From NCBI GenBank assembly GCA_964577395.1, contig CAZNYQ010000013.1:6409-70408 (forward strand): a stretch of 64,000 bases of DNA, given 5' to 3'. Both the position numbers and the translations under genes were made by a program. This document shows, piece after piece, positions 1 through 64,000 of this stretch. The notes under the pieces were generated by a model that saw only the letters and a program-made list of their open reading frames with translations, was not told the DNA's origin and did not search any database. Source of the DNA: an uncultured Candidatus Saccharibacteria bacterium (GTDB taxonomy: Bacteria; Patescibacteriota; Minisyncoccia; JBAYJV01). Position 1 is the first letter of the stretch; each line of letters starts with the position of its first letter.

Positions 1-28
1 AAGTGAGTAATTTTTAGTTTATAAGACT

Positions 29-958
29 TTAAATTTTTCTTTCCAGGATCCTAAATCCTTCTATCAAAGCATCACAAAGAAATTCTTCTAAGGACAAGTA
101 ATTTTTTTTGAGTTGTGCTTTTTGAAGATAATTATTATAGAATTGTTTCCTTGTTTGTTTGATAATAGCAGGAGGTAAGTTTTTTTTCAAAAACATAGCT
201 TGCATAATTAATCTTCCTATCCGACCATTACCATCAGAAAAAGGATGAATTTGTTCAAAACAGCTATGCGTATTAGCAACTTGGAAAATAATGTTTTTAT
301 TAAAACTATTTATATCATCAACAAGCTTATTCATTAATTGAGGTATTTTTTGATAATTGGTAGTTGGCACATAAGTACCAACAATACGTACAGCATGCCT
401 ACGATAAGAACCAGCATCACTTTTTATACTATTCATTAAAATACTATGAAGTTTTAAAATTAATTTTTCATCAATAATTGCTGATTGCCTTAAGAGATAA
501 TTCAATAAGTAATGCCAAGCGGTTTGGTGGTTTTTAACCTCTAGTTGTTCGATAATATTTTTATTAGATAGAGCAATATTATCAAACAAGATGGCCTTAG
601 TCTCATTTTCATTTAGGGTACTGCCTTCTATTTTATTGGTGTGGTAAGTTAAAGAAAGTAAAAATTGGTCATAAATGTCAGGATTTTTTAAAATCTTTTT
701 TAAAATATGTTTATATTTTCTTTCTTTAGTAAAAATAATTTGTTTTTTTGCTTGCAAAGAATCTTCAGGGACTTTCTTCTGACCGCTTAATTTTAAGTAG
801 AGGTTATGGATTCTTTTTTCTGCTTCTTTTCGTGGTTTTGATTTCCCATTAATCCAACTATTTAGTGTAGCAAAAGATACGCTAAGTTGTTTAGCGATTT
901 TTTCTTGAGTGAAGCCAGAAAGAGCCTGTATTATTTTTAGTTTTTCAGAAATAGTCAT
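29..958 (-). CDS. Fic/DOC family protein with N-terminal XRE-type HTH
   Basis: Canonical Fic motif HPFSDGNGRIGR near the C-terminus. The N-terminus MTISEKLKIIQALSGFTQEKIAKQLSVSFATLNSWINGK resembles an XRE helix-turn-helix. Confidence 0.8.
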   Translation of the reverse strand: MTISEKLKIIQALSGFTQEKIAKQLSVSFATLNSWINGKSKPRKEAEKRIHNLYLKLSGQKKVPEDSLQAKKQIIFTKERKYKHILKKILKNPDIYDQFLLSLTYHTNKIEGSTLNENETKAILFDNIALSNKNIIEQLEVKNHQTAWHYLLNYLLRQSAIIDEKLILKLHSILMNSIKSDAGSYRRHAVRIVGTYVPTTNYQKIPQLMNKLVDDINSFNKNIIFQVANTHSCFEQIHPFSDGNGRIGRLIMQAMFLKKNLPPAIIKQTRKQFYNNYLQKAQLKKNYLSLEEFLCDALIEGFRILERKI

Positions 959-1385
959 ATATCTATTTTACAAAACTTTATATGACCTGTCAAATCCTGA
1001 AGCTTTATAAAGTTTTTAATAAAAGATAATCTCTTTATTGAATCTTAAAATTTTATTAAATTTGATTGTTAAAGTTAAATAATTTAAAAAAGCACAGACT
1101 GTAAAAGAGAACAAAAAATGATAGATTTCACAAATTACATGGCGAATTTAAGAATTGTTGCACTTATTATTTAAGGTCTAATCTAATTTTTATTTATAAA
1201 TTAAAGAAAAAAGCACAAATTATTCATTTTCTGTACGTTGAATTACATAATAATCTTTTTTGATAAAGATTAATATGAAAGTCATGAAGGTAACATAAAA
1301 ATGTTACTTTTTTTAATATGTTTCGTTGTAAAAAGTGAAGAAGAAATTTTTTCTTTAATTAATTAGCAAAACACTTTATAAAAAC

Positions 1386-1769
1386 ATGTTAAAAACATTA
1401 AGTATAGTTTTCATCTCTTTTCTTATTGTTATTGGTATTAGTTATGCTGCTCACCTAAAATTAGAAGAAGTTTCAGCAGAAGGTTTTCCTCAAAAAGAAA
1501 TTTCTACCAAGGATCAACTTAAGAATCTCTTTGCAGAAAAGTATGCCCGCGACCCTTCAATAATTAAGTTAATAGATATAGAGGAAACAAAAAATTATGT
1601 TACAGGTAATGTAAAAATAACAGAGAATCCTGGAAGCATAGGACATTTTCTCGCCATTAAAGAAGCAGGAGTTTGGCAATTAATTTTTGATGGTAATGGT
1701 AATTACAGTTGTGAAGCTATCGCAGTATATGATTTTTTGCCAGATAAGATAACAAATTCCTGCTATTAA
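1386..1769 (+). CDS. hypothetical small N-terminally membrane-anchored/secreted protein
   Basis: 127-aa ORF with a hydrophobic N-terminal segment. No recognisable motif. It follows a 430-bp AT-rich intergenic region. Confidence 0.4.
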   Translation: MLKTLSIVFISFLIVIGISYAAHLKLEEVSAEGFPQKEISTKDQLKNLFAEKYARDPSIIKLIDIEETKNYVTGNVKITENPGSIGHFLAIKEAGVWQLIFDGNGNYSCEAIAVYDFLPDKITNSCY

Positions 1770-1837
1770 AAAGTATTTTGTAAGTTTAAGCAATTTAGCT
1801 TAAAATAGATTAATATATAAGTTATAAAATTATAAGA

Positions 1838-2395
1838 ATGTCATTTACACAAGACAGTTTAGCGGTCAAAAAATGCCAAGAAGGAAACTTAGATCAATTT
1901 GCAGGCCTTTACGATAAATATCTAAGCAAAATATATAATTTTATCTACTATAAAACCTTTCATAAAGAAACCACAGAAGATCTTACTTCCAAAACATTTA
2001 TGAAAGCTTTGGAGAATATTGATAAATTTAATTCCAGTAAAGGTAAGTTTTCTTCTTGGCTTTATCGAATTGCTCGTAATTTAGTCATAGATTATTACAG
2101 AACAAAGAAGAATGTTGCCAACATTGATGACATTTATGATTTAATAGACGATACGAATATCTTAAAAAACTTGCAAGATAAAGAAAAACTTCAAGAAGCT
2201 AAAAAATTTCTTGAAAAACTTTCTGAAGAGCAGAAGGAAATTGTTATCATGAGAGTTTGGAACGAGATGTCATATAAAGAAATTGCAGAAATTACAGGTA
2301 AGAGCGAGGGAAATTGTAAGGTCATTTTTTCACGAGTTATGAGATCGATGAATAAAGAGATTGCACCATTAATCTTAATTATGTTAATTATATAA
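1838..2395 (+). CDS. RNA polymerase sigma-70 family ECF-type sigma factor
   Basis: Region-2-like segment WLYRIARNLVIDYYR and region-4-like segment EIVIMRVWNEMSYKEIAEITGKSEGNCKVIFSRVMRSM. Length of 185 aa is typical of sigma-24. Confidence 0.75.
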   Translation: MSFTQDSLAVKKCQEGNLDQFAGLYDKYLSKIYNFIYYKTFHKETTEDLTSKTFMKALENIDKFNSSKGKFSSWLYRIARNLVIDYYRTKKNVANIDDIYDLIDDTNILKNLQDKEKLQEAKKFLEKLSEEQKEIVIMRVWNEMSYKEIAEITGKSEGNCKVIFSRVMRSMNKEIAPLILIMLII

Positions 2396-2397
2396 AT

Positions 2398-3918
2398 ATG
2401 AAAAATTTAAAAGAAAAAATTAATATTATCTTAGAAGATCTTTACCAAATTGACAGTTCTTTTAAAAATTATGAAAAAGACCTACGTCAATTAATTAAGA
2501 ATTTACTTGAGCTAAAGCCACAAGCAGAGTTAGATGAAGAGTTTAGGCAAGAACTTAAAGCTAAAATCCTCAATAGAATAGAAGAGCTTAAAGCAAAAAA
2601 ACAGACAAATCGAACCTCTTTCTTATCGAAATTACATTTAATTAGATTACCAGCTTATGCAGCATTGGGTGTTAGTGTTATTATTTTAGCTCTTCTTGTG
2701 GGGACGGTTTATTATAAAGGGCAATCGCTCTTTGAGGGAGAAAAGATTAGTCTTATAAAAGGAATTAAAATTAATCCTCTATCAAATAATAGAGCTTTTG
2801 GCTCTTTAGAAGATAGTGACTCTCAAACATTAAAACAACAAGAAGAAGCTGCAGAAATGAATGCTCCTCAAGGATTAGGAACAGGACCGGGAAGTTTAGC
2901 TGATAAGCCGGTTGAGGTTGAAATTGCACCTTATAGGCCGATAGATTATAAGTATGTGTATGAAGGAGAGCTTAATTTAGATGGGGATTATGTGAAGGTA
3001 TTACAACGTTCGATTGAGAATAATCTAGGGAGCTTTAATAACATTATTAATCGTTTTAATCTAGGATTAATGGACCTTAATAAGTTTTCTGATATTAGCT
3101 TTAAGACAATTCGTTTAGAAGAAGATAGTGAAGCTGGGTATAATGTTTCTATCAATCTGGATCAGGGCATGATTTCAATTTATAAGAATTGGTCCAATTG
3201 GCCAACTGTACAAGAAAGTAGCGAAGTTATTAGTAAAGATATTTCTCAATCAAAGCCTGCTTTTAATTCTGGCAATATCCCTAATGATAGTACTTTAGTT
3301 GATATTGCTAACCATTTTTGTAAAAGATATAAGATTGATTTAACTCCTTATGGAGAGCCGGAAGTTTATCAAGAAAGAGAATTTTTGATTCAAAAAGAAG
3401 CTGAAGCAGAGAATTTTATTCTTGCCCCTAGTAATATAAGGCTTATTTATCCACTTCTTATTGGAGGAAAGAGAGTTTATACAACGAGTGGTGAAGTTTT
3501 TGGCTTAGATATTTCAATAGATATTGCCAAGAAGAAAGTTAGTGGATTATATAATCTAACAGTTCATCAATATAATGAGTCTAATTATGACATGGCTTCA
3601 GAAAAAGATGTGTTAAGTTATTTAGAAGAAGGAGCAACACAAGGTCATGTTTATTATAGAGACGATCAACGTAAAAAAGTAACAGTTAAATTAGAAGAAC
3701 CTACTATGGGTTATGTAAAATATTGGCAACATAGTAAAAATAGGGGAGAGATGCCACAAGAAATTCTTGTGCCAGCTTTAATATTCTCAATTCAAGAAAA
3801 ACCAGCAGATGCTGTCTATAATTTTCGAGATAAGATTGTTGTACCTCTTGCTAAAGATCTCATTGAAAATATTAACAGTAAACCAATACCTGTTCCTATG
3901 ATTGACATAGAGGAATAA
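2398..3918 (+). CDS. membrane-anchored protein, putative anti-sigma factor (large extracytoplasmic domain)
   Basis: Starts 3 nt after the sigma-factor stop. It has a ~90-aa cytoplasmic N-terminus, a single TM helix (AYAALGVSVIILALLVGTVYY) and a ~400-aa extracytoplasmic domain. This is the usual ECF sigma/anti-sigma arrangement, but no zinc-finger anti-sigma motif is visible. Confidence 0.4.
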   Translation: MKNLKEKINIILEDLYQIDSSFKNYEKDLRQLIKNLLELKPQAELDEEFRQELKAKILNRIEELKAKKQTNRTSFLSKLHLIRLPAYAALGVSVIILALLVGTVYYKGQSLFEGEKISLIKGIKINPLSNNRAFGSLEDSDSQTLKQQEEAAEMNAPQGLGTGPGSLADKPVEVEIAPYRPIDYKYVYEGELNLDGDYVKVLQRSIENNLGSFNNIINRFNLGLMDLNKFSDISFKTIRLEEDSEAGYNVSINLDQGMISIYKNWSNWPTVQESSEVISKDISQSKPAFNSGNIPNDSTLVDIANHFCKRYKIDLTPYGEPEVYQEREFLIQKEAEAENFILAPSNIRLIYPLLIGGKRVYTTSGEVFGLDISIDIAKKKVSGLYNLTVHQYNESNYDMASEKDVLSYLEEGATQGHVYYRDDQRKKVTVKLEEPTMGYVKYWQHSKNRGEMPQEILVPALIFSIQEKPADAVYNFRDKIVVPLAKDLIENINSKPIPVPMIDIEE

Positions 3919-3978
3919 TCTTGACTGAAGGTTGTTTTGATGGATATAATAAAATTATCTTAATTAAGAAGTTAAAAT

Positions 3979-4209
3979 ATGAAAAAAGAAATAGCTAAAT
4001 TGAACAGAGTAGCTGGTCAAATTAAGGGTTTGGCAAGGATGATTGAAGAAGAAAAGAATTGTGATAAAATCATTATTCAGTTTCAAGCCACTAAGGGTGC
4101 TTTGAATAGTATCTTTAGTAATTATCTTAACGATAATTTAACTGAATGCATGAGAGAGAATAAGCCAGAACAATTAAAAGAAATTATTAAGCAAATTAGT
4201 AAAAAATAG
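3979..4209 (+). CDS. CsoR/RcnR/FrmR-family (DUF156) small transcriptional repressor, two-Cys variant
   Basis: 76-aa ORF. LNRVAGQIKGLARMIEEEKNCDKIIIQFQATKGALNSIFSNYLNDNLTECM matches the CsoR-family helix pattern, with Cys in the x-C-x-D position and a second Cys. The His of the Cu-sensing C-H-C triad is replaced by Asn. Confidence 0.55.
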   Translation: MKKEIAKLNRVAGQIKGLARMIEEEKNCDKIIIQFQATKGALNSIFSNYLNDNLTECMRENKPEQLKEIIKQISKK

Positions 4210-4216
4210 CAAGATA

Positions 4217-4253
4217 AAAAAACAAAAAGTTAAAAACATCTTTTTGTTTTTTT
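4217..4253 (+). terminator. AU-rich hairpin plus T-tract, weak intrinsic terminator after the CsoR-like gene
   Basis: aaaaacaaaaag / ctttttgttttt inverted repeat followed by a run of T. Confidence 0.35.
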
Positions 4254-4309
4254 AATTAAAATTTAATTTTAATTAAAATGAAAACAGCTACTAGTATAAA
4301 AAACTAAAC

Positions 4310-4318
4310 TTATCCACA
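4310..4318 (+). promoter_or_regulatory. perfect DnaA box (TTATCCACA) in the nrdJ upstream region
   Basis: Exact 9-mer consensus lying ~130 nt upstream of the nrdJ start. DnaA control of nrd genes is established in E. coli. Identical boxes occur at 34737 and 47313. Confidence 0.4.
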
Positions 4319-4446
4319 GATTTTGGAGCTTTGACTATCTTTATCCTTAGAGTATGATAAGAAAATGATGCTCCCAAAACTTACTCTTGTTTTTTTGAGT
4401 AAGTCTTCATTTGTTAAGTAAGTAAAATATTAGTTAATAAGTTTTT

Positions 4447-6732
4447 ATGGGTAAGATTAAAAAAGTTAAAAAAAGAGATGGTCGTATAGTAAAATTCGAT
4501 CAAGTGAAAATTACCAATGCGATTTATAAAGCAATGCAAGTTAGTCAAGAAGGTGATTTGTCTAAACATCCTTACCGAGTTAGTGAAAAAGTTGTTAAAA
4601 TCTTGCAACAAAAACTAAAAGCTAAGGCTATTCCGGATATAGAAAAGATTCAAGATATTGTTGAAGAAGTTTTAATCTTAATGGATTTTTCTAAAACAGC
4701 CAAAGCTTATATTCTTTATCGTCAAGAGAGAGCTCGCATTAGAGAACAGAAAAAAATAATTCCTCGAGATGTTAAAAAATTAGTCCAAGAAAGTAAAAAA
4801 TATTTTAATGATCCTTTTAGAGAATTTATTTATTATCGAAGTTATTCTCGTTGGTTGGAAGACAAGGGTCGTCGGGAAACTTGGGTTGAGACGATTGATA
4901 GATACGTAAAATTTATGAGGGAAAAGCTGGGGGATAAGCTTAGTGAAAAGGAATATAAAGATATTAAAAAAGCAATTCTTTATCAAGAAGCTATGCCATC
5001 AATGCGGCTTATCTGGGCGGCTGGTAAGGCAGTTAAGGCAAGTAATGTTACTGCATATAATTGTTCCTATATCGCTCCCACTAAATTAACCGATTTTGCT
5101 GAGATGATGTATATCTTAATGTGTGGTGGAGGACTAGGTTTTTCGGTTGAGAGTCGTTTTGCTCAACAACTTCCTTTGATTAAATCGCAGACTGGTAAAA
5201 AATTGGCAACCTATGTTGTCAAGGACAGTAAAGAAGGTTGGGGCAATGCTTTAACAAAAGGATTAAAAACTTGGTATGGTGGCAAAGATATTGATTTTGA
5301 TTACTCACAGTTAAGACCTGCAGGTGCTAGACTTTACACAATGGGAGGCAGAAGTTCCGGCCCTGAACCCTTAAGAGCTTTATTTAATTTTGCAAGAAGC
5401 AAAATTCTAGCAAATCAAGGTAAGCGTTTACGTAATATTGATGTTCATGATATTATTTGTAAAATTGGTGAGCTTGTTGTGATGGGGGGTGTAAGGAGAA
5501 GCGCCCTAATATCATTATCTGATTTGGATGATGAAAAAGTTCGCAATGCAAAAACAGGTGAATTTTACATCAGCAATCCACAACGTTCTATGGCTAATAA
5601 TTCCGCTGTTTATAATAGAAAGCCGAGTAGCCAACAATTTTTAGAAGAATGGTTGGGACTTATGAAGAGCGGTTCAGGAGAGAGAGGTATTTTTAACAGA
5701 GGAAGTCTCAAAGACCAATTACCGGCAAGACGCTGGAAAAGCTTTAAAAAACATTGGGATGCTTCAGGCATTAATCCCTGTGGAGAAATTATTCTAAGGT
5801 CAAAATCATTTTGTAATTTAACTGAAGTAGTAGCACGTCCCCAAGATACCGAGAAAAAGCTTTTAGATAAAATTACTATTGCAACAATTTTAGGAACTTT
5901 TCAAGCAATGCTCACTGATTTTCATTACATTTCCAATGATTGGAAGAAAAATGGTGAAGAAGAAAGATTACTTGGTGTTTCTATTACCGGACAATGGGAT
6001 TGTCCGGTGGTGCGCAAGAAAGAAGTCTTAGCAAAACTTAAGGCAAAAGCTTTAAAAATTAATCGTAAGTATGCTAAGAGATTTAAAATCAAACCCTCTC
6101 TAGGTGTTACTTCTGTTAAGCCGTCAGGGACAGTATCTCAACTTGTGAATAGTTCTTCAGGCATGCATCCCCGTTATGCTAAATATTACATCAGGAGAGT
6201 GAGGGTTTCTGCAAACGATCCTTTATTCAAAATGTTAAAAGACCAAAAATTTCCTTATCATCCAGAAGTAGGCCAATCAGAAGAATCAGCTACTTCATAT
6301 GTGCTTGAATTCCCTTTAAGTTCTCCTAAGGATGCTATTACCCGCAATGATCTTAGTGCTATAGAGCAGTTAGAGCATTGGAAGAAGGTTAAAACAACTT
6401 ATACAGAACATAATCCTTCCCAAACTATTTTAGTAGGAGAAGGAGAATGGATAGAAGCAGCTGATTGGGTATATGATAATTGGAATATTGTTGGAGGATT
6501 GAGTTTTTTACCGCGTGATGATCATATATATAAATTACCTCCTTACGAGGAAATTAGTAAAGAAAAGTATGACGAATTAGTTTCTCAAATGCCAGATATT
6601 GATTTCTCTCAAATCATTGCCTATGAAAAAGATGATCAAACGACTGGTGCGAAGATGCCTGCTTGCGAAAGTCCTGTTTGCGAATTAAAACCTAGCCTAA
6701 AAGAGCCTAAAAATCAAAAATCAGAGGATTAA
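4447..6732 (+). CDS. nrdJ: class II adenosylcobalamin-dependent ribonucleotide reductase (monomeric RTPR-like) with N-terminal ATP-cone
   Basis: ATP-cone-like N-terminus KKRDGRIVKFDQVKITNAIYKA. Active-site NPCGEI...CNLTEV motif. C-terminal Cys pair CESPVCE with C-x4-C spacing, like the thioredoxin-reduced C-terminal pair of L. leichmannii RTPR. A cobalamin adenosyltransferase gene lies immediately downstream. Confidence 0.8.
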   Translation: MGKIKKVKKRDGRIVKFDQVKITNAIYKAMQVSQEGDLSKHPYRVSEKVVKILQQKLKAKAIPDIEKIQDIVEEVLILMDFSKTAKAYILYRQERARIREQKKIIPRDVKKLVQESKKYFNDPFREFIYYRSYSRWLEDKGRRETWVETIDRYVKFMREKLGDKLSEKEYKDIKKAILYQEAMPSMRLIWAAGKAVKASNVTAYNCSYIAPTKLTDFAEMMYILMCGGGLGFSVESRFAQQLPLIKSQTGKKLATYVVKDSKEGWGNALTKGLKTWYGGKDIDFDYSQLRPAGARLYTMGGRSSGPEPLRALFNFARSKILANQGKRLRNIDVHDIICKIGELVVMGGVRRSALISLSDLDDEKVRNAKTGEFYISNPQRSMANNSAVYNRKPSSQQFLEEWLGLMKSGSGERGIFNRGSLKDQLPARRWKSFKKHWDASGINPCGEIILRSKSFCNLTEVVARPQDTEKKLLDKITIATILGTFQAMLTDFHYISNDWKKNGEEERLLGVSITGQWDCPVVRKKEVLAKLKAKALKINRKYAKRFKIKPSLGVTSVKPSGTVSQLVNSSSGMHPRYAKYYIRRVRVSANDPLFKMLKDQKFPYHPEVGQSEESATSYVLEFPLSSPKDAITRNDLSAIEQLEHWKKVKTTYTEHNPSQTILVGEGEWIEAADWVYDNWNIVGGLSFLPRDDHIYKLPPYEEISKEKYDELVSQMPDIDFSQIIAYEKDDQTTGAKMPACESPVCELKPSLKEPKNQKSED

Positions 6733-6749
6733 TATATCATATATATAAC

Positions 6750-7295
6750 ATGATTTATGTTTTTACCGGTAATGGAAAAGGAAAAACATCTGCTGCTCTT
6801 GGTGCTGGATTAAGAATGATTGGAGCAGGTAAGAAAGTTTTTTTAGTGCAGTTTTTAAAAGCTAGTATTTCTTCAGAGAATTGGGCTATTAAAAAAATAG
6901 AGAATTTTGAGATTAGAAGCTTTGGGAGACAAGGCTTTTTTCTTCCTCAAAAAACAATTGAAAAATATCCCAAGCTTAAAGAAAAAGGGGTTAAATCTTT
7001 TGATAAGCAAGACATTAAGTTAGCCAAAGAAGCTCTAGCTTGTGCTAAAAAAAATAGCCATGATTATGATCTACTTATCCTAGATGAAGTTAATATAGCA
7101 ATTCATTTTAAGCTGATTCAGGTATCGGAGTTACTGAAATTTCTAGAGAGAACAAAAAAACATTGTCATATTATTTTAACAGGCAGGCAGTGCCCCCAAG
7201 AAATTATTGAAAAAGCTGACCTAGTAACTGATTTCCAGGAAGTGAAGCATTACTACCAAAAAAATATATCTGCCATTCGAGGTATTGATTTTTAA
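6750..7295 (+). CDS. cobO: cob(I)alamin/cob(I)yrinic acid a,c-diamide adenosyltransferase (CobO/BtuR family)
   Basis: VFTGNGKGKTSAALGAG P-loop, LILDEVN, TGRQCPQEIIEKADLVTDFQEVKHYY and AIRGIDF at the C-terminus all line up with E. coli BtuR. Confidence 0.85.
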   Translation: MIYVFTGNGKGKTSAALGAGLRMIGAGKKVFLVQFLKASISSENWAIKKIENFEIRSFGRQGFFLPQKTIEKYPKLKEKGVKSFDKQDIKLAKEALACAKKNSHDYDLLILDEVNIAIHFKLIQVSELLKFLERTKKHCHIILTGRQCPQEIIEKADLVTDFQEVKHYYQKNISAIRGIDF

Positions 7296-7311
7296 TTTTT
7301 AACTAAAATTT

Positions 7312-7761
7312 ATGTTCAAAAAAAAGACTCTTTTTCCTAGCTTGCTTCTTGTTTTACTGCTTCTAGTTTTAGGGTGGGTTATTATTGATAGAAATTATTC
7401 AAATGTTGAGAAAGAAGATGTTGAACAACCGGGCACGCAAGGGGAAGTTTCTACAGAAATTAGTTTAATTTTAAATTTTGGTAGTGAAGCAAAACTTCAA
7501 ACACAATCTATTAAAATAGAGAATGACTGGACAGCTTTTGATGCGCTTAAAAAAGCTTTAGAGAGATTAGACATTGAATTAGCTACCAAGAAATATGAAC
7601 AAGGTATTTTTATTGAAGCAATTGGAGAGAAAAAAAATGGTGATGATAATAAATATTGGCTTTATTATGTTAATGGTAAAATGCCTGAAGTAAGTTGCAG
7701 CAAACAATTTATTAAACCTGGAGATAAAATAGAATTTAAATTTCAGACTTCGCCTTATTAA
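7312..7761 (+). CDS. DUF4430-like secreted protein, candidate corrinoid-binding (transcobalamin-like) protein
   Basis: N-terminal TM/signal segment. C-terminal KYWLYYVNGKMPEVSCSKQFIKPGDKIEFKF resembles the DUF4430 signature found next to B12 genes in Firmicutes. The placement between cobO and a membrane protein supports this. Confidence 0.5.
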   Translation: MFKKKTLFPSLLLVLLLLVLGWVIIDRNYSNVEKEDVEQPGTQGEVSTEISLILNFGSEAKLQTQSIKIENDWTAFDALKKALERLDIELATKKYEQGIFIEAIGEKKNGDDNKYWLYYVNGKMPEVSCSKQFIKPGDKIEFKFQTSPY

Positions 7762-7764
7762 TTT

Positions 7765-8331
7765 ATGAATTTAAACTTTTTAAAACAGGAAAAAAATCTT
7801 AAAATTATCCTTAGTTTATTTGTTATATTAATTGGTCTAATTTTAAGGCTCTTGCCTCATCCCCCTAACTTTACTCCTATTGGTGCCTTAGCATTATTTA
7901 GTTTTACCTATCTTTCGAGAAAATCATTTTTTTTGCCTGTTGTAATATTATTAATCTCTGATTTTTTGATTGGTTTTTATGATATTAAACTTATGGTAGC
8001 TGTTTATATCAGTTTTTTAATATGTTCTTTGATAGGAATCTTTATTAGAAGAGATAAAAAATGGTCTACAATCTTAGAAAGTTCTCTCTTGGCAAGCTTT
8101 GTCTTCTTTTTAATAACTAATTTTGCTGTTTGGATGTTTACTCCTTGGTATGCACAGTCTTTTCAAGGTCTAATAACTTGCTATACCATGGCACTTCCCT
8201 TTTTAAGAAATACTCTTCTAGGTAATATTTTTTATACTGGCCTACTATTTGGAATCTATGAATTAGCTTTAAGCTTTATTAATAGCAAAGAATCACTATA
8301 CTGTTTTAACTCCAATTCTTTTAAGAGATAA
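7765..8331 (+). CDS. small polytopic membrane protein, possible ECF-type S-component-like substrate capture protein (corrinoid?)
   Basis: 188 aa with 5-6 predicted TM helices. LLPHPPNFTPIGALALFSF is reminiscent of the ECF S-component N-terminus. The function is inferred only from the B12 gene context. Confidence 0.35.
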   Translation: MNLNFLKQEKNLKIILSLFVILIGLILRLLPHPPNFTPIGALALFSFTYLSRKSFFLPVVILLISDFLIGFYDIKLMVAVYISFLICSLIGIFIRRDKKWSTILESSLLASFVFFLITNFAVWMFTPWYAQSFQGLITCYTMALPFLRNTLLGNIFYTGLLFGIYELALSFINSKESLYCFNSNSFKR

Positions 8332-8352
8332 GTTAGCACTTAAAAAAGAGAG

Positions 8353-8380
8353 TTGACACTATCCCCCTAGGGGGTATAAT
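8353..8380 (+). promoter_or_regulatory. sigma-70-type promoter of trxA with a perfect 12-bp palindrome in the spacer
   Basis: TTGACA (8353-8358), 16-nt spacer, TATAAT (8375-8380). The spacer contains CCCCCTAGGGGG (8363-8374), a striking GC palindrome in an AT-rich genome and a possible operator. Confidence 0.5.
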
Positions 8381-8419
8381 AGAATTTGTTTATTTTTTAA
8401 TTTATGTATAAAAATCAAT

Positions 8420-8749
8420 ATGGCAAACCCAGCTCAAGTTAACGCTGATAACTTTGACAAAGAAGTTCTTCAGTCACCAATCCCTGTATTAGTAGATTTT
8501 TGGGCGCCTTGGTGTGGACCTTGTCTTATGATGGCTCCTGTTCTTGATGAATTGTCAGAAGAACTAGAAGGCAAACTGAAAATTGCTAAACTTAACACAG
8601 AAACTCAGGAAAACCAGACTATAGCAATAAAATATCAAATTAGGAGTATTCCTAATATGAAACTATTTAAAGACGGCAAGGTCGTTAAAGAATTTGTTGG
8701 AGCAAGACCAAAGGATGATTTTAAAACTGAACTAGAAAAAGAACTGTAA
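8420..8749 (+). CDS. trxA: thioredoxin
   Basis: WCGPC active site, 109 aa, thioredoxin fold order. Confidence 0.9.
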   Translation: MANPAQVNADNFDKEVLQSPIPVLVDFWAPWCGPCLMMAPVLDELSEELEGKLKIAKLNTETQENQTIAIKYQIRSIPNMKLFKDGKVVKEFVGARPKDDFKTELEKEL

Positions 8750-8764
8750 TTATTTTTTTAAATT

Positions 8765-9997
8765 ATGAAAACGAGTATCTTTTCCAATATTATTAAAAGA
8801 TTGGAAGAAATTCAAAAGATAGAAAGTTTAGAAGATAAAGCTATTAAATTGCTTTCGTCTCCTAAAAAAATTAATTATAAAAAACTAACAGTAAAAAATC
8901 ATAAAATCCCAGCTTGGCGTATTGTGTTTAATGATGCTTTAGGTCCGGGCAAGGGAGGTATTAGATTTCATCCAGATGTCAGCGAAGATGAAGTAAAATC
9001 TCTATCATTCTGGATGATGATTAAAAATTCTTTAGCTGAGCTTCCCTATGGAGGAGCTAAGGGGGGTGTAAAATTTAATCCTAAAGAATTTTCCTTTCAA
9101 GAAATTGAAGAAATAAGCCGAGCATTTATTGATGCTTTTTATGAAAACCTTGGACAAGATAAGGATATTCCAGCCCCAGACGTTTATACAAATCCTCAAG
9201 TGATGGCTTGGATGCTTGATGAGTATGAAAAAATAACAAAACACCACGAGCCAGGTATGATAACTGGTAAACCTCTAGAATTAGGTGGTTGTCAATTAAG
9301 GGGAGATGCAACTGCTAGAGGAGGATTTATTATTGTTCAAGAAGTCATCAAAAAATTTAAATTAAATAAAAAAACTTTAAGAATAGCGATCCAGGGATTT
9401 GGAAACGCTGGATTTTACCTTTCTCAAATGCTAAGTCAGAATAATATTAAAATAGTTGCAGTTAGTGATAGTAAAGGCGGTATTTATAATGATAAAGGAT
9501 TGAATATTAATGAAGTAAGATCAACTAAAGATAAAGAAGGAAATGTTAGTAAATATCCAAAGGGAAAGCAGATCACCAATGAAAAATTACTTGAATTGCC
9601 AGTTGATATACTTATCTTAGCAGCGCTTGAAAATCAGATTACCGAAAGAAATGCAAATAATATTCAGGCTAAATATATTATAGAGATCGCCAATGGACCA
9701 ATTAATTATGAGGCGGATAAGTTATTATTTAAAAAACAAACAATTGTTATTCCTGATATTTTAGCTAATTCAGGTGGAGTAATTGGTAGCTATTTTGAAT
9801 GGGCTCAGAATAGAACAGGTCATGTATTAGATAAAGAATACCTAATAAAGCTCTTAGTTAAGAAAATGACTAATTCTTGGCATGATATGAACGAAGTTTA
9901 TGAAAATCAACACAGGAAAATTAATTTGAGAACTGCTGCTTACATCTTAGCTATTAGGAGAATTTTAGCGGCCGAGAAATTACGAGGTAATTTATAG
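8765..9997 (+). CDS. Glu/Leu/Phe/Val dehydrogenase family (glutamate dehydrogenase-like)
   Basis: PYGGAKGGVKF catalytic Lys motif and GFGNAGFY dinucleotide-binding motif. 410 aa. Confidence 0.85.
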   Translation: MKTSIFSNIIKRLEEIQKIESLEDKAIKLLSSPKKINYKKLTVKNHKIPAWRIVFNDALGPGKGGIRFHPDVSEDEVKSLSFWMMIKNSLAELPYGGAKGGVKFNPKEFSFQEIEEISRAFIDAFYENLGQDKDIPAPDVYTNPQVMAWMLDEYEKITKHHEPGMITGKPLELGGCQLRGDATARGGFIIVQEVIKKFKLNKKTLRIAIQGFGNAGFYLSQMLSQNNIKIVAVSDSKGGIYNDKGLNINEVRSTKDKEGNVSKYPKGKQITNEKLLELPVDILILAALENQITERNANNIQAKYIIEIANGPINYEADKLLFKKQTIVIPDILANSGGVIGSYFEWAQNRTGHVLDKEYLIKLLVKKMTNSWHDMNEVYENQHRKINLRTAAYILAIRRILAAEKLRGNL

Positions 9998-10085
9998 AAA
10001 GTTTTTAAAGTGAAAATTTTACTTATTATGAATGATAGCATGTAGAATTTTCACTTTTATTCATTAAACTAGTAAAAATTTAACT

Positions 10086-11027
10086 ATGCACAACATTGAA
10101 CAAGAATATCCTTTAGTTATTATAGGTACTGGTCCAGCTGGCTTAACGGCTTCAATTTATGCTTCTCGATATAAGATTAAACATTTATTAATTGGAGAAG
10201 TTTTAGGGGGGCTGGCCTTTGAAGCGCATAAAATCTGTAATTATCCTAGCGAACAAGAGATTAGAGGATCTCAATTAGTAAATAAAATAAAAGCTAATGC
10301 TGAAAATCTAGGGATGAATATATTAAATGATAAAGTTATTTCTATTACTAAGGAAGATAAGCATCAAGGATTCACAATTAACACACAGGGGAAAAAGAAT
10401 ATCTTAGCTCGTAATATTCTTTTAGCTACAGGCACTAAACATCGTAAATTAAATCTTCCTAGAGAAAAAGAATTTTTAGGTCATGGGATTTCTTATTGTG
10501 CTACATGTGATGCCATGTTTTATAGAGACAGAGAGGTAGTAGTTATTGGCGGAAGTGATAGCGCTAATACTGCTTCTTTATACTTAGCTGAAGTAGCAAA
10601 GAAAGTTTATCAAGTTTATCGTCGTGATAAACTTAGAGGAGACCCTACTTGGGTTAAACAAGTTATGGAAAATGAAAATATTGAGGTTATCTTTAATAAT
10701 CAAATAATAGCACTAGAAGGTAATAATGATTTAGAAAGTGTGGTTTTGGAAAAACCATATAGAGGTAACAATAAGTTAAATATTGATGGTTTCTTTATTG
10801 AAATTGGTACAGTGCCCCAGCAAGATATAATTAAAATATTAGCGCTAGCTACTGATAAAAAAGGCTACATTAAGATTAACGGAGAACAAAAGACCAGTCA
10901 GGCAAATATTTGGGCTGCCGGAGATATCACGAATGGATCAAATAATTTTCGCCAAATTATTACTGCTTGTAGTGAAGCAGCTATTGCCGTAGAAAATATT
11001 TTTACTACCCTGCAACGAGAAAAATAG
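10086..11027 (+). CDS. trxB: thioredoxin-disulfide reductase
   Basis: N-terminal GTGPAG FAD motif, redox-active CATCDA, second GGSDSA NADPH motif. 313 aa. Confidence 0.85.
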   Translation: MHNIEQEYPLVIIGTGPAGLTASIYASRYKIKHLLIGEVLGGLAFEAHKICNYPSEQEIRGSQLVNKIKANAENLGMNILNDKVISITKEDKHQGFTINTQGKKNILARNILLATGTKHRKLNLPREKEFLGHGISYCATCDAMFYRDREVVVIGGSDSANTASLYLAEVAKKVYQVYRRDKLRGDPTWVKQVMENENIEVIFNNQIIALEGNNDLESVVLEKPYRGNNKLNIDGFFIEIGTVPQQDIIKILALATDKKGYIKINGEQKTSQANIWAAGDITNGSNNFRQIITACSEAAIAVENIFTTLQREK

Positions 11028-11050
11028 AAAAAATAAAAAAAGATATTACT

Positions 11051-11080
11051 AAAAAAGCCCCTGAAATAGAGGGCTTTTTT
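11051..11080. terminator. bidirectional intrinsic terminator between trxB (+) and hup (-)
   Basis: aaaaaGCCCctgaaatagaGGGCttttt, a stem flanked by A- and T-tracts. Confidence 0.6.
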
Positions 11081-11132
11081 AGGTATGTTCCAAAGGAACA
11101 TTAAGAGGTTGTTTTTGACATTGAAACTGTTC

Positions 11133-11405
11133 TTATTTGACAGCTTCTTTAAGACCTTTACCAGCTTTAAATTTAGGAACAGTTGCAGCAGGAATTTGAA
11201 TAGTAGCACCAGTTTGTGGATTACGGCCGGTGCGAGCTTTTCTCTTGTAAGTTTTGAAGGTGCCAAAGCCTGTGAAAGTAATGCTATCACCTTGCTTAAG
11301 GGCACCAGTAATAGATTCTAAAATAGCATCAATGCATTTTTTTGTTTGGGTCTTAGGAAGACCGGCTTTAGCCGCAACTTTGTCAATAAGAGCTTGTTTA
11401 GTCAT
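11133..11405 (-). CDS. hup: DNA-binding protein HU
   Basis: MTKQALIDKVAAKAGL...GFGTFKTYKRKARTGRNPQTG matches the HU/IHF family arm. Confidence 0.9.
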   Translation of the reverse strand: MTKQALIDKVAAKAGLPKTQTKKCIDAILESITGALKQGDSITFTGFGTFKTYKRKARTGRNPQTGATIQIPAATVPKFKAGKGLKEAVK

Positions 11406-11467
11406 TTAGTTCACCCCCTTTCATAGGTTTCCTGACAAAGCCAGGAATGTTATAAATAATTAGTTAG

Positions 11468-12988
11468 TTATTTAGCGTATTCAATAGCACGTGTTTCCCG
11501 AATGACATTTACTTTAATTTCTCCGGGATAAGTCATGTTTTCTTCAATTTTATTAGCTATTTTTCGTGCCAATTTGTAAGCATCAAGATCGCTAATCTGT
11601 TCGGTGTCTACAAAAACACGAATTTCTCTGCCAGCTTGAATAGCGTAGGTCTTTTTCACGCCATCAAAGGTATTGCTGAGATTTTCTAATTCCTCTAAAC
11701 GTTTAATATAAGCTTCGTAATTTTCTCTTCTTACACCAGGACGAGATGCTGATAAAGCATCAGCTACTTGAACAAGACGTGATTCTAGGTTAACGAAAGG
11801 ATAATCTTCATGATGGGCGATTACAGCATCAATAACATCTTTATTAATATTGAATTTTTCAAGAATTTTTTTACCAATCTCAACATGTGAACCTTCAACT
11901 TCGTGACTGACTGCCTTGCCTATGTCGTGTAATAATCCTGCTTTTTTTGCAACAGTTACATCTCCACCAAGTTCTTCAGCTAGGATTGCAGCCATATGAG
12001 CAACTTCAAGAGAATGGCGTAATATATTTTGACCGAAGCTAGTTCTAAAATGGAGCATGCCAATCAAGTTAACTAGTTGAGGGTCAAATTCGGTAATACC
12101 TAATTCATAGACAGCATCTTCACCTAGTTGGTGGATTTTTTCAGAGAATTCTTTTTTAACTTTTTCCACCGTTTCTTCAATACGAGCTGGTTGAATGCGA
12201 CCGTCCATGATTAGTCTTTCAAGAACAACTTTTGCAATGTGGCGTCTGAGAGGATTAAAGGAAGATATAACAACCGCATCAGGCGTTTCATCAATAATTA
12301 ATTCTACTCCCGTAGCTTTTTGAAAAGCACGAATATTTCTACCCTCTTTTCCAATGATGCGTCCTTTGAGATCTTCATCCTTTAAGGTAACTGTGGTAGT
12401 GGTAAATTCTTCCGCTTGAGAAGCAGCAATTCTTTGCATTGCCTGAGCAATCATATCAGCAGCTTTATTGTTAATTTCTTCTTGCTTATTTTTCTCAAGT
12501 TTTTTAGTAAGATCTAATAGATCTTCCTGAGACTCTTTTTCAACAATTTTTAAGAGTCTTTCCCTTGCTTTTTTAGGTGTTAATTTAGCAGTTTCTTGAA
12601 GCTTTTTTTGAACGTTTTCCTGTAATTCTTTAACATTCTTTTGAATGTCTTTGATCTTAGTAACTTTTTCTAAGAGTTGTTTCTTTTGTTCTTCAACAGC
12701 AGTAATTTGTTTTTCAATTCTTTCTTCCCTTAAAACCAGTCTTTCTTCCTGCCTGTTGAGTTGTTGTTGTCTTTCTTTTTCTTCTTGCTTAGCTTTTTCT
12801 AGAGTATTCAAGGCTTTGTCTTTTGCCTTGAGAATTACTTGCTGAGCTTCATTTTTAGCATTTTTGATTAGTTCATTAGCGCGTTTTTCGCTAGAACCGA
12901 TTTTACGTTGAGCTATCCAATGACGGAATAAGTAACCTGCTAAAATTCCTAGCACAACCGTCATAACAATGAAATAGTAGCTTTCCAT
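11468..12988 (-). CDS. rny: ribonuclease Y
   Basis: N-terminal TM helix, coiled-coil, KH domain (GKEGRNIRAFQKATGVELII) and HD domain (HDIGK). 506 aa. Confidence 0.9.
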   Translation of the reverse strand: MESYYFIVMTVVLGILAGYLFRHWIAQRKIGSSEKRANELIKNAKNEAQQVILKAKDKALNTLEKAKQEEKERQQQLNRQEERLVLREERIEKQITAVEEQKKQLLEKVTKIKDIQKNVKELQENVQKKLQETAKLTPKKARERLLKIVEKESQEDLLDLTKKLEKNKQEEINNKAADMIAQAMQRIAASQAEEFTTTTVTLKDEDLKGRIIGKEGRNIRAFQKATGVELIIDETPDAVVISSFNPLRRHIAKVVLERLIMDGRIQPARIEETVEKVKKEFSEKIHQLGEDAVYELGITEFDPQLVNLIGMLHFRTSFGQNILRHSLEVAHMAAILAEELGGDVTVAKKAGLLHDIGKAVSHEVEGSHVEIGKKILEKFNINKDVIDAVIAHHEDYPFVNLESRLVQVADALSASRPGVRRENYEAYIKRLEELENLSNTFDGVKKTYAIQAGREIRVFVDTEQISDLDAYKLARKIANKIEENMTYPGEIKVNVIRETRAIEYAK

Positions 12989-13040
12989 GGATTTTTAAAT
13001 CGTATTTTTAACTAAACTACCTAAAATGTAAGAGAACTGC

Positions 13041-13625
13041 CTATGTTTTCTTTTGAATTATTTTATCGATCAAGCCGTATTTAATAGCCTCTTTAGCGGA
13101 TAAGTAAAAATCTCTATCTGTGTCTTTCTCAACTTTTTTTAGATTTTGTTTTGTATGGTGTGCTAAAATTTTATTGATCCTTTCTTTTGTATTAAGAATA
13201 TGTTGTGCTGAAATAGCAATATCAGAAGCTTGTCCTTTAACACCGCCCATTACTTGATGCAACATAGCTTCTGCATTTGGCAACATAAAACGTTTACCTT
13301 TTGTACCTGATGCTAAGAGTAAGGCGGCAGCTGAAGCAGCTAAGCCAGTGCAAATTGTTGCAATATCACACTTAACATACTGTAAGGTATCATAAATAGC
13401 CAAAGCAGAAGTAATCATGCCGCCCGGGCTATTAATATATAACTTAATATCTTTTTTAGCATCTTGACTTTCTAAAAAAAGAAGTTGAGCAATGACAATA
13501 TTGGCAACATTATCATCAATAGGTCCGCCAATGAAAATGATCCTTTCTTTTAAGAGGCGAGAATAAATGTCATAAGCTCTTTCTCCACGGCGTGTTTTTT
13601 CAATAACTGTAGGAATAAGATTCAT
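13041..13625 (-). CDS. clpP: ATP-dependent Clp protease proteolytic subunit
   Basis: [28 protein letters not shown] with the catalytic Ser, and MLHQVMGG with the catalytic His. Confidence 0.9.
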
Positions 13626-13648
13626 GGGATTGTAGTTTAGCTAAAAAT

Positions 13649-14932
13649 TTAAACACAAATATTTTTATCTAAAAGCCAATTGATAACTTTTTGATTAGTT
13701 AAGTATTGAAAAGTATAACTCCTCAAAGCGTCAAAGTCAATATCCTGCGGTGATTTTTGAAAATTCTCTGATTTTTTCAATCGTTCATTTATATGTTTTT
13801 GTACTTCTTCTTGTACCGGAAAGAGCTTCTCCTTTTTAGCGATCTCGTTAATTACAAAGGCTGACTCTAACTGTTCTTGGGCTTGTTTTTGGAAATTATT
13901 ATCAAGCTCTTTTTGAGTGATATTAATTTTTTTAAGATAACTTTCGGGATCAATTTTTTTGTCTTTTAATTGCTGTTTAAAATTATTGGCTATTCGCTCT
14001 TTCTCTTTTTCAATCAAAAACGGAGAAATAGCTATTTGACTATCTTGAATAATTTTTTTTAAGACTTCTTCTTGAGTTTTCTTTTGATTTGCTTGACGTT
14101 TTTCTTGCGCAAGACCTTTTTTCAAAGAATCTTTTAATTGCTTAAGGGTCTTAAAGTTACCTAGAGATTGGGCAAATTTATCATCCAATTTAGGTAATTC
14201 AACGGCTGAAACAGAGTTTATCTTTACTTTAAAATCAATTTTTTTGCCCTTAAATTCTTCCTGAGGCCATGTATTAGCAAAGTTAATAGAGAAAGATTTT
14301 TGATCTTTCTCTTTCATTCCAATAAGTTGTTTTTCAAAATCTTTATGTAATTTGCTTTCTCCTAATCTTAAAGGGTAATGTTGAGTAGATCCTTGAGGTA
14401 TTTTTTTATCTTTATGGTAAGCATCATAATCAATATCTAATTGATCTCCTTTTTTAGCAGTCCTGGAAACTGTTTTAAACTTAGCGCGTGATTGCTTAAG
14501 AAAATTTAACGCTTTTTCTATTTCTTGATTACTAACATTAATTTTTTCTTTTTTAATTTTTAGATCTGTGTATTTACCTAGGGATATATTAGGATAAGGA
14601 GTAATGAGAACTTCACATTTAAAACTATTACCTAAAGCAGAACTTAAAATTTTAATTTCTGGTCTAAGAGCAGGACGAAGTTCTTTTTCTTGCTGAAGAA
14701 CTTGTTTTAGAGCTTTTTGAGCTACAATTTGCTCATATGAAGCAAACAAACGATCGCTTGCATTTTTTTTAATAATATTTTCAGGAGCTTTGCCTTGTCG
14801 AAATCCTTTTTGATTGAAATTATTTTGGACATCTTTTAAGGCAGTTTTATATGCATCCTGACATTCTTGACTAGAAAGATTAACTTGAAATTTTATTTGG
14901 CCATTTGATTGAGTATCTTTTTTAATTTCCAT
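13649..14932 (-). CDS. tig: trigger factor
   Basis: 427-aa protein directly upstream of clpP, which is the conserved tig-clpP order. Its N-terminus is trigger-factor-like. Confidence 0.8.
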   Translation of the reverse strand: MEIKKDTQSNGQIKFQVNLSSQECQDAYKTALKDVQNNFNQKGFRQGKAPENIIKKNASDRLFASYEQIVAQKALKQVLQQEKELRPALRPEIKILSSALGNSFKCEVLITPYPNISLGKYTDLKIKKEKINVSNQEIEKALNFLKQSRAKFKTVSRTAKKGDQLDIDYDAYHKDKKIPQGSTQHYPLRLGESKLHKDFEKQLIGMKEKDQKSFSINFANTWPQEEFKGKKIDFKVKINSVSAVELPKLDDKFAQSLGNFKTLKQLKDSLKKGLAQEKRQANQKKTQEEVLKKIIQDSQIAISPFLIEKEKERIANNFKQQLKDKKIDPESYLKKINITQKELDNNFQKQAQEQLESAFVINEIAKKEKLFPVQEEVQKHINERLKKSENFQKSPQDIDFDALRSYTFQYLTNQKVINWLLDKNICV

Positions 14933-14934
14933 AA

Positions 14935-16896
14935 TTAGAGTAGGGGAGCAATAATAAGAGCAATAATTGACATCAATTTAATAAGAATATTAAGTGAAGG
15001 GCCGGAAGTGTCTTTAAAAGGATCTCCCACAGTATCTCCTACTACAGCTGCTTTATGTGTTTCTGATCCTTTGCCTCCCAGATTACCAGCTTCAATATAT
15101 TTTTTAGCATTATCCCAGCTGCCACCTGCATTAGCCATCATAACTGCTAAGAGAAAGCCAGTCATAACAGATCCCATCAAAAGTCCTCCTAAAGCTTCTG
15201 CTCCTAAAATATATCCTATTAAGATGGGGCTAATCATGGCTAAGAAAGATGGAAGAATCATTTGTTTTAGAGCTGAATTAGTAGAAATAGAGACGCATTT
15301 TTTATAGTCTGCCTTCGCCTTTCCTTCTGCTAGACCTTTAATTTCTTTAAACTGACGTCTTGCTTCACGAACAATACTAAAGGCACTTTTTCCGACAGCC
15401 CTTAAAGTAAAAGAGCAAAAAAGAAAAGGTAATAAAGCTCCTAACAAGAGGCCAATCATTACATTAGTTTGTAATAAATTTAGCATATCTAGACCTACTA
15501 GCTTAGCATAGCTAACCGTTAACACTAGAGCAGTTAGGGCAGCAGATCCAACAGCAAAACCTTTACCAATAGCAGCGGTAGTATTTCCTACGGCATCTAG
15601 AGCTTCGGTGCGACGCCTTACCTTTTTCCCCATATGAGCCATTTCGGCAATACCAGCGGCATTATCTGCAACAGGACCGTAGCTATCTGTTGCTAAAGTG
15701 ATACCTAGAGTAGAAAGCATGCCAACAGCTGCAATAGCAATGCCATAGAGACCAGCAAAGTAGGAAGATAATGTAATAGCAATAGCGACTACTAAAACTG
15801 GAATAAAAGTGCTTAACATTCCAGAAGAAAGTCCTTCAATAATATTAGTGGCTGGGCCTCCTTGAGAAGCTTTTGCAATATTTTGAGTAGGTTTAAAACG
15901 ATCGGACGTAAAGTATTCTGTGACAAGCCCAATAGTTAGACCCGAGAAAAGACCGATTATGATGGGCCAAAGATAGTTAAGGCCCATGTCAAAATACCCA
16001 ACAAGGAAGTAGCTTAAGACAATAGTAATAAACGCAGCGCTGAATATTCCAATATTGAGAATTTTATGAGGCTTGCCTTTCTTAAGTATGCTAATAATTA
16101 GGTATCCTATAATACTAGCGATAATACCTATACTGGCTATCAGGAGAGGAAAAACTACTGCCTTAGGAACTGTTATCAAAAGAGTTGTCCCCAAAACCAT
16201 TGCAGCAATGATTGAATCAACGTAACTTTCAAAAAGATCAGCTCCCATACCGGCAACATCACCCACATTATCACCCACATTGTCTGCGATAACAGCGGGA
16301 TTACGAGGGTCATCCTCAGGAATACTTTTTTCAATCTTGCCTACTAAATCAGCACCCACGTCAGCGCTTTTTGTATAGATACCGCCGCCGACTCTAGCAA
16401 AAAGAGCAATAGAAGAAGCACCAAATCCAAAACCATAGATTATTTGAGGATCCTTAAAAATAAGATATAAAACAGTAACTCCCAGAAGACCTAAGCTAAC
16501 AACGCTTAGACCCATAATAGTCCCAGAACTCAAGGCAATTTTTAATGCTTTATTAAGACTACTTTTGGCCGCCCAAGCAGTTCTAACGTTACCTCGAGTA
16601 GCAATATGCATTCCTAAATTGCCAGCTGCTGCAGACAAGAAAGCACCAGCAAGAAAAGCAAGTGTTACCTGATAACTAATATTACTTAGGAATGTCAGAA
16701 TAAGAGCAACTAAAATTACAAAAACAGCCATAATTTTATATTCTTGCTTTAGAAAAGCTAAGGAACCTTCATGAATAGCATGAGCTATTTCTTTAACTTC
16801 TTTTTTTCCACTTGGCTGTTTAATTATTTGAATAATAAGTCCTGTAACAAAAACTAGTGCGATAATACTAGTAAATAATGGAGCATAGCTAGACAT
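14935..16896 (-). CDS. hppA: membrane-bound H+(or Na+)-translocating pyrophosphatase
   Basis: [17 protein letters not shown] and [21 protein letters not shown] motifs. 653 aa, polytopic. Confidence 0.9.
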
Positions 16897-16912
16897 ATTT
16901 AAAAAACACAGA

Positions 16913-18082
16913 TTATTTTTTACTCTTCTTTTTAGAAGAAGCTTTGTTTTGCTCTACTTTTTTCTTTGATGTTTTTTTTGATTTTTCTTTTGGCTCTTGT
17001 TTGGTTTTTTCTTCTTGTTTTTCGTTTGTTGTAACATCAATTTTCCAACCAGTTAATTTAGCAGCTAATCTAACATTTTGACCTTCTTTTCCGATAGCAA
17101 GAGATAACTGGTCTGATGCGACAATAACCGTTGCTTCTTTATTCTTTTCATTGAGTTTGACATCTAAAACTTTAGCGGGAGACAGAGCATTAGAAATAAA
17201 TTTATTTGTATCACTTGACCAGAGAACAATATCAATGTTTTCTCCGTTTAATTCATTAATAACAGCTGATATCCTTGTTCCTTGTTGGCCTACGCATGCA
17301 CCAATAGGATCAATACCTTCTTCTTCCGAGGTAACGGCAATTTTTGATCTTTTACCAGCTTCACGAGCAATAGCTTTAATTTCGACATCATTATTAGTGA
17401 TTTCTGGAACCTCTAATTCAAGTAATTTAAATAAAAATTCCACTCTTTTACGTGATAAGAATATAACAGGACCACGACTTTCTTCCCTAACACTTAAGAG
17501 TAATACTCTAAGTCTTTGACCGGAGTTGTAATGCTCGTTAGGAATTTGCTCTTGAGGCGGTAAAATACCATTTGTTCTGCCAATATCAAGGAATATAGTT
17601 CCTTTTTCTTGTCTTTGGACAATTCCACTAATAGCTTCACCTTCTTTTTCTTTATATTCACTGAAAGTTAAATCTCTCTCAACCTCTTTAATTTTTTGAA
17701 TAATAACTTGTTTAGCAGTTTGAGTAGCAATTCTACCGTAATTATCTTTGTTTTTTAATAAAGAAATTTTAATGATATCTCCGACTTTAGCTGTCTTTTT
17801 TTTCTTCTTAGCATCTTCTAGCATGACTTGTTTTTTAGGATTGAACTTTTTCTCTTCTTCTTCAAGAGTTTTTTCGTCTACGACGGTTAATTCTTGCCAT
17901 ATTTTCGATTTACCGGTCTCAGGATCAAGAGTTGCTTTTACCTTACATCCCTGCAGATCATTTTCTTTTTTATAAGCAGCAGCAATAGCAAACTCAACTG
18001 TTTCTTGAATGCGGTCTTTAGGAATATTTTTTTCAGCAGCTAATTGTTCAACTGCCATAAGAAATTGTTTAATATCAAACAT
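16913..18082 (-). CDS. nusA: transcription termination/antitermination factor NusA (with Lys-rich C-terminal tail)
   Basis: NusA N-terminal domain, then S1 and tandem KH domains (GACVGQQGTRISAVINELNGENIDIV). Confidence 0.85.
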   Translation of the reverse strand: MFDIKQFLMAVEQLAAEKNIPKDRIQETVEFAIAAAYKKENDLQGCKVKATLDPETGKSKIWQELTVVDEKTLEEEEKKFNPKKQVMLEDAKKKKKTAKVGDIIKISLLKNKDNYGRIATQTAKQVIIQKIKEVERDLTFSEYKEKEGEAISGIVQRQEKGTIFLDIGRTNGILPPQEQIPNEHYNSGQRLRVLLLSVREESRGPVIFLSRKRVEFLFKLLELEVPEITNNDVEIKAIAREAGKRSKIAVTSEEEGIDPIGACVGQQGTRISAVINELNGENIDIVLWSSDTNKFISNALSPAKVLDVKLNEKNKEATVIVASDQLSLAIGKEGQNVRLAAKLTGWKIDVTTNEKQEEKTKQEPKEKSKKTSKKKVEQNKASSKKKSKK

Positions 18083-18282
18083 GTTTTATATATATAATAA
18101 AAAAAATTATTGTTTTTCAAATATTAAGTATAACAAGAATAAAAGGTCTGTCAATGCAATCAATGCTTTTAGAAGAGCAATTTTCTTTGTTAATTTTTAA
18201 CTAGTAAATTTAGAAATTATTTTTTTTAAAGCTAACTTAAGTTTTATCTATTTTGATAATTTTTAAGTATATTTTTTACAAA

Positions 18283-19890
18283 CTAAAACCCCATGATAAC
18301 GCCACTGGCAATATTTTCAGCATGATCAGAAACTCTTTCTAGGTTAGAAATAATTTCTAAATATATGGGGCCTGCTTCTGATTGACAACGTTCTTTTCTT
18401 AATCTTTTATAATGGTTTTTCTTCATTTTATCTTCTAACTGATTAACCTGTTTTTCTAAAGCTAAAGTTCTTTGAGCTATTTTTGGGTTGTTCTTTTCTA
18501 AGGATTTTATAGCACTGGAGAAAGAATCAAAAGCTTTGGAAAATATGATTTCTAGATCTTTTTTAGCCGAAACTGAAAAAGCTATTTTATGTTTTGATTT
18601 AAATTCTGCTATTTCTGCCAGATTATTGGCATGGTCAGCTACCCTTTCAATATCAGTTATACCATGAAGGAGAGTAGTTAGTTTTTCAGATCCTTTTTGA
18701 GAAATAGCTTGAGTAGAGATTTTCGCCAGGTAGTTATCTAAAAGATGATGAAGTTCATCTACGCTTGCTTCTTTTTCTTTAACTACATGAATTAAATTTT
18801 TATTTCCGTTAAAAATTGTTTTTTGTGACTCTACTAACATTTCTTTAGTAATCTGAGCCATACGTAAAACTTCTTTTTGAGCTTGTAATATTGCTAAATT
18901 AGGAATATTAAGGATCTTATCATCCAAAAATTTAATTCCTCTTTCAATTTTTACTATTTTACCGGGGATGATTTTTTGAACTAAGTTTTTTAAAGGTTTA
19001 GTTAAAGGAATAGCAGTTAAAGTAACAATAACGTTAAAGATCGTATGAGCGTTAGCAATTTGACGTCCTAAATCATTGCTAGTTAAGTCAACAATACGGC
19101 TAAATGGTAGAAGGAAAAGAGCAAAAATTGCTACTCCTGAAATATTAACAGTTAATTGAGCAGCCGAGAGTCTCTTAGCTGATTTACAAGATTTAAGAGA
19201 GGCAAAAAAACCAGTAATACAAGTACCAATATTAGCTCCCAGCATTAAAGCGATAGCTGCTGGAAGAGTAATAACACCTTCTATTCCCATGGCAATGATT
19301 AGACCAATGGTAGCGGAGCTTGATTGAACGATCGAGGTAAAAAAAGCGCCAGCTAAAATACCAAGAATAGCAGTTTGGCCAAAACTCCTCAACATATTAA
19401 TAAGAAAAGGTATGTCTTTAAGAGCTTTGGTTCCTTGAGACATTGTTTGGATTCCTAAAAATAAAATACCAAAACCTAGAATGATTTGTCCTACATACTG
19501 AATTTTCCTATTTTTAAAAAAGAACAATAATAAACAACCCAAAGCAATTAAAGGAAAATAGTAAAGACCAATTTTAAAAGCTACTACTTGAGCAGTGACC
19601 GTAGTGCCAATTTCTGCTCCCAGCATGACACCTATAGATTGTTCTAAATTCAGCAAACCGGCGTTTAAGAGACCGATTAAAGTTATTACTGTAATACTAG
19701 AGCTTTGGATTATTGCGGTTGTTAAAGCTCCTAAACCGGCTCCTCTCAGCGGATTTTTAGTTAATTTTTTAAGGATATCTCGAAGTTTTCTGAAAAAAAC
19801 TTTTTTGAATCCAGTACTTAAAATAAATAAACCATATAAAAACAGAGCCAGTCCTCCTAAGATGTTAAAAATGATTAGAGTCGTATCCAT
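18283..19890 (-). CDS. Na+/phosphate cotransporter family protein with C-terminal PhoU-like domain
   Basis: Polytopic N-terminal half with duplicated NaPi-II-like segments (QSSSITV / QSSSATIG). C-terminal half is helical and PhoU-like. Confidence 0.8.
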   Translation of the reverse strand: MDTTLIIFNILGGLALFLYGLFILSTGFKKVFFRKLRDILKKLTKNPLRGAGLGALTTAIIQSSSITVITLIGLLNAGLLNLEQSIGVMLGAEIGTTVTAQVVAFKIGLYYFPLIALGCLLLFFFKNRKIQYVGQIILGFGILFLGIQTMSQGTKALKDIPFLINMLRSFGQTAILGILAGAFFTSIVQSSSATIGLIIAMGIEGVITLPAAIALMLGANIGTCITGFFASLKSCKSAKRLSAAQLTVNISGVAIFALFLLPFSRIVDLTSNDLGRQIANAHTIFNVIVTLTAIPLTKPLKNLVQKIIPGKIVKIERGIKFLDDKILNIPNLAILQAQKEVLRMAQITKEMLVESQKTIFNGNKNLIHVVKEKEASVDELHHLLDNYLAKISTQAISQKGSEKLTTLLHGITDIERVADHANNLAEIAEFKSKHKIAFSVSAKKDLEIIFSKAFDSFSSAIKSLEKNNPKIAQRTLALEKQVNQLEDKMKKNHYKRLRKERCQSEAGPIYLEIISNLERVSDHAENIASGVIMGF

Positions 19891-19952
19891 AAAAAAAAGA
19901 GAGTAAAACTTTATATTAATTATTTCTCAGGCACGGGTTTATATACCTTAAG

Positions 19953-20026
19953 TGGGCGCTAGAGGATTCGAACCTCTGACCTTGTGAATGTAAGTCACAC
20001 GCTCTAACCAACTGAGCTAAGCGCCC
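19953..20026 (-). tRNA. tRNA-Val (anticodon UAC)
   Basis: The reverse complement folds as a cloverleaf: acceptor GGGCGCT/AGCGCCC, anticodon stem TGTGA/TCACA with loop CTTACAT, T-arm AGAGG-TTCGAAT-CCTCT. Confidence 0.85.
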
Positions 20027-20129
20027 TAACTTTTATCAATTTATCATCTTCAGTTGCAAAATTCAAGATTTAACTGTATTTAGAAAAATTTTTTGTTAAA
20101 ATAGAATAATAACTTTTAATTTTATACAT

Positions 20130-21095
20130 ATGTTTGATGTTATAACAATTGGTACTGCTACCCAAGATGTTTTTTTACAATCGAATCATTTCAAAATTAG
20201 GAAGGATCTTAATTTTCCTTCAGGTAAGTCAATAGCTTTTGAAGCAGGAGCTAAAACAGAAATTAAGAATTTAATCCTTGAAACAGGTGGAGGAGCTACT
20301 AATAGTGCTGTTACCTTTGCTAGGTTAGGATTAAGAACAGCAAGTTGTTTTAGAGTAGGGCATGATAAGAGAGGGCAAGATATTACTAAACAGCTTAAAA
20401 AAGAAGGTGTAAGCAAAAAATTTATCCAGAAAAGTGTAGATGAAGACACAAGCCTATCTATAGTTTTCCTGGCCATGGGAGGAGAAAGAAATATTTTTGT
20501 CTACAGGGGAGCCTTGCTTAAAGAAGATTTTCTTCATCTATCTAAATTAAAAACAAAGTGGTTTTATGTTTCATCTGTAGGAGGTAATATTAAATTACTT
20601 GAAAAAGTTGCTCAGTTTGCTAAGAGAAAAAATATTCATCTTGCTCTTAATCCAGGCAGCGAGGAACTTAATTTAGGAAGAAAGAAGTTATTAAAGATCT
20701 TTAATCAAACTGATATTCTAATTTTAAATAGAAATGAAGCATCAAAATTAATGAATATATCATATAATTTTCAGAAGACGATCTTTAGGAAAGCATGTGG
20801 CATTACACCTGGTATAGAAGTAATCACAGACGGAAAAGATGGTGCTTATGTAGCAGAAGAGAACAGAGGATATAGGATCGGTATTTATGACTGGCCTTTG
20901 ATTGACAGATTAGGGGCAGGGGATGCTTTTGGATCTGGATTTGTAGGTGGGTACATTAAATATGGCAGTATAGAAAAAGCTCTTCAGTACGCTGCTGCTA
21001 ATGCCTCTTCGGTAGTTGGGAAAATTGGTGCTAAAGAAGGTATTATTAAAGAATTTCCTGCAAAACCACTGCCTGTAAAGATAGTTACGTTTTAA
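20130..21095 (+). CDS. PfkB-family carbohydrate/nucleoside kinase (ribokinase-like)
   Basis: C-terminal GAGDAFGSGFVGGY anion-hole motif. 321 aa. Confidence 0.75.
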   Translation: MFDVITIGTATQDVFLQSNHFKIRKDLNFPSGKSIAFEAGAKTEIKNLILETGGGATNSAVTFARLGLRTASCFRVGHDKRGQDITKQLKKEGVSKKFIQKSVDEDTSLSIVFLAMGGERNIFVYRGALLKEDFLHLSKLKTKWFYVSSVGGNIKLLEKVAQFAKRKNIHLALNPGSEELNLGRKKLLKIFNQTDILILNRNEASKLMNISYNFQKTIFRKACGITPGIEVITDGKDGAYVAEENRGYRIGIYDWPLIDRLGAGDAFGSGFVGGYIKYGSIEKALQYAAANASSVVGKIGAKEGIIKEFPAKPLPVKIVTF

Positions 21096-21105
21096 TTGAG
21101 CGATT

Positions 21106-21141
21106 AAAAAAACTTTCTGCAAAGCTCACAGAAAGTTTTTT
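21106..21141. terminator. bidirectional intrinsic terminator between convergent genes
   Basis: aaaaaactttctg-caaagctca-cagaaagtttttt, a 9-bp stem with A- and T-tracts. Confidence 0.55.
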
Positions 21142-21149
21142 AATATATT

Positions 21150-21434
21150 TTATTGAATAAAGTCGATTTCTTTTTGAGACAGACAGTAATTTAGACAATG
21201 AGATTGTTGAGGAAAGTCTCTGTCTTCTTCAGTAAACTTAGTATCGTACCCCCATGGTCTATACTCCCAAAGTTCACTGTTTTTATTGTAATAACAAGCT
21301 CTATAACATTCTCGCGTAAAGTCTTTATGATAACTTAATTTAATAAGCACCATGGCTATTAAAGTACTTATTACAATAATAAGAACGCCGACTAAAATTC
21401 CTAAGAGAATTTTTTTATTACTCATTTTTAACAA
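21150..21434 (-). CDS. hypothetical small membrane-anchored Cys-rich protein
   Basis: 94 aa, N-terminal TM helix, 6 Cys in the C-terminal part. No recognisable motif. Confidence 0.35.
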   Translation of the reverse strand: MLKMSNKKILLGILVGVLIIVISTLIAMVLIKLSYHKDFTRECYRACYYNKNSELWEYRPWGYDTKFTEEDRDFPQQSHCLNYCLSQKEIDFIQ

Positions 21435-21455
21435 TTAATAAATGAGATTAAAAAC

Positions 21456-22436
21456 TTATTCACAAGTTGCGTCACTAGTAGTTTCTGTATTTTCTAGAAT
21501 TTCATTACAAGCTTCGGGAGCTTCCTTAAAAGCGCTACATAAAGCTTCTTGATAAGCAGCAGCAGATCGTTCTCCATCATAAATTATATCATTAATAACT
21601 AAAGTTGGGGAACCTGTTACAATAGCTTTTTCTTTATTATTATGTGATGCGGGATTTTGGACAAGATATTCTTTATTAGTAAGAGAAACTTCTTTTTCTA
21701 GGATGTCTAATGCTTCTTCTTCTTGGCATTGCTTAACTTGATCTATATCGAGATCTAATTCTTGAGCAACAGCTTCCCATTTTTCATCAGCATTTTCACT
21801 AGTTGTTTCTTCATTCATTTTAAGAACGAAATCCCATAATTTTTCAGGTTGATATTTTTGAACACAAAGTTCTCTAATACCTTGATTAACCTCCTGAATA
21901 CCATGCATAGAGCAATATTTGTTTTCCTCATCAAAACAATAATCAGGATATCCTGAGGCATAATTGTCGTAGAAAACATAATGAAGTTCAATATCGCTTT
22001 TTTCGCCCAAAAGACTAACAACTGGTGCCATAATATCCTCAGCTTGGTTTCCAAAAGGACAATAAGCCATAACGAACAAGTCAACAGAAGGTTTAACTTG
22101 TTTAGTAATTGCTTTTGGTTCCGGAGGAGTGAGATCTACTACCTGAGGGAAAAGATATTCTCCATCTAAAGTTGCATAGGATTCGTATTCTTGCCCCATA
22201 ACATCCAATGTTAATTTATATAAAGATCCTTCTTTAATGATTTCTTTAACGGAAACCTCATCAGAACTGCCAATATCTTTAGCTATAATATCGACAATTT
22301 TTTTACTGAGATCTTCTTTAGTAATAGTAGGAAAACCGCCTGCTTGGTAAAAATTTTGATAAATAATTACAGCCAACAGAGCTAAAATAATTCCTCCTAA
22401 ATAGAGAGCTAGTGAATTCTTATTTTTTTTAGCCAT
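21456..22436 (-). CDS. membrane-anchored DsbA-like thioredoxin-fold protein (degenerate active site)
   Basis: N-terminal TM helix. AYCPFGNQ sits where DsbA has CxxC, and C-terminal GSPTLVINDIIY resembles the DsbA GTPTfvvNG motif. The second Cys of the CxxC is absent. Confidence 0.45.
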   Translation of the reverse strand: MAKKNKNSLALYLGGIILALLAVIIYQNFYQAGGFPTITKEDLSKKIVDIIAKDIGSSDEVSVKEIIKEGSLYKLTLDVMGQEYESYATLDGEYLFPQVVDLTPPEPKAITKQVKPSVDLFVMAYCPFGNQAEDIMAPVVSLLGEKSDIELHYVFYDNYASGYPDYCFDEENKYCSMHGIQEVNQGIRELCVQKYQPEKLWDFVLKMNEETTSENADEKWEAVAQELDLDIDQVKQCQEEEALDILEKEVSLTNKEYLVQNPASHNNKEKAIVTGSPTLVINDIIYDGERSAAAYQEALCSAFKEAPEACNEILENTETTSDATCE

Positions 22437-22489
22437 AAGATTATATATAATTTACAATTAAGATTCCTCCCGCAATAATTATACGAGAG

Positions 22490-22574
22490 TGCCCAGGACA
22501 GGACTTGAACCTGCACGCTCATGAAGAGCCATGGCCCTCAACCATGCGCGTATACCAAATTCCGCCACCTGGGC
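22490..22574 (-). tRNA. tRNA-Leu (anticodon GAG), long variable arm
   Basis: Acceptor GCCCAGG/CCTGGGC, anticodon stem CATGG/CCATG with loop TTGAGGG, variable-arm stem GCTC/GAGC, T-arm CAGG-TTCAAGT-CCTG. Confidence 0.85.
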
Positions 22575-22578
22575 ATTT

Positions 22579-22968
22579 TTATTTCTTTTTTTTAGAATTT
22601 TTTTTATTGTTAATTTGCGTGAATTTTAACTTACGTTGAATTTCTCTATCTGTTTTATGACGTACCCAATATATCTTTGATTTCGATATCTTAGTAGCTC
22701 TTTTTAGAACTTCTATCTTCTTGATAGTGGGGGAGTGCAAGGAAAAGATTTTTTCTGTTCCGATACCAGCTATCTTAGTTCTTACTGTAAAAGTAGCGCC
22801 AATTTCTGAGCCATGCTTTTTGGCAATTACTAAACCTTCAAAAGGCTGAATACGTTTTTTTCCGCCTTCTTCAATTTCTTGGTGAACTTTTACAATATCA
22901 CCGACTCTGAAATCAGTTAAATCTGACTTTTTATATTTTTCTAAAAATTGTATTATATCTTTTGACAT
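22579..22968 (-). CDS. rplS: 50S ribosomal protein L19 (with Lys-rich C-terminal tail)
   Basis: DFRVGDIVKVHQEIEEGGKKRIQPFEGLVIAKKHGS and the L19 signature region. Confidence 0.9.
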   Translation of the reverse strand: MSKDIIQFLEKYKKSDLTDFRVGDIVKVHQEIEEGGKKRIQPFEGLVIAKKHGSEIGATFTVRTKIAGIGTEKIFSLHSPTIKKIEVLKRATKISKSKIYWVRHKTDREIQRKLKFTQINNKKNSKKKK

Positions 22969-23678
22969 TTTCTTAATTTGGATAAAAAGTTTTTTAAATC
23001 TTGAGGGAGAGGAGAATAAAATTCATAATAACGGTTCTTGAACTTAAATGCAAGTTTTTCTGCATGAAGGAATGTCCTTGTAAGGTTAGTTTCTTGTTTT
23101 GACTTGATCTTGTAAATCGGATCTCCTACTAGGGGGTAGTTAATAGAAAAGAATTGTGATCTAATTTGATGAGTTCTGCCTGTCTTGATTTGCACCTCAA
23201 GTAATGTGTAGTCATATTCTTTTATATCTTTATATCTTTGTACAACCTTATAATATGTTTTAGCTTCTTTAGTTTTAACGCTGTTCTTAGGTCTTGGCAG
23301 AGTAATTCTTTTACGAGGATCTTTATTAGATCTAGCTATATATGTTTTAAAGCTACCCTTGTCCTGCTTAATTCTTCCAAAGACAAGTGCTTTATATATC
23401 TTTTTAATTTTTCTTTTTTTAAAAAGTTCTTTAAATTTTATAAAAGCAACTTGTTTTTTAACAATAATCAACAATCCTGACGTATCTCTATCGAGTCTAT
23501 GGACTATTCCTGGCCTTAAAGTATTTTCTCCAACATCCTTAATAAATGGATATCTTTTCAATAATTCATCAATTAAACTAATTTCTTTTTTGTTTGTATT
23601 GCTTGGATGAACTAAGATTTTTGCAGGCTTGTTTAATATAACAAAATCTTCGTTTTCAAAGATAATATCGAGGAGCAT
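22953..23678 (-). CDS. RluA-family pseudouridine synthase
   Basis: Catalytic HRLDRDTSGLLIIVK motif. Confidence 0.85.
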   Translation of the reverse strand: MLLDIIFENEDFVILNKPAKILVHPSNTNKKEISLIDELLKRYPFIKDVGENTLRPGIVHRLDRDTSGLLIIVKKQVAFIKFKELFKKRKIKKIYKALVFGRIKQDKGSFKTYIARSNKDPRKRITLPRPKNSVKTKEAKTYYKVVQRYKDIKEYDYTLLEVQIKTGRTHQIRSQFFSINYPLVGDPIYKIKSKQETNLTRTFLHAEKLAFKFKNRYYEFYSPLPQDLKNFLSKLRKCQKI

Positions 23679-23785
23679 GACAACTTTGAGTTAAATTTTA
23701 ACTTTTTCTAAGTGAAGACAGCTAAATTTAAACTAGAAACTTTAATTTATATTTAATTTTTTTGAAACTTATAAACCAAGATCTT

Positions 23786-23860
23786 TGGGCATACCTGGAC
23801 TTGAACCAGGGACCTCGACTTTATAAGAGTCGCGCTCTGACCAACTGAGCTATATGCCCC
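23786..23860 (-). tRNA. tRNA, Ile-like body with anticodon UAU (tRNA-Ile(UAU) candidate)
   Basis: Reverse complement GGGGCATATAGCTCAGTTGGTCAGAGCGCGACTCTTATAAAGTCGAGGTCCCTGGTTCAAGTCCAGGTATGCCCA. Anticodon stem CGACT/AGTCG, loop CTTATAA, anticodon TAT. The body resembles tRNA-Ile. Confidence 0.7.
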
Positions 23861-23931
23861 TAGTAAAAATAATACTAATAATCAGTTAACTTGAATTATG
23901 TAATTTTTTAAAACGAATAATCTAAACAATA

Positions 23932-24005
23932 TGGGCTCGACAGGACTTGAACCTGTGACCTTCTCAATGTCACTGAGACGCTCTAGCCGACTGAGCTACG
24001 AGCCC
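23932..24005 (-). tRNA. tRNA-Val (anticodon GAC)
   Basis: Acceptor GGGCTCG/CGAGCCC, anticodon stem TCTCA/TGAGA with loop GTGACAT, canonical T-arm. Confidence 0.85.
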
Positions 24006-24012
24006 ATAATTA

Positions 24013-24086
24013 TGCCCCTGGCACGATTTGAACGTGCAACCTAAGCGTTAGGAGTGCTTCGCTCTATCCATTTGAGCTACAGGGGC
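24013..24086 (-). tRNA. tRNA-Arg (anticodon CCU)
   Basis: Acceptor GCCCCTG/CAGGGGC, anticodon loop CTCCTAA. The 5' 26 nt are identical to the tRNA-Arg(UCU) at 28108. Confidence 0.8.
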
Positions 24087-24111
24087 TTTACGAGATAAGT
24101 TTATTGACTTG

Positions 24112-24750
24112 CTAAGGCTTTAATAAGATTAGCTCTGTTTTTTCTTCATTTTTCTTTGTAGTAGTTTTTTTAAATTTGAACTTACTATGAATCTCATTAT
24201 TCTCCTTTTGCCCCATTTCTTTTATAAAATTCTGAGCATTATTTAGTTGAAAGGAATATTGTTTATTGACTTGATAGAACATTGGTATAACTATCTTTGG
24301 TTCTATTTGATGAACTAATTCGACTGCATTATCAGCAGAGAGAACAACATTACCGCCGATGGGAACTATTAGAATATCAGGGCTATTAAGATCTTCTAAT
24401 ATTTTTTCAACAGATGCTTTTTGTTTTACCATACCGAGATGGACTATTTTATAACCATCCCAGTCTAGTGAAAATATATTATTTCTTTTTCGCTCAGGTC
24501 CAATCGAAGAAATTATCTTAACAATAATATTACTTGCCTCATATTCACCTGGATATTGGAAACTATATAAGCTTTTGTCTAAAGTTTTTGAGTCATATTT
24601 TAAAAACGATGAACTTAGAAGACAAATATTTGCTTCAGATATATTTGTACTTTTAATACCGTATTCTTTTGATGATAAAGGGTCAATTATAACAGTTTTT
24701 TTATTATGTTTGAGAATAAAATAAGATAACCCTCGCCATTTAATAGTCAT
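24112..24750 (-). CDS. putative metal-dependent hydrolase of the metallo-beta-lactamase fold (UPF0173-like)
   Basis: IKWRGLSYFILKHNKKTVIIDP and DILIVPIGGNVVLSADNA...KIVIPMFY resemble the UPF0173 / MBL-fold pattern. Confidence 0.5.
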   Translation of the reverse strand: MTIKWRGLSYFILKHNKKTVIIDPLSSKEYGIKSTNISEANICLLSSSFLKYDSKTLDKSLYSFQYPGEYEASNIIVKIISSIGPERKRNNIFSLDWDGYKIVHLGMVKQKASVEKILEDLNSPDILIVPIGGNVVLSADNAVELVHQIEPKIVIPMFYQVNKQYSFQLNNAQNFIKEMGQKENNEIHSKFKFKKTTTKKNEEKTELILLKP

Positions 24751-24880
24751 GATATAAAATATTTTACAACGAAAAGACCTCTTTTCTGAAAGAAAAGATT
24801 TCTATTTATTATATTGTAATTATTTTAAAAAGCAAGGACTGTGATTCATTTTGAGAAATTTGATAAAAAACATCCGAAAA

Positions 24881-24908
24881 CTTGAAAAACATAAATTTTT
24901 CATTATAA
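24881..24908 (+). promoter_or_regulatory. sigma-70-like promoter upstream of rpsA
   Basis: TTGAAA, 16-nt spacer, TATAAT. It lies ~80 nt before the rpsA start. Confidence 0.4.
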
Positions 24909-24989
24909 TGAAAAAACTATGTAATCATACTTATAAAATGTATATTATAATTATGGCGACATAGTTATTGAAAGGAGATATTTCTTTGC

Positions 24990-26204
24990 ATGAATAATAA
25001 AAAAATAAAAGCTTCTACAAAAAAGAAAATAACTGATCAGCCAAATCAAGAAAATTTTTCTTTTATTAAGAAGGGTGAAATTGTTGAAGCAAGAGTTGTG
25101 AGCAAGGGGCGTAAAATTATTTATTTTGATCTTGGTCCTTATGGTTTAGGTATTTGTTATAAAAGCGAATTCTTTGATTTACCGCAAGACATGAAAGAAA
25201 TTCAAGAAGATAAACCTTCTTTGACTAAAGTTCTTAATCCGGAAAATCGCGATGGGTACGTTGAATTATCCTTAAGAAGAGCAGCAGAGGAAAAAAGTTG
25301 GGATTATATTCAGCATAAGATGGAGAGTGGTGAAGATATTACAGTAAGAGTCACAGGAGCTAATAGAGGTGGTTTACTAACTAGAGTAAGAAGTATTGAT
25401 GCATTTCTGCCAGCTTCTCAACTTTCTAAAGGTAATTATCCTGATTTTGGAGGAGATAAAGACAAAATCCTTAAAGAATTAAAGAATTTTATAGGTAAAG
25501 ATTTAAAAGTTAGAATTGTTGATATAGAAAAAGATGAAAAAAAACTTATTTTATCAGAAAGAGCAGACGAGATTGAAGAAATAAAAGAAAAGGTTCAAAA
25601 ATATGAAGTTGGAGATACTATTGAAGGTAAAATTTGTGGTATAGTTGATTATGGAGCATTTGTAGAATTTGGTAAGGGACTTGAAGGACTAGTTCATATT
25701 TCAGAAATTGATTGGCAATTAATTGATGATCCCCGCGATTATCTTAGTGTGGGAGACAAGATTAAAGCTAAAATTATTCGTCTTAAAGGCGATCAAGTTT
25801 CTTTGTCTGTTAAAGCCCTTAAGCGTGATCCCTGGCTTGACGTAAAAAAGAAATATAAAAGAGGTGATATCGTTAAAGCAGTAGTTGCAAAGATGAGTCC
25901 TCATGGAGTTTTTGTAAAATTAGACGAAAAAATTCAAGGATTAGTTCCAATTTCTAAAGTTCCCAGAAAAGGAAACACGCCTCTATTCGAAGAAGGTAAG
26001 GCATATAAATTTAAGATTTTTTCTTTGAATGTTTTAAGACATCGTATGGCTCTTGTACCAGCAAGAAATGAAGAAGTTAAGCCAGAGAAAAAGCAATCAA
26101 AGAATACTCATTCTGAAAAGAACACAACAAAAGTTCAAAAAGATAACAAGGCTATAAAAAAAACAGGCAAAAACTTAAAGAAAAACGGTTCTAAAGAAAA
26201 ATAG
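24990..26204 (+). CDS. rpsA: 30S ribosomal protein S1-like (four S1 domains, Lys-rich C-terminal tail)
   Basis: Repeated S1 OB-fold segments, for example GDTIEGKICGIVDYGAFVEFGKGLEGLVHISEI. Confidence 0.75.
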   Translation: MNNKKIKASTKKKITDQPNQENFSFIKKGEIVEARVVSKGRKIIYFDLGPYGLGICYKSEFFDLPQDMKEIQEDKPSLTKVLNPENRDGYVELSLRRAAEEKSWDYIQHKMESGEDITVRVTGANRGGLLTRVRSIDAFLPASQLSKGNYPDFGGDKDKILKELKNFIGKDLKVRIVDIEKDEKKLILSERADEIEEIKEKVQKYEVGDTIEGKICGIVDYGAFVEFGKGLEGLVHISEIDWQLIDDPRDYLSVGDKIKAKIIRLKGDQVSLSVKALKRDPWLDVKKKYKRGDIVKAVVAKMSPHGVFVKLDEKIQGLVPISKVPRKGNTPLFEEGKAYKFKIFSLNVLRHRMALVPARNEEVKPEKKQSKNTHSEKNTTKVQKDNKAIKKTGKNLKKNGSKEK

Positions 26205-26241
26205 AAAACTGCTTAAGAAATAATTAACAATATATATTATT

Positions 26242-28101
26242 ATGAAAATTTGGCTAAAAAATTTTTTATTTATTTTATTTGCCTTAATTTTAATTTCAAG
26301 CTTATTTAGTTTATCTGAGCAAGATTACTTTAAAGAAATTGAAAAAGTTTCTCTTACTACCGTTGTTGAACAAATTAAGCAAGATCAAATAGAAAAAATT
26401 AATATCCAAGGCAATAAACTTGAAATAGAACTTACTGATGGAACACAAGAAGAAGCTAGCAAAGAAACAAACACTTCCCTTACTAATACTTTAAAGAATT
26501 TTGGTGTTTCAGAAAAAGATTTACAGGGCGTTGATATAACCGAGGAACAACCGAGCGATTTGTTAGTTTTTATGACCAATGTTCTGCCTATCTTATTGCC
26601 AATTCTCTTAATAGGATTTTTTATTTGGTTTATGCTGAAGCAAGCCAAAAGAGGGCAGTCACAGGTATTTACTTTTGGAAGCTCAAAAGCTAGATTATTT
26701 CATGGTCGTAAAGACAAAAAAGATGTGAGTTTTGATGAGGTTGGAGGATTGAAAGAAGTAAAAACAGAGTTAAATGAATTAGTAGATTTTCTAAAAAAGC
26801 CGAAGAAATTTTTGAAAATGGGGGCCAAAATACCTCGTGGTGTTCTTCTAGTAGGTCCGCCGGGTAGTGGAAAAACTTTAGTAGCACGAGCGGTTGCCAA
26901 TGAAGCAGGCGTGCCTTTCTTTACTATCTCGGGCTCTGAATTTGTCGAAATGTTTGTTGGAGTGGGAGCAGCTCGAGTAAGAGATACCTTTAAAATTGCT
27001 AAAAAACAGTCTCCTGCCATTCTTTTTATAGATGAATTGGATGCTATCGGAAGACATCGAGGAGCTGGCCTGGGAGGTGGTCATGATGAGAGAGAACAAA
27101 CATTGAATCAAATTTTAGTTGAAATGGATGGTTTTGACAAACAGACAAATGTTATTGTAATGGCTGCTACTAATCGACCTGATATTTTAGACCCGGCTCT
27201 TTTAAGACCGGGACGTTTTGACAGGAGAATAGTATTAGAAAATCCTGATATTCAAAGTAGGGAAAAAATATTGTCAATTCATGCAAAGGATAAGCCTCTT
27301 GCAAAGGGCGTTCAGCTGAAAATAGTAGCAGAAAGAACACCTGGTTTTTCAGGCGCTGACTTAGAAAATCTTTTAAATGAAGCTGCTATTTTAGCTGCGC
27401 GTAATAATAAGAAGACCATTAATCAGAATGATCTATTTGATTCTATTGAAAAAGTATTACTGGGTCCTGCGAGAGAAAGTAGAATTTTATCTAAAAAAGA
27501 GAAAAAAATATCTGCTTACCATGAAGCAGGACATGCTTTAGTGGCCGCTAAATTACCTAACACCGACCCAATTCATAAAATATCCATTGTTTCTCGAGGT
27601 ATGGCGGGAGGATACACCCTAAAACTTCCCACAGAAGATAAAAATTTTCACGCTAAATCTGAATTTATTTCAGACCTCTCAGTTCTCTTAGGTGGGTATA
27701 CGGCTGAAAAATTGATTTTTAAAGAAGTTACTACCGGTGCTTCAAGTGATTTACAGCGAGCAACTGATCTAGCAAGAAGCTTAATCACTAGATATGGTAT
27801 GAGTGAGAGCTTAGGACCAGTTACTTTTGGAAAAAGACAAGAGCTTGTTTTTCTTGGGAAAGAAATTCATGAAGATCGTAACTATTCTGAAGAAATAGCT
27901 GCTAAAATTGATGAAGAAATAAGTAATTTTATTCAAGAAGCATATAATAAGGCAGAAAAAGTTTTAAAGAATAACAAAAAGCTTTTAGAAAAAATCGCTC
28001 AACGACTTATTAAAAAAGAAAGCATTGAAAGAGAAGAATTTGAAGAGCTCATTGGTCGTAAGAAAAAGATAATTAGCAGGAAGGCTAAGGGCAAGAAGTA
28101 A
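26242..28101 (+). CDS. ftsH: ATP-dependent zinc metalloprotease FtsH
   Basis: N-terminal TM helices, Walker A GPPGSGKT, Walker B ILFIDELD, second region of homology, zinc motif HEAGHAL. Confidence 0.9.
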
Positions 28102-28107
28102 TATATT

Positions 28108-28181
28108 GCCCCTGTAGCTCAAATGGATAGAGCAACTCCCTTCTAAGGAGTAGGTTGCACGTTCGAGTCGTGCCAGGGGCG
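28108..28181 (+). tRNA. tRNA-Arg (anticodon UCU)
   Basis: GCCCCTGTAGCTCAAATGGATAGAGC...; anticodon stem ACTCC/GGAGT, loop CTTCTAA. Confidence 0.85.
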
Positions 28182-28189
28182 TTTCAAAA

Positions 28190-28262
28190 GGGTGCGTAGC
28201 TCAATCGGTAGAGCAGGGGCCTCTTAAGCCCAAGGTTGGGGGTTCGATTCCCTTCGCACCCA
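28190..28262 (+). tRNA. tRNA-Lys (anticodon CUU)
   Basis: GGGTGCGTAGCTCAATCGGTAGAGC...; anticodon loop CTCTTAA; T-arm GGGGG-TTCGATT-CCCTT. Confidence 0.85.
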
Positions 28263-28288
28263 TAGAATATATAGTATATATGTATCAA

Positions 28289-28321
28289 AAAAGATTTATG
28301 GATAACATAAATCTTTTTTAT
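28289..28321. terminator. bidirectional hairpin terminator between the tRNA pair (+) and the xer-like recombinase (-)
   Basis: aaaaaagatttat-ggataac-ataaatctttttt. Confidence 0.5.
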
Positions 28322-28329
28322 TAAAAAAA

Positions 28330-29274
28330 TTATTTCTTTTTATGATGATATTGTTCGTGAATTTTTTTTAGATTTTGATCAGTAATGTGAGTATAAATTT
28401 GAGTAGTAGATACATTAGCGTGTCCTAAAAGAGCCTGAACAGAGCGGAGGTCAGCACCTCCCGCTAAAAGATCTGTTGCGAACGAGTGTCTTAATGTATG
28501 TGGAGTAATTTTTTTAGTAATGCCAGCAGCTGTTGACCATTTTCTAACGATTCTTTGGATCGATCTCGGAGTAAGTCGGAGGTTATCGCTACCTCCTATT
28601 TTTTTAATTCTAACGAATAATGCCAAGTCAACATCTTTGCGTTTATTAAGATATGTTTTTAAGGCAGCCTTAGCATTATCTGATAAAAATACTACCCTTA
28701 CTTTTCCGCCCTTGCCTTTAATGCTTAATTCGCAAGTTTCAAAGTTAATTTTCTCTCTATCTAATTTACATAATTCAGATACTCGCAAGCCTGTGCTAAA
28801 AAGCATTTCTAAAATTGCTTTGTCCCTTAAACAGCTTAAATCAGTTTTTTTGCTCTTAAGAGGTGCTTTTAATAATCTTTCGATCTCTTGACTATTAAGT
28901 ATCTCAATTTCTTTCTCTGTTTTTTTAGCAAGTTCAATTTTATCTGGTGATAGACTTTTAATATCTTGTTTAATTAAATAGCGCAGAAAGTTTCTTAGTG
29001 CAATTAAATGATAATTTTGGGTAACACGCTTTAAAGTATTATTATTTAGACGATTAAGATAGAGACGATATTGCCTAATAAGTTCTTGGTCTATTTCTTG
29101 AGGATTTTTAATATTTGCCCAGGTTAAAAAACGTTCTAAATAACGCTTATAATTCTCAAGAGTTTTTTTGCTAGCTCCTTTTTCAATTTCTAAATATTCA
29201 AAATATCTCTGCGCTATATTTCTAATGGGGGGTTTGGTATTTTGTTGATTCATAATAATTTTATTATACGACAT
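28330..29274 (-). CDS. tyrosine site-specific recombinase XerC/XerD-like
   Basis: C-terminal catalytic region HTLRHSFATDLLAGGADLRSVQALLGHANVSTTQIYTHI and an N-terminal SAM-like domain. 314 aa. Confidence 0.85.
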   Translation of the reverse strand: MSYNKIIMNQQNTKPPIRNIAQRYFEYLEIEKGASKKTLENYKRYLERFLTWANIKNPQEIDQELIRQYRLYLNRLNNNTLKRVTQNYHLIALRNFLRYLIKQDIKSLSPDKIELAKKTEKEIEILNSQEIERLLKAPLKSKKTDLSCLRDKAILEMLFSTGLRVSELCKLDREKINFETCELSIKGKGGKVRVVFLSDNAKAALKTYLNKRKDVDLALFVRIKKIGGSDNLRLTPRSIQRIVRKWSTAAGITKKITPHTLRHSFATDLLAGGADLRSVQALLGHANVSTTQIYTHITDQNLKKIHEQYHHKKK

Positions 29275-29377
29275 AATTTTTTAGTAGACAATAGTTTCTC
29301 TTGTTTTTTAAATAAAATGTGCTATCCTAATGTGTACAGGAATTTTATTCCTTATGTTTAATGTTTATTTAAAGATT

Positions 29378-29644
29378 ATGTTAACTTCAAATAAAAAGAT
29401 CAAACTTATTGAGAAATTTCAAGATCATAAAAAAGATACTGGATCTTCTCAAGTTCAGGTGGCTCTTCTAACTGAGAAAATTAAAGAGCTAACCCAACAT
29501 CTTAGGAAGCATCCTAAAGATAATCATTCTAGGAGAGGACTTTTAAAAATTGTAGCGAAGCGTAAAAAATTATTAGATTATCTTAAATATCATTCAGAGA
29601 AAGAGTATAAAAAAGTATCAGAAAACCTAGGTCTCAAAAAATAA
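29378..29644 (+). CDS. rpsO: 30S ribosomal protein S15
   Basis: GSSQVQVALLTEKIKELTQHLRKHPKDNHSRRGLLKIVAKRKKLLDYLK. The ORF track starts at 29330, but the in-frame ATG at 29378 gives the canonical ~88-aa S15. Confidence 0.85.
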   Translation: MLTSNKKIKLIEKFQDHKKDTGSSQVQVALLTEKIKELTQHLRKHPKDNHSRRGLLKIVAKRKKLLDYLKYHSEKEYKKVSENLGLKK

Positions 29645-29666
29645 TTTTTTAATATTTTTTTTAATA

Positions 29667-30206
29667 ATGATTGAACTCCCATTTACAAAGCGTTTACAGC
29701 ACCATGATCAAAGGGTGGCTGTTTTTATTGATGTTCAAAACATGTATCATTCAGCTAAACACCTCTTTAAAGCTCGGGTTAATTTTAAAGAAGTTTTAAA
29801 GGAAAGTGTTTCGGGAAGGCGTCTAGTCAGAGCAATTGGTTATGTGGTAAGAAGTGAAGGTGAGGAAGAAAAATCTTTTTTTGAAGCTCTTGTAAAACTT
29901 GGAATTGAATTAAAGTCTAAAGAACTCCAAGTTTTTTATGGAGGATTAAAAAAGGCTGACTGGGATGTTGGGATAGCCCTAGATGCAGCGAATTTAGCTG
30001 ACAGTGTTGATGTCATAGTTCTAGTTTCGGGAGACGGTGATTTTATTCCTTTGATTGAATATTTAGACAATCGCGGCAAGATTGTTGAAGTCGTAGCTTT
30101 TGCAAAAAGTGCTTCTAGTAAATTACAACAGAAAGCTCATAGTTTTGTAGATTTGGGAGCTGATTCTAGACGTTTTATCTTAAAAAGTAGATCTAATAGA
30201 CATTAA
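29667..30206 (+). CDS. NYN-domain (LabA-like) predicted ribonuclease
   Basis: VAVFIDVQNMYHSAK ... DVIVLVSGDGDFIPLIEYL matches the NYN/LabA acidic-residue pattern. It sits between rpsO and pnp. Confidence 0.65.
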   Translation: MIELPFTKRLQHHDQRVAVFIDVQNMYHSAKHLFKARVNFKEVLKESVSGRRLVRAIGYVVRSEGEEEKSFFEALVKLGIELKSKELQVFYGGLKKADWDVGIALDAANLADSVDVIVLVSGDGDFIPLIEYLDNRGKIVEVVAFAKSASSKLQQKAHSFVDLGADSRRFILKSRSNRH

Positions 30207-30313
30207 AAGTATACATTAATTTATTTGTTATTTTTAAGAAGGTTGGTCTGTAAATAAATAGATTAGTCCTTACTAGTCTAAAATTTGCAGGCGATCCTTC
30301 AAAATTTATTTAT

Positions 30314-32512
30314 ATGGAAACAAAAAAATTCGAGAGCAAGTTAGGAGATAAAAAAATTATTATTGAACAAGGACTTGTTCCTCAGGCTGACGCAGCCTTA
30401 AAAATTACTTATGGAGAAACAGTGGTCTTAGTTACTGCTGTTATGGATAATAATGTTAGAGAAGGAGCTGACTTTCTTCCTTTGAGTGTAGAGTACAGAG
30501 AAAAATATTATGCAGCAGGTAGAATAAAAGGTTCCCGTTTTATTAAAAGAGAAGGACGTCCTAGTGATGAAGCTACTTTAACAGGTAGAGTTATTGATAG
30601 AATTATTCGCCCACGCTTTAATCAAAAGTTGCGTAATGAAATTCAAGTAGTTGCAACCGTTTTGTCTTTTGACGGAATTAATGATCCCGATGTTCCTGCT
30701 GTTATTGGCGCTTCTTTAGCCTTAAGCACCTCAAGAATTCCCTGGAATGGTCCTATGGCTGCTGTTAGGATAGCCAAAGATTTTCAGGGCAATTTTTTAA
30801 TTAACCCTGCTTATGAGCAAAAAGAAGCAAGTACATTAGATATTATTCTTGCTAGTGATGGAGAGCTAGTGAATATGATAGAGCTTGGTTCTCCGGGTGC
30901 TGAACATAAAGAGATTATGGAAGCTATTCATATTGGAAGGCAGGTTATTCAAGATAATATTAAATTTCAAAAGGATATCATTGAAAAGTTGAAAACTAAA
31001 AAAACTGAGGTCGATATTTTCAAACTTGAGGATACGATAACTAAAAAAGCCCATGAATATCTAGACAAAGAATTATCTAGCGTTTTAATAGATCATCAAG
31101 ATAAGATTAGATTTAAAGAAGACTTGAACAAAGTCCATGAAGGATACTTCGATATTTTTTCTCACGCATTAGAAAAAACTAACGAACCCTTTAGATTAAA
31201 GGATGCTTTAGAAATTTTCTTTGAAGACAAGGTTGATTATTTAGTACATGAAAATATTCTTAACAAAGGTAAGAGGCCCGACAATAGGAAGATGGATGAA
31301 GTTCGAAAGTTAGATTGTCAGGTAGGTCTTTTGCCACGACCTCATGGTTCAGGATTATTTGCCAGAGGTCTAACACATGTTCTATCCGTTGTAACTTTAG
31401 CAGGACCTGGTGAAGAACAATTGCTTGATGAAATGGAAAAAACGGGCAATAAAAGATTTATGCATCACTATAATTTTCCTCCTTACAGCGTAGGAGAGAC
31501 AGGATATTTTCGTGGTCCGGGAAGAAGGGAGATAGGCCATGGAGCGTTGGCAGAAAAAGCTTTGAGTCCTATGATCCCAGATAGTGAAAAATTTCCTTAT
31601 ACTATTAGGATTGTAAGTGAAGTTCTATCTTCTAATGGTTCTTCTTCAATGGCATCGGTTTGCGGTTCTACGCTAGCTTTACTTGATGCAGGTGTACCTA
31701 TCAAAAATTTGGTTTCAGGTATTGCAATGGGGCTAGTAAGTAACGAAAAGAAATACAAAATTCTTACAGACATTCAAGGGCCAGAAGATCATTATGGAGA
31801 TATGGATTTAAAGGTTGCAGGAACCGAGCAAAAAGTGACAGCCATGCAAATGGATGTTAAAATAGAGGGGGTAACCGAAGAAATCTTAGAAAAAGCTCTT
31901 GAACAAGCTCAAAAAGCTAGAAAAGAAATTCTAGTTGCTATGAAAAGGATTATTAGCGAGCCCCGCAAGAATCTTTCTCCCTATGCGCCAATTATAGAAA
32001 GCTTAATAGTGAAAAAAGATCAAATAGGAGGTATTATAGGTGGAGGAGGAAAGACTATTAATGGTATAATAGAAAAAACAAACACTTTAATTGATATTAA
32101 AGATGATGGTCATGTATATATTAGCGGAGAGAAAAAGGAAGATGTCCAAAGGGCCCTAAGAATTATTAATGATTTAGTGAAGGAATTTAAAGCAGAGGAA
32201 ATTGTAACAGGAGAAGTAAGTCGTATTTTAGATTTCGGAGCTTTTGTTAAGCTAACTGAGAATCATGAAGGATTAATTCATATATCTAAATTAGCTCCTC
32301 AGCATGTTAATAAAGTAACTGACATAGTTAAGGAGGGCGATAAAGTAAAAGTAAAAGTTATCAACATTGATGATTTAGGTAGAATTAATTTAAAATTATT
32401 AGAGAATCATATTCAGCCCATAAAACAAGAAAAAACTTCTCGTCAGAATGATAAAAATCATTTCGCAAGAAAAAGTTATTATTACAAGGATAAATCTAAA
32501 AAGAAATTTTAA
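30314..32512 (+). CDS. pnp: polyribonucleotide nucleotidyltransferase (PNPase)
   Basis: Two RNase PH domains, a KH domain (GGIIGGGGKTINGI) and an S1 domain (GEVSRILDFGAFVKL). 732 aa. Confidence 0.9.
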   Translation: METKKFESKLGDKKIIIEQGLVPQADAALKITYGETVVLVTAVMDNNVREGADFLPLSVEYREKYYAAGRIKGSRFIKREGRPSDEATLTGRVIDRIIRPRFNQKLRNEIQVVATVLSFDGINDPDVPAVIGASLALSTSRIPWNGPMAAVRIAKDFQGNFLINPAYEQKEASTLDIILASDGELVNMIELGSPGAEHKEIMEAIHIGRQVIQDNIKFQKDIIEKLKTKKTEVDIFKLEDTITKKAHEYLDKELSSVLIDHQDKIRFKEDLNKVHEGYFDIFSHALEKTNEPFRLKDALEIFFEDKVDYLVHENILNKGKRPDNRKMDEVRKLDCQVGLLPRPHGSGLFARGLTHVLSVVTLAGPGEEQLLDEMEKTGNKRFMHHYNFPPYSVGETGYFRGPGRREIGHGALAEKALSPMIPDSEKFPYTIRIVSEVLSSNGSSSMASVCGSTLALLDAGVPIKNLVSGIAMGLVSNEKKYKILTDIQGPEDHYGDMDLKVAGTEQKVTAMQMDVKIEGVTEEILEKALEQAQKARKEILVAMKRIISEPRKNLSPYAPIIESLIVKKDQIGGIIGGGGKTINGIIEKTNTLIDIKDDGHVYISGEKKEDVQRALRIINDLVKEFKAEEIVTGEVSRILDFGAFVKLTENHEGLIHISKLAPQHVNKVTDIVKEGDKVKVKVINIDDLGRINLKLLENHIQPIKQEKTSRQNDKNHFARKSYYYKDKSKKKF

Positions 32513-32534
32513 AAGTATTTAATTTATATTTAAC

Positions 32535-34694
32535 ATGGAGGGAAAATCCTCAGCAGATAATAATAAAAAATTACCTAGCTTGTCCCCACAAGACGTTAAG
32601 CAAGCTGCTAATGATGTTCAAAAATCTTTGGAAGAAGGAATGATTATGACATCTTCCGATAGCTCAGCTACACGTCAGGGTATTCCTAATAATCCTGCGA
32701 ACTCTGATTCAAAAGGTCGCATAGAAAGTTTTACTAAGAATCAAAAAGACGAGAAAAAAATAACACAAAGTAATAAAAAAGATCTAGTACAAGAAGATCA
32801 AAGAATAAAAGAAAATGAAGTTCTAAAAGACAAGCAGAATAAAAAATTACAACAGGAAAGTTTAATATCTAGAGAAAAAGCAACTGATGATATTGTAAAG
32901 AAAAACATAGATGGTGATTACCATATTAGGACAATGCAGCATGATATTGATGAGTCAAAAGGCAAAGAGGTGTCAGTGGTTAATATTAGTAGGCAGAGCA
33001 TTGAAGAGCACGGTCAAATAAAGGATAGCTTAAACCAAGCTGATTTTGAACAACAAGGAACAGCAGGTAACGAAATGGACAGAAAGGAAAACTTATCTCA
33101 AGAGGGAAAGATTGGTGATGTGGGGAGGAAGAAAACCCACAAAAAGCAAAATTCTTTCCTTGATAACATAAAAAATATTATTAATAAGAGCCATCGAAGC
33201 TCACGAAAAATGACAAGAAGAAAGTTTAATTTTATTATAGCTTTCTTCATTTTTATTTTTATAGTTGGTATAGGGTATTATTTATACTCAAGTGGATCCC
33301 TATCCTCCCTTTCTGGCATAGGGAAATCTTTTAAAAGTTTAATTGGCTGGAGAGATGAAGATCAACAGGGTACGATAGAAGTCGCAACTAGCTCTGTGGA
33401 TACCACAGACGCTACTACTACATCTGATTATTCTGATTTACCAGTGACTCCGACTAGTACCGCTAGTACGAGCACAACAGTTTCGATAGATGAAAGTAAG
33501 GTTGTTTTAACACCAGCTTTCTTTAAACCTGACCAAACTAAAATTTTAGCTTTAAATAACTTAAATAATCTTTTTGAGGTACTCCAAGAAGAATCTTTAG
33601 TTGATATTGAAGATAATACTTTCAAGAGAATAGGAGTTATAGCACAAGATAATTTAGGAAGTTTCAGCCTTGCGAAAGCATGGGAGATACTTAAATCTCT
33701 AGCTCAAGGAGAAAACAATCATTATACAGAACTTATTAGTGGCGAGATAATTGATAATTGGGGGCTAGCTATGCCTGGTAATGTATATCGACAAATTTCA
33801 GAAAAATATAATCTTTTCTTATTTGGACAACCAATTCATAGTGGCAGTAGAGCCGTATTAATTTTTAAAATTAAAGATACGATAGAGTTGCAAGAGAGAA
33901 TATCATTATGGGAAATTACTATGTTATCTGATCTAAAAAAGTTGTTTTTAGGAAATGAATATGGAGAAGCTGCAACAGAATTATTTCAAGATAATATTTA
34001 TAAAGATGTTCATATACGTTATCTTAATTTGCCTCAATCTAATATCGCTCTTGATTACGCAATAATTCCTGATTTTAATTATTTTATCTTATCAACTTCA
34101 CGTGAGTCTACTTGGAGAACAATTGATAAAATTATCGAGGCTGAGGGACCCGTTGAAAAGCAAAACCAAAAAGCTCAAGAAAAAGGAGAATTATATTTAA
34201 ATGAAGATATTGGATTTCAATTATATTATCCAGAGGAAAAAATCATTACAGAAGAAAGGAATCAAGAAGAAGGAGTCTTGTTCTCATTATTAGATAGTCA
34301 ATGTGATGTAACAAATGATCCAGAATGCCCTATATTTATGTGGATTACATCAATCTATTCAGCGCAGGAACATAATAATCTAACAGAAATTACTTTAAAA
34401 GAGCTTATTAAAGAAGAATTTGGGTTAGAGGAATTTCGAGAGTTTAATGTGGACTTTGAGCAAAGTGCTCAAACAAATTACGTTGATGTAATTGAAGATT
34501 TTATTATAAATGATGATATAACAGGTTATTTTTTACATAATTGGGTTCAATCAATAGGAGAATGTCATTATTTTGCTAAAAGTGGGAGCAGAACTTTAGA
34601 TATTATACGCTCAGGGCCAGATTTAGATAAAAGTAATTGTAAGAATGATGAATTATTTAATCAAATTCTAGAAACAGTAAAATTCAACGATTAA
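32535..34694 (+). CDS. hypothetical bitopic membrane protein (disordered cytoplasmic N-terminus, single TM, ~460-aa extracytoplasmic domain)
   Basis: N-terminal 230 aa are K/E/D/Q-rich and low-complexity. One TM helix (FIIAFFIFIFIVGIGYYLY), then a Thr/Ser-rich linker and a large domain with no recognisable motif. Confidence 0.5.
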   Translation: MEGKSSADNNKKLPSLSPQDVKQAANDVQKSLEEGMIMTSSDSSATRQGIPNNPANSDSKGRIESFTKNQKDEKKITQSNKKDLVQEDQRIKENEVLKDKQNKKLQQESLISREKATDDIVKKNIDGDYHIRTMQHDIDESKGKEVSVVNISRQSIEEHGQIKDSLNQADFEQQGTAGNEMDRKENLSQEGKIGDVGRKKTHKKQNSFLDNIKNIINKSHRSSRKMTRRKFNFIIAFFIFIFIVGIGYYLYSSGSLSSLSGIGKSFKSLIGWRDEDQQGTIEVATSSVDTTDATTTSDYSDLPVTPTSTASTSTTVSIDESKVVLTPAFFKPDQTKILALNNLNNLFEVLQEESLVDIEDNTFKRIGVIAQDNLGSFSLAKAWEILKSLAQGENNHYTELISGEIIDNWGLAMPGNVYRQISEKYNLFLFGQPIHSGSRAVLIFKIKDTIELQERISLWEITMLSDLKKLFLGNEYGEAATELFQDNIYKDVHIRYLNLPQSNIALDYAIIPDFNYFILSTSRESTWRTIDKIIEAEGPVEKQNQKAQEKGELYLNEDIGFQLYYPEEKIITEERNQEEGVLFSLLDSQCDVTNDPECPIFMWITSIYSAQEHNNLTEITLKELIKEEFGLEEFREFNVDFEQSAQTNYVDVIEDFIINDDITGYFLHNWVQSIGECHYFAKSGSRTLDIIRSGPDLDKSNCKNDELFNQILETVKFND

Positions 34695-34736
34695 TTTATA
34701 GTTAATTTTTAACTATAAAATTTTTTTCTTAAAAAC

Positions 34737-34745
34737 TTATCCACA
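34737..34745 (+). promoter_or_regulatory. perfect DnaA box (TTATCCACA)
   Basis: Exact consensus 9-mer in the intergenic region just after a hairpin at 34695-34720. Confidence 0.35.
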
Positions 34746-34887
34746 GTTTTTATAAAAAAATCCAATAGAGTTTAGTAATTTTTAAGCTCTTTTTTTAATA
34801 TAAATTACTACAAACCTTTATTATAAAGTATTTCTACGAAAAATATATATAATTATATATTTTATTCAAAATTTATTTGTCTGAATC

Positions 34888-35135
34888 TTGCAAGCTAAAA
34901 AATAGCATGATATAATAATATTGCTGGTGAAAATTTAACTGTTATAAGTACCTTTATACAATATAAACCGGTAAAAATTAAACTGAGATTAAGGTTAGTA
35001 AGTTCTTTAGGCCTTAAATTAAACTTTCCCTGCTCTTGGTTTAATTAAGAATAAGCAGTGCTCTTTTCGAGGGTACTGCCTAAGAGGGCGACCCCAAAAA
35101 GTCTTAACAACATTGGGGCATCCGCCCTCTTTTTT
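34888..35135 (+). ncRNA. candidate small non-coding RNA (~210 nt) with its own promoter and a strong GC-rich terminator; class not identified
   Basis: TTGCAA (34888-34893), 17-nt spacer, TATAAT (34911-34916). No ORF follows. A ~100-nt GC-enriched stretch ends in a long hairpin GAGGGCGACCCCAA...TTGGGGCATCCGCCCTC plus TTTTTT (35084-35135), ~95 nt before the next gene. Confidence 0.3.
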
Positions 35136-35229
35136 ATATTGAATAATAACTTGTTTTTTATAAAAAAAAAGATTAAAATTAAAGTAAGATTAAATATTTT
35201 CAATTTTTTAATTAAAAAATATATTTATT

Positions 35230-35733
35230 ATGCCTAAAAGAATAATTAAGAAAATAGAAGCAATAACTGCCAAAAAGGGCAAAAAGGATAAGAATAAAAA
35301 CAGTAAGAGAAAAAAAAATGGGAAAAAGAAGGGAATAAAGATTCAAGCAAGACTTGGCAATATTAAAAAACAAGCTTATTTAATAAAGCAAGAGCGTCTG
35401 CTTAAAAAAAGAAAGAAGAATGCAGAGAAACAATTAAGTAATTTTGCTCGAGAGAGAAAATCAGTAAAAGGCGATTATAAATCACGTTTTCCTATATTTG
35501 GGCGAGGAAAAGATGAAGATGCTCAAGAGGTTACCCACTATGAATCTCGCTTGATTAGAGAACATCAACTGGAGATGGAGATAGAAAAAATTCAGAAAGC
35601 TTTAGATAGAATAAAAAATAACAAATATGGTATTTGTGAGAGTTGTGGTAGGGAAATTAGCAGAAAAAGATTAAAAATTTATCCTGAAGCAACTTATTGC
35701 ATGAAGTGCAAAAATAAACTAGGAAAACAATAA
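35230..35733 (+). CDS. DksA/TraR-family C4-type zinc-finger protein with Lys-rich N-terminal extension
   Basis: C-terminal CESCGREISRKRLKIYPEATYCMKC, a four-Cys DksA/TraR finger. The N-terminal 60 aa are K/R-rich. Confidence 0.6.
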   Translation: MPKRIIKKIEAITAKKGKKDKNKNSKRKKNGKKKGIKIQARLGNIKKQAYLIKQERLLKKRKKNAEKQLSNFARERKSVKGDYKSRFPIFGRGKDEDAQEVTHYESRLIREHQLEMEIEKIQKALDRIKNNKYGICESCGREISRKRLKIYPEATYCMKCKNKLGKQ

Positions 35734-35804
35734 ACATGGAACAATGCAGTATAAATTATAAACCTTAGCAGCTAAAAGCAGCTAAGGTTTTTGATTAAAC
35801 TAAT

Positions 35805-36809
35805 ATGATTATCCAAGATCCTCTTGATAAAGCTATCGTTACTACATTAAATTATGCTGATTTTAAATTATGGCCATTGACTGCCTGGGAAGTTTTTTGT
35901 TATTTAATAAATCCGGCACGTACTAGTAAAGTAAAGCTTACTTGTATTAATTTTTATCAGGTTAAAAAGAGATTAAAAAAATTAGATGAAAAGGGAATTG
36001 TATCTGCCTTTCAAGGCTTTTATGCTCTTCATAATACTTCATCAGTTATTTTATTAAAAAAAAGAGTAACAAGACGTAAACAAAAAGACAAGTTAACTGA
36101 CATGAAAATAAAAAAAGCTAAAAAAAGGACTTATTGGCTGAGATTTTTTCCGTTTATTAGGGGAATTTTTCTAAGCGGTTCTTTGGTTTTTGGATGGGCT
36201 AATCAAAAAAGCGATATTGATCTTCTTATTATTGTTAAAAGAAAACGTCTTTGGACGACTCGTTTTTTATTGAGCATCATCTTAATCTTCTTGGGATTAA
36301 AGCGTTCTCAATATAAGGTTAAAGATCGTTTATGTCTTAATCATTTTATTACCGATGATCATTGCAAGATTCCTCTTTATAGTATTTATAATGGTAATAC
36401 ATATGCTAGAATTGTACCTTTAATTATATATCGTAAAACTTTAGAAATTTTTCTACGAAGCAATCAATGGATCAAAAAATACCTTTTCTTTGGATTTAGC
36501 CATTATTATAGAGACTTGAGAAGTAAGAATTTTTTTTATTATCATATTATTTTACAAAGATTTTTCGAAGCGATTTTTGAATTATTAGGTGGATTTATGG
36601 TAGAAAAATTGCTTAAGATTTTACAAATAAGGAGAATAAAAAAAGATCCCCTAACATATAAGAGGGGAGGGAGGGTTGTGGCTAACAATATGCAAATTGA
36701 ATTCCATCCTGACTCACCAGAACTAAAAACGATTCATTTTTATAATAAGAATTTAGCTAGGCTAAATTTGTTTTCCTTTAAAAGAGAACAAAACTCGGGG
36801 CTCTCTTGA
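35805..36809 (+). CDS. hypothetical protein with Pol-beta-type nucleotidyltransferase motif
   Basis: GSLVFGWANQKSDIDLLII matches the GS-x(9-13)-DxD nucleotidyltransferase signature. Confidence 0.45.
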   Translation: MIIQDPLDKAIVTTLNYADFKLWPLTAWEVFCYLINPARTSKVKLTCINFYQVKKRLKKLDEKGIVSAFQGFYALHNTSSVILLKKRVTRRKQKDKLTDMKIKKAKKRTYWLRFFPFIRGIFLSGSLVFGWANQKSDIDLLIIVKRKRLWTTRFLLSIILIFLGLKRSQYKVKDRLCLNHFITDDHCKIPLYSIYNGNTYARIVPLIIYRKTLEIFLRSNQWIKKYLFFGFSHYYRDLRSKNFFYYHIILQRFFEAIFELLGGFMVEKLLKILQIRRIKKDPLTYKRGGRVVANNMQIEFHPDSPELKTIHFYNKNLARLNLFSFKREQNSGLS

Positions 36810-37946
36810 GGTATTCTTGCGATAAATTTTTTCAACAGCACGAACAATTTTTATCCACGAATATTCATTAGTAACTTTTTGTTTTAGTAAAGTTACTTTT
36901 TTTTGCAGCTTTTTGTGAGGTAGATTTAGGATAGAACTAAGTTGGTGAGATAAGTCATTTAAACTTTTATTTTTAAATGTAAAGGTATTTTTACCAACAA
37001 TTTCAAGATTAGCAGGAATATTACTAACTAAAGTTGGGACTTCATAATTGAGTGCTTCTAGTAAAGCAAAAGATAAACCTTCCGAACTCGAAGGTTGAAC
37101 AAATAGATAGGCATTTCTGAAAAGAAGCTCTAAAGCTCTACCGTTTTGTTGACCGGTGAATATAATATTTTTATCATTTTTAGCAAGTTTTTTTAATTCT
37201 TTTTTATAATTATCGGTAAAAGCACTATCTCCAACAATGACTAATTTCCTTTGTTTTCTAATTGATTGACTTAAGCTTTGGTGAGCTTGGATAAGCAGAT
37301 GAATATTTTTATGTCTTACAAGGCGAGATACTGTAATAATGTATTGTTTGGGTTTTAGATTCCACCAACTAAGACTTTGTTTCTGAGCTTTTGATATATC
37401 AGTGTTTTTGTAAATTTCCACTCCATTTGGAATATAGTTAGCCGAATGATTATAAGTTTCTTTTACATATTTTTTTAATTGTTTTGAAACCACGATTAAA
37501 TCATGAGAAAAGAGAACAGAAAACTTTTCACCAAGTTTTAGAAATTTACGTGCTAACCAGGACCACTTTTGATGATAATAATCCTGACAATGGAATGTAG
37601 AGATAACTTTTATGCTTGGCTTTAAAAGACGAGGAAGCCAAGAAAAAAGAGCGGGACCAATACCATGATAATGAATGATGTCTAAATCCTTAATCAGAAG
37701 ACTGGCATGTAAAGTAGCCACAAAAGTGTGAAAAGCTGTCTCTAAATTTTTACTGTGGATTGTTGGTAAACTGATTAGCTTAACGCCTTTATATTCTTTT
37801 AAATTTTTATTAGTGTAATTAGCTCTTGTATACACAAAGACTTGGTGTTTTTGATTTACTAGGTTTAGAGCCAATGCTTCAACATGACGTTCAATACCGC
37901 CAGTCTTTGTTGGAATTCCTTTTTGTCCGATCATTGCTATTTTCAT
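36762..37946 (-). CDS. glycosyltransferase family 4 (GT-B fold)
   Basis: C-terminal EGLSFALLEALNYEVPTLVSN is the E-x7-E GT4 motif. 394 aa. Confidence 0.8.
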   Translation of the reverse strand: MKIAMIGQKGIPTKTGGIERHVEALALNLVNQKHQVFVYTRANYTNKNLKEYKGVKLISLPTIHSKNLETAFHTFVATLHASLLIKDLDIIHYHGIGPALFSWLPRLLKPSIKVISTFHCQDYYHQKWSWLARKFLKLGEKFSVLFSHDLIVVSKQLKKYVKETYNHSANYIPNGVEIYKNTDISKAQKQSLSWWNLKPKQYIITVSRLVRHKNIHLLIQAHQSLSQSIRKQRKLVIVGDSAFTDNYKKELKKLAKNDKNIIFTGQQNGRALELLFRNAYLFVQPSSSEGLSFALLEALNYEVPTLVSNIPANLEIVGKNTFTFKNKSLNDLSHQLSSILNLPHKKLQKKVTLLKQKVTNEYSWIKIVRAVEKIYRKNTSREPRVLFSFKGKQI

Positions 37947-39187
37947 ATTTTTTGATTGTTTTTAATAGCTTGATTATATATTTTCATTAATCCTTGATAA
38001 TGTTTTTCGGGAGAAAAATCTCTCTCTATCATTAAACGGGCTTCTAGCCCCATATTTCTTAAAAGACAAGGATTGTTATGCAATTGGTTGATTTTCTGTA
38101 TTAATTCTTGACTATTGCCTGATTGAAAGAGCAAACCTGTTTTTCCTGATTTAACCAATTCGGGCAAACCGCCTATCCTTGATGCAATAACTGGTTTTCC
38201 CAAGGCGTAACTTTCTAAGACGGCAAAAGGCGCGTTTTCAAACCATACAGATGGGACAATTACTAAGGCAGCTTTTTTAATAGTTGTTTTCAATTTATCA
38301 CCATATTGCGGCTTAAGCAAATAAACATTATTTAATTGTTGCTTTTGAATTATTGCCGCAAGTTTTTCTCTTTCTTCTCCTGACCCTACTATTTTGAAAT
38401 TGATGTTAGGCAAGGCTTTCGCAGCTTCTAGTAAAATTTTAACATCTTTTTGAGGATGAAGTCTACCAAAGTAGAGAACATATTTACCTGGCTTAATTTG
38501 AGGATCAAATTCTTTTAGATTGATAAAAGGTTTAAGATAAATTATCTTTTCTGGGTTAAAGCCGTTTTCTATATATTTATTTCTTAAAAATTGGGAGGGA
38601 GATATAAAATAGTCAACATTTTTAATATAAATTTTGCTCCATTTTTCAAAATACATCTTACAAACCATTAAAAAGCTAGCCGCAGTTGAATTTTTAATAC
38701 ATTTATGTTTTATGGCTTTCCAATATTTTCCACGAGAACAATCTTCGTGAGATTTTCCCTGAAAAAACATACTATAATTGGGAGATATAAGATGATAGTC
38801 GTGTAAAGTTTGTACGATAGGGACGCCGTGTTTTTTAATAGTTGGCAGGATAGAGGGGGTTAGGTGATGATATATATTATGAATGTGTGCTATATCTGGC
38901 TTTTCGTCTTGGAGCAATTGATTAATTTTTCTTTTTGCTTCCCTAGAATAAATGAATTTTAAAGCTTTTTTCAAAGACTTAAGAGAAAAAGAAATTTTTT
39001 CAAAATCTTGTTTTTTAATAAAATATGAGCTATAAACAGAAGAGAGGGCGTCTTCGTCTTGCATTGAAAAAATTTGAATTTGATGCTGATTCTTTTGAAG
39101 AAGATTTATAAGAGATAACAAATATCTACCTGTTCCACCAGACTTACCTTTATTATGATAAAATTTATTAATCTGAAGAATTTTCAT
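37943..39187 (-). CDS. glycosyltransferase family 4 (GT-B fold)
   Basis: ENAPFAVLESYALGKPVIASRIGGLPELV. Its stop overlaps the downstream GT4 start by 4 nt, indicating translational coupling. Confidence 0.8.
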   Translation of the reverse strand: MKILQINKFYHNKGKSGGTGRYLLSLINLLQKNQHQIQIFSMQDEDALSSVYSSYFIKKQDFEKISFSLKSLKKALKFIYSREAKRKINQLLQDEKPDIAHIHNIYHHLTPSILPTIKKHGVPIVQTLHDYHLISPNYSMFFQGKSHEDCSRGKYWKAIKHKCIKNSTAASFLMVCKMYFEKWSKIYIKNVDYFISPSQFLRNKYIENGFNPEKIIYLKPFINLKEFDPQIKPGKYVLYFGRLHPQKDVKILLEAAKALPNINFKIVGSGEEREKLAAIIQKQQLNNVYLLKPQYGDKLKTTIKKAALVIVPSVWFENAPFAVLESYALGKPVIASRIGGLPELVKSGKTGLLFQSGNSQELIQKINQLHNNPCLLRNMGLEARLMIERDFSPEKHYQGLMKIYNQAIKNNQKI

Positions 39188-39195
39188 ACAATTTT

Positions 39196-40533
39196 GTGCC
39201 TAAAAGTCAGTTAAATTTTAAATACTTAAGTTTCTTGGGAGGGTTATTATTAGTTTTTGGACTAATAGTTTTTACTAATTTACCTTTCTTAAAGAGTATA
39301 GTTTTAATAAGCTTTTTTCTTACAACAGTTCTTCTTTTTTTAAAGCCCCTCGGAGGGCTTTTTTTACTTCTTTTTTTAAGGCCTGCTATTGATAGAGTGG
39401 GGACAGGAGAATTTTTAAAAATAGGTAATTTATCTTTAAACTATAATGCTATTTTAGGTCTTATTACTCTTTTCTGGGGGAGTGTTATGATTTTTAAATA
39501 TCGCCATCAATTTCGAAAAATTCCCTCTAAGGTTTGGATTGTCACTTTTCTTGTTATAAGTTTATTAAGTCTTATTTTTGCCCCTGGCTTTCAAATTGGC
39601 CTAGAAGAGCTTGTAAGAATTAGCAGTATTTTCATTCTTTATGCAGTAGCCTTTCTTTTGATAAATTCCAGAAAGCAGTTTAAAAAACTTTTAACTGTTT
39701 TTCTCACTTCTGCTTTCTTGCCAGTATTTTCTGCTTTACGGCAATATCTGACAGATCAAGGAGAAGTAGTCTATGGTGAGTTTTTTAAACGTTTTTTTGG
39801 AACCTTCTTTCATCCCAATAGCTTAGCTTTCTTTTTAGTGTTTTTAATAGCCCTTTTATTATTCTCGGCCAAACAGCAAAGAGAAAAGTCACCAGCGCAA
39901 TTTTTTTATTTAATATTGAGTTTATTAACTTTTCTAGTTTTGCTAGGGACTTATACTCGAGGAGCTTGGTTAGGAGCTTTAATTATTTTTATCGCTTTCA
40001 GTATTTATGGCTTTAAAAGATTTACTCTTGGTTTCGCATTAATTATTTTTTTGTTTTATTTAATAATTCCCACCCTTCAAGAACGTATTAATGATATTAT
40101 AAGACTAGAACCTTTTAGTTCATTAATGTGGCGTTTTCGGCTTTGGCAAGATATGTTACCGCAATTTCTAAGTAATCCTTTGTTTGGTCATGGACTTATG
40201 TCTTTTCGCTATTTATCAGAGAATTTACAAGGCCTACGAACTTTGCCTGCTCCCGAAGCTCATAATGATTATTTAAGGCTAGCTATAGAAGTAGGTATCA
40301 TTGGTATGTTGGGGTACTTACTAATTTATTTAAGATTAGTTATCTTTTATCTCAAGAAATATCTTAAGACCAAAGATAGCTTCTTAAAAGATATTGCTTT
40401 TGTGTCTTTGTTATTGTTATTTACTTTTATGATAATGGCATTAGGAGACAATATCTTAAGAGGCACGGCTACGCAATGGGCATTGTTTAGTTTTCTTGGA
40501 GCTACCACGTCTTTGTTTATAAAACATAAGTAG
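39196..40533 (+). CDS. O-antigen ligase / Wzy_C family polytopic membrane protein
   Basis: About 10 TM helices, YTRGAWLGALIIF, and the periplasmic-loop motif PEAHNDYLRLAIEVGIIG (H-N-x-Y-L ... G-x-x-G). Confidence 0.7.
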   Translation: MPKSQLNFKYLSFLGGLLLVFGLIVFTNLPFLKSIVLISFFLTTVLLFLKPLGGLFLLLFLRPAIDRVGTGEFLKIGNLSLNYNAILGLITLFWGSVMIFKYRHQFRKIPSKVWIVTFLVISLLSLIFAPGFQIGLEELVRISSIFILYAVAFLLINSRKQFKKLLTVFLTSAFLPVFSALRQYLTDQGEVVYGEFFKRFFGTFFHPNSLAFFLVFLIALLLFSAKQQREKSPAQFFYLILSLLTFLVLLGTYTRGAWLGALIIFIAFSIYGFKRFTLGFALIIFLFYLIIPTLQERINDIIRLEPFSSLMWRFRLWQDMLPQFLSNPLFGHGLMSFRYLSENLQGLRTLPAPEAHNDYLRLAIEVGIIGMLGYLLIYLRLVIFYLKKYLKTKDSFLKDIAFVSLLLLFTFMIMALGDNILRGTATQWALFSFLGATTSLFIKHK

Positions 40534-40559
40534 CTTGCTCAAGAGAAAAAGGAAGACAG

Positions 40560-40600
40560 GAAGAGGACAGCTCCTCCTCCTGCCTTTTTATTGTGATCTC
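40560..40600. terminator. bidirectional GC-rich hairpin terminator between convergent genes
   Basis: CAGGAAGAGGA-cagc-TCCTCCTCCTG followed by TTTTT. Confidence 0.55.
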
Positions 40601-41201
40601 AGTCTTTCGACCAAAAATTAACGTAAAATTCACCAGCTCCGTAGCTATCTCCTCTTGCATATTCATCGCATCGCTTTATTTCCGACGGGATGAAGTAGAT
40701 GATCTCGCCATGAGGAGTAATAATAAAGATATTTCCCTCAAGGATGCCTTTGTTCAGCGGAATTCCGTGGATAATGATATATTTATCAACTGTTTCATCA
40801 TCCAGATCCCATTCTGCCCAGTAATGTTCGTTGTGGGGCATCCATTCTGTCTCTTCGATTTCTCGGTCATGGTTTAAATCCCATCCCCATCCTGTAACGT
40901 CTGAACCAAAGTAGATGTTCCAGACACCGAACTGAACGCAGGATTGAGTGATAACATTTTCCCAGACTGTGCAACAACCATTCTCGTCCTTGCCATTCCA
41001 TCCTTGCTTAAGTTCAAGGAAAATGTCAACCGCAGAAGCTCTTCCTTGATCATTCCAAGCTGTTACTTCTATTTTCGTGATAGCACCAAGCCATTCATCG
41101 TCAGTTTGGCAACTAAAGCAATCTTGAGCTTGAGAGAAAGCACTCAAGCTTAAAATGCTAACAACTGACATCACTACCATTAACGTAAAGAACTTTTTCA
41201 T
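40599..41201 (-). CDS. secreted Cys-rich hypothetical protein encoded in a GC-rich (~43-45%) compositional island
   Basis: Signal peptide MKKFFTLMVVMSVVSILSLSAFSQA, 9 Cys, Trp/Asp/Glu-rich. Its codon usage is visibly GC-richer than every neighbour. Confidence 0.5.
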   Translation of the reverse strand: MKKFFTLMVVMSVVSILSLSAFSQAQDCFSCQTDDEWLGAITKIEVTAWNDQGRASAVDIFLELKQGWNGKDENGCCTVWENVITQSCVQFGVWNIYFGSDVTGWGWDLNHDREIEETEWMPHNEHYWAEWDLDDETVDKYIIIHGIPLNKGILEGNIFIITPHGEIIYFIPSEIKRCDEYARGDSYGAGEFYVNFWSKD

Positions 41202-41280
41202 AGTTCTCCTCCTTTTTATTTTGTCTGGCCAATAATTTGACCGCTAAACAAAAGAAATATTCTTTTGCTTAGCGCTCCTA

Positions 41281-42036
41281 TTATTGGAGCGTAGGGAGAT
41301 TTGAAGGAGCGCTTACTTTTTTAATAAAAGGTTGCTCGCTCTTGTAATTTTTCTTGCTAAGATATTTTTTTTGCTTTCCTTTTTTTTGTTTAATTTGAGC
41401 TGTTTCTTTTTCTGCAAAGCTGATTTTTTTATCGGGAAAAGCAACAACTAATCCAATACTTGCTAATAATCCTATAATAAAACCAATGAAAGTATTAAGT
41501 AAAGCATTAGGTTTAACAAATTTTTCACTTACAACAGGATTACCTAAAGAAACGATATCAAGTTGCTCTTCACTACCTAAAAAAGTGGGGTAGTTTTTTT
41601 GAACATTCCGTTTAATTGATTGGCTGATTTCTAAAACTTGTCTTTGATCAGTATGGAAAGCAGATATTTTCAAAATACCAGTATTAGCTAATGTTTCAAC
41701 TTCCACTAATTTACGCCATTTTTTTAATTGGTCTTCTATATTTTCTCCAAAGTATTCATTTTGAATACTTGGATTATAATTAGCTACTTCAGAGAAGAAA
41801 GCAGGCGAAGTGATAATTTGCTTTAAGGTATATGCAAGCTGCTCTGATCCCTTAATAGCAGTATAGGCATCTAAATTAGTGCGTTGTTTTTGAACAATTA
41901 AGAGTTCATTGGTAGCTCTATAATAATGGGGAAGAAAGAAGTTAATATACAACCCGATAGTTCCAGCAATGATTGTTATAATCACAATTGCTTCCCATTT
42001 ATTTTTTAAACTTTTCAAGAAATTTTTATAGTTCAT
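41281..42036 (-). CDS. Wzz-like polysaccharide co-polymerase (chain-length determinant) family protein
   Basis: N-terminal TM (AIVIITIIAGTIGLYINFF), a ~170-aa periplasmic segment, a C-terminal TM (FIGFIIGLLASIGLVVAF) and a basic tail. This is the PCP-1 topology. Confidence 0.6.
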   Translation of the reverse strand: MNYKNFLKSLKNKWEAIVIITIIAGTIGLYINFFLPHYYRATNELLIVQKQRTNLDAYTAIKGSEQLAYTLKQIITSPAFFSEVANYNPSIQNEYFGENIEDQLKKWRKLVEVETLANTGILKISAFHTDQRQVLEISQSIKRNVQKNYPTFLGSEEQLDIVSLGNPVVSEKFVKPNALLNTFIGFIIGLLASIGLVVAFPDKKISFAEKETAQIKQKKGKQKKYLSKKNYKSEQPFIKKVSAPSNLPTLQ

Positions 42037-42177
42037 AAGTTTATTTTTAATTTTCCTTATACTAGCATAAAGTTATTATCTTGTCAAGCTTTTAAGAGGT
42101 AAATTAGTATTAAGGTAAAAATATCTCTTTTCAAATATCTTGACAAGTTTATAAAATGCGTTAAGATGAAATTAGAT

Positions 42178-42204
42178 TTAGCAGACTCAACATGAGAGTG
42201 CTAA
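42178..42204 (+). promoter_or_regulatory. CIRCE-like HrcA operator upstream of groES
   Basis: TTAGCAGACTC-aacatga-GAGTGCTAA versus the consensus TTAGCACTC-N9-GAGTGCTAA. The right half is perfect and the left half has a 2-nt insertion. A TTGACA -35 element lies at 42141-42146. Confidence 0.6.
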
Positions 42205-42232
42205 TTATTTTAATCTGTGTTAAAAAACTTTT

Positions 42233-42523
42233 ATGAATATCAAACCTTTATCAGACCGAGTTTTAATTGAGCCTATTGCCCAAGAAGACAAAACAAAAAC
42301 TGGTATTGTTTTACCAGACACTGCTGAAAAAGAAAGACCGGAGCAGGGTAAAATTGTTGCCGTTGGTCCAGGCAAACTTCTTGAAAATGGTAAAAGACAA
42401 ACCATCGATGTTAAAAAAGGCAATAAAGTAATTTTCTCTAAATTTGGACCCTCTGAAATTAAAATTGATGGTAAGGAATATTTAATTGCTCGAACTGATG
42501 ATATTCTTGCAATTATTGGATAA
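42233..42523 (+). CDS. groES: co-chaperonin GroES
   Basis: IKPLSDRVLIEPIAQEDKTKTGIVLPDTA...GKIVAVGPGK, 96 aa. Confidence 0.9.
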   Translation: MNIKPLSDRVLIEPIAQEDKTKTGIVLPDTAEKERPEQGKIVAVGPGKLLENGKRQTIDVKKGNKVIFSKFGPSEIKIDGKEYLIARTDDILAIIG

Positions 42524-42549
42524 TATTAATTTGTAATCTATATATATAA

Positions 42550-44199
<1,650 letters not shown>

Positions 44200-44216
44200 A
44201 AACAGCCCAATAAAAA

Positions 44217-44247
44217 TAAAAAGCAGGAGAATTTTCTCCTGCTTTTT
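44217..44247. terminator. bidirectional intrinsic terminator after groEL
   Basis: aaaaGCAGGAGAAttttcTCCTGCtttt. Confidence 0.7.
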
Positions 44248-44272
44248 AGTGTTTTTAAACTATTTTTAACTT

Positions 44273-47254
44273 TTAAGGGACGTTAATATTTTTAGTGACT
44301 TTTTGGGTAACTGTTGGCCAGTGAAAGTTTAAAATATCAATATTTAGAATGAAACGGCATTTAGCATAAACTGATTTGGATCCGCCACTTGAAAATGTAT
44401 GATTTAAACCGCCTGGCTTTGATGCTGGATAGAGGGACTCTTTCTCTGAGCCATCCTTCCAATCAATTTTATTACTAGTAGGCATATCTAATCTTAATTT
44501 TGTTCCTCGATAAGCGATCGGGCCGATTTTAAAATAAATACCTTTGATAATTGGTTCTCCTAAAATACTGATATATATATTAGGAACACTACAGATGCCT
44601 ATAGAAGCAGGTTTAATATTCTCATCATATATCTTTACAGTATGAGGGGATGAATCTACGGCTTGAGCGTTAAGATTTCCCACACTACAATCTTCCCAAT
44701 TATTGCCATTTAATAAAGTACATACAGCTGATACGAGATCGGTAGGACAAGCAAAATTACCGCTTATATCAACCTCAATAACCAACTTCTTAATAATATT
44801 CATTAAATCAAGATGAATAATATCTTGAGCTAGATGCTGGTTTACGACAATTTTAAAGAAACGATGCAATATATCGTAGCGAATACCTGTTAATTTTTCT
44901 CCTTTCTTAGCTGCGAATTCAATAATTAGTTCTTCAACCCTATCTAAAGCATAGCTTTGTAATTCCTCAAAAGAAATATTTTTGGTTTCACTTAAAAATC
45001 TTGCAAAACTAGCTATTTCTGCTACTAATTCCGGATCTATACCTAAAGTTTCTTGTATGTAGGGAGCTAAAACATCTTGAACAATTCTTGTTATTATTTG
45101 TTTTCCACGAGAGATCAGGTAGGATTCAAAAGAGCTAATAAACTGATTTACATCAAACTCTAGAAAGATATTTAGGTCTTTGCCTTGCGCATTAATAGTA
45201 TAGTTGATGAAGTCTAGAACATATTTTGCTAATTCTGGACTGATTTTAAAATTTTCCTCTAAAACAGTTGTGATTTTAACGCTTAGAAAGTCAACCGCTT
45301 CTTCGATGAATTGTTGGCTATCAACATCTATGTCAATTCCTGCCTCGTCGAGCAGAATACTAATGCCATGACTTTCAATCTCAATAGATAGGTCTGATAT
45401 GTCGTAACCTTTGTCAAAAAGAAGAAATTTAATAAACTGAATTGTTTTTTCGATAATTCTGCTGTCAACTGCTTTTTGCACGAGCTCGCCGTCTATTTCT
45501 ACATCTATTTCTATGATGTCTAATAATTTATTAGCTGTTTGAGCTGCAAGGTCATAAGCGACGCTCCTTATAATGTCAAGGCCTTTTTGAAGAGTAATCC
45601 CGTGAGCTTGAACGTAGCTTTTCCAAAGTTCTTCTAGGCTAGATTTATTTTTTTGAATAATTTCTTGCAAACTTAGTCCTTTATTCTGGATCAAGAATTT
45701 TATAAAATTCTTGATATCATTTATTTGTTGATCATTTAAATTATATTCATCCTTAAGCTTTTGTATCTCTGTGGCAGCAAGAGAAGTCAGGGCTTCAATA
45801 ATTTGCTGTTGACTCGCTTCGCTCTCAAGATTTAATCCAGCTGATATTAAGTTTATTAATTTTTGAGCTTTTAGGATTTTTTTAATTAAAGGCGAGGAAT
45901 GTTGCTTGACATAACCATTCCACAATAGGTCAAACCATGCTTCTACATCAGAAGAGTCAGGGAGAGAGCCTCTTTCTATGCCTTGTTCGGCAAGAAAAGC
46001 AATAAAATTACCAATTTCTTGAGCTGTCCCTGTCTCAATATTAAGTTCAATTGCAAATTTTATAATAAATTCTTTAATAACTTGGGGAGCGACTTCTTTA
46101 ATTCCGTTAATGCCTGCGTTAACAAATTTATCAATGTTATCAGTAAAAAATTCGGGATCATTAATAGCTTGAATTGGATCTATTCCTTGAGATTGAAGCC
46201 AAAAATAAAAGTCAGCTAGAGCTTGCATATTTTTAGCTATATCTTCTCCAAAAAGGCCCACTATGACTTCACCGGTAAATTCTTCTGCAAAACCAGCGAG
46301 AAGATTACTTAACATTGAAGCAGTAATATTACACAAATCCCAACGTAAAGCATCTTTTTGTTCTTCACTCTCTGGAGCTTTTTTCCATCCTTCTTTTTCA
46401 GTACAAATATATTGAGGATCTGTAGGGTTATAATCACTTGGAGCTATATCTTCATGTACATTACCGCATTGCCATTCATAGTAGCCAGCATTATTTTTCT
46501 GACAGGTGGCTTCATCATAATAGCGACAATAAATTCCTTCTTCTTTTTCAATGACACGGGCTTCATCGCATGTATCTGAAGGCGCTCCTTGAGATAAGTA
46601 ACAATTAAAAGAGCTATCAACGTTTATTAAATCTTCTAAAAGATTATCAAAACTAATAATTGGTTCTGTGATATGGCAATCACTCTCAACTTTTACCCAA
46701 TAACCCTTAAAAGCTTCAAGATTTGCCCTAGGAGAAGTGAGATGATAATCATTACCAGAAGCTTCAAATAACCAATCAATTTTTAAATTACAGTTTCCCT
46801 TCAATTGTGCCCAGTTATAATTAGCGGTAGAGGCTATTAAATTCCATCCCGCTTCCAATTCTGTACTAAAGCCTCCTTCAGGAGGCATCTCTGCTTCACC
46901 CGAAGACCCAACCTCTAATTCACAATCATTAATTACCCTTACCCAGTAAGCTTTTAATGGTTTTAGAGCATCTCCGGCTTTACGATATTTATATAAATTA
47001 GGACTCCATTCCCAAGGACCTGAATCAATTTCACAGCCAGCTAGATATTCTGAACTTAATATTTCATCAGATACAGAGATGAGATTCCATCCCTTTTTAA
47101 GAGATACATTGCCCTGAGGAGCAAGCTCCATTTCTATTCCAGCTTGAGCTTTCTTAGGACTTAAAAAAGATCCTAAATAGACAAAACCAGTTTGCGTTAA
47201 AGTAAATGTTATAAGGACTATTGTAATTATTGTTTTTTTAAAAAACTTCTTCAT
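44273..47254 (-). CDS. very large (993 aa) signal-anchored surface protein with internal repeats, function unknown
   Basis: Signal/TM MKKFFKKTIITIVLITFTLT...AQA. Two tandem ~65-aa N-terminal repeats (GWNLIS...LKPLKAYWVRVINDCE / GWNLIA...LEAFKGYWVKVESDCH). The helical middle region carries recurring F-x-x-FL-x-x-KG-x-x-(F/L)-(E/Q)-E-(L/I) units. Confidence 0.6.
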   Translation of the reverse strand: MKKFFKKTIITIVLITFTLTQTGFVYLGSFLSPKKAQAGIEMELAPQGNVSLKKGWNLISVSDEILSSEYLAGCEIDSGPWEWSPNLYKYRKAGDALKPLKAYWVRVINDCELEVGSSGEAEMPPEGGFSTELEAGWNLIASTANYNWAQLKGNCNLKIDWLFEASGNDYHLTSPRANLEAFKGYWVKVESDCHITEPIISFDNLLEDLINVDSSFNCYLSQGAPSDTCDEARVIEKEEGIYCRYYDEATCQKNNAGYYEWQCGNVHEDIAPSDYNPTDPQYICTEKEGWKKAPESEEQKDALRWDLCNITASMLSNLLAGFAEEFTGEVIVGLFGEDIAKNMQALADFYFWLQSQGIDPIQAINDPEFFTDNIDKFVNAGINGIKEVAPQVIKEFIIKFAIELNIETGTAQEIGNFIAFLAEQGIERGSLPDSSDVEAWFDLLWNGYVKQHSSPLIKKILKAQKLINLISAGLNLESEASQQQIIEALTSLAATEIQKLKDEYNLNDQQINDIKNFIKFLIQNKGLSLQEIIQKNKSSLEELWKSYVQAHGITLQKGLDIIRSVAYDLAAQTANKLLDIIEIDVEIDGELVQKAVDSRIIEKTIQFIKFLLFDKGYDISDLSIEIESHGISILLDEAGIDIDVDSQQFIEEAVDFLSVKITTVLEENFKISPELAKYVLDFINYTINAQGKDLNIFLEFDVNQFISSFESYLISRGKQIITRIVQDVLAPYIQETLGIDPELVAEIASFARFLSETKNISFEELQSYALDRVEELIIEFAAKKGEKLTGIRYDILHRFFKIVVNQHLAQDIIHLDLMNIIKKLVIEVDISGNFACPTDLVSAVCTLLNGNNWEDCSVGNLNAQAVDSSPHTVKIYDENIKPASIGICSVPNIYISILGEPIIKGIYFKIGPIAYRGTKLRLDMPTSNKIDWKDGSEKESLYPASKPGGLNHTFSSGGSKSVYAKCRFILNIDILNFHWPTVTQKVTKNINVP

Positions 47255-47312
47255 AATAGTATAATAATTATTAATTAATATTTTATTATATCACTAAAGT
47301 GTTTATGTTAAT

Positions 47313-47321
47313 TGTGGATAA
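47313..47321 (-). promoter_or_regulatory. perfect DnaA box (TGTGGATAA = TTATCCACA on the minus strand), 7 nt upstream of the rsmA start
   Basis: Exact 9-mer. It is the third perfect box in the window and, like the others, is intergenic. Confidence 0.35.
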
Positions 47322-47327
47322 CAATAG

Positions 47328-48164
47328 ATGAGAAAACGATATATTCAAGAAATTTTAAATAGGTACGATAAAAGACCTATAAAAAGCATGGGGCAAAATT
47401 TTCTTCTTTCACAGAATGCTCTAAGTGAAATTTTAACTTTAGCAGATATAAAAACAAATGATGTGGTCGTAGAGATTGGGGCGGGAACAGGTGTTTTAAC
47501 AAAACAATTAGCTAAACTATCGGAACGAATTATAGCTATTGAAAAAGACGAAAAATTAACTTTAATACTGAAAGACCATTTTCACAATTTTGATAATGTT
47601 AAAATTGTCCAGGGGGATATCAGAAAAATAATTTCTTTCCAAAAAAATGACATACTAGACAATATTTCACGTTATAAAGTAATTGCTAATTTACCATATT
47701 ATCTAAGTAGTTTTGTAATAAGAAAATTTTTAGAAAGGAAGAATAAACCTGATTTAATAGTATTAATGCTTCAGAAGGAGTTAGTTGATAGAATTTGTGC
47801 TATTCCTGGCGCAATGAGTCTTTTATCTATTATGGTGCAATTGTATGCTACACCGCAAAAAGGATCGATCGTGAAGAAGAATAATTTTTATCCTAAACCT
47901 AAGGTAGATTCGCGCATTCTTTTAATTAAAAATATTAAACAAAAAATTAATTTTGACACTGAAACTTTTTTTAAAATCGTGAAAATAGCTTTTTCTTGTA
48001 AAAGAAAGAAATTAATTAATAATTTAGATAAAAACTTATTGATTAAACGTGATATTTTGATAGATATATTAAAAAAGATGGAGGTTGATGAGAATATTCG
48101 AGCCCAGGAGCTGTCAATCGAGCAATGGAAAGAGTTATATTCTCTTTTAAGAAAGTATTTATAA
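47328..48164 (+). CDS. rsmA: 16S rRNA (adenine1518/1519-N6)-dimethyltransferase RsmA/KsgA
   Basis: GQNFLLSQN, then the SAM motif VVEIGAGTGVLT, then the NLPY motif ANLPYYLSS. Confidence 0.85.
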   Translation: MRKRYIQEILNRYDKRPIKSMGQNFLLSQNALSEILTLADIKTNDVVVEIGAGTGVLTKQLAKLSERIIAIEKDEKLTLILKDHFHNFDNVKIVQGDIRKIISFQKNDILDNISRYKVIANLPYYLSSFVIRKFLERKNKPDLIVLMLQKELVDRICAIPGAMSLLSIMVQLYATPQKGSIVKKNNFYPKPKVDSRILLIKNIKQKINFDTETFFKIVKIAFSCKRKKLINNLDKNLLIKRDILIDILKKMEVDENIRAQELSIEQWKELYSLLRKYL

Positions 48165-48228
48165 AATAAGCACTTATCCCCAATTTTAACAGTTTAAATT
48201 AGGGTTTTTTTTGTTATAATAAAAAGCA

Positions 48229-49080
48229 ATGAAACGGAAAATTCTCTTCCTAATTTTTATTGTTGGAGGCGCTTTGTTATTAACGAATTTTTATTATTTA
48301 TCAAAGAATGATCAAGGTGCTTCTTTGCAAGATATTCAAAATTCCAATAATGAGACTGGTTTTATTTATTCTTTTTATAAAGATGATGATCTAGATGATT
48401 TATCAAATGCAAAAGAGAAAATTTATGGTTCTTTATACAATAAATCCGATACTGATAGTGATGGTTATTTAGATGGAGAAGAAGTTATGAATGGGTATGA
48501 TCCCATCAAAGCAGGTTCATATAAGTTAAGGGATCGCGATTATTTAAGTTTAAGCATTCAATATTTTATGTGGATGAGAGAAGTGAAAAATATAGATGAT
48601 CCTCAAATAAAGGAACGGTCTTTGGATGAATTTTTCAAACAAAATCCTCAATTTATGAAATTAGAAGAGATCAATGAACAAGAAATCTATCTTATTTCAG
48701 AAGATGATAAAGAAACCGTGGCACGGTATTTATCAGCTATAGAAAAAGTCGGGATACCAGAAGGTGTGGCAAGCTATCAGGAAATAGCTAGTAATTATAG
48801 CGAAGAAAGCAAAGAGCTCTTAAATGATATCCTAGATAAGCTTGAGCTTTCTTATCTAGATTTTCAAGCCATTGAGACGCCTTTATGCGCTAAGAAGATT
48901 CAAAAGAATTATTTAACGATTCTTAAAGAATTTTCAAGCTATTTTCAAGATCTCCAGTATTACCAAGAAGATCCTGTTCAGATTAATCTTAATACTTTGA
49001 AGGCTTCACAGCTTATTGATTTAGCTGAAGAAGCAGAGCGTTTAAAATTAGAATTATATAATAATTACGATATTAGATAA
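48229..49080 (+). CDS. hypothetical N-terminally anchored protein with Ca-binding-like DxDxDG motif
   Basis: N-terminal TM. DTDSDGYLDGEEVMNGYDP resembles thrombospondin-type-3 / dockerin-like calcium loops. It is the first gene of a long co-directional cluster. Confidence 0.45.
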   Translation: MKRKILFLIFIVGGALLLTNFYYLSKNDQGASLQDIQNSNNETGFIYSFYKDDDLDDLSNAKEKIYGSLYNKSDTDSDGYLDGEEVMNGYDPIKAGSYKLRDRDYLSLSIQYFMWMREVKNIDDPQIKERSLDEFFKQNPQFMKLEEINEQEIYLISEDDKETVARYLSAIEKVGIPEGVASYQEIASNYSEESKELLNDILDKLELSYLDFQAIETPLCAKKIQKNYLTILKEFSSYFQDLQYYQEDPVQINLNTLKASQLIDLAEEAERLKLELYNNYDIR

Positions 49081-49081
49081 T

Positions 49082-49786
49082 ATGTCTCGTGTTAAAAAAT
49101 ATATTTTGGGTTTATTGATTCTTGTCATTATTTTTGTAATTTCAGTTGTTGTTTTTGTAGAAAGAGATCAAGAAGGTAAGCTTAAATTTTCTCTTACAGG
49201 CAGCCAAACTAATATTATTTCAGATAATTTTAATGAGGTTATTCAACAAGAACTTACCCTAGATGATATAAATTGGTCTGATGCATATAATAAAGTGCTT
49301 AAACAGAAATATTCTAAAGATAACTTAAATCAAAAAGAGATTGAAATTTCTAGCGGTGCCTCTAAAATTTCTGAAGAAGAAGCTGAGATGGATGAAGATA
49401 ATAAAGAAATAATTTTTCAAAAGTTCGTTAATTATTTAAATAATTCAGAGACAAAACTTGATGAAAATAAGAATCCCTTTCAATTAGCTTTAAATTACCG
49501 AGACGAGGGAAGACCAGAGAAAATTGATGGTTTAATATCTTTTTATGATTCAAAGGTCACTAGTCTTGAGAAAGTAACGCCTCCAGAAGAAGTTTTAGGA
49601 TATCACTTGGTCAAATTAAGACTTTTAAGAGAAATTAAGCTTGCAGTCAGTAAAATTAAAACTTCTTCTCAGGAAATGCCCCTTAAAGAAGTTTTATCCG
49701 AAGAGGAGATTAATTATTTGGCGAGACTTGATTTAATTTTAAAACAATATTTAGTATATTTTTTCCATGACAGAACAAAGGCTTAA
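49082..49786 (+). CDS. hypothetical N-terminally anchored protein
   Basis: Start lies 2 nt after the upstream stop. One N-terminal TM helix and no recognisable motif. Confidence 0.4.
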   Translation: MSRVKKYILGLLILVIIFVISVVVFVERDQEGKLKFSLTGSQTNIISDNFNEVIQQELTLDDINWSDAYNKVLKQKYSKDNLNQKEIEISSGASKISEEEAEMDEDNKEIIFQKFVNYLNNSETKLDENKNPFQLALNYRDEGRPEKIDGLISFYDSKVTSLEKVTPPEEVLGYHLVKLRLLREIKLAVSKIKTSSQEMPLKEVLSEEEINYLARLDLILKQYLVYFFHDRTKA

Positions 49787-52571
49787 AAGAAAACAAAATA
49801 TATTAAGATTAATCTTGGGATTAGTTATTATTTCTACCTTTTTGGTGGGCAGTTTTGTAAGAAGTGTTATAGCGGTAAATATCACGGGCAGTACTGTTGT
49901 TAATGAGCATTTTGATAGTAGTATTCCTGGGTATGATATTTGTAAGGAGTTGAGGCATTTAACGGAACCACAAGAAGATCCAACCTTAAGTCCTCCTCGT
50001 GAAGTTTTTAAGTATACAGTAAGCTCATCAGAAGATGATAGCGGAGGGGTCATAGGTGGAGGTGATACAGATTCAGTTGTAACGCAAGAAGGCAGCATTT
50101 TTCAAAAATGGTTTCTTGATGCATGTGTAATGGATGGATATCTTACAGAAGTAAGACATGTTGCCACAATTCATAATTTTGATGTAAGAAACTCTGATAT
50201 TTTTCAAAGCCAAATGGGGAATAATGAAGGCACTCTCGGAGAGTTGTTTGAAATAGCTCTTATGGAGGTTACTAAAAATAAAACATGGATGACAGAAGGT
50301 GCTGGTAGTTTGAGGAATTTAAGTCTTAAAGATTTTCTATTAGAACTTACACACGAGGAAACAATGCAGGTTGAAAAAGATAAAGAATGGATGGAAGAGG
50401 ATATCAGTAGCTTAGAAAAATCAAGTATGAAAGATTTTCTATTAGAGCTTACTCATGAGAGTACAATGGAGGCAACAGAAGGATATGATGATGACAAAAA
50501 CGAAGAATTAACCAAGGCTAGCATTAAAGATTTTCTTTTATATGTTAAGGATTCGAACGAACAGTTTATGACAGATCTTATGCAAGCTTTATCAGAGAAA
50601 GAAAAACTTCATATAAGATCCTTAAAAGAATACGAATTGGCTAAGATAGAAAAGGCAAGAGAAGATGTTAATAAATTAACTTATGAAGTTTACAATGAGC
50701 TCAAGGAAGAGCCTCTTGTTTATAATAATAATGGAGTAACAGGTGACATAGTACGCTCTCTAGGACTGAGGGTAGTGGAAGAAGAAAGCAGTAGTTGTCC
50801 TTTTGGGGTAATAATAAAGAATAGCTCTGGAGAAGAAGAATGTGTAATTATCAAAAGAGAAGGAAGGGTAATTCAGAATGTAGATGATTATATCTATGAA
50901 GAAGCTATTCAAAAAGCCCGTGATTTTGTTATGTGTTTCTTGGCTCCTTGGAGACATTTTCCTATAGGAGAAGATTATTATTTTGCTGCATCTTTTGAAG
51001 AATTTAAGAGTGTGCAAGATCATAATGATAAACTTAGGGACGGGACGTCGCCAGATTATATATGGACGGGAGATCCTGTTTGTGGAGAAGAAGCCACAGC
51101 CGAGATTAGGAATAATGCTTGTAATACGGAATGCGGAGATGACTCAACAAGAATAGATAAATGGAAATCAAGTAATTATGGAGAAATTAATGATTGTCGC
51201 GAATGCATTCGCGAAGAGTTGGATAACAAATGCGATACAGAATATATTTGCGAAAAAGCACGGGAAGAAGCAGGAGATCGCCCCGATATGTTTAGTGATG
51301 ATTTTGAGGATTATCTTAAGAAGCTTTGTCCTAGCGATCAGATAAAAGAACAGATTAAAAGAGATTTATTATTTGATATGGCTCGCAAATACAAATTTTT
51401 ATATAATGCACCTCCAGAAAATTGGTACTATAATTCTGGAGCTTCTGGTAACGCCAATGATAAAACCAAATGTGCTCTCATATTAGCCAATTTAGGCTAT
51501 GATGTTGATGGTATTGTAGAAGAAGAAATTGGTAATCCTCTTAGGAGCAATATGATTAAAAAATATGCAGAATATCAAGAAGATGTCTGGAGAACGGAAT
51601 TGCCCATTTCAGTTGCCTACCGTCCAGATGTGAGTAATAAAGATTATAACAAGCAAAACGCCGCTTTGACCTCTAGTACTGGAGAAGGAGTGAAGTCTTT
51701 TGCTCAAAATCTTGTAGATGAGATTATTAGCGATTATGAAAGTCTTCGTACCGCTGAATATATAGCAGGCGAAGGTATTAGGTCGGAAAAATATTTAATA
51801 GGTTTTCCTGCTTATGATGATGTAGGTGACGCATTAGGGGTATACTTTATAGATACTGAAAATATTATCTCACCGGCAATTTTCTTAAAAGACAAAATTG
51901 CAGCAGCTACTCAAGCGCAATTTGACCTAGCTCAAAATGCTTGGAAACAAAAGCCTGAAGGGATTGGCGTCGGAGAGCTAGGTTGTCCCGACCCCCACAT
52001 TGGCGAGATGGATAAATCAGACTTTAGCGATAAAAAACCATATACTGCCCTAGAGAATAAATGTACGAACGAAGAATTGGAACATGGTTGGTATTTAGTT
52101 GAAATTTCAGATCCCGGCACTCCTGAAGATGAGAAAGAATATGAATGTCGCTGGCCACAGTATAACGACATTACATGTGAGGTTTTTGGCTATATTACTA
52201 CAGAAGCTATCACCGATGAATTACCTAAGGAATTACCAGCACCTTGGGAAGATATTAATGAATATATGGAGGTGCCGGAGGAATATGTAACTTGGTTTGA
52301 AGGTGATGTCAATGGTGTATCAGGAGAGCAATTGGGGCTTAAAAAAGCACCTCCAGCATTTGATATTCCTGAATATGGCACGCAATACCCTGATTTAACA
52401 GCTGACGATATTTATCCAAATATTTATCAAGAAGCTTATGGAAAAGATCAATCCCTTTCAATGCCTAATAGTGATAAATATTATATTAATAAATGGTATA
52501 AGAATATCACCCAGCTTTACGAAAAGCCGATGTCTGAAATTCTAAGAACTTGGTTTAAAGAGAACCCTTAA
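49767..52571 (+). CDS. large (934 aa) N-terminally anchored extracytoplasmic protein with 3x tandem ~37-aa repeat and a Cys-rich segment
   Basis: Overlaps the upstream ORF by 20 nt. Contains the (S/M)(L/M)KDFLLELTHE(E/S)TM repeat three times and a Cys-rich block CGEEATAEIRNNACNTECGDD...CRECIREELDNKCDTEYIC. Confidence 0.5.
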   Translation: MTEQRLKRKQNILRLILGLVIISTFLVGSFVRSVIAVNITGSTVVNEHFDSSIPGYDICKELRHLTEPQEDPTLSPPREVFKYTVSSSEDDSGGVIGGGDTDSVVTQEGSIFQKWFLDACVMDGYLTEVRHVATIHNFDVRNSDIFQSQMGNNEGTLGELFEIALMEVTKNKTWMTEGAGSLRNLSLKDFLLELTHEETMQVEKDKEWMEEDISSLEKSSMKDFLLELTHESTMEATEGYDDDKNEELTKASIKDFLLYVKDSNEQFMTDLMQALSEKEKLHIRSLKEYELAKIEKAREDVNKLTYEVYNELKEEPLVYNNNGVTGDIVRSLGLRVVEEESSSCPFGVIIKNSSGEEECVIIKREGRVIQNVDDYIYEEAIQKARDFVMCFLAPWRHFPIGEDYYFAASFEEFKSVQDHNDKLRDGTSPDYIWTGDPVCGEEATAEIRNNACNTECGDDSTRIDKWKSSNYGEINDCRECIREELDNKCDTEYICEKAREEAGDRPDMFSDDFEDYLKKLCPSDQIKEQIKRDLLFDMARKYKFLYNAPPENWYYNSGASGNANDKTKCALILANLGYDVDGIVEEEIGNPLRSNMIKKYAEYQEDVWRTELPISVAYRPDVSNKDYNKQNAALTSSTGEGVKSFAQNLVDEIISDYESLRTAEYIAGEGIRSEKYLIGFPAYDDVGDALGVYFIDTENIISPAIFLKDKIAAATQAQFDLAQNAWKQKPEGIGVGELGCPDPHIGEMDKSDFSDKKPYTALENKCTNEELEHGWYLVEISDPGTPEDEKEYECRWPQYNDITCEVFGYITTEAITDELPKELPAPWEDINEYMEVPEEYVTWFEGDVNGVSGEQLGLKKAPPAFDIPEYGTQYPDLTADDIYPNIYQEAYGKDQSLSMPNSDKYYINKWYKNITQLYEKPMSEILRTWFKENP
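50317..50560 (+). repeat. in-frame tandem repeat (3 copies, ~111 nt unit) inside the 49767-52571 ORF
   Basis: Nucleotide-level copies aaagattttctattagaacttacacacgaggaaacaatg, aaagattttctattagagcttactcatgagagtacaatg, and aaagattttcttttatatgttaaggattcg (degenerate). Confidence 0.5.
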
Positions 52572-52623
52572 TTTATTTTTAAAATATTGTTACCGAGAAA
52601 TTTTACAATACCTCATATTTTTA

Positions 52624-55600
52624 ATGTTTTTAAAATTAAAAAAATTTAAGTTTAATAAACAATGGTTGCCTTTCATTGCTTTAATATTGTCCTTTATATT
52701 TTTAATTTTTCCTAGAGGAGCTGCTCATGCAGGAGCAGGGGGATGGTTTGCTAGTCTTTTTTTAAGTCTATTAGGATTAATCCTGTATGTGCTAGCGGTG
52801 GCTTCTACTTTTATTCTTGGTATTGGTAGTAAGCTGTTGTCTTTTGTTATGACAACAACCTTTAATGAAGATCTTTTTATTGAAGCGCCTTTTGTTAAAG
52901 TAGCTTGGTCATTTACACGAGATTTCGCCAATTTATTTTTTATTCTTTGGCTTGTCATTATTGCCTTAGCTACAATTGTAGATGTAAAAGGTTATAGCGC
53001 TAAAAAATTATTGGTAAAACTTATTGTAGTAGCTTTATTAGTAAATTTCAGTTTAGTTTTGTGCTGTTTCATGCTAGATATTGCTCAAGGTGCGATGGGG
53101 TTCTTAACGCAATCAGTAATTGTAATTAAAGGAGAACCATTTTCACTGGCTGATGGACTATCTTATTCCTTTCGCCAGTCAGAACTTTTTGGTGCTCATC
53201 TGCCGTCAGGATCAAGCTTCTTTTTAGGAAATTTAGATTCCAGCATATCTACTGTAATGCATAATTTATTAGTGCTTGCTTTTTCTCTTATAGCAGCTTA
53301 TGTTTTTTTAATTTTATCAATTATGCTATTAGTTAGAGTTGTGGCGTTGTGGTTATTACTTATATTTGCTCCCTTAGCATGGACTTTCGGTATCATGCCT
53401 TTTGCTAAAAAAGCCTGGACAGAATGGATTAGTAAATTTTTTCAATGGGCATTCTACGGAGTAATAGTAGCTTTTTTAATGTATCTAGCTGCTATGGCAG
53501 TTTGGGCAATCCAAGAAGCTGAAGGATGGAGCGATAATTTAAATCAAGGAAGCGAGATGATGGGTAGTTTTGGTACGCAGGTTTCTTTTATAGAAAATTT
53601 TACCAGCATTTTAAGTTTTATAGTTGTAATTGTTCTTTTGCTAATGGCAAAAGGTGTTGGTATGTCAGCTGCTAAAAGCGGAGGAGATATGGTTACGAAT
53701 ATGGTGGCAGGTTATGTAGGAGGAAAAGCAGCCACTTGGGGGAAGAAACCAGTTCGCTATGCTAAAGATAAAGCACGAGATGTTAAGACAAGAACCAAAG
53801 GTGCTGTTGGTCGGAGCGTAATGCATGGGGGTGATATTCCGATTATAGGAAAAACAGTTAGAAGAGCAGGCACAAAATGGGCACTAGAAGATAAGCAGGA
53901 TAGATCACAGAAAGTGGGGAGATTTAGCGATTATTCTCAATTAAGCGATCAAGAACTTAAAGATATTAGCTCGAATATGGTAGGGCAAAAAGCTCAACAA
54001 GAAGAAATTGCTCAAGTTGCAAAATTAATGACTGATAGAAATCTTGTATATAATATAAGCGATGAAAAAGAGCTTAAGACGCTTCTTGATTCCCTGAAAA
54101 AGTTTGGAAATGATAGTGATGTTAAGAAATTTGAAGAAAAAAGACCAGATGCTATTCAAGCCAAAGGTCTTACGGTTCATGATATTATCGAAAGGCAACG
54201 CACGGGCCAGCCACTAGGAAGCGTTACGCTTCAAGAGGCTCGTCAATTACAAGAAAGAAGGCAAGAAGCTATTCAAAGAGCAATTAAAAATAACGAAGCT
54301 CAAAATTGGACGGAAGACTTTATCAGGAATAGTCTCTCTTCTGATCTTGTTGATGTTTTTGCGCAAGATAAAAATGGCGTAAAAATGATTAGTAAAGCAG
54401 CCGAAGATTGGGGCAGTGGAGTCAAAGAGTCTTTCTTAGAAAAAGTGATGGCGAATTTCTCAGATGATTTTGACGGAAATGATGCGGAAAGGAATTTAGC
54501 TGCTCGTAATTTTTATGGAAAATTAGGAGGGAATTATTATAAAGCTTATCATAGCGACGAGAAGGGCCGAATTGTTACTGATCCTAATTTTGTCAATAAC
54601 AATGTAAGGCAGACAGAGCTATTAGAAGCAATAGCAAAAATTAGCAGTACGAAAGATTGGGAAAAATTAGATGATAGTGACGAAAATCTTAAGCTTATCG
54701 CTCGACACATACAAAGTTCTCAAATCAACAATGCTGGACGTAATTTAGATAGCTATACTAAAGCTAAAATATATGATGAATTAAGGAAACAACGTCATGA
54801 TTCTTCTCTTGACCCAAGCGAACAAAAAGATCGCACAGAAGTTTATAAAACAATGACGTACAACGATACTTGGCCCGGCTCAATTACTGGAGATAGACTT
54901 GAGAAATTAAGAAAGCGCAAAGAAGAACGAGATAAGGAAAAGAAAGAAATGGATAAAATGCACGGAGAAGCTCTGCAAATGAACAAAGAATATGACAAGG
55001 AGCAACAAGAAAAACAACAAAAAGAAAGGGAAGAAATGAATAAGCTGCATGGAGAGGCAATAGAAGAAGACAGGTTGCGCGGAAAAGAGAAGGAAGCAAA
55101 AACAATAGAAGAAAGAGACAAAAAACAAAGAGAAGAAAAAGAAAAGGAGCGCCTAGAATTAGAAAAACAACGATTAGAGATGGAAAAGGAAAGACTTGAA
55201 ATGGAAAAGAAGAGATACAACAAAAAAGATAATGAGAAGGACAACGATGATGGTGATAACAATGGAGGGTTTTCTCAAAAAAAACCAACTCCTCCTCCTA
55301 GCACAGATTCAGGAGGAACGCAACGAACTCAATCGTCTGACAACAAACAGGATTATAATATTCGCGCTGATAGTGTTAATATTCAACCAAAAAGCACTCT
55401 TGACAACGGAAACACAAAAAATGTTAATTTAAATCAAAAAAATATCTCAATTAGCGAAGGAGAAAATGCTCCAAACCAAACAGTTGACCTAAGAGGAGAA
55501 AAAAAATCTCGCATAATAACACCAGAACCTCGTGGACATATTAAATTTTCCGAAGGTTCTGGGTGGACACCTCAACAGAAAAAAGATTTTGAAGAAAAGA

Positions 55601-56085
55601 GACAGCGCAAACATCAAGAAGCAATGGCTAAAAAACGAAAAACTAAATTAGGTAGCCAGAGCTTAAATAGGTTTAACGCTGGAGGGGTAAGCAATAATTC
55701 TCCCGAGCAAGCTTATCTACAAGGACAATACACTAGTCCCAAGGTATTAGGAGATAGCAAAACTATTCATATTGATGAAATCCCAGAGAAAAGTAAAATA
55801 TCTCAAGAAGGAGAGCAGAACATAACGGATAATAACTTAATGGAAATTACGCGTGTTCAGGCTCAGAGTGGTAAAATAAAAGAAGCAGTTAAGGGAGCTA
55901 AAAAAATACAAGATAGTGAGAAAAGAGGATATGCTTTATGGAATATTGCTGCCACTCAAGCGCAAAAGGGTAATTTTTCCGAGGCTCTTCGTATAGCACG
56001 TCAAATCGATCATGATAAAATCCGTAATTTAGCGATAAATGATTTAGAGTATTCGAAAGAAAGGGCACCGGAATCATATAGTTAA
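52624..56085 (+). CDS. VirB6/TrbL-like polytopic membrane protein with ~750-aa charged coiled-coil/low-complexity C-terminal extension (T4SS-like locus component)
   Basis: Signal/TM followed by ~8 TM helices in the first 350 aa, so a VirB6-like topology rather than sequence identity. The tail is K/E/R/D/Q-rich, with heptad-like runs KEKERLELEKQRLEMEKERLEMEKKRY, and ends in a Ser/Thr/Asn-rich region. Confidence 0.45.
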   Translation: MFLKLKKFKFNKQWLPFIALILSFIFLIFPRGAAHAGAGGWFASLFLSLLGLILYVLAVASTFILGIGSKLLSFVMTTTFNEDLFIEAPFVKVAWSFTRDFANLFFILWLVIIALATIVDVKGYSAKKLLVKLIVVALLVNFSLVLCCFMLDIAQGAMGFLTQSVIVIKGEPFSLADGLSYSFRQSELFGAHLPSGSSFFLGNLDSSISTVMHNLLVLAFSLIAAYVFLILSIMLLVRVVALWLLLIFAPLAWTFGIMPFAKKAWTEWISKFFQWAFYGVIVAFLMYLAAMAVWAIQEAEGWSDNLNQGSEMMGSFGTQVSFIENFTSILSFIVVIVLLLMAKGVGMSAAKSGGDMVTNMVAGYVGGKAATWGKKPVRYAKDKARDVKTRTKGAVGRSVMHGGDIPIIGKTVRRAGTKWALEDKQDRSQKVGRFSDYSQLSDQELKDISSNMVGQKAQQEEIAQVAKLMTDRNLVYNISDEKELKTLLDSLKKFGNDSDVKKFEEKRPDAIQAKGLTVHDIIERQRTGQPLGSVTLQEARQLQERRQEAIQRAIKNNEAQNWTEDFIRNSLSSDLVDVFAQDKNGVKMISKAAEDWGSGVKESFLEKVMANFSDDFDGNDAERNLAARNFYGKLGGNYYKAYHSDEKGRIVTDPNFVNNNVRQTELLEAIAKISSTKDWEKLDDSDENLKLIARHIQSSQINNAGRNLDSYTKAKIYDELRKQRHDSSLDPSEQKDRTEVYKTMTYNDTWPGSITGDRLEKLRKRKEERDKEKKEMDKMHGEALQMNKEYDKEQQEKQQKEREEMNKLHGEAIEEDRLRGKEKEAKTIEERDKKQREEKEKERLELEKQRLEMEKERLEMEKKRYNKKDNEKDNDDGDNNGGFSQKKPTPPPSTDSGGTQRTQSSDNKQDYNIRADSVNIQPKSTLDNGNTKNVNLNQKNISISEGENAPNQTVDLRGEKKSRIITPEPRGHIKFSEGSGWTPQQKKDFEEKRQRKHQEAMAKKRKTKLGSQSLNRFNAGGVSNNSPEQAYLQGQYTSPKVLGDSKTIHIDEIPEKSKISQEGEQNITDNNLMEITRVQAQSGKIKEAVKGAKKIQDSEKRGYALWNIAATQAQKGNFSEALRIARQIDHDKIRNLAINDLEYSKERAPESYS

Positions 56086-56113
56086 TTAAGTAATAAAATT
56101 TATATTTATCCTC

Positions 56114-56977
56114 ATGCATCAGCAATTTGATGAAAAATTTGAACAGTTACCTCCGTATATTAAAGAATGGATGGCCGAAGAATCACCTCATCTAAATGAA
56201 GAGGTTGCAAAAGAGCACAATTTGAGTCTAGAAGAGGTTGAGAAAATGAAGAAAATTGTTGTTCATACAATACTGGGATTTTTTAATTTAAATGATTTTT
56301 TGTCTCATTTAAAAGATAGTTTTCCCAAACTTACAGAAGAAGAAATCAAAAAATTAGCTCTTGACATTGTTATTAAACGTTTCTATCCAATCAGAGACTA
56401 TCTTAAGGACGTTGATGGTCTCATTAAAAATTTAGGAGGTTCGTTGCCTGAGAATAAAGAGTTTTATAAAAAAGAATTTGAAGAAAAAAATCCACAAATT
56501 GTTGTCACCCAAGAGGAGAAAAAATCATCTCAAGGTAGTCAAGACATTGTTTATATAGGAATTGGTAGTTTGCTCAATAAACAAGAGATTAAAGATCAAT
56601 TTATTACCTCTAAAAAGATAACTGTAAACGATTCAGGAGAAGAAGTAGGTGGCACATTAAATAACTGGATAGCTGATTATAAAAGAGAGAAGGGAGAACC
56701 TCCACATTCAAGTTTAGAACGTCAAGTATATCTTTCGCAAGCTATGAATCCTAAAAAATTAGATAATTCAGAACGAATTATTCTAGGAGAAATTTTAAAA
56801 GCTTACGATCAAGGGACGGAACTACCCATTTCAAAAGAAAGTAGTAAAATTATTTTGAGTGAAGTTTTTCATAAAGGTAACCTTACACAGAAGATAGGCT
56901 TTCAAAATAATAAAGATGAAAACAGAGTAGAAAAGGACAATAAGCCAAATTCTACAATTGATTTACGTAATTCTTAA
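56114..56977 (+). CDS. hypothetical soluble protein in T4SS-like locus
   Basis: 287 aa, acidic and lysine-rich, no TM and no recognisable motif. It is tightly packed between the VirB6-like and PrgI-like genes. Confidence 0.4.
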   Translation: MHQQFDEKFEQLPPYIKEWMAEESPHLNEEVAKEHNLSLEEVEKMKKIVVHTILGFFNLNDFLSHLKDSFPKLTEEEIKKLALDIVIKRFYPIRDYLKDVDGLIKNLGGSLPENKEFYKKEFEEKNPQIVVTQEEKKSSQGSQDIVYIGIGSLLNKQEIKDQFITSKKITVNDSGEEVGGTLNNWIADYKREKGEPPHSSLERQVYLSQAMNPKKLDNSERIILGEILKAYDQGTELPISKESSKIILSEVFHKGNLTQKIGFQNNKDENRVEKDNKPNSTIDLRNS

Positions 56978-56980
56978 ACT

Positions 56981-57391
56981 ATGAGATATCAATTACCTCA
57001 ATTTATTGAAATGGAAGATAAGCTTATAGGACCGCTTACATTAAGGCAGTTCTTATATTTAATTGCTGTGCCGATAATTTGTTATCTTCTGCATTTTTTT
57101 GTTCGCTTGCCGTATGTTATCATGGTAGGAGTTATATTTTTTCCCATAGCTTTATTGCTTGCTTTTTATAGAATTAACGGTAGACCTTTTACTCATGCTT
57201 TTTTGGGATTGTTAAGATTCGTTAAGAAACCTCAAATGTATGTTTGGGAGAGGAGCATGCATAGAGTAAGTCAAGAAGAAGGTGTAGAAAAAACAACTGA
57301 CGATGAAAAGCAAAAAAATTCTGTGGAAAATAAGAAAAAGAAGAAAGACTTTAAAAAATTAGCCCAAGCCCTTGATCAAGGTAATACTTAA
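56981..57391 (+). CDS. PrgI-family / VirB3-like small membrane protein
   Basis: MRYQLPQFIEMEDKLIGPLTLRQFLYLIAVPIICYLL... followed by a second TM helix. This matches the PrgI pattern of Gram-positive T4SS, and it is encoded immediately before the VirB4 genes, as PrgI is before PrgJ. Confidence 0.5.
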   Translation: MRYQLPQFIEMEDKLIGPLTLRQFLYLIAVPIICYLLHFFVRLPYVIMVGVIFFPIALLLAFYRINGRPFTHAFLGLLRFVKKPQMYVWERSMHRVSQEEGVEKTTDDEKQKNSVENKKKKKDFKKLAQALDQGNT

Positions 57392-57411
57392 AATACTTGT
57401 TTTAAAATATA

Positions 57412-58062
57412 ATGGCTTTTAATCCATCACAAAAACTTGTTCCCATCAAAGAAATACGAGAAGGAGTTGTCATTTTGAAAAGCGGTGCCTTAAGGGCAGT
57501 GCTTTTAGTGTCGAGCATTAATTTTTCTCTTAAGTCCAATGAAGAACAGGAGGCAATCATTGCAAAATTTCAAGGATTTCTTAACTCTCTTGATTATCCT
57601 ATTCAGACAATTATTCAATCCCGTAAACTTAAAATAGATAAATATCTAGCCAGTATAAAAGAATTAGAAAAATCTCAAGAGAACGAACTTTTACGGGTTC
57701 AAACGTCTGAATATCATAATTTTATTAAAGAGCTTGTTGCTTCAGCCAATATTATGAATAAGAGCTTCTATGTTGTTATTTCTTACTCCCTAGGAGAAGG
57801 TTCTCAAAAGAAGGGTTTTCTCGGTATGGTTAAAGATGTTGCAGGTAGCTCTAGTCAAGTTAGTCAAAAACGTTTTAAACAACTTAAAGCTCAATTGTGG
57901 CAAAGAGTTGATCATGCAGCTGCTAGCTTATCAAGCATGGGAATTAGAGTGGTCCCTCTTAATACGCAAGAATTAATCGAACTTTATTATGAGCTCTATA
58001 ATCCGGGAGCTGACAATAAAAGAGATTTATCAGCGCCCGAAGAGATGGGGTTAAAAAATTAA
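57412..58062 (+). CDS. VirB4/TrbE/ConE-family N-terminal domain encoded as a separate ORF (split VirB4)
   Basis: LVPIKEIREGVVILKSGALRAVLLVSSINFSLKSNEEQEAIIAKFQGFLNSL resembles the characteristic VirB4 N-terminus. The ORF ends 5 nt before the ATPase ORF, which is in a different frame. Confidence 0.55.
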   Translation: MAFNPSQKLVPIKEIREGVVILKSGALRAVLLVSSINFSLKSNEEQEAIIAKFQGFLNSLDYPIQTIIQSRKLKIDKYLASIKELEKSQENELLRVQTSEYHNFIKELVASANIMNKSFYVVISYSLGEGSQKKGFLGMVKDVAGSSSQVSQKRFKQLKAQLWQRVDHAAASLSSMGIRVVPLNTQELIELYYELYNPGADNKRDLSAPEEMGLKN

Positions 58063-58067
58063 TTTTT

Positions 58068-60071
58068 ATGTCAGATCAATCTAAAAAACAAAAAGCATCA
58101 GTCCATAGTCAAGAAGATAATAACCATAATTCAGATAAAAAATTTATAGTTATTGAAACTATGCCTAAGGACCTAAAGGATGAAAAACAGGATACGACTA
58201 GTAAGAATAAGAATAACAAGAGGCAAGTCAACCATAAAGAAATTATTAAAAAAATTAAAAATACTAACAAGAAAAAGAAGCAAAAAAAAGGTTTTCTTAA
58301 TAATCTCTTAGGTGGAGGCAAGGAAAAAACATCTTATGAGAAAGGAGTTGCTACCTTAAAAGACTTATTAGCACCTTCAGCTCTTAAAATAGAATCTCAA
58401 TATCTTCAACTAGGCGATAAATACTTAAGGACTATTTTTGTCTTAAATTATCCTAGATATCTTCATAGTGCGTGGCTATCTTCCATTATTAATTTAGATA
58501 GAGTTTTTGATATTTCTATTTTTGTTCACCCAGTTGAAAGCTCAACTATCTTAAAAAATCTTCAAAAGAAACTAGCTCGTGTTCAAGCTCAAATTACAGA
58601 TCGAGAAGAACAGGGAAGAGTTCGTGACCCGAAGCTCGAAACTGCCTATAACGATATTGAAGATTTAAGAGATCGTTTGCAAACTGGACAAGAGAAGTTC
58701 TTTCAGGCAGGTGTATATTTAACAATTTACGCAGACAGCTTAAAAGACCTGGATGAGGGGGTTGCCGAGATTAGGAATATTTTAGAATCTCAATTAATCT
58801 ATGCTAAACCTGCTCTGTTTATCCAAGAAGACGGTCTTCATTCAACTTTTCCTTATGCTCAGGACAAACTTCAAGTTTTAACGAGCATGAATACGCAACC
58901 CTTATCGACTATTTTTCCTTTCGTTTCCTCGGATCTTAGCTCTAATAAAGGTATTCTATATGGGGTAAATAGGCATAATAATAGTTTAATTCTTTTTGAT
59001 AGATTTAATTTAGAAAATGCCAATATGGTAATTTTTGGAGTATCAGGAGCTGGTAAAAGTTACGCTGTTAAACTAGAGGTTCTTAGGCAGCTTATGACAG
59101 GGACTGATGTATTAATTATTGACCCCGAAAATGAATATCAGTATTTAGCAGAAGCAGTTGGAGGTACTTTTGTTAAAATATCATTAAGTTCACCATACCA
59201 TATTAATCCCTTTGACGTGCCCGAACCGGCTGAAAATGAAGATCTGGGTAGCATCCTAAGATCGCATTTTGGCACTATCACAGGTATGTTAAAAATGCTT
59301 TTAGGTAATTTATCAGCAGAAGAAGAGGCTATTTTAGATAAAGCAGTAATAGAAACATATGCTTCTAGAGATATTACCCCTGACAATGATTTTATGAAAA
59401 AAGATATCACGCCTCCTAAAATGCAGGACTTGCAAGAAGTTTTAGAAGGCATGGAGGGAGCTAAAAGCTTAGCGATTAAGCTGGAAAAATATACAAAAGG
59501 TACTTTCTCTGAATTTTTAAATAATTATACTAATATTGATATTAAAAAAGGATTAATGGTTTTTAATATTCGAGATGTGGAGGAGGAATTAAGGCCAGTA
59601 GCGATGTATGTAATTTTAAATTATATTTGGCGTTTAGTGCGGTCTAAATTAAAAAAGAGACTTTTAATAGTTGATGAAGCTTGGTGGATGATGCGTCATA
59701 AAGCAGGTGCGGAGTTTTTGTTTAGTATGGCTAAAAGAGCCCGTAAATATTATTTAGGATTAACAACTATTACTCAAGACGTAGCCGATTTTGCTAACTC
59801 AGAATATGGTAAACCAATTATAACCAACTCATCTCTTCAATTGCTCTTAAAACAATCTCCTGCCACTATTCAGGAAGTAGCTCGCATTTTTAACCTAACT
59901 CAAGAAGAAAAATATTTATTGCTAGAAGGAGAAGTAGGCGAAGGTCTTTTTTTCGCAGGACTTAAACATGTTGCTATTAAAATAGTAGCTTCTTACAGTG
60001 AGGATCAAGTAATTACCTCTGACCCAAAGCAACTTTTAGAGATTGAAGAAGCTAAGAAAAAACTTGGTTAA
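58068..60071 (+). CDS. VirB4/TrbE/ConE-family type IV secretion ATPase (central and C-terminal ATPase domains), with Lys/Asn-rich N-terminal linker
   Basis: Central region YLRTIFVLNYPRYLHSAWLSSIINLD is like the VirB4 middle domain. Walker A is FGVSGAGKSY and Walker B is LLIVDEAWWMM; DEAW is characteristic of VirB4. Confidence 0.8.
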   Translation: MSDQSKKQKASVHSQEDNNHNSDKKFIVIETMPKDLKDEKQDTTSKNKNNKRQVNHKEIIKKIKNTNKKKKQKKGFLNNLLGGGKEKTSYEKGVATLKDLLAPSALKIESQYLQLGDKYLRTIFVLNYPRYLHSAWLSSIINLDRVFDISIFVHPVESSTILKNLQKKLARVQAQITDREEQGRVRDPKLETAYNDIEDLRDRLQTGQEKFFQAGVYLTIYADSLKDLDEGVAEIRNILESQLIYAKPALFIQEDGLHSTFPYAQDKLQVLTSMNTQPLSTIFPFVSSDLSSNKGILYGVNRHNNSLILFDRFNLENANMVIFGVSGAGKSYAVKLEVLRQLMTGTDVLIIDPENEYQYLAEAVGGTFVKISLSSPYHINPFDVPEPAENEDLGSILRSHFGTITGMLKMLLGNLSAEEEAILDKAVIETYASRDITPDNDFMKKDITPPKMQDLQEVLEGMEGAKSLAIKLEKYTKGTFSEFLNNYTNIDIKKGLMVFNIRDVEEELRPVAMYVILNYIWRLVRSKLKKRLLIVDEAWWMMRHKAGAEFLFSMAKRARKYYLGLTTITQDVADFANSEYGKPIITNSSLQLLLKQSPATIQEVARIFNLTQEEKYLLLEGEVGEGLFFAGLKHVAIKIVASYSEDQVITSDPKQLLEIEEAKKKLG

Positions 60072-60090
60072 TATGTATCGTTAAACTTTT

Positions 60091-60414
60091 ATGAGTGTTA
60101 ACTCTCAAGGGCAATCAGCAGAGAATGAATATATAAGAAAAAGCAGATTAGATAGAGTTAGGCGCATAGCTATGAACAAAAAAGCTAAAAAGGAAGCAAT
60201 GCGTCAAGGAGCCAAAGAAAAACTTAAAAAACAAGCTAAGAAGAAAGCTGCCTCAGTAGCCTTAAAAAAGATTTTTATTGCGATTGCGCCTTACTTGTTC
60301 ATACTGATTATTGCTTTTATTGCTTTTGCTGGTTTGATATATTATGTTTGTGAGGGCGGAGGTCTTGTAGCGTCAATTCTACGTCTTACGTCCCTTGGTA
60401 ATGTATGTCCTTGA
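60091..60414 (+). CDS. hypothetical small bitopic membrane protein with Lys-rich N-terminus (T4SS-like locus)
   Basis: 107 aa with one TM helix (IFIAIAPYLFILIIAFIAFAGLIYYV). No recognisable motif. Confidence 0.4.
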   Translation: MSVNSQGQSAENEYIRKSRLDRVRRIAMNKKAKKEAMRQGAKEKLKKQAKKKAASVALKKIFIAIAPYLFILIIAFIAFAGLIYYVCEGGGLVASILRLTSLGNVCP

Positions 60415-60429
60415 TTATATATATAAAAT

Positions 60430-61203
60430 ATGTTTAATTTTTTGAAAATTCAAAGATTAGCTATACTTACTTTAGTTTTTTTAATAATTTCTTTTTCCTT
60501 TTCTACCATTTTTATTGCTCTAGCTGGAGATAGTTCAGCTGGGCCTGGTGAGTTTGATGAAAAGGAAAGAGAGCCCTTTGAATACAAATTGATGGTTCCT
60601 CTGCCCACAGCAAGCGGAACTGTGGCAACAACAACAGGCATTGTTGATTATATCAAAACTCTTTATCTTTTTGGCATGGGTATTGCAGGCATCCTTGCGA
60701 TGGCAATGATTATTGTTGGAGGTTTTCAATGGATGGGTGGAGGTAGTATTACATCAACAAGAGCTGCTAAATCTCGAGTTTCCAATGCTGTTCTAGGTCT
60801 AGTTTTATTATTAGCAGCTTATTTAATCTTAAACACTATAAATCCTGCCTTAGTTAATTTAAAAGAACCCTATATTTATTTTATAGAGTGGTACAGAGAT
60901 TTCCCTGATGATGGGAATACTGGAACAGGTGGAACAGGTGGAGGAGGTGGATCAGATCCATGTGATGATATGGATTCTTGTTCTGAGTATAATTTTTATA
61001 TTGATTGCGTGAATGATATTTGTTCGTTAGGATGTACTATCAGTGAATGTGATATTTTAGATAGTAGTGATACATTTGGATGTGTTCAGAAAAACATTAC
61101 TAGTTGTAGTGATTATATGTTTTCAATATCTTGCCAGACTGATCCTTGTGGTGTTGGCGGGTGTAGTTATGATACTAACACAAAAACTTGTGCTAATAAT
61201 TAA
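60430..61203 (+). CDS. VirB2/TrbC-like two-helix 'pilin-like' membrane protein with Cys-rich C-terminal domain
   Basis: Signal peptide ending at a candidate ALA|GDS cleavage site. Two hydrophobic helices (LYLFGMGIAGILAMAMIIVGGF and AVLGLVLLLAAYLILNTI) separated by a short basic loop, which is the T4SS pilin topology. Then a Gly-rich linker TGTGGTGGGGGS and a ~90-aa domain with 14 Cys. Confidence 0.4.
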   Translation: MFNFLKIQRLAILTLVFLIISFSFSTIFIALAGDSSAGPGEFDEKEREPFEYKLMVPLPTASGTVATTTGIVDYIKTLYLFGMGIAGILAMAMIIVGGFQWMGGGSITSTRAAKSRVSNAVLGLVLLLAAYLILNTINPALVNLKEPYIYFIEWYRDFPDDGNTGTGGTGGGGGSDPCDDMDSCSEYNFYIDCVNDICSLGCTISECDILDSSDTFGCVQKNITSCSDYMFSISCQTDPCGVGGCSYDTNTKTCANN

Positions 61204-61482
61204 AATATATTATTTTTTATAAAGAGGTAACTTAATTTTTGTGAGTACCTAATAATAATTTATTTATATATAATTTAGTTAATAACTAAGAAAACTTTAC
61301 AAAACTTAATGGCATCAATCGAGTGAATAGAGAAGGAGTTATCGATTATTTCTAGTTGATGATTAGTATATTTTTTAGTTAATGGTTGCCAGAAAAACAT
61401 TATTATAGATTAACGATTTGATTAATGATTTATAAAAATTAATTTTTCTTCTTATAAAATTTTATTCTTTAATATTATCAAA

Positions 61483-62709
61483 ATGAAACTTAATTTTCGC
61501 AAATTATTAATAATAGGAATCATAATATTAGGTATTGTTGTGCTTATTTTAGGCGTATGGATTCTTTTTTTTGGAGGCGAGAAAGATGGTCAAGAAAATA
61601 AGCCAATAGACATGGAAAACAGTAATTTAGAGAACGAAAGCAACGCTAGTGAGTTTAATCAATTAGAATCAGATATTCAAAGTCAAACTAAGGCAGATGA
61701 ATTTAATCAAAAGATTGAAGAAATAAAATTATCGGAAAAGGTAAGCATTTTATCAGATAGGCCAGTCATTGGAATTACTTTAAATAAAACAGGGGATAGA
61801 GTGGTCTATTATGATAGAGATACAGGTCAGGTTTTTCGTATTAGTTTTGACGGCAAGGTATGGGAAAGAGTTTCTGACATAGAAAATGATAACATTCAGA
61901 GCGTTCAATGGTCTCTAGATGGCAGCAAGTCAATTGTTAAAAATCAAAAAGGAGACACAATAGATACTTATATATATGATAGTCAAAATGGCCAAATATA
62001 TGACTTAAATGACAAGATTGGATCAATCGTTTTTTCGCCTGATGGAAGAAGAATACTTTATCATTTTTGGGATAGTTATAATAAGAGCAATATTGCAATT
62101 GCTAATTATGATGGCAGTAATTGGGAAGAACTTTTTAAAAGTAGTATGACAGGATTAAAACTTTATTGGCCTAAGCTTGATACGGTGGCTTTCCTATCGC
62201 CAGGAGGTGACTTTTATGGTGCTGATTTATATTTTACTAAGCTAGACTCACCTTATCAGTTAGATAAAATTTTAGATGATAAGTTTAATTTACGAGTTAA
62301 TTGGGCTCCTAGCGGAATAAGGTTATTGTATAGCTATAAGACAAAAAAAGAGAGTAGTCGTAGAAGGTTTTATTTAAGAGATTATGATAAAAAAACTGAT
62401 ACGTCTCTATCTTTCAATGCTTTACCTGAAAATTGTGTCTGGAACAAAGATGAAACTTCTCTATACTGCGCTGAAAAGACAACTAATTTTACTGATATTA
62501 TTCCCAATGATTATCAAAAAAAGCTATCTTTAGAAAGTGATAGCTTTTGGAAAATTGATTTTCAAGCTCAAGAATTTCAAGAAATATATATTCCTGAAAA
62601 GGAAGAAGAAAAGGTTTATAACATAGGAGAATTAATTGTTTCAGATAATGAAGACTATTTATTCTTTATCAATAAACTGGACGGGAAACTTTACAGCTTG
62701 AGAATTTAA
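61483..62709 (+). CDS. N-terminally anchored TolB-like beta-propeller (PD40-repeat) protein
   Basis: N-terminal TM. Recurring SxDG motifs (WSLDGSKSIV, FSPDGRRILYHF, WAPSGIRLLYSY) are typical of TolB / PD40 blades. Confidence 0.5.
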   Translation: MKLNFRKLLIIGIIILGIVVLILGVWILFFGGEKDGQENKPIDMENSNLENESNASEFNQLESDIQSQTKADEFNQKIEEIKLSEKVSILSDRPVIGITLNKTGDRVVYYDRDTGQVFRISFDGKVWERVSDIENDNIQSVQWSLDGSKSIVKNQKGDTIDTYIYDSQNGQIYDLNDKIGSIVFSPDGRRILYHFWDSYNKSNIAIANYDGSNWEELFKSSMTGLKLYWPKLDTVAFLSPGGDFYGADLYFTKLDSPYQLDKILDDKFNLRVNWAPSGIRLLYSYKTKKESSRRRFYLRDYDKKTDTSLSFNALPENCVWNKDETSLYCAEKTTNFTDIIPNDYQKKLSLESDSFWKIDFQAQEFQEIYIPEKEEEKVYNIGELIVSDNEDYLFFINKLDGKLYSLRI

Positions 62710-63870
62710 AATTGCTAAACCAATTATTAACCAGAAAATTATGCTTAAATCGTTTTTCCAGTAAAGAGTATCAACCAATCCGTGTATTAAGGTATAAGTC
62801 ATAAGTGAGAAAAGAAGCAAGCTAAAAGAAGCTTCTTTTTTATTTTGTCGAATGGTTCTTATGGTTTTTGTAAAAAACCGTTCTAAAATTACGAGAAAGC
62901 CAATAAAACCCACCAAGCCTGCCTGAAGCCAAAAAGCTAAAAAGATATTATGAGGTTGAGGAACAGCCCATTCTAAGTAGGATGGGTAAAATTCTTGATA
63001 ACTCAGGTAATGTATTTGAAAAGTACCTGGCCCAATACCTCCTATCCAATGGTCTTTTAATATATGGAGGGCAGAGCGCCATATTATTAACCTTGAATGT
63101 AGGCTGGATCTTTCGCTTGTTAAAATATTTTGAAATTTAGGATGGCAAAAGCCTATAATTAAAATTATTACAAAAATTAATAAAGCCAAACATATTTTTT
63201 TAATATTTTTTTTATCGATTAGAATTATCAAACTGCTTAGAAAAATACCAAGCCAAGCTCCATATGAAAAAGTAAAAAACAGCGTGACAGAAATTATTAA
63301 CAAAACAAAAGACCAAAGAAATTTCTTATTTCTTTTTTTGGGGGTTGTTAAAAGATTAAAAGCTATCAACCAGCAGGGAGCTAAATACATAGCTAAGTGA
63401 TTGGGGTGGAGGTAGAAACTACCAAGGCGATTATCATAGGTTAAAATACCTAGAAGGAGATAAAAAATACCTACTAGCGCCACTATAAAACCTGACCAAC
63501 AAAGAGCTCTTAAGAGCTGTTTTATTTTTGGCTTGGTGGTTAAGAGAATTATAAGAAAAAGTATAGGTATTAAAAACCAGCTTTTTAAAATACCTAAACT
63601 CTTTAAAATATTTTGCGACGTAAAACTTGTATAAGTTACTCCTATTAATAATAAAAAAATTCCTAGCAAAACAAGTAATTTTTGCTTTAAAACACTTTTA
63701 ATGTATTTTTTTACACTATAGATATAAAATAACCACCATAAAAAGGTTATTAAAATGAACATTTCTAAAAGATTAAAAGAAAAAATATCTACTTTAAATT
63801 TAATCAAATAGGTAGGTAGAAAAAAAATAATATAGCTTAAGGGATGGATATTTTTAAAATATTTTGACAT
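62659..63870 (-). CDS. O-antigen ligase-like (Wzy_C family) polytopic membrane protein
   Basis: About 10 TM helices. The loop motif QPHNIFLAFWLQAGLVGFIGF matches the H-N-x-(F/Y)-L ... G-x-x-G ligase motif. This is the second such protein in the window. Confidence 0.55.
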   Translation of the reverse strand: MSKYFKNIHPLSYIIFFLPTYLIKFKVDIFSFNLLEMFILITFLWWLFYIYSVKKYIKSVLKQKLLVLLGIFLLLIGVTYTSFTSQNILKSLGILKSWFLIPILFLIILLTTKPKIKQLLRALCWSGFIVALVGIFYLLLGILTYDNRLGSFYLHPNHLAMYLAPCWLIAFNLLTTPKKRNKKFLWSFVLLIISVTLFFTFSYGAWLGIFLSSLIILIDKKNIKKICLALLIFVIILIIGFCHPKFQNILTSERSSLHSRLIIWRSALHILKDHWIGGIGPGTFQIHYLSYQEFYPSYLEWAVPQPHNIFLAFWLQAGLVGFIGFLVILERFFTKTIRTIRQNKKEASFSLLLFSLMTYTLIHGLVDTLYWKNDLSIIFWLIIGLAILNSQAVKFPVQFIDKE

Positions 63871-64000
63871 TTATATTTATTCTAAATGAGCTTTTTTTTG
63901 GAGAAAAGCTATTTTTTGTCTTAATAAAGGGCAGTTAGTTAAATTAGGGTCTTGCCTTAGAAGGTTTTGAGCTTCTTTTTTAGCCATTTGGATTAATTCA

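Follow-up and report, generated by a model that had tools for sequence, protein, structure and literature searches.

A predicted corrinoid-salvage operon for a class II ribonucleotide reductase in a Saccharibacteria bacterium, with a DUF6580 protein as candidate translocator

The window analysed here is a 64,000-nt stretch of contig CAZNYQ010000013.1 from an uncultured Candidatus Saccharibacteria bacterium (CPR/Patescibacteria; GCA_964577395.1). Between positions 3979 and 11027 it carries eight ORFs, all on the + strand, in the order CsoR-like, ribonucleotide reductase (RNR), CobA/CobO/BtuR, DUF4430, DUF6580, trxA, gdh and trxB (Table 1). Gene identities were assigned by Pfam and NCBIfam profile searches of the called ORFs, and all of those proposed in a first-pass annotation of this DNA, with the coordinates that it gave, proved to be correct. 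The intergenic gaps from the RNR gene through the DUF6580 gene are 3–17 nt, with 3 nt between DUF4430 and DUF6580, and gaps of 88 nt precede both trxA and trxB. Searches around this copy covered the window and flanks of about 20 kb, about 84 kb of the 96.8-kb contig in total. No cob/cbi gene was found there among the called genes with a Pfam match, in agreement with the earlier statement that the window has no B12 biosynthesis genes, and no other class of RNR was found in the same range. The window contains no cobalamin riboswitch.

Table 1. Features of the locus, with positions in the window and the matches on which they are based
Feature	Position	Strand	Evidence
CsoR/RcnR-family small repressor	3979..4209	+	PF02583, 5e-20
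Promoter-like site TTGACT-16-TATGAT, 5' of the RNR gene	4331..4358	+	consensus scan 10/12; pattern match only
RTPR-like class II (adenosylcobalamin-type) RNR, 761 aa	4447..6732	+	TIGR02505 1.2e-83; RNR_Alpha PF17975 4.6e-11
ATP-cone, RNR N-terminus, residues 6–96	4462..4734	+	PF03477 3.3e-19, 69.6 bits (cutoff 25.8)
CobA/CobO/BtuR-type ATP:cob(I)alamin adenosyltransferase, 181 aa	6750..7295	+	PF02572 4.5e-52, 177 bits
CbrS-like DUF4430 protein, 149 aa	7312..7761	+	PF14478 3.1e-17, 63.2 bits (gathering cutoff 23.8)
DUF6580 membrane protein, 188 aa, six to seven helices	7765..8331	+	PF20221 6.2e-49
Sigma-70-type consensus TTGACA-16-TATAAT, between DUF6580 and trxA (88-nt gap)	8353..8380	+	12/12 matches; pattern match only
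Thioredoxin, WCGPC	8420..8749	+	TIGR01068 118.3 bits (cutoff 96.8)
Glu/Leu/Phe/Val dehydrogenase, GdhA-like, 410 aa	8765..9997	+	PF00208 1.2e-68; PF02812 3.8e-45
TrxB-like flavoprotein, CATC redox motif	10086..11027	+	TIGR01292 1.4e-85; PF07992 7.4e-44
GC-rich palindromic hairpin, A/T runs on either side	11049..11082	.	terminator-like site called on the - strand

The CsoR/RcnR-family protein shows a C28...N53...C57 pattern in which the metal-ligand position lacks a His. Its gene is set apart from that of the RNR by a hairpin and a spacer of 237 nt, and it adjoins DUF6580 in none of the 80 related loci described below; it is a neighbour, and its membership of the system is only putative. The start coordinate of the first-pass annotation takes in this gene, which its text omits.

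The RNR had been described as an RTPR-like class II enzyme with an added ATP-cone, and the profile matches agree with this, with a score against the RTPR equivalog TIGR02505 (281.6 bits) that is under the cutoff of 340.05. Among solved structures, L. leichmannii RTPR (1L1L; E 1e-41) is its best relative and aligns in three stretches over the whole catalytic body (residues 128–746). The motif NPCGEI with the thiyl-Cys, CNLTEV (CNL(F/T)EV in the two enzymes) and the C-terminal CxxxxC pair (CESPVC) all align with RTPR. On the other hand, identity is only about 26% (26% over the full length with L. helveticus RTPR), the ATP-cone at the N-terminus is an addition and there are fewer residues around the specificity-loop insertion. 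Orthologues with ATP-cones, 59% identical, are found in two related loci (L043 and L075). From its family and the adjacent adenosyltransferase, we infer that the enzyme is monomeric and adenosylcobalamin-dependent. The adenosyltransferase, correctly placed beside the RNR by the first-pass annotation, has the P-loop GNGKGKTS and scores under the equivalog cutoff of TIGR00708 (2.8e-42; 144.5 bits against 167.75).

The DUF4430 assignment is clear, with a PF14478 score well over the gathering score. The protein consists of a hydrophobic N-terminal anchor (about residues 7–25), a linker and a beta-grasp domain (residues 45–149), and the AF2 model has a mean pLDDT above 90 over residues 51–149. In Foldseek searches the model matched 3U7Z (E 4e-6, TMt 0.78) and the beta-domain of human transcobalamin (5NO0/5NP4; TMt 0.76–0.77, rmsd 2.2–2.7 Å), and also intrinsic factor and haptocorrin; the E values for 3U7Z, 5NO0, 5NP4, 2BB5, 2PMV and 4KKI were 4e-6 to 2e-4 with a probability of 1.00. 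As modelled, the domain has the transcobalamin beta-domain fold, the same beta-grasp with a hairpin insert that is found in transcobalamin, intrinsic factor, haptocorrin and the bacterial SLBB proteins. Burroughs et al. (2007; PMC1796856) described bacterial transcobalamin-like SLBB proteins encoded in operons with CbiO/CbiQ and predicted that such proteins scavenge B12 where its synthesis is absent. Like these and transcobalamin, the window protein is predicted to be extracytoplasmic, presumably as a corrinoid binder, although its partner is DUF6580 rather than CbiO/CbiQ genes. In contrast to transcobalamin, it has only the beta-domain, carried on a membrane anchor, and no alpha/alpha-toroid domain, which completes the B12 pocket of transcobalamin; proteins that combine a toroid with DUF4430 are encoded within the same operon in related CPR loci. 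No B12-bound bacterial protein consisting of DUF4430 only was found among solved structures.

For the neighbouring membrane protein, searches for ECF S-component and BtuM-like families had been proposed. PF20221 (DUF6580) is its only Pfam match, which excludes it from the canonical ECF_trnsprt family (PF12822), and BtuM membership was rejected because no BtuM chain is among the PDB sequence or fold matches of DUF6580 and no Cys is invariant in the family alignment. Two other DUF6580 members match PF12822 or PF07155 weakly (2e-3 to 3e-3), and a CbrT fragment matches PF12822 at 2.2e-8. A search of the whole PDB with the DUF6580 family profile gave a single match, the cobalamin S-component CbrT (6FNP_A; E 1.7e-4). 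The hhalign comparison of the two families gave E 6e-4 over 143 columns with a probability of 29%, and in the reciprocal search with a CbrT HMM of 876 neighbour ORFs, all of the top 60 matches were DUF6580 proteins. The families share the invariant motifs R..PN(F/V)xP, (I/L)S(D/N)..(I/L)GF and GN..FY, and R28, H32, N35, D66, N119 and Y129 are invariant polar residues of DUF6580. The AF2 model of the window protein (mean pLDDT 88.9) found S-components as its only coherent fold matches in Foldseek (ThiT, RibU and PanT; TM 0.5–0.54, E at least 0.4). Thus, DUF6580 appears from its profiles to be a separate family remotely related to the ECF S-component CbrT, and is a predicted corrinoid translocator. 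In an alignment read by eye, the AxxxA motif of CbrT helix 1 (A15/A19), which we take to be the docking and contact site for EcfT, corresponds to L18/L22 in the window protein, and the conserved small residues of DUF6580 lie at other positions.

Conservation of the gene neighbourhood, proposed earlier as a check, was examined in 80 DUF6580 loci (1.2 Mb), of which 61 are non-Bacteroidota, mostly Patescibacteria, and 19 are Bacteroidota. DUF4430 accompanies DUF6580 in 52 of the 61 non-Bacteroidota loci, where a class II RNR is beside the pair in 17 loci, B12-binding radical SAM genes are present in 13 and a CobA-type adenosyltransferase gene is 5' of the pair in 12. L043 and L075 have a PduO-type enzyme (PF01923 1.9e-45) at the position of this adenosyltransferase, a non-homologous replacement. 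Cobalamin riboswitches at the Rfam gathering score are located on the same strand directly 5' of the DUF4430...DUF6580 operon in seven loci (L004, L012, L016, L025, L080, L019 and L069), and all ten riboswitch core-motif matches in 1.27 Mb lie 5' of DUF6580 on its strand. Two of these loci, L069 and L080, have the order NrdJ-CobO-[riboswitch]-DUF4430-DUF6580-Trx, which is nearly that of the window. In one protein (P0213), DUF6580, an extra TM helix and DUF4430 are fused. None of the 19 Bacteroidota loci has a B12 context, and ligand specificity may differ within the DUF6580 family.

A similar gene logic is known in Lactobacillus. The cluster nrdJ-cbrS-cbrT-pduO of L. delbrueckii, in which cbrS encodes a DUF4430 protein, belongs to a B12 auxotroph, and the structure of ECF-CbrT has been solved (6FNP; Santos et al., 2018; PMC5997447); Rodionov et al. 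(2009), cited in PMC5997447, had predicted the system. In the L. helveticus locus the order is RTPR, DUF4430, CbrT and PduO, with DUF4430 directly 5' of CbrT. The window likewise clusters an RTPR-type RNR, DUF4430, a small membrane protein detectably homologous to CbrT and an adenosyltransferase. However, the membrane proteins belong to different families (PF12822 in Lactobacillus, PF20221 in the window) with similarity at the profile level only, the adenosyltransferase is CobA-type and precedes the pair rather than PduO-type and following it, the RNR carries an ATP-cone, and the organism is of a Patescibacteria lineage. We read the window system as a divergent form of a known theme of B12 salvage, that of CbrS/CbrT. 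BtuM of Thiobacillus denitrificans is another small S-component-like B12 carrier, found in organisms without an ECF module; it co-localizes with the adenosyltransferase gene btuR, metabolic trapping has been proposed for the two together, and it joins binding with decyanation chemistry (Rempel et al., 2018; PMC6072759). In the window, too, the adenosyltransferase adjoins the small carrier and no ECF genes are nearby. The resemblance is functional only, and no sequence or fold match of DUF6580 to BtuM was obtained; BtuM operates in Gram-negatives, behind BtuB as the outer-membrane receptor, and has Cys as an axial ligand, whereas DUF6580 has a tethered binder as its partner and no invariant Cys.

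The first-pass annotation had suggested that the products of the DUF4430 and DUF6580 genes form a corrinoid capture and uptake pair. This idea is well supported because the fold match to the transcobalamin beta-domain, the profile homology of DUF6580 to CbrT, the Lactobacillus gene logic, the conserved pairing, the riboswitches in seven relatives and the fusion protein all bear on it, and the two proteins most likely capture and import B12. With reasonable confidence, positions 4447–8331 can be regarded as an operon for making deoxynucleotides by an adenosylcobalamin-dependent RNR with a cofactor obtained from outside the cell. In the route that we infer, from corrinoid binding and hand-over, through the direction and energy source of transport, to electron flow, the DUF4430 protein, held by its N-terminal helix in the membrane, would bind a corrinoid at the outer face with its transcobalamin-beta-like beta-grasp and hand it to the adjacent DUF6580 protein. 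The latter, a distant relative of CbrT, would act as an S-component-like carrier with six helices and move the corrinoid into the cell, presumably by toppling as S-components do. The CobA-type enzyme would then convert it to adenosylcobalamin, which would also trap it inside the cell, for use by the RTPR-like RNR, where the ATP-cone would provide on/off control by ATP/dATP. This reading assigns a function to DUF6580, a large family without a published function; no mention of it was found in the literature searched.

The most serious alternative retains the role in B12 salvage, and takes the DUF6580 protein as an ordinary group-II S-component that docks on a shared EcfA-EcfA'-EcfT module elsewhere in the genome. 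Uptake would therefore be ATP-driven as in ECF-CbrT, and the pair would not be self-sufficient; the compact importer suggested earlier presupposes that no ECF module takes part. We consider this possible but doubtful. No ECF module or ECF/ABC ATPase, including any of EcfA size, was found in the roughly 84 kb searched around the window copy, none of the 80 DUF6580 loci has an EcfA-sized ABC ATPase or an ECF module within 10 kb, and the replacement of AxxxA in helix 1 by Leu/Leu also argues against such docking, though both observations would be compatible with a distant module. What speaks for it is that CbrT, the closest characterized relative, needs the ECF module, a solitary CbrT without it having supported no B12 uptake. 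Group-II S-component genes are, moreover, normally scattered away from the module (Rodionov et al., 2009, as cited in PMC5997447), and there are the operons noted above in which bacterial transcobalamin-like proteins occur with CbiO/CbiQ (PMC1796856).

It is quite unlikely that DUF6580 instead serves the DUF4430 protein as a membrane dock or in its processing, as a decyanase or in corrinoid remodelling for instance, with transport left to another protein. The combined binding and decyanation by BtuM is a precedent (PMC6072759), and the six invariant polar residues could be catalytic, but the predicted S-component-like fold and the homology to CbrT point to translocation, and the neighbourhoods contain no other recurring candidate for a membrane transporter. 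Import of heme, another tetrapyrrole or a metal by the pair, with the RNR and adenosyltransferase adjacent by chance, is very unlikely: a transcobalamin-like/ECF system of L. sakei has been argued to import heme (10.1101/864751), Burroughs et al. (2007; PMC1796856) note that what archaeal SLBB proteins scavenge may be a different metabolite, and the Bacteroidota genes lack a B12 context, but against this stand the seven riboswitches directly 5' of the pair, recurring neighbours that are all B12-dependent or B12-processing (class II RNR, two unrelated adenosyltransferase types and B12-binding radical SAM enzymes), and a nearest solved relative that is specifically a cobalamin S-component.

Under the salvage reading, the products encoded just 3' of DUF6580 would serve the RNR. 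Thioredoxin is the predicted reductant of its C-terminal cysteine pair, which thioredoxin and thioredoxin reductase together would re-reduce, and the glutamate dehydrogenase-like enzyme encoded between them may supply the reduced nicotinamide cofactor, as a possible source of NAD(P)H for TrxB. The identities of the trxA-GDH-trxB module annotated earlier stand, with the TrxB-like protein retaining the CATC motif and scoring 286.7 bits against the TIGR01292 cutoff of 343.45. A thioredoxin gene recurs just 3' of DUF6580 in 5–6 other loci, e.g. L069 and L080, but gdh is beside DUF6580 in none of the 80 loci. The sigma-70-type site before trxA, the best promoter-like site of the region in the consensus scan, suggests that trxA-gdh(-trxB) is transcribed from a start of its own, and the three genes are probably under their own promoter. 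The hairpin that follows, where trxB and the HU gene converge, is likely a bidirectional terminator; since it is palindromic, it could end the + strand unit as well.

The window carries a divergent variant of the lactobacillar CbrS/CbrT vitamin B12-salvage cluster. In Lactobacillus delbrueckii, cbrT, which encodes the cobalamin S-component of ECF-CbrT, sits in an nrdJ-cbrS-cbrT-pduO cluster (Santos et al., PMC5997447), and the corresponding Lactobacillus helveticus locus (L081) runs in the order RTPR-type RNR, DUF4430 gene, CbrT and PduO-type adenosyltransferase; this makes CbrS a DUF4430 protein. In the window, which is from a Patescibacteria genome, these four functions recur with DUF6580 standing in for CbrT and a CobA-type enzyme for the PduO-type adenosyltransferase. 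As a divergent form of a known cluster, it is therefore not a new kind of system. The B12-salvage interpretation of the first-pass annotation holds, and eight ORFs run head to tail at 3979-11027, exactly the interval that it gave, each gene call being confirmed by HMM scan.

Features of the operon, of related loci and of the surrounding DNA (L083 coordinates refer to the DNA just left of the window)
Feature	Position	Strand	Evidence or content
CsoR/RcnR-family repressor	3979-4209	+	HMM scan
RNR, 761 aa		+	ATP-cone 3.3e-19; TIGR02505 1.2e-83 (below cutoff)
CobA/CobO/BtuR adenosyltransferase		+	HMM scan 4.5e-52
DUF4430 protein	7312-7761	+	HMM scan 3.1e-17
DUF6580 membrane protein	7765-8331	+	HMM scan 6.2e-49
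Promoter-like match	8353-8380		perfect TTGACA-16-TATAAT
Thioredoxin		+	HMM scan
Glutamate-dehydrogenase-type enzyme		+	HMM scan
TrxB-like reductase		+	HMM scan
Two tRNA genes	28108-28262		
Tyrosine integrase	28330-29274	-	
Very large ORF, 993 aa	44273-47254		no Pfam match
Very large ORF, 934 aa	49767-52571		no Pfam match
Type-IV-secretion-like block	52624-61203		TrbL_3 (1153 aa), PrgI, TraC-like, VirB4/TraG-type ATPase, T4SS-pilin-like proteins
GyrA gene split by intein	L083 11777-15523		LAGLIDADG endonuclease domain
T4SS_pilin and TrbC genes	L083 18089-19382		
Toroid + DUF4430 protein	L004 7229-9028		
Toroid + DUF4430 protein	L019 7028-9577		weak match to eukaryotic Cobalamin_bind
Toroid + DUF4430 protein	L012 7417-8766		dockerin

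The window has a low GC content (~32%), and its best protein matches are to Nealsonbacteria, Parcubacteria and other Patescibacteria. It matches positions 9034-73033 of the 96,779-bp JGI contig ML8_10000112. Its RNR, adenosyltransferase and thioredoxin components are unremarkable. The RNR body is closest to RTPR (PDB 1L1L, 1e-41 over residues 128-746), in an alignment that takes in NPCGEI and the C-terminal CxxxxC pair. From the RNR through DUF6580 the intergenic gaps are only 3-17 nt. The promoter-like match lies inside an 88-nt gap 5' of trxA and thus suggests that trxA-gdh(-trxB) may be a transcription unit apart from the RNR/B12 operon. The RNR would draw its electrons from gdh by way of trxB and trxA. 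Since gdh is absent beside DUF6580 across the 80 related loci surveyed, it was rejected as a conserved member of the system. Neither a cob/cbi pathway nor another RNR class was found in ~84 kb, comprising the window and ~20 kb of flanking DNA in all.

The repressor gene lies just 5' of a region that encodes thioredoxin and an RNR dependent on thiols. None of the 80 loci has it, and its inclusion in the system was rejected as unproven. The protein has Cys28...Asn53...Cys57 and lacks His at the usual metal-ligand position; this two-Cys pattern resembles that of thiol/persulfide sensors such as CstR rather than that of Cu or Ni/Co sensors.

The DUF6580 family is large, comprising 6,391 cluster representatives (50% identity, E up to 1e-3), some members of which are labelled 'putative transport protein' by NCBI; a literature search found no paper mentioning it. 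The only coherent fold matches of the modelled window protein (pLDDT 88.9) were ECF S-components (ThiT, RibU and PanT), at TM 0.5-0.54 with weak E-values. Single-sequence PDB searches with this protein and the DUF4430 protein gave nothing useful. A profile of 29 DUF6580 members found a single match in the whole PDB, chain A of 6FNP (E 1.7e-4). This structure is that of ECF-CbrT, an ECF transporter with which L. delbrueckii takes up vitamin B12 (PMC5997447). Its 182-aa 'membrane protein' chain matches Pfam ECF_trnsprt and was therefore taken as CbrT. An hhalign comparison of DUF6580 with a CbrT-family alignment gave E 6e-4 over 143 columns, with R..PN(F/V)xP after helix 1, (I/L)S(D/N)..(I/L)GF and GN..FY as aligned invariants of both families. 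In the reverse search, a CbrT HMM run against 876 ORFs of DUF6580 neighbourhoods placed DUF6580 proteins in all 60 of the top 60 positions. The homology between DUF6580 and CbrT is remote but specific. Six polar residues of DUF6580 (R28, H32, N35, D66, N119 and Y129) are invariant among 147 diverse representatives. The link to cobalamin uptake assigns to this large and uncharacterised family a function that is specific and testable.

In the model of the DUF4430 protein, a hydrophobic helix at the N-terminus leads through a low-confidence linker to a confidently modelled domain (residues 51-149, mean pLDDT >90). In a fold search this domain superposed on 3U7Z, a DUF4430 structure from Ruminococcus gnavus, and on the transcobalamin, intrinsic factor and haptocorrin beta-domains (E 4e-6 to 2e-4, TMt 0.76-0.78, rmsd 2.2-2.9 A), whereas a sequence profile search against the PDB found no match. 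This clade had already been defined, and its secreted bacterial members were predicted to scavenge B12 where the organism itself cannot make it (Burroughs et al., PMC1796856). The two window proteins also occur as a natural fusion: P0213, among the best 150 of the 6,391 DUF6580 representatives, carries DUF6580 (5-165), an extra TM helix and DUF4430 (255-329) in one chain, a topology that would place DUF4430 extracellularly. Candidate fusions in two other loci (L055 and L075) were rejected, the two domains being in different frames.

The DUF6580 survey, with one genome per species, returned 383 loci, 80 of which were kept: 19 from Bacteroidota (by record title) and 61 others, mostly Patescibacteria with one Nanoarchaeia, some titles being unresolved or apparently mislabelled. 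By neighbour clustering, DUF4430 is present in 52 of these 61, almost always immediately 5' of DUF6580 and in the same orientation. A class II RNR occurs in 17/61; those of L043 and L075 are RTPR-like and carry an ATP-cone, and the others are of NrdJ type. An adenosyltransferase occupies one shared position (CobA-type in 12/61, PduO-type in 2/61), B12-binding radical SAM enzymes are found in 13/61 and NrdR in 9/61, and thioredoxin follows just 3' of the pair in 5-6 of the 61. Many related operons encode a 450-980 aa protein combining an alpha/alpha-toroid with DUF4430, that is, the full transcobalamin architecture, which is absent from the window. In L004, L019 and L012, large secreted proteins of this kind, with a prenyltransferase-like toroid, are encoded by the first genes of riboswitch-controlled CPR operons. 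In six loci of Nealsonbacteria-like genomes (L001, L002, L004, L010, L012 and L016), the uptake operon is flanked by multiple B12-binding radical SAM genes (as many as three in one locus) and by genes for sugar epimerases and glycosyltransferases, a hint that radical SAM enzymes using B12 may help to make cell-surface glycans in such genomes.

Of 39 non-Bacteroidota loci scanned, 7 (L004, L012, L016, L025, L080, L019 and L069) have a cobalamin-clan riboswitch that reaches the Rfam gathering score, in each case directly 5' of the DUF4430...DUF6580 operon and on its strand; a candidate in L037 was below threshold. The aptamer core was matched ten times in 1.27 Mb, every time 5' of DUF6580 and in its orientation. 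L069 and L080 have the order NrdJ-CobO-[riboswitch]-DUF4430-DUF6580-Trx, essentially that of the window. In the window no riboswitch or other RNA element was detected at the gathering score, nor at E <=5 across 3800-11500; the 237-nt RNR leader folds modestly better than its shuffles (z -2.6).

The 19 Bacteroidota loci (L040, L045-L048, L050, L052, L054, L056-L059, L062, L063, L066, L068, L070, L072 and L077) have no DUF4430, adenosyltransferase, RNR or B12 radical SAM gene, and Rfam scans of 11 of these loci found no riboswitch. Their DUF6580 genes have a wholly different set of neighbours (DUF2784, DUF4920, a glycogen-branching-type enzyme and MutL). Only where DUF4430 is linked can the B12 assignment therefore be called secure, and the DUF6580 family may have no single specificity.

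CPR/Patescibacteria are regarded as living at the expense of other cells. The locus suggests a way for a CPR bacterium to retain a B12-dependent RNR without B12 synthesis, and likely uptake genes are now identified across many CPR lineages, often with B12-dependent radical SAM enzymes nearby; a literature search on CPR together with cobalamin uptake found nothing. As to energy coupling, CbrT alone gives no transport, and an ECF module may be encoded elsewhere in the genome. No ECF or ABC ATPase gene is present in the window and ~20 kb of flanking DNA, no window ORF has an ABC signature, and the related loci, 1.2 Mb in total, contain only five ABC-like ORFs, none beside DUF6580 in the 80 loci. 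The helix-1 AxxxA pair of CbrT has no conserved counterpart at the positions that align with it. BtuM, a solitary B12 carrier, does transport alone, and btuM adjoins btuR (PMC6072759). The system raises the possibility that CPR bacteria have an S-component importer that is assisted by a binder and independent of ECF, and we tentatively entertain, while leaning against it, that DUF4430 and DUF6580 form a self-sufficient, ATP-independent two-protein B12 importer. In such an importer, a membrane-tethered transcobalamin-beta-like binder would feed a solitary S-component-like carrier, and uptake would be pulled by intracellular adenosylation and enzyme binding. If the carrier is ECF-free, the BtuM precedent of solitary S-components would extend to a second, unrelated-looking family, and an external binding partner would be added to the scheme. 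A binding-protein-assisted facilitator on the S-component fold would be a transporter architecture so far undescribed, and the pair would be the main B12 route of CPR/Patescibacteria from hosts or communities.

Elsewhere, two very large ORFs precede the type-IV-secretion-like block, and further T4SS_pilin and TrbC genes and an intein-split GyrA gene lie left of the window. The integrase gene adjoins the two tRNA genes, and 28108-29274 could be an integration-site remnant.

Follow-up and report, generated by a model that had tools for sequence, protein, structure and literature searches.

The closest described counterparts of the gene reported here are the cassettes of O-antigen and capsule loci, with which it shares a position inside a Wzz/Wzy_C/GT4 locus, conserved flanks, sharp breakpoints, deeply diverged alleles in near-identical backgrounds and an atypical composition. 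In classical O-antigen cassettes, AT content is lower than in the rest of the genome because the cassettes are of foreign origin. Our gene, called the slot gene after its constant place in the locus, differs in that the exchanged unit is one secreted non-enzyme protein (sometimes together with Wzz) instead of glycosyltransferases or a polymerase, and in that its GC-richer composition is a clade-wide and persistent anomaly. Fungal mating-type idiomorphs and balanced bacterial surface antigens provide an analogy, as they too present barely alignable alternatives at one locus, bounded by homologous flanks and with alleles independent of the genome tree; unlike mating-type idiomorphs, the short and long types of the slot gene are still distant homologs.

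Bacterial genes that recombine have raised GC3, mainly through non-optimal codons, as described for GC-biased gene conversion (gBGC; Lassalle et al. 2015, PMC4450053). The slot gene likewise recombines and has raised GC3 that includes non-optimal codons, but its excess of +0.12 to +0.35, confined to one ORF, exceeds that genome-wide statistical effect.

For the protein itself, the nearest likeness is to a PKD subtype of archaeal-type surface proteins with a WDFNNDGxIDSTxQNP calcium loop, seen as a 33-column match (VQF..GS..TGW.WD.N.D..I..T.E) in a protein that is also predicted to be beta-rich and extracellular. In contrast to PKD proteins, the C-terminal half of the domain is unaligned, the mature slot protein of ~175 aa is not an ~85-aa repeat, and the long type lacks the motif. 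EF-hand and dockerin DxDxDG loops resemble the putative loop of the slot protein in placing acidic or amide residues at ligand positions 1, 3, 5 and 12 and a hydrophobic one at 8, but the latter has Arg at position 6 and is single, unpaired and lost in the long type.

Locus organization and composition of the slot gene

The window (the whole 64,000-nucleotide stretch of DNA analysed) holds the slot gene in the order groEL-groES-Wzz-slot gene, convergent with WzyC-GT4-GT4 (Table 1). The initial annotation had described an ORF for a signal-peptide protein between an O-antigen ligase and a Wzz-like gene, followed by a GC-rich bidirectional terminator, and both features were recovered; the terminator hairpin is flanked by an A-run and a T-run and has a folding energy of -27.2 kcal/mol on the minus strand (z = -2.1). 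The Wzz-like gene also resembled the CpsC family TIGR01006, at E = 1e-11 and below that model's cutoff.

Table 1. Coordinates of the slot gene, its parts and its neighbours within the window.
Feature	Position	Strand	Remarks
Two GT4 glycosyltransferases	36762..39187	-	Pfam on orthologs and tblastn synteny
Wzy_C-family membrane protein (O-antigen ligase/polymerase/O-OTase type)	39196..40533	+	Pfam Wzy_C E = 6e-23; syntenic in all loci
Intrinsic terminator, GC-rich and bidirectional, separating the convergent WzyC and slot genes	40553..40586	.	15-bp stem, 4-nt loop
Slot gene, short type, orphan family	40599..41201	-	ATG start, 200 aa, GC 0.416, GC3 0.413
PKD-like segment, residues 88-122	40836..40940	-	VQF..GSDVTGWGWD.N.D..I..(S/T)E
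Putative EF-hand/dockerin-like Ca2+ loop	40845..40880	-	D108-x-N110-x-D112-x-x-I115-x-x-x-E119
Signal peptide, residues 1-25	41127..41201	-	MKK / hydrophobic core / S-Q-A, then Q-D-C; no lipobox
Slot-gene RBS	41206-41212	-	GGAGGAG
Structured leader	41227..41274	-	P1 hairpin 41242-41274, covarying; P2 41227-41242
Wzz/CpsC-like polysaccharide co-polymerase, upstream partner	41281..42036	-	Pfam Wzz E = 2.4e-7; adjoins slot gene in every locus
Best sigma-70-like promoter for the Wzz-slot unit (predicted)	42059..42087	-	TTGACA-17-TAGTAT with TG; consensus scan 10/12

The slot gene stands out from a window with an overall GC of 0.326, and 300-nt windows across it top out at 0.45. Its GC3 compares with a mean of 0.229 for the 51 ORFs of at least 100 aa and with 0.280 for the runner-up, placing it ~8 sd from the remaining 50 ORFs (range 0.18–0.28, mean ~0.225, sd ~0.024). 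The earlier statement that the gene is GC-richer than all of its surroundings is therefore upheld for GC3, while in total GC the gene leads only marginally, as the top 600-nt window at 0.433 versus at most 0.417 elsewhere. The other raw-GC peaks in the window come from tRNAs, or from conserved proteins whose GC1/GC2 is high, leaving the slot gene unique in GC3. When its codons were redrawn from background usage, GC3 was 0.261 +/- 0.027 with a maximum of 0.372 in 5000 draws, lower than the observed 0.412, so amino-acid composition was ruled out as the source of the excess.

Comparison of orthologs gave dN/dS values of 0.11–0.16, indicating purifying selection on the slot gene. Two antisense ORFs (40593-40877 and 40944-41153, plus strand) were dismissed as by-products of GC-richness, since orthologs carry antisense ORFs of other sizes and positions and synonymous sites are unconstrained (pS saturated).

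Predicted properties of the slot protein

As read from its sequence, the slot product is small, acidic and rich in Trp, and it carries a Sec-type signal peptide. Residue counts agreed with the abundance of Trp, Asp and Glu noted previously (11, 16 and 17, respectively), and corrected the number of Cys from nine to six. The signal peptide has the predicted n-h-c layout for Sec (SPase I) secretion, reading MKK / FFTLMVVMSVVSILSLSAF / S-Q-A, then Q, with small residues at -3 and -1, and residues 2-25 form a helix in the AF2 model. Its MKK...AQ-(D/E)C pattern is kept in all short-type orthologs, and the lipobox [LVI][ASTVI][GAS]C is absent from the slot gene and its orthologs, where Q-D or Q-E precedes the first Cys. 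The protein would be exported and may be disulfide-stabilised.

Alignment of the short type against 12 PKD repeats (P0008/P0009) with hhalign gave a probability of 93.9%, with the 33 matched columns spanning a beta-strand and the W-D-x-G-D-G-type loop that follows the B strand, and ending at PKD column 50. The Pfam PKD models (PF00801/PF18911) did not match, and no Pfam family reached E <= 1. Within this segment D108, N110, D112, I115 and E119 are invariant in seven short-type sequences with a ligand spacing of 1-3-5-12 and a hydrophobic residue at 8; the Gly expected at loop position 6 is missing from the same seven sequences and is replaced by an invariant R113. The corresponding loop of the PKD proteins matches Pfam Dockerin_1, and the short type may bind Ca2+ through this EF-hand-like loop. 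A beta-rich fold is suggested by a marginal AF2 model (pLDDT 57, pTM 0.58), from which fold searches returned nothing significant, the best Foldseek matches being Ig-like at E >= 0.19 and TM <= 0.34.

Distribution of the slot gene

A homolog occupies the same place in all of the lineages (at least 11) of one Paceibacterota (CPR) clade. When loci were located through WzyC instead of the slot gene, homologs were again present in three of three genome hits and in one further locus (L029). The initial annotation had suggested a horizontally acquired foreign island and had named universal orthologs of the same composition as evidence against it; such orthologs are what the relatives carry, each with a homolog in the same slot and the same GC3 excess, and without patchy presence. 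The accompanying suggestion of a secreted effector or toxin-like protein found no support.

The family comprises about 15 clusters among 5.8 billion, and the slot gene has 13 homologs in that set. Neither type had a match in Pfam, NCBIfam, PHROGs, PDB by phmmer or a PDB profile search, and 1.84 billion representatives, searched exhaustively with an HMM, yielded only family members and the PKD motif matches, which are the sole similarity seen outside the clade. No homologs from outside the clade were present among ~15 billion proteins. The small genes that adjoin WzyC in the outgroup (173 aa in L030, 221 aa in L031) were not homologous (E >= 0.3). On one 1.3-kb contig, which may be chimeric, a tail-fibre chaperone (Peptidase_S74) domain is fused to a body of the long type.

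A phage or mobile origin was rejected, as IMG/VR viral contigs gave 0 matches to the slot gene and its borders carry no integrase or repeats. No repeats or mobility genes flank it (integrase and tRNA genes come no closer than 12 kb), and no part of it is repeated within 30–52 kb. It was also rejected as a diversity-generating (DGR) target, with no template repeat over the same 30–52 kb and no reverse transcriptase among the annotated neighbours.

Two allele types and their exchange

Slot genes fall into a short (~195 aa) and a long (~245 aa) type that are 22% identical and scattered over the genome tree, with distant homology between them still detected by hmmsearch (E = 3e-19 to 5e-62 for L029); subtypes exist in addition. 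Two comparisons showed sharp identity breakpoints of the kind expected of a recombining surface-locus cassette. Locus L001 is ~100% identical in DNA to L006/L008 except for a ~1.5-kb segment covering Wzz and most of the slot gene, in which identity is 60–76% with a 98% patch inside, and one breakpoint lies within the slot gene. L014 and L025 have GroEL sequences that are 99% identical and flanks that are 84–89% identical, yet their slot genes differ in type, one being long and one short (26% identity), and DNA homology stops 10 nt before the start codon and restarts 3 nt past the stop. Divergent slot alleles are thus replaced between near-identical genomes by homologous recombination in conserved flanks, sometimes intragenically. 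This decouples the history of the slot gene from that of the genome, and slot-gene identity did not track that of GroEL (rho 0.16, p 0.31). The closest strain pair, the window and L028, showed no excess divergence at the slot gene.

GC3 excess across the clade

Slot-gene GC3 was the highest in each locus, at 0.41–0.65 versus 0.22–0.36 (rarely up to 0.43) for neighbours; individual values were 0.413 (window), 0.526 (L001), 0.482 (L006), 0.551 (L010), 0.433 (L013), 0.502 (L014), 0.488 (L015), 0.651 (L016), 0.469 (L018), 0.502 (L020), 0.561 (L025) and 0.451 (L029). The shift extended to NNC (0.49 vs 0.27) and NNG codons (0.40 vs 0.24) and to four-fold sites (GC 0.43 vs 0.29), with GC1 and GC2 raised and FYMINK lowered. 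GC-richness thus belongs to the gene itself, whichever the lineage or type, at all codon positions and in all synonymous classes. In the window's copy a clear increase is confined to C-ending two-fold and Ile codons (TGC, TAC, ATC, TTC, AAC, GAC and CAC), with a four-fold GC of 0.25, and the C-fraction of Phe/Tyr/Ile/Asn (FYIN) codons is 0.56 versus 0.176 +/- 0.066 in other genes and 0.16–0.29 in L19, GroES and GroEL. GroEL/ES are unshifted, and GC3 stays at 0.18–0.24 in L19, S15, S1, trigger factor and GroEL; given the lack of bias in such genes, the genome shows no general translational selection, and genome-wide translational selection was rejected as the cause.

Synonymous sites are saturated between the window's slot gene and the others (pS 0.78–0.84). 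In a two-state model whose GC3 equilibrates at ~0.25, only ~7% of a starting excess survives once each lineage has undergone one synonymous substitution per site, so it is not credible that the +0.12 to +0.35 seen here was passively retained. This persistence suggests an ongoing, gene-specific force towards GC instead of a fading foreign signature.

Transcription signals

A two-hairpin leader precedes the slot gene in every lineage. Aligned over 12 lineages and both gene types, it gave 16 RNAalifold pairs, five with compensatory changes, and its P2 hairpin is the palindrome GGUCAA-AUUA-UUGGCC. Between the window and its closest strain the leader is 98.7% identical, compared with 90–94% for the flanking ORFs. 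Rfam covariance models gave no relevant leader match at E <= 1 over 40400-42300. A role as a regulon operator was rejected, as each of 25 loci has a single copy of the leader and the window contains no second one. The slot gene is probably co-transcribed with Wzz, and the promoter predicted upstream of Wzz may drive both genes; transcription would then start from 42087-42059, run through the leader and stop at the bidirectional hairpin.

Interpretation of the slot gene

We consider it probable that the slot gene is a resident, lineage-restricted gene that forms a strain-variable surface protein cassette, and that its GC content is held by a gene-specific force, probably tied to recombination. 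The slot is a fixed position in the cell-envelope glycan locus of one CPR clade, and its protein may act on the cell surface alongside the polysaccharide that the neighbouring genes make. Deeply diverged alleles swapped between near-identical genomes suggest the signature of an exposed, diversifying surface determinant, which might be an adhesin, a host-recognition factor or a phage receptor.

As to the force itself, GC-biased repair or conversion linked to recurrent cassette recombination is our tentative preference over selection on the mRNA. Several observations weigh against such conversion: Wzz lies within one of the swapped segments and yet has near-normal GC3, the GC-rich tract is bounded by the ORF, as transcript selection would also predict, the codon pattern of the window's copy resembles codon selection more closely, and the window and its closest strain lack excess divergence at the slot gene. 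The bacterial effects of gBGC in the literature are also much smaller than the excess seen here. An extended form of this reading, in which the gene is a host- or phage-facing specificity determinant with idiomorph-like alleles kept under frequency-dependent selection and shuffled among species, and in which persistent recombination and GC-biased conversion built the GC3 island, seems to us rather unlikely as a whole.

Selection on the transcript or its translation, holding the ORF GC-rich for a high output of secreted protein relative to Wzz from one operon, is an unlikely account. It could act by making the mRNA resistant to AU-directed endonucleases, for example the RNase Y encoded at 11468-12988, or through C-ending codons read by GNN tRNAs, with the leader hairpins as a processing or stabilising site. 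Such selection fits a GC-rich tract that equals the ORF between AT-rich leader and flanks, the C-ending excess of the window's copy, and the placement of the ORF between a strong terminator and a leader of conserved structure. No such bias is seen in ribosomal proteins, S1, trigger factor and GroEL/ES, however, and most orthologs also shift G-ending codons, four-fold sites, GC1, GC2 and amino-acid usage, a pattern not expected from selection at the codon level.

The product might instead be an enzyme acting on the polysaccharide (a lyase, a hydrolase or a modifier that sets chain length with Wzz), as its location between a chain-length determinant and a Wzy_C protein and the conserved His, Asp and Glu of the short type would allow. 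We regard this as improbable, given that few polar residues are invariant across types (H145 is Arg in most long-type members), that no enzyme family was matched by sequence or profile, and that the exchange of whole alleles only 22% identical is a commoner trait of antigenic or binding proteins that are exposed.

Continual re-import of alleles from an unsampled GC-richer reservoir (phage, plasmid or episymbiont host) would refresh the composition and agrees with the evident allele replacement, with the archaeal-type PKD repeats as sole outside similarity and with the Peptidase_S74 fusion. It is nevertheless very doubtful, as all family members of known context sit in the chromosomal slot, viral matches are lacking in IMG/VR, the PKD match covers just 33 columns, the S74 junction lies on that short, possibly chimeric contig, and the piece imported in L001/L006 included an ordinary AT-rich Wzz, pointing to a donor that was a relative of normal composition. 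Acquisition of an island from a GC-richer donor, whether recent or ancient but unameliorated, would explain an atypical composition at all three codon positions and an orphan protein without relatives among neighbouring genes, but is hardly credible for a gene with the same slot and anomaly in every clade lineage, no homolog outside the clade or in IMG/VR, no integrase, tRNA or repeat boundaries, and saturated synonymous sites.

In summary, a compositional outlier that encodes an orphan secreted protein is not by itself a sign of horizontal acquisition. The slot gene offers a clean natural case for what keeps local GC off mutational equilibrium in bacteria, as one resident gene keeps its own synonymous equilibrium across saturated divergence while foreign origin and genome-wide translational selection are disfavoured. 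Should the host- or phage-facing idiomorph reading with GC-biased conversion be true, the gene would carry an unusually strong and localised bacterial gBGC footprint together with a structured leader RNA of its own that had not been described before. Most CPR/Patescibacteria have yet to be cultured, and little is known of the molecules behind their attachment to hosts or their exposure to phages. The slot locus provides a concrete candidate for such a molecule, as a clade-restricted secreted protein in a glycan locus with the population-genetic marks of diversifying exchange and a conserved leader.

Setting and composition of the slot gene

The window lies in ordinary core chromosome, with genes for RNase Y, ClpP, trigger factor, H+-pyrophosphatase, NusA, L19, S15, S1, FtsH, PNPase, DksA, GroES/GroEL and KsgA, followed by a type-IV-secretion-like cluster. 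Among the other features listed in the table, the genes at the ribonucleotide reductase locus may together make up a small module for cobalamin handling in a reduced genome. The protein adjoining groEL, whose counterpart is syntenic in all related loci (978–1008 aa), is another candidate for a clade-specific surface protein.

Features of the window (W) and of related loci
Feature	Sequence	Coordinates	Strand	Description
HTH-Fic/DOC protein	W	29-958	-	window edge
Ribonucleotide reductase locus	W	4447-8331	+	B12-dependent ribonucleotide reductase, then corrinoid adenosyltransferase, DUF4430, DUF6580
tRNA-Ile	W	23786-23859	-	anticodon TAT; part of tRNA cluster
Tyrosine recombinase	W	28107-29274		XerC/D-like integrase fold; directly adjoins tRNA-Arg(TCT) and tRNA-Lys(CTT)
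Bidirectional terminator	W	40553-40586	both	15-bp stem, A-run and T-run flanks
Slot gene	W	40599..41201	-	ATG start, GGAGGAG ribosome-binding site ahead, 200 residues
Leader P2	W	41227-41242	-	near-invariant hairpin/palindrome GGUCAA-N4-UUGRCC
Leader P1	W	41242-41274	-	covarying hairpin, 10-15 bp
Best predicted promoter on strand	W	42087-42059	-	upstream of Wzz
Protein adjoining groEL	W	44273-47254	-	993 aa, signal peptide, no Pfam domain
Two very large unannotated proteins	W	49767-56085		934 and 1153 aa, ahead of secretion-like cluster
Tandem repeats	W	50262-50547		~102 nt
Type-IV-secretion-like cluster	W	56981-61203	+	PrgI-like, TraC-like, VirB4/TraG P-loop ATPase, T4SS pilin
Swapped segment	L001	~8975-10465		~1.5 kb
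Swapped slot ORF	L014	11396-12130		long type
Swapped slot ORF	L025	6001-6585		short type
Called P0013 start (MIDH...)	L020	2070-2099		inside leader hairpin P2
Three secreted/lipoprotein-like genes	L031	7518-10889		unannotated, between WzyC and Wzz-like gene

The slot gene, which encodes a secreted protein between the Wzz and WzyC genes, proved to be a real ORF, and the terminator and the O-antigen ligase and Wzz-like neighbours described in the initial annotation were likewise recovered. The convergent neighbour matched the Wzy_C family (Pfam E = 6e-23) and the other was Wzz/CpsC-like (Pfam E = 2.4e-7; TIGR01006 E = 1e-11, below cutoff), while the A-run and T-run on either side of the terminator stem would allow it to serve both convergent genes.

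GC content was 41.6% in the slot gene versus 32.6% in the window, with a peak of 45% inside the gene (300-nt windows). The earlier claim of a GC3 outlier held, as the slot gene reached 0.413 against a mean of 0.229 and a next highest value of 0.280 across the 51 ORFs that reach 100 aa; excluding the slot gene, the remaining ORFs (mean ~0.225, sd ~0.024) placed it ~8 sd off. The accompanying claim of higher total GC than the surroundings was true only narrowly (0.433 vs at most 0.417 among 600-nt windows), the remaining peaks falling on tRNA genes or on conserved proteins whose GC1 and GC2 are high. The island is therefore unique as a third-position signal and not in total GC. Amino-acid composition was ruled out as the source of the excess, since 5000 redraws of codons from background usage with the amino-acid sequence fixed gave a GC3 of 0.261 +/- 0.027 and a maximum of 0.372, below the observed value.

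Distribution and origin

Only six homologs (64–94% identity) were found among 5.8 billion clusters, rising to 13 with a profile that included divergent forms, and an HMM search run exhaustively over 1.84 billion representatives returned two full-length representatives, a motif-sized local match to proteins with PKD repeats and nothing else. The MAGs that supplied the related loci carried the labels Candidatus Paceibacterota or uncultured 'Saccharibacteria', both of the candidate phyla radiation. Every member with readable context had the order groEL-groES, Wzz, slot gene and convergent WzyC, after which came two GT4 glycosyltransferase genes and one for a Pol-beta-type nucleotidyltransferase. 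The slot was also occupied in all three species-level genomes recovered with WzyC, rather than the slot protein, as query. Relatives with WzyC only ~33% identical had no homolog and a differently organised locus.

Slot-gene GC3 was raised in each lineage: 0.413 in the window, 0.526 (L001), 0.482 (L006), 0.551 (L010), 0.433 (L013), 0.502 (L014), 0.488 (L015), 0.651 (L016), 0.469 (L018), 0.502 (L020), 0.561 (L025) and 0.451 (L029), versus 0.22–0.36, rarely up to 0.43, in flanking genes of these loci. No viral match was found among 2.9 million viral contigs, and within the window there were neither repeats of any part of the gene nor island-border marks. The initial annotation had suggested, as a possibility, a horizontally acquired effector or toxin-like protein and had named GC-rich orthologs throughout the clade as the contrary observation, which is exactly what was found; that reading is not supported, and recent foreign import is made very unlikely by the fixed location and the clade-wide GC3 anomaly.

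Synonymous sites between the window and other lineages were saturated (slot-gene pS 0.78–0.84; dS estimates of 1.5–3 for neighbour genes). Our two-state mutation model, with GC3 set to ~0.25 at equilibrium, leaves only ~7% of a starting excess once each lineage has had one synonymous substitution per site. This implies that a composition inherited from a foreign source could not have lasted unaided and that some force specific to the slot gene is still at work on its GC.

In L031, an unrelated outgroup (GC ~52%), the three genes between WzyC and the Wzz-like gene had a GC3 of ~0.80 versus 0.47–0.60 in flanking glycan genes, a parallel to the compositional contrast of the slot gene, although they are not homologous to it.

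Allele swapping at a fixed location

The slot gene occurs in two diverged forms, short (~195 aa, including the window's copy) and long (~245 aa), that are scattered over the genome tree. L001 and L006/L008, from one sample series, were ~100% identical in DNA across groEL, groES, WzyC, the nucleotidyltransferase and the pair of GT4 genes, outside a sharply bounded segment of only 60–76% identity that took in Wzz with its upstream region and some four fifths of the slot gene. This segment was mosaic, with a 98%-identical patch inside and its right breakpoint within the slot gene. L014 and L025 shared 99% identical GroEL and 84–89% identical colinear DNA, and only the slot ORF was swapped (244 aa vs 194 aa, 26% identical), with DNA homology ending 10 nt ahead of the start codon and returning 3 nt beyond the stop.

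Slot-gene and GroEL identity were uncorrelated over ten lineages (rho = 0.16, p = 0.31). The window and L001 shared 71% identity in the slot gene, 50% in both Wzz and WzyC and 77–78% in GroEL, and the corresponding values for L013 and L001 were 51%, 81%, 77% and 92%. The slot gene was under purifying selection (dN/dS 0.11–0.16). Judged from these comparisons, this is the pattern of a putatively exposed, diversifying determinant traded by homologous recombination via conserved flanks.

In L032, a 1276-bp JGI contig that carries P0016, the first 535 nt encoded a signal peptide and a Peptidase_S74 (tail-fibre chaperone) domain joined in frame to a long-type slot body 98.4% identical to L018. The junction may be a genuine fusion or a chimera made in assembly.

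Cause of the GC bias

Pooled over orthologs, all synonymous classes were shifted in the slot gene versus its neighbours, including C-ending (0.49 vs 0.27) and G-ending (0.40 vs 0.24) two-fold codons, four-fold GC (0.43 vs 0.29) and ATC:ATT (63:38 vs 214:823). GC1 and GC2 were raised too, and FYMINK amino acids were at or below the neighbours' minimum. Raised GC3 is known in recombining bacterial genes, mostly via non-optimal codons (PMC4450053). Recombination-associated GC bias is the favoured cause, because recombination is the sole process directly evidenced at the slot. Against it, Wzz was part of one swap but is compositionally normal, and the effect is far larger than is known for bacteria.

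Selection at the transcript level that keeps the ORF GC-rich is a live rival, favoured by the GC-rich tract having the same extent as the ORF and by the window's copy, where the excess lay mainly in C-ending Phe/Tyr/Ile/Asn/Asp/His/Cys codons (FYIN C-fraction 0.56 vs 0.176 +/- 0.066 elsewhere) with a four-fold GC of just 0.25. Genome-wide translational selection is ruled out, as L19, S15, S1, trigger factor and GroEL (GC3 0.18–0.24) and GroEL/ES (C-ending fraction 0.22) were unshifted. Whichever force biases it, the GC-rich composition appears persistent and actively maintained.

A conserved leader

All lineages, whether their slot gene is short or long, shared a conserved leader of two hairpins, an A-rich stretch and the ribosome-binding site in the interval from the Wzz stop to the slot-gene start. 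RNAalifold predicted 16 pairs, five with compensatory changes, and there was no Rfam match. The leader was present once per locus (25 loci) and once in the whole 64-kb window, was 98.7% identical in the closest strain pair versus 90–94% for flanking ORFs, and was kept where the ORF was swapped between L014 and L025. The leader may be a new cis-regulatory RNA or an operator, and might help to process or stabilise the mRNA that follows it. The true start of P0013 in L020 is probably the downstream MKRIV.

The slot protein

The signal peptide of the initial annotation was evident as a Sec-type sequence (MKK, hydrophobic core, S-Q-A before Q-D-C) with no lipobox. The mature protein of ~175 residues is acidic and Trp-rich, and the abundance of Trp, Asp and Glu was borne out (11, 16 and 17), while the nine Cys reported earlier were in fact six, conserved in the short type. 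The second AF2 model was beta-rich (pLDDT 57, pTM 0.58) and had no significant structural neighbours in fold searches.

Residues 88–122 aligned with a strand and loop in a subtype of PKD repeat known from archaeal-type surface proteins (33 columns at an hhalign probability of 93.9%); with no Pfam PKD match at E <= 1, this is resemblance to part of the domain and not membership. The loop D108-x-N110-x-D112-x-x-I115-x-x-x-E119, invariant in the short type and missing from the long type, has ligand spacing like an EF-hand/dockerin but Arg instead of Gly at position 6. Few polar residues are invariant in both types, which suggests that the protein may bind a partner or serve structurally rather than act as an enzyme.

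In summary, the slot gene is a clade-restricted orphan encoding a secreted protein, located in a fixed yet allele-swapping slot of a cell-envelope glycan locus and accompanied by a dedicated structured leader. It is a variant of the recombining cassettes already known from surface loci, and would gain added significance if a reading in terms of GC-biased gene conversion or of host specificity were true.

Follow-up and report, generated by a model that had tools for sequence, protein, structure and literature searches.

Seven tightly spaced genes, all on the forward strand and with intergenic gaps of 3-28 bp, occupy positions 52624-61203 of the window, i.e., the 64,000-nucleotide stretch of DNA analysed here (Table 1). 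All ORFs of the cluster are intact, and their lengths lie far beyond chance expectation at 30-36% GC. Six of the products are a VirB6-like protein, a PrgI/VirB3-like protein, a TrsD-like protein, a VirB4 ATPase, a small single-pass membrane protein and a VirB2-like pilin, while the seventh gene (56114-56977) encodes a soluble protein without family match. The region is a real type IV secretion system (T4SS) gene cluster. A first, sequence-only reading had counted eight genes and left the soluble protein unnamed; its VirB4, PrgI, VirB6-like and VirB2-like assignments are all upheld by profile or structure tests.

Table 1. Genes of the T4SS locus and its associated flanking genes (window positions).
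Position	Strand	Product	Length (aa)	Basis or remarks
48229..49080	+	N-anchored extracytoplasmic protein	283	cluster c15 family; Ca-binding TSP3/EF-hand-like motif
49082..49786	+	N-anchored protein	234	divergent paralogue of the 48229 protein
49767..52571	+	large N-anchored protein, 18 Cys	934	lineage-specific; TM helix 12-30
52624..56085	+	extended VirB6-like polytopic membrane protein	1153	family- and structure-level support
56114..56977	+	soluble protein	287	conserved slot between VirB6 and PrgI
56981..57391	+	PrgI/VirB3-like small membrane protein, two hydrophobic helices	136	PF12666 34.3 bits, cutoff 27
57412..58062	+	TrsD-like protein	216	separately encoded homologue of the VirB4 N-terminal domain
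58068..60071	+	VirB4 ATPase, K/N-rich N-terminal linker	667	monoderm CD1110/MPF-FATA type
60091..60414	+	small single-pass membrane protein, K-rich N-terminus, TM 61-79	107	TM prediction
60430..61203	+	VirB2-like T4SS pilin	257	PF18895 29.4 bits, cutoff 26.6
61483..62709	+	N-anchored TolB-like beta-propeller protein	408	immediately 3' of the pilin gene; TM helix 9-27

The VirB6-like protein has seven hydrophobic segments. Its TM domain (residues ~1-400) is followed by a hydrophilic region, a tail rich in E and K (~750-900), a stretch of low complexity and, at the C-terminus, a helical-repeat module (~1066-1142); the C-terminus matches TON_1535 (3zpj, 1.2e-5). The single sequence has no match in the Pfam scan. 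Its homologues carry PF04610/PF19590, with PF04610 matched by 4 of 23 (best 2e-9), and the source collection annotates the exact protein as PF19590 (TrbL_3). In the PDB, the family profile matches TrwI/VirB6 (7o3v_F, E=5e-4). A Foldseek search of the PDB with the AF2 model (pLDDT 74) likewise returns chains of R388 TrwI/VirB6 as seven of the eight best matches, including the top six, with probabilities of 0.99-1.00 and TM of ~0.5. We interpret the agreement of homologue matches, family profile and predicted fold as an indication that the protein is VirB6-like at the family and structure level.

The soluble protein encoded next has a conserved N-terminal helical domain of ~100 aa followed by a variable linker, with no predicted TM segment and no match in Pfam, NCBIfam or PDB-profile searches. 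Thirteen homologues found by phmmer sit at the equivalent position in other loci, and the slot between VirB6 and PrgI holds one BLAST cluster in 51 of the 80 related loci compared below. The PrgI-like protein, whose family match exceeds the cutoff as its earlier assignment would predict, is the presumed membrane anchor for VirB4, and its gene lies directly 5' of TrsD-VirB4 in 75 of the 80 loci.

For VirB4, scores are above the cutoffs of NF045971 (382 bits, cutoff 325) and PF03135 (27.6 bits, cutoff 21), PF19044 is matched with E=1.3e-27, and both the Walker A (GVSGAGKS, residue 324) and Walker B (LLIVDE, 532) motifs are intact, which bears out the family membership proposed before. The preceding TrsD-like protein matches NF045975 (E=3.5e-13, profile positions 104-234) and NF041427 TrsD (E=2.5e-7), aligns to positions 2-140 of NF045971 and is annotated as PF26593 (TraC-like) in the source collection. 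The two-gene arrangement is kept in 77 of the 80 loci, which rules out a frameshift artefact as the cause of the split from VirB4. Two small membrane proteins had been reported from this cluster. The product of 60091-60414 indeed has a clear TM helix, but that of 57412-58062 is homologous to the N-terminal domain of VirB4 and is rejected as a membrane protein. The slot directly 3' of virB4 is fast-evolving: other loci hold unrelated small TM proteins there, and a recognisable homologue occurs solely in the closest relative (L001) among the 80 loci.

Behind its signal/leader peptide, the pilin has a conserved hydrophobic hairpin of two helices (68-150), which a Gly-rich linker connects to a hypervariable C-terminal domain (177-257) with 12 Cys. 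The claimed VirB2-like identity is borne out by PF18895, only ~3 bits over threshold in the protein itself and found in 37 of 43 homologues, and the AF2 model forms the hairpin at 71-137 (pLDDT ~80). VirB2/TraA structures were not recovered in a fold search with this model. Close homologues are 65% identical in the core versus 19% in the tail. It is the sole pilin gene of the 64-kb window. L001 has no pilin gene at the corresponding position; the protein may therefore not be needed, or its gene may lie at another site.

The genomic relatives with the best 80 VirB4 matches (55-75% identity) are all Patescibacteria MAGs. Their common gene order, ksgA – anchored proteins – VirB6 – soluble protein – PrgI – TrsD – VirB4 – small TM protein – pilin – TolB-like propeller, provides the synteny check that had been proposed, and because this order is kept from ksgA through the propeller, the module probably extends beyond the seven genes, to roughly 48229-62709. 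The TolB-like gene, overlooked in the sequence-only reading, probably belongs with the module in spite of a distance of 279 bp. Its family is present in 60 loci (56 of 80 by tblastn), the family profile matches TolB (E=1e-10), and the protein itself has weak beta-propeller Pfam matches.

Three anchored proteins upstream had been suggested as partners, and synteny backs this in part. The 48229 protein, with one N-terminal hydrophobic segment, matches (1.8e-60) the c15 HMM built from related loci; this family is present in 31 of the 80 loci and occupies the slot between ksgA and VirB6 in 23. It also has a weak PF18884 match, and in a profile search of the PDB the Ca-binding repeat is the sole matching part. 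It is a candidate accessory component. The paralogy of the 49082 protein, which has a TM helix at residues 8-26, is indicated by the c15 HMM (E=8.6e-6) and hhalign (92% probability); its match to NF041428 TrsH (TrsH/TraH, VirB8-like) is very weak (E=0.035, 14 bits, cutoff 150). The 49767-52571 protein matches no Pfam or NCBIfam family and, among the 80 loci, has a match only in L001, confined to the C-terminal end, where the L001 contig begins. Elsewhere its slot is filled by an unrelated family of ~600 aa (c12), to which hhalign finds no relationship. From its position, it is possibly a surface protein or substrate.

The neighbours of the locus in the window are housekeeping genes, and GC content is uniform. 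In the related genomes ksgA adjoins the locus in 31 of the 80 fetched loci, many of which end short on the upstream side, and yidC, rnpA, dnaA and dnaN lie near most of them. Contrary to the sequence-only reading, the window does contain a tyrosine recombinase (28330-29274) adjoining two tRNAs (28107-28262); it lies 24 kb from the locus with housekeeping genes in between. No integrase flanks the locus itself. In line with that reading, no VirD4, relaxase or VirB1 was found among the window ORFs of at least 110 aa, a scan that passed over some short ORFs and some that run antisense inside annotated genes. A coupling protein or ICE boundary was not found in the 64-kb window, nor was a VirB8-like or VirB1-like component recognised at the locus.

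These observations bear on the possibility that the locus, whether chromosomal or a degenerate ICE, still works in conjugation or mobilisation, with relaxase, coupling protein and oriT encoded at other sites of the genome. The VirB4 score, which is above threshold for an equivalog model of conjugal-transfer ATPases, and the recombinase beside tRNAs would fit such a system, as would the T4CP homologues that are common in Patescibacteria genomes, usually far from virB4 (PMC12102498). However, the ~70 kb inspected hold no relaxase, T4CP or VirB1, the interval to the recombinase is filled with housekeeping genes, and relaxases occur in only 103 of 3,035 genomes (PMC12102498). Moreover, the ksgA-adjacent position is conserved in many species and VirB4 phylogeny is congruent with taxonomic class (PMC12102498), which argues for vertical inheritance over a mobile element. 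We regard conjugation as improbable; the locus is chromosomal and vertically conserved beside ksgA in related genomes.

A decaying, functionless relic of an ancient conjugative element would account for the missing canonical VirB8, VirB1 and T4CP and for the lack of the PKD-like gene that 61 related loci have kept. We consider this extremely improbable: all ORFs and ATPase motifs are intact, VirB4 identity (55-75%) and gene order are conserved across 80 species, the orthologous system is essential in Southlakia epibionticum (PMC10633639), and retention of a dead 8.5-kb cluster is unlikely because these genomes are strongly reduced.

The locus is a typical new example of the published relaxase-less chromosomal T4SS of Patescibacteria (CPR) rather than a new machine type. 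It shares with that clade (PMC12102498; S. epibionticum SEML1_0006-0019, PMC10633639) the set of VirB4, separate TrsD, PrgI/VirB3, VirB6 and VirB2-like pilin, the chromosomal location without relaxase or T4CP nearby, the KsgA neighbour and nearest VirB4 relatives that are all Patescibacteria. It differs in having one pilin gene instead of an array of 2-11, in lacking the peptidase or lysozyme gene that follows virB4 in S. epibionticum, and in the addition of Paceibacteria-type accessory genes (c15 family, TolB-like propeller). Three traits set this copy apart: the tail of its VirB6 exceeds that of the closest relative, whose homologue has only 702 aa, by ~450 aa; the pilin ends in the hypervariable Cys-rich domain; and the PKD-like protein common in relatives is missing.

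Monoderm MPF-FATA systems (C. difficile CTn/CD1110 type, pGO1/pSK41 Trs, pCF10 Prg, Mycoplasma ICE Mbov_0395-0397) are likewise similar: VirB4 scores above the cutoff of the CD1110-family model, TrsD comes before VirB4 as it does in pGO1, VirB3 is of PrgI type, outer-membrane core components are absent, and the pilin weakly matches NF045849 (E=0.016), a model for pilin-like proteins of Mycoplasma ICE. Unlike in those systems, a relaxase, coupling protein, VirB1-type hydrolase and PrgB-type adhesin are missing from the window, as is any recognisable VirB8-like protein; the locus does not sit on a mobile element, and it encodes a VirB2-like pilin, normally missing from Gram-positive systems. With the Gram-negative VirB/Trw system of R388 (PDB 7o3v, 8rt9) it shares the TM domain of VirB6, matched by profile and predicted fold, but it lacks VirB5, VirB7, VirB9, VirB10 and VirB11, belongs to a monoderm envelope and has an extended VirB6 and a pilin with a C-terminal domain. 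By analogy, the VirB3-VirB4-VirB6-VirB2 core logic of pilus assembly in R388 is likely to provide a working model here.

On the source contig, the locus is closely followed by recG and a comF-like gene, an arrangement also compatible with a DNA-related role. Together with the comF, recG and radA genes reported close to the T4SS of class ABY1 (PMC12102498), it is consistent with a nucleic-acid import machine like Helicobacter ComB or archaeal Ced, in which a VirB4/VirB6 channel and filament take up host DNA or RNA for a nucleotide-auxotrophic cell. A 2026 preprint (bioRxiv 10.64898/2026.06.21.733656) ties a Minisyncoccota parasite to host-RNA feeding and tubular interface structures, and VirB4 weakly matches the CedB and CedD models. 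Yet these scores (36 and 26 bits) are far under the cutoffs (700 and 600), the cluster encodes no DNA-binding or DNA-processing component, and S. epibionticum attains competence via T4P and ComEC, with comEC deletion viable and the T4SS essential (PMC12857230). Import is thus unlikely, if less so than conjugation.

We consider it quite probable that the locus is a chromosomal T4SS descended from monoderm (MPF-FATA) conjugation machinery that lost its DNA-processing half and serves host-cell contact and macromolecule exchange, not conjugation. The sequence-only view, in which the locus encodes a T4SS-derived surface apparatus that is chromosomal and probably does not serve conjugation, is supported by family tests, synteny and the lack of conjugation genes in the ~70 kb inspected; its implied novelty is not, as relaxase-less chromosomal Patescibacteria T4SS with VirB2-like pilins, derived from monoderm conjugation and repurposed away from it, are already described (PMC10633639, 2023; PMC12102498, 2025; review PMC12857230). 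What the present analysis establishes is the gene content, family memberships and synteny across 80 species. Counted against the preferred reading are the pilin fold search without VirB2/TraA, the pilin Pfam score close to threshold, the pilin-less L001, the lack of a VirB8- or VirB1-like component, recG and comF downstream, a T4CP and relaxase search that spanned about 70 kb of the genome, and essentiality data that stem from another class.

Quiñonero-Coronel et al. 2025 (PMC12102498) found T4SS in about 80% of Patescibacteria genomes, with 2,425 VirB4 proteins forming a Patescibacteria clade nested in MPF-FATA, TrsD, PrgI, VirB6 and VirB2 associated with virB4, relaxases rare, and KsgA and DnaA as frequent neighbours; T4SS including the Patescibacteria systems are reviewed in PMC12857230. 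VirB6 is the base of pilus assembly (PMC9259494). By analogy with the R388 structures, VirB4 and the separately encoded TrsD domain would dock on the membrane via PrgI/VirB3, and the VirB6-like protein would form the membrane platform on which pilin subunits, pulled from the membrane, polymerise into a VirB2-type filament or conduit through the monoderm wall. The C-terminal domain of the pilin, variable and rich in Cys, may be exposed on the outside of the filament as a module for host recognition. Tubular structures have been seen at a parasite-host interface (bioRxiv 10.64898/2026.06.21.733656), and S. epibionticum cannot grow as an epibiont without the cluster and its pilins (Wang et al. 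2023, PMC10633639), although these essentiality data come from Saccharimonadia, a different class from that of Paceibacteria-type loci such as this one. As the literature on relatives suggests, the system would function in host-cell contact and macromolecule exchange in an epibiotic lifestyle.

The cluster of type IV secretion system (T4SS) genes at 52624-61203 is, judged from its sequence, an instance of the system that Quiñonero-Coronel et al. (2025; PMC12102498) describe, as all defining features that could be tested are found, with nearest neighbours taking the place of a phylogeny. In that survey VirB4 occurs in 2,417 of 3,035 Patescibacteria genomes and forms a monophyletic clade nested in MPF-FATA, the monoderm conjugation class. 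Of the components associated with it TrsD is the most abundant, and the neighbourhood of virB4 also holds VirB3 of the PrgI type, VirB6 and VirB2-like pilins. VirB8 and VirB1 are seldom found, only 103 of the genomes have a relaxase, and the system is chromosomal, often beside KsgA, RnpA, DnaA and DnaN. The present locus matches in its MPF-FATA-type VirB4, separate TrsD, PrgI, VirB6 and VirB2-like pilin, and likewise in being chromosomal, adjacent to ksgA and, over the approximately 70 kb inspected, without a relaxase or type IV coupling protein (T4CP) by virB4. A system of this kind has been published before, and the function of the present one is inferred.

ORF analysis of the window places seven ORFs in the cluster, all on the forward strand with gaps of just 3-28 bp, which bears out the tight co-directional spacing noted in the sequence-only reading and lowers its count of eight genes by one. 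Close packing extends upstream over the two c15-type genes and the 934-aa gene that follows them (gaps of +1, -20 and +52 bp, the last to the VirB6-like gene), and the 3' end of ksgA lies 64 bp ahead of the first; downstream, 279 bp separate the pilin gene from the TolB-like gene. GC content is 30-36%, and composition shows no break at the locus. A scan for promoter and terminator consensus sequences gave counts no higher than shuffled controls and hence no operon boundaries.

Genes of the window in the conserved order, with the number of related loci (n = 80) that hold each slot
Slot	Window coordinates	Strand	Length in window	Related loci
ksgA	47328-48164			31, by tblastn; many contigs truncated upstream
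c15 family, anchored, ~306 aa	48229-49080			31
Divergent c15 paralogue	49082-49786			
c12 family, ~600 aa	no member; 49767-52571 in slot		934 aa	38
VirB6-like	52624-56085	+	1153 aa	63
Soluble protein	56114-56977	+	287 aa	51, filled by one cluster
PrgI-like	56981-57391	+	136 aa	75
TrsD-like	57412-58062	+	216 aa	77
VirB4	58068-60071	+	667 aa	80
Small TM protein	60091-60414	+	107 aa	variable
c5 family, secreted PKD/Ig-like, ~329 aa	absent			61
Pilin	60430-61203	+	257 aa	65
TolB-like beta-propeller	61483-62709	+		60

The VirB4 identity of the ATPase holds in profile searches, in which both NF045971 (NCBIfam equivalog for the VirB4-like conjugal transfer ATPase, CD1110 family; 382 bits, cutoff 325) and PF03135 (27.6 bits, cutoff 21) score above their cutoffs; PF19044 (E=1.3e-27), PF12846 and PF01935 are matched as well. 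Identity with a coupling protein of the FtsK/TraG kind finds no support, the sole coupling-protein match reaching E=0.0064 and 15 bits where the cutoff is 366. The NTPase motifs are intact, with Walker A GVSGAGKS at residue 324 and Walker B LLIVDE at residue 532; that the locus is a dead relic is hardly credible. The proposed PrgI/VirB3-like protein passes PF12666 (34.3 bits versus a cutoff of 27). Its downstream neighbour, first taken for one of two small membrane proteins, is TrsD-like: it aligns with the N-terminal region of the VirB4 models (NF045975 positions 104-234, E=3.5e-13; NF045971 positions 2-140), matches NF041427 TrsD (E=2.5e-7) and is annotated as PF26593 TraC-like in the source collection. 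The trsD-like gene and virB4 lie in different reading frames, and because separate genes recur in 77 of the 80 related loci the two-gene arrangement is genuine and a frameshifted, split VirB4 can be dismissed. The other supposed small membrane protein stands, with one TM helix; it has no Pfam or NCBIfam family, and hhalign finds no relation to the small TM families that follow virB4 in other loci.

The VirB6-like protein gave no match over its full length in single-sequence Pfam and NCBIfam scans, and its assignment, in agreement with the sequence-only reading, needed homologues, a family profile and predicted structure. Database homologues of residues 1-430 carry PF04610 and PF19590, and four of 23 homologues match PF04610 directly (best E 2e-9); PF19590 TrbL_3 is also the source-collection annotation for the exact protein. 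In a PDB profile search the family reaches TrwI, the VirB6 of R388 (7o3v_F), at E=5e-4. The AlphaFold2 model (pLDDT 74, pTM 0.65) retrieves R388 TrwI/VirB6 chains from the PDB with Foldseek as its top six and seven of its eight best hits, with probability 0.99-1.00 and a target TM of about 0.5. At 1153 aa the protein far exceeds the 650-850 aa typical of its relatives and the 702 aa of the closest one (locus L001), and the added C-terminal part has an E/K-rich segment (38% E+K over residues 750-900) and a low-complexity region and closes with a helical-repeat module that matches TON_1535 (3zpj, E=1.2e-5). Because K/R-rich sequence follows the last hydrophobic helix, the positive-inside rule suggests a cytoplasmic tail. 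The soluble protein encoded next has no TM segment and no Pfam or NCBIfam match, and its family profile finds nothing in the PDB. Many members of this family (alignment A4) end in a conserved DPYRE(P)I after a Pro-rich linker, a motif that the window copy lacks.

The VirB2-like pilin foreseen from the sequence scores above the PF18895 T4SS_pilin cutoff (29.4 bits, cutoff 26.6) and combines a leader peptide with a two-helix hairpin, with no added support from the fold search: the AlphaFold2 model (pLDDT 63) is confident in the hairpin and not in the tail, Foldseek returned generic helical hairpins only (best E 1.6), none of them VirB2 or TraA, and a profile search against the PDB was empty. It is a single gene, an HMM search of the six-frame window finding no further paralogues. 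In the closest relative (L001; VirB4 75% identical), no pilin gene lies in the interval from the 107-aa protein's homologue to the TolB-like gene (L001:6468-6895). Canonical VirB2/TrbC pilins consist of the hairpin only, about 70-120 aa when mature, whereas the 257-aa pilin continues for about 105 aa past the hairpin, with a Gly-rich linker and a C-terminal tail of 81 residues that includes 12 cysteines. Such extended pilins are the norm in the clade (family median 304 aa in the related loci). The mature N-terminus is well conserved; among close homologues identity is about 65% in the core hairpin and about 19% in the poorly alignable tail. Because both the N- and the C-termini of F-type pilins face the pilus exterior, the Cys-rich tail would plausibly decorate the filament surface.

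The gene order was derived by tblastn, ORF calling and clustering from 80 loci, obtained with the VirB4 query against one genome per species. These best genomic matches all come from Patescibacteria MAGs (Portnoy-, Azam-, Specht-, Nomura-, Paceibacterota and others) at 55-75% VirB4 identity, a nearest-neighbour proxy that stands in for a tree. Synteny holds in the related genomes, with a gene order common to the 80 loci, most of which continue with yidC, rnpA, dnaA and dnaN after the block. Because this order maps onto the window genes on both flanks of the cluster, the conserved module appears to cover approximately 48229-62709 and so to exceed the interval first proposed; T4SS homology within it is confined to the seven core genes.

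The first upstream gene is a clear member (HMM E=1.8e-60) of c15, the anchored family between ksgA and the VirB6-like gene, whose profile matches the PDB in a Ca-binding repeat only. The second is its divergent paralogue (c15 HMM E=8.6e-6, hhalign 92%) and carries the sole VirB8-like hint, a TrsH/TraH match at E=0.035. The 934-aa protein in the c12 slot is unrelated to c12 and c5 by hhalign; it shares with the 107-aa protein the property that relatives are detectable only in the closest genome, L001. The c5 PKD-like protein is found in none of the six frames of the window; in loci of the set L002-L080 its gene sits after virB4 and ahead of the pilin gene (e.g., L021:11320-12309). The N-anchored TolB-like protein (family profile versus TolB, E=1e-10) is encoded directly 3' of the pilin gene in 60 related loci, and in the window outside the interval first proposed. 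To our knowledge, the published survey does not count this propeller among the T4SS components.

The remaining window is ordinary chromosomal sequence, in which the scanned ORFs of at least 110 aa are housekeeping or function-unknown genes, among them groEL, clpP, trigger factor and ftsH for protein quality control, nusA, PNPase and RNase Y for transcription and RNA turnover, the ribosome-related ksgA and a ribosomal protein S1 homologue, and, besides glycosyltransferases, the metabolic H+-PPase and class II RNR. The latter, a B12-dependent ribonucleotide reductase with ATP cone, stands ahead of a corrinoid adenosyltransferase, DUF4430 and DUF6580 (4447-8331, +), and the group looks like a B12 salvage/uptake cluster supporting nucleotide reduction. 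At the window start (29-958, -) a protein with a Fic/DOC domain and an N-terminal HTH domain is encoded, a possible toxin-antitoxin or AMPylation module. Between groEL and ksgA (44273-47254, -) lies the gene of an N-anchored protein of 993 aa that contains 16 Cys, has no family match and could be a surface protein. A tRNA-Ile with anticodon UAU is encoded at 23786-23859 (-); reading of AUA by such a tRNA is uncommon in bacteria, which usually employ a lysidine-modified CAU tRNA.

The embedding of the locus among core genes, with ksgA adjoining the first c15 gene, was read correctly from the sequence, as was the lack of a VirD4/TcpA-type T4CP, a relaxase and a VirB1 hydrolase in the scanned window ORFs of at least 110 aa. 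The inspection for relaxase and T4CP took in these ORFs and 7 kb of downstream flank, where the genes are again of housekeeping or unknown function, about 70 kb in all, and the cluster itself contains no VirB1-type cell-wall hydrolase domain. The statement that the window lacks an integrase stands for the flanks of the locus and needs qualifying for the window, which contains a tyrosine recombinase (28330-29274) beside tRNA-Arg and tRNA-Lys, 24 kb away from the cluster and separated from it by core genes. This XerC/D-like gene (-) directly adjoins tRNA-Arg(tct) and tRNA-Lys(ctt) within 28107-29274, and could represent a chromosomal dimer-resolution recombinase or an integration hotspot. No mobile-element boundaries are found at the locus, where GC is uniform, the nearest recombinase and tRNAs are those 24 kb off, and the position is conserved across species; an ICE is rejected on these features together with the core-gene context. 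True conjugation, whose defining relaxase, T4CP and element boundaries were not found in the available sequence (~70 kb), is very unlikely, and a chromosomal, possibly non-conjugative T4SS-derived apparatus is supported.

The exact VirB4 sequence also occurs on a 96.8-kb JGI metagenome contig (3300001335, ML8_10000112), whose genes 3' of the window include recG, a comF-like gene and one for a protein with a PKD domain, and no conjugation genes. On this contig (L081:15810-19335) recG, a gene for a 153-aa membrane protein and the comF-like gene (DZR_2 and Pribosyltran) lie just past the T4SS. Such neighbours lend some support to the main rival reading, a nucleic-acid import machine, which we nevertheless regard as improbable. 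The association of recG/comF with T4SS was reported in class ABY1 (PMC12102498), and the VirB4 relatives of the present locus are Paceibacteria-type; ComEC-dependent competence is dispensable in S. epibionticum (PMC12857230).

We consider a host-contact and macromolecule-exchange apparatus, by analogy, the most likely role. In the R388 cryo-EM structure VirB4 hexamers dock on VirB3, and a VirB6 pentamer forms the membrane base at which the pilus is put together from VirB2 subunits extracted from the membrane (PMC9259494). Correspondingly, a filament or conduit across the monoderm wall would be built from the pilin by VirB4 together with TrsD, PrgI and the VirB6-like protein. The orthologous cluster of S. 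epibionticum, pilins included, has no recognisable relaxase and coupling protein and is essential for growth on the host, as shown only there (PMC10633639), and a 2026 preprint reports tubular structures where a cultivated Minisyncoccota parasite makes contact with its host (bioRxiv 10.64898/2026.06.21.733656).

It is possible, if rather doubtful, that the Paceibacteria-type pilin is a pilin-adhesin fusion, in which the hairpin builds the filament and a displayed hypervariable, disulfide-rich tail sets host specificity, and that at the same time a lineage-specific extracytoplasmic set (c15 paralogues, a large anchored protein rich in Cys and the TolB-like propeller) replaces VirB5, VirB8 and VirB1 in wall crossing. 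We know of no published survey that has analysed either the fusion or the replacement set.

The Patescibacteria T4SS belongs to the small number of envelope machines linked with epibiotic life in a very large part of bacterial diversity that is mostly uncultured. The present locus leaves this picture unchanged, as a clean and compact Paceibacteria-type example whose pilin gene is single rather than arrayed. Considered with the comparison of 80 loci, it highlights conserved but unannotated neighbours, namely the c15 family, the soluble protein encoded between VirB6 and PrgI and the TolB-like propeller. Like the variable C-terminal domain of the pilin, they give structural biology and genetics concrete targets in a manipulable Paceibacteria host-parasite pair.
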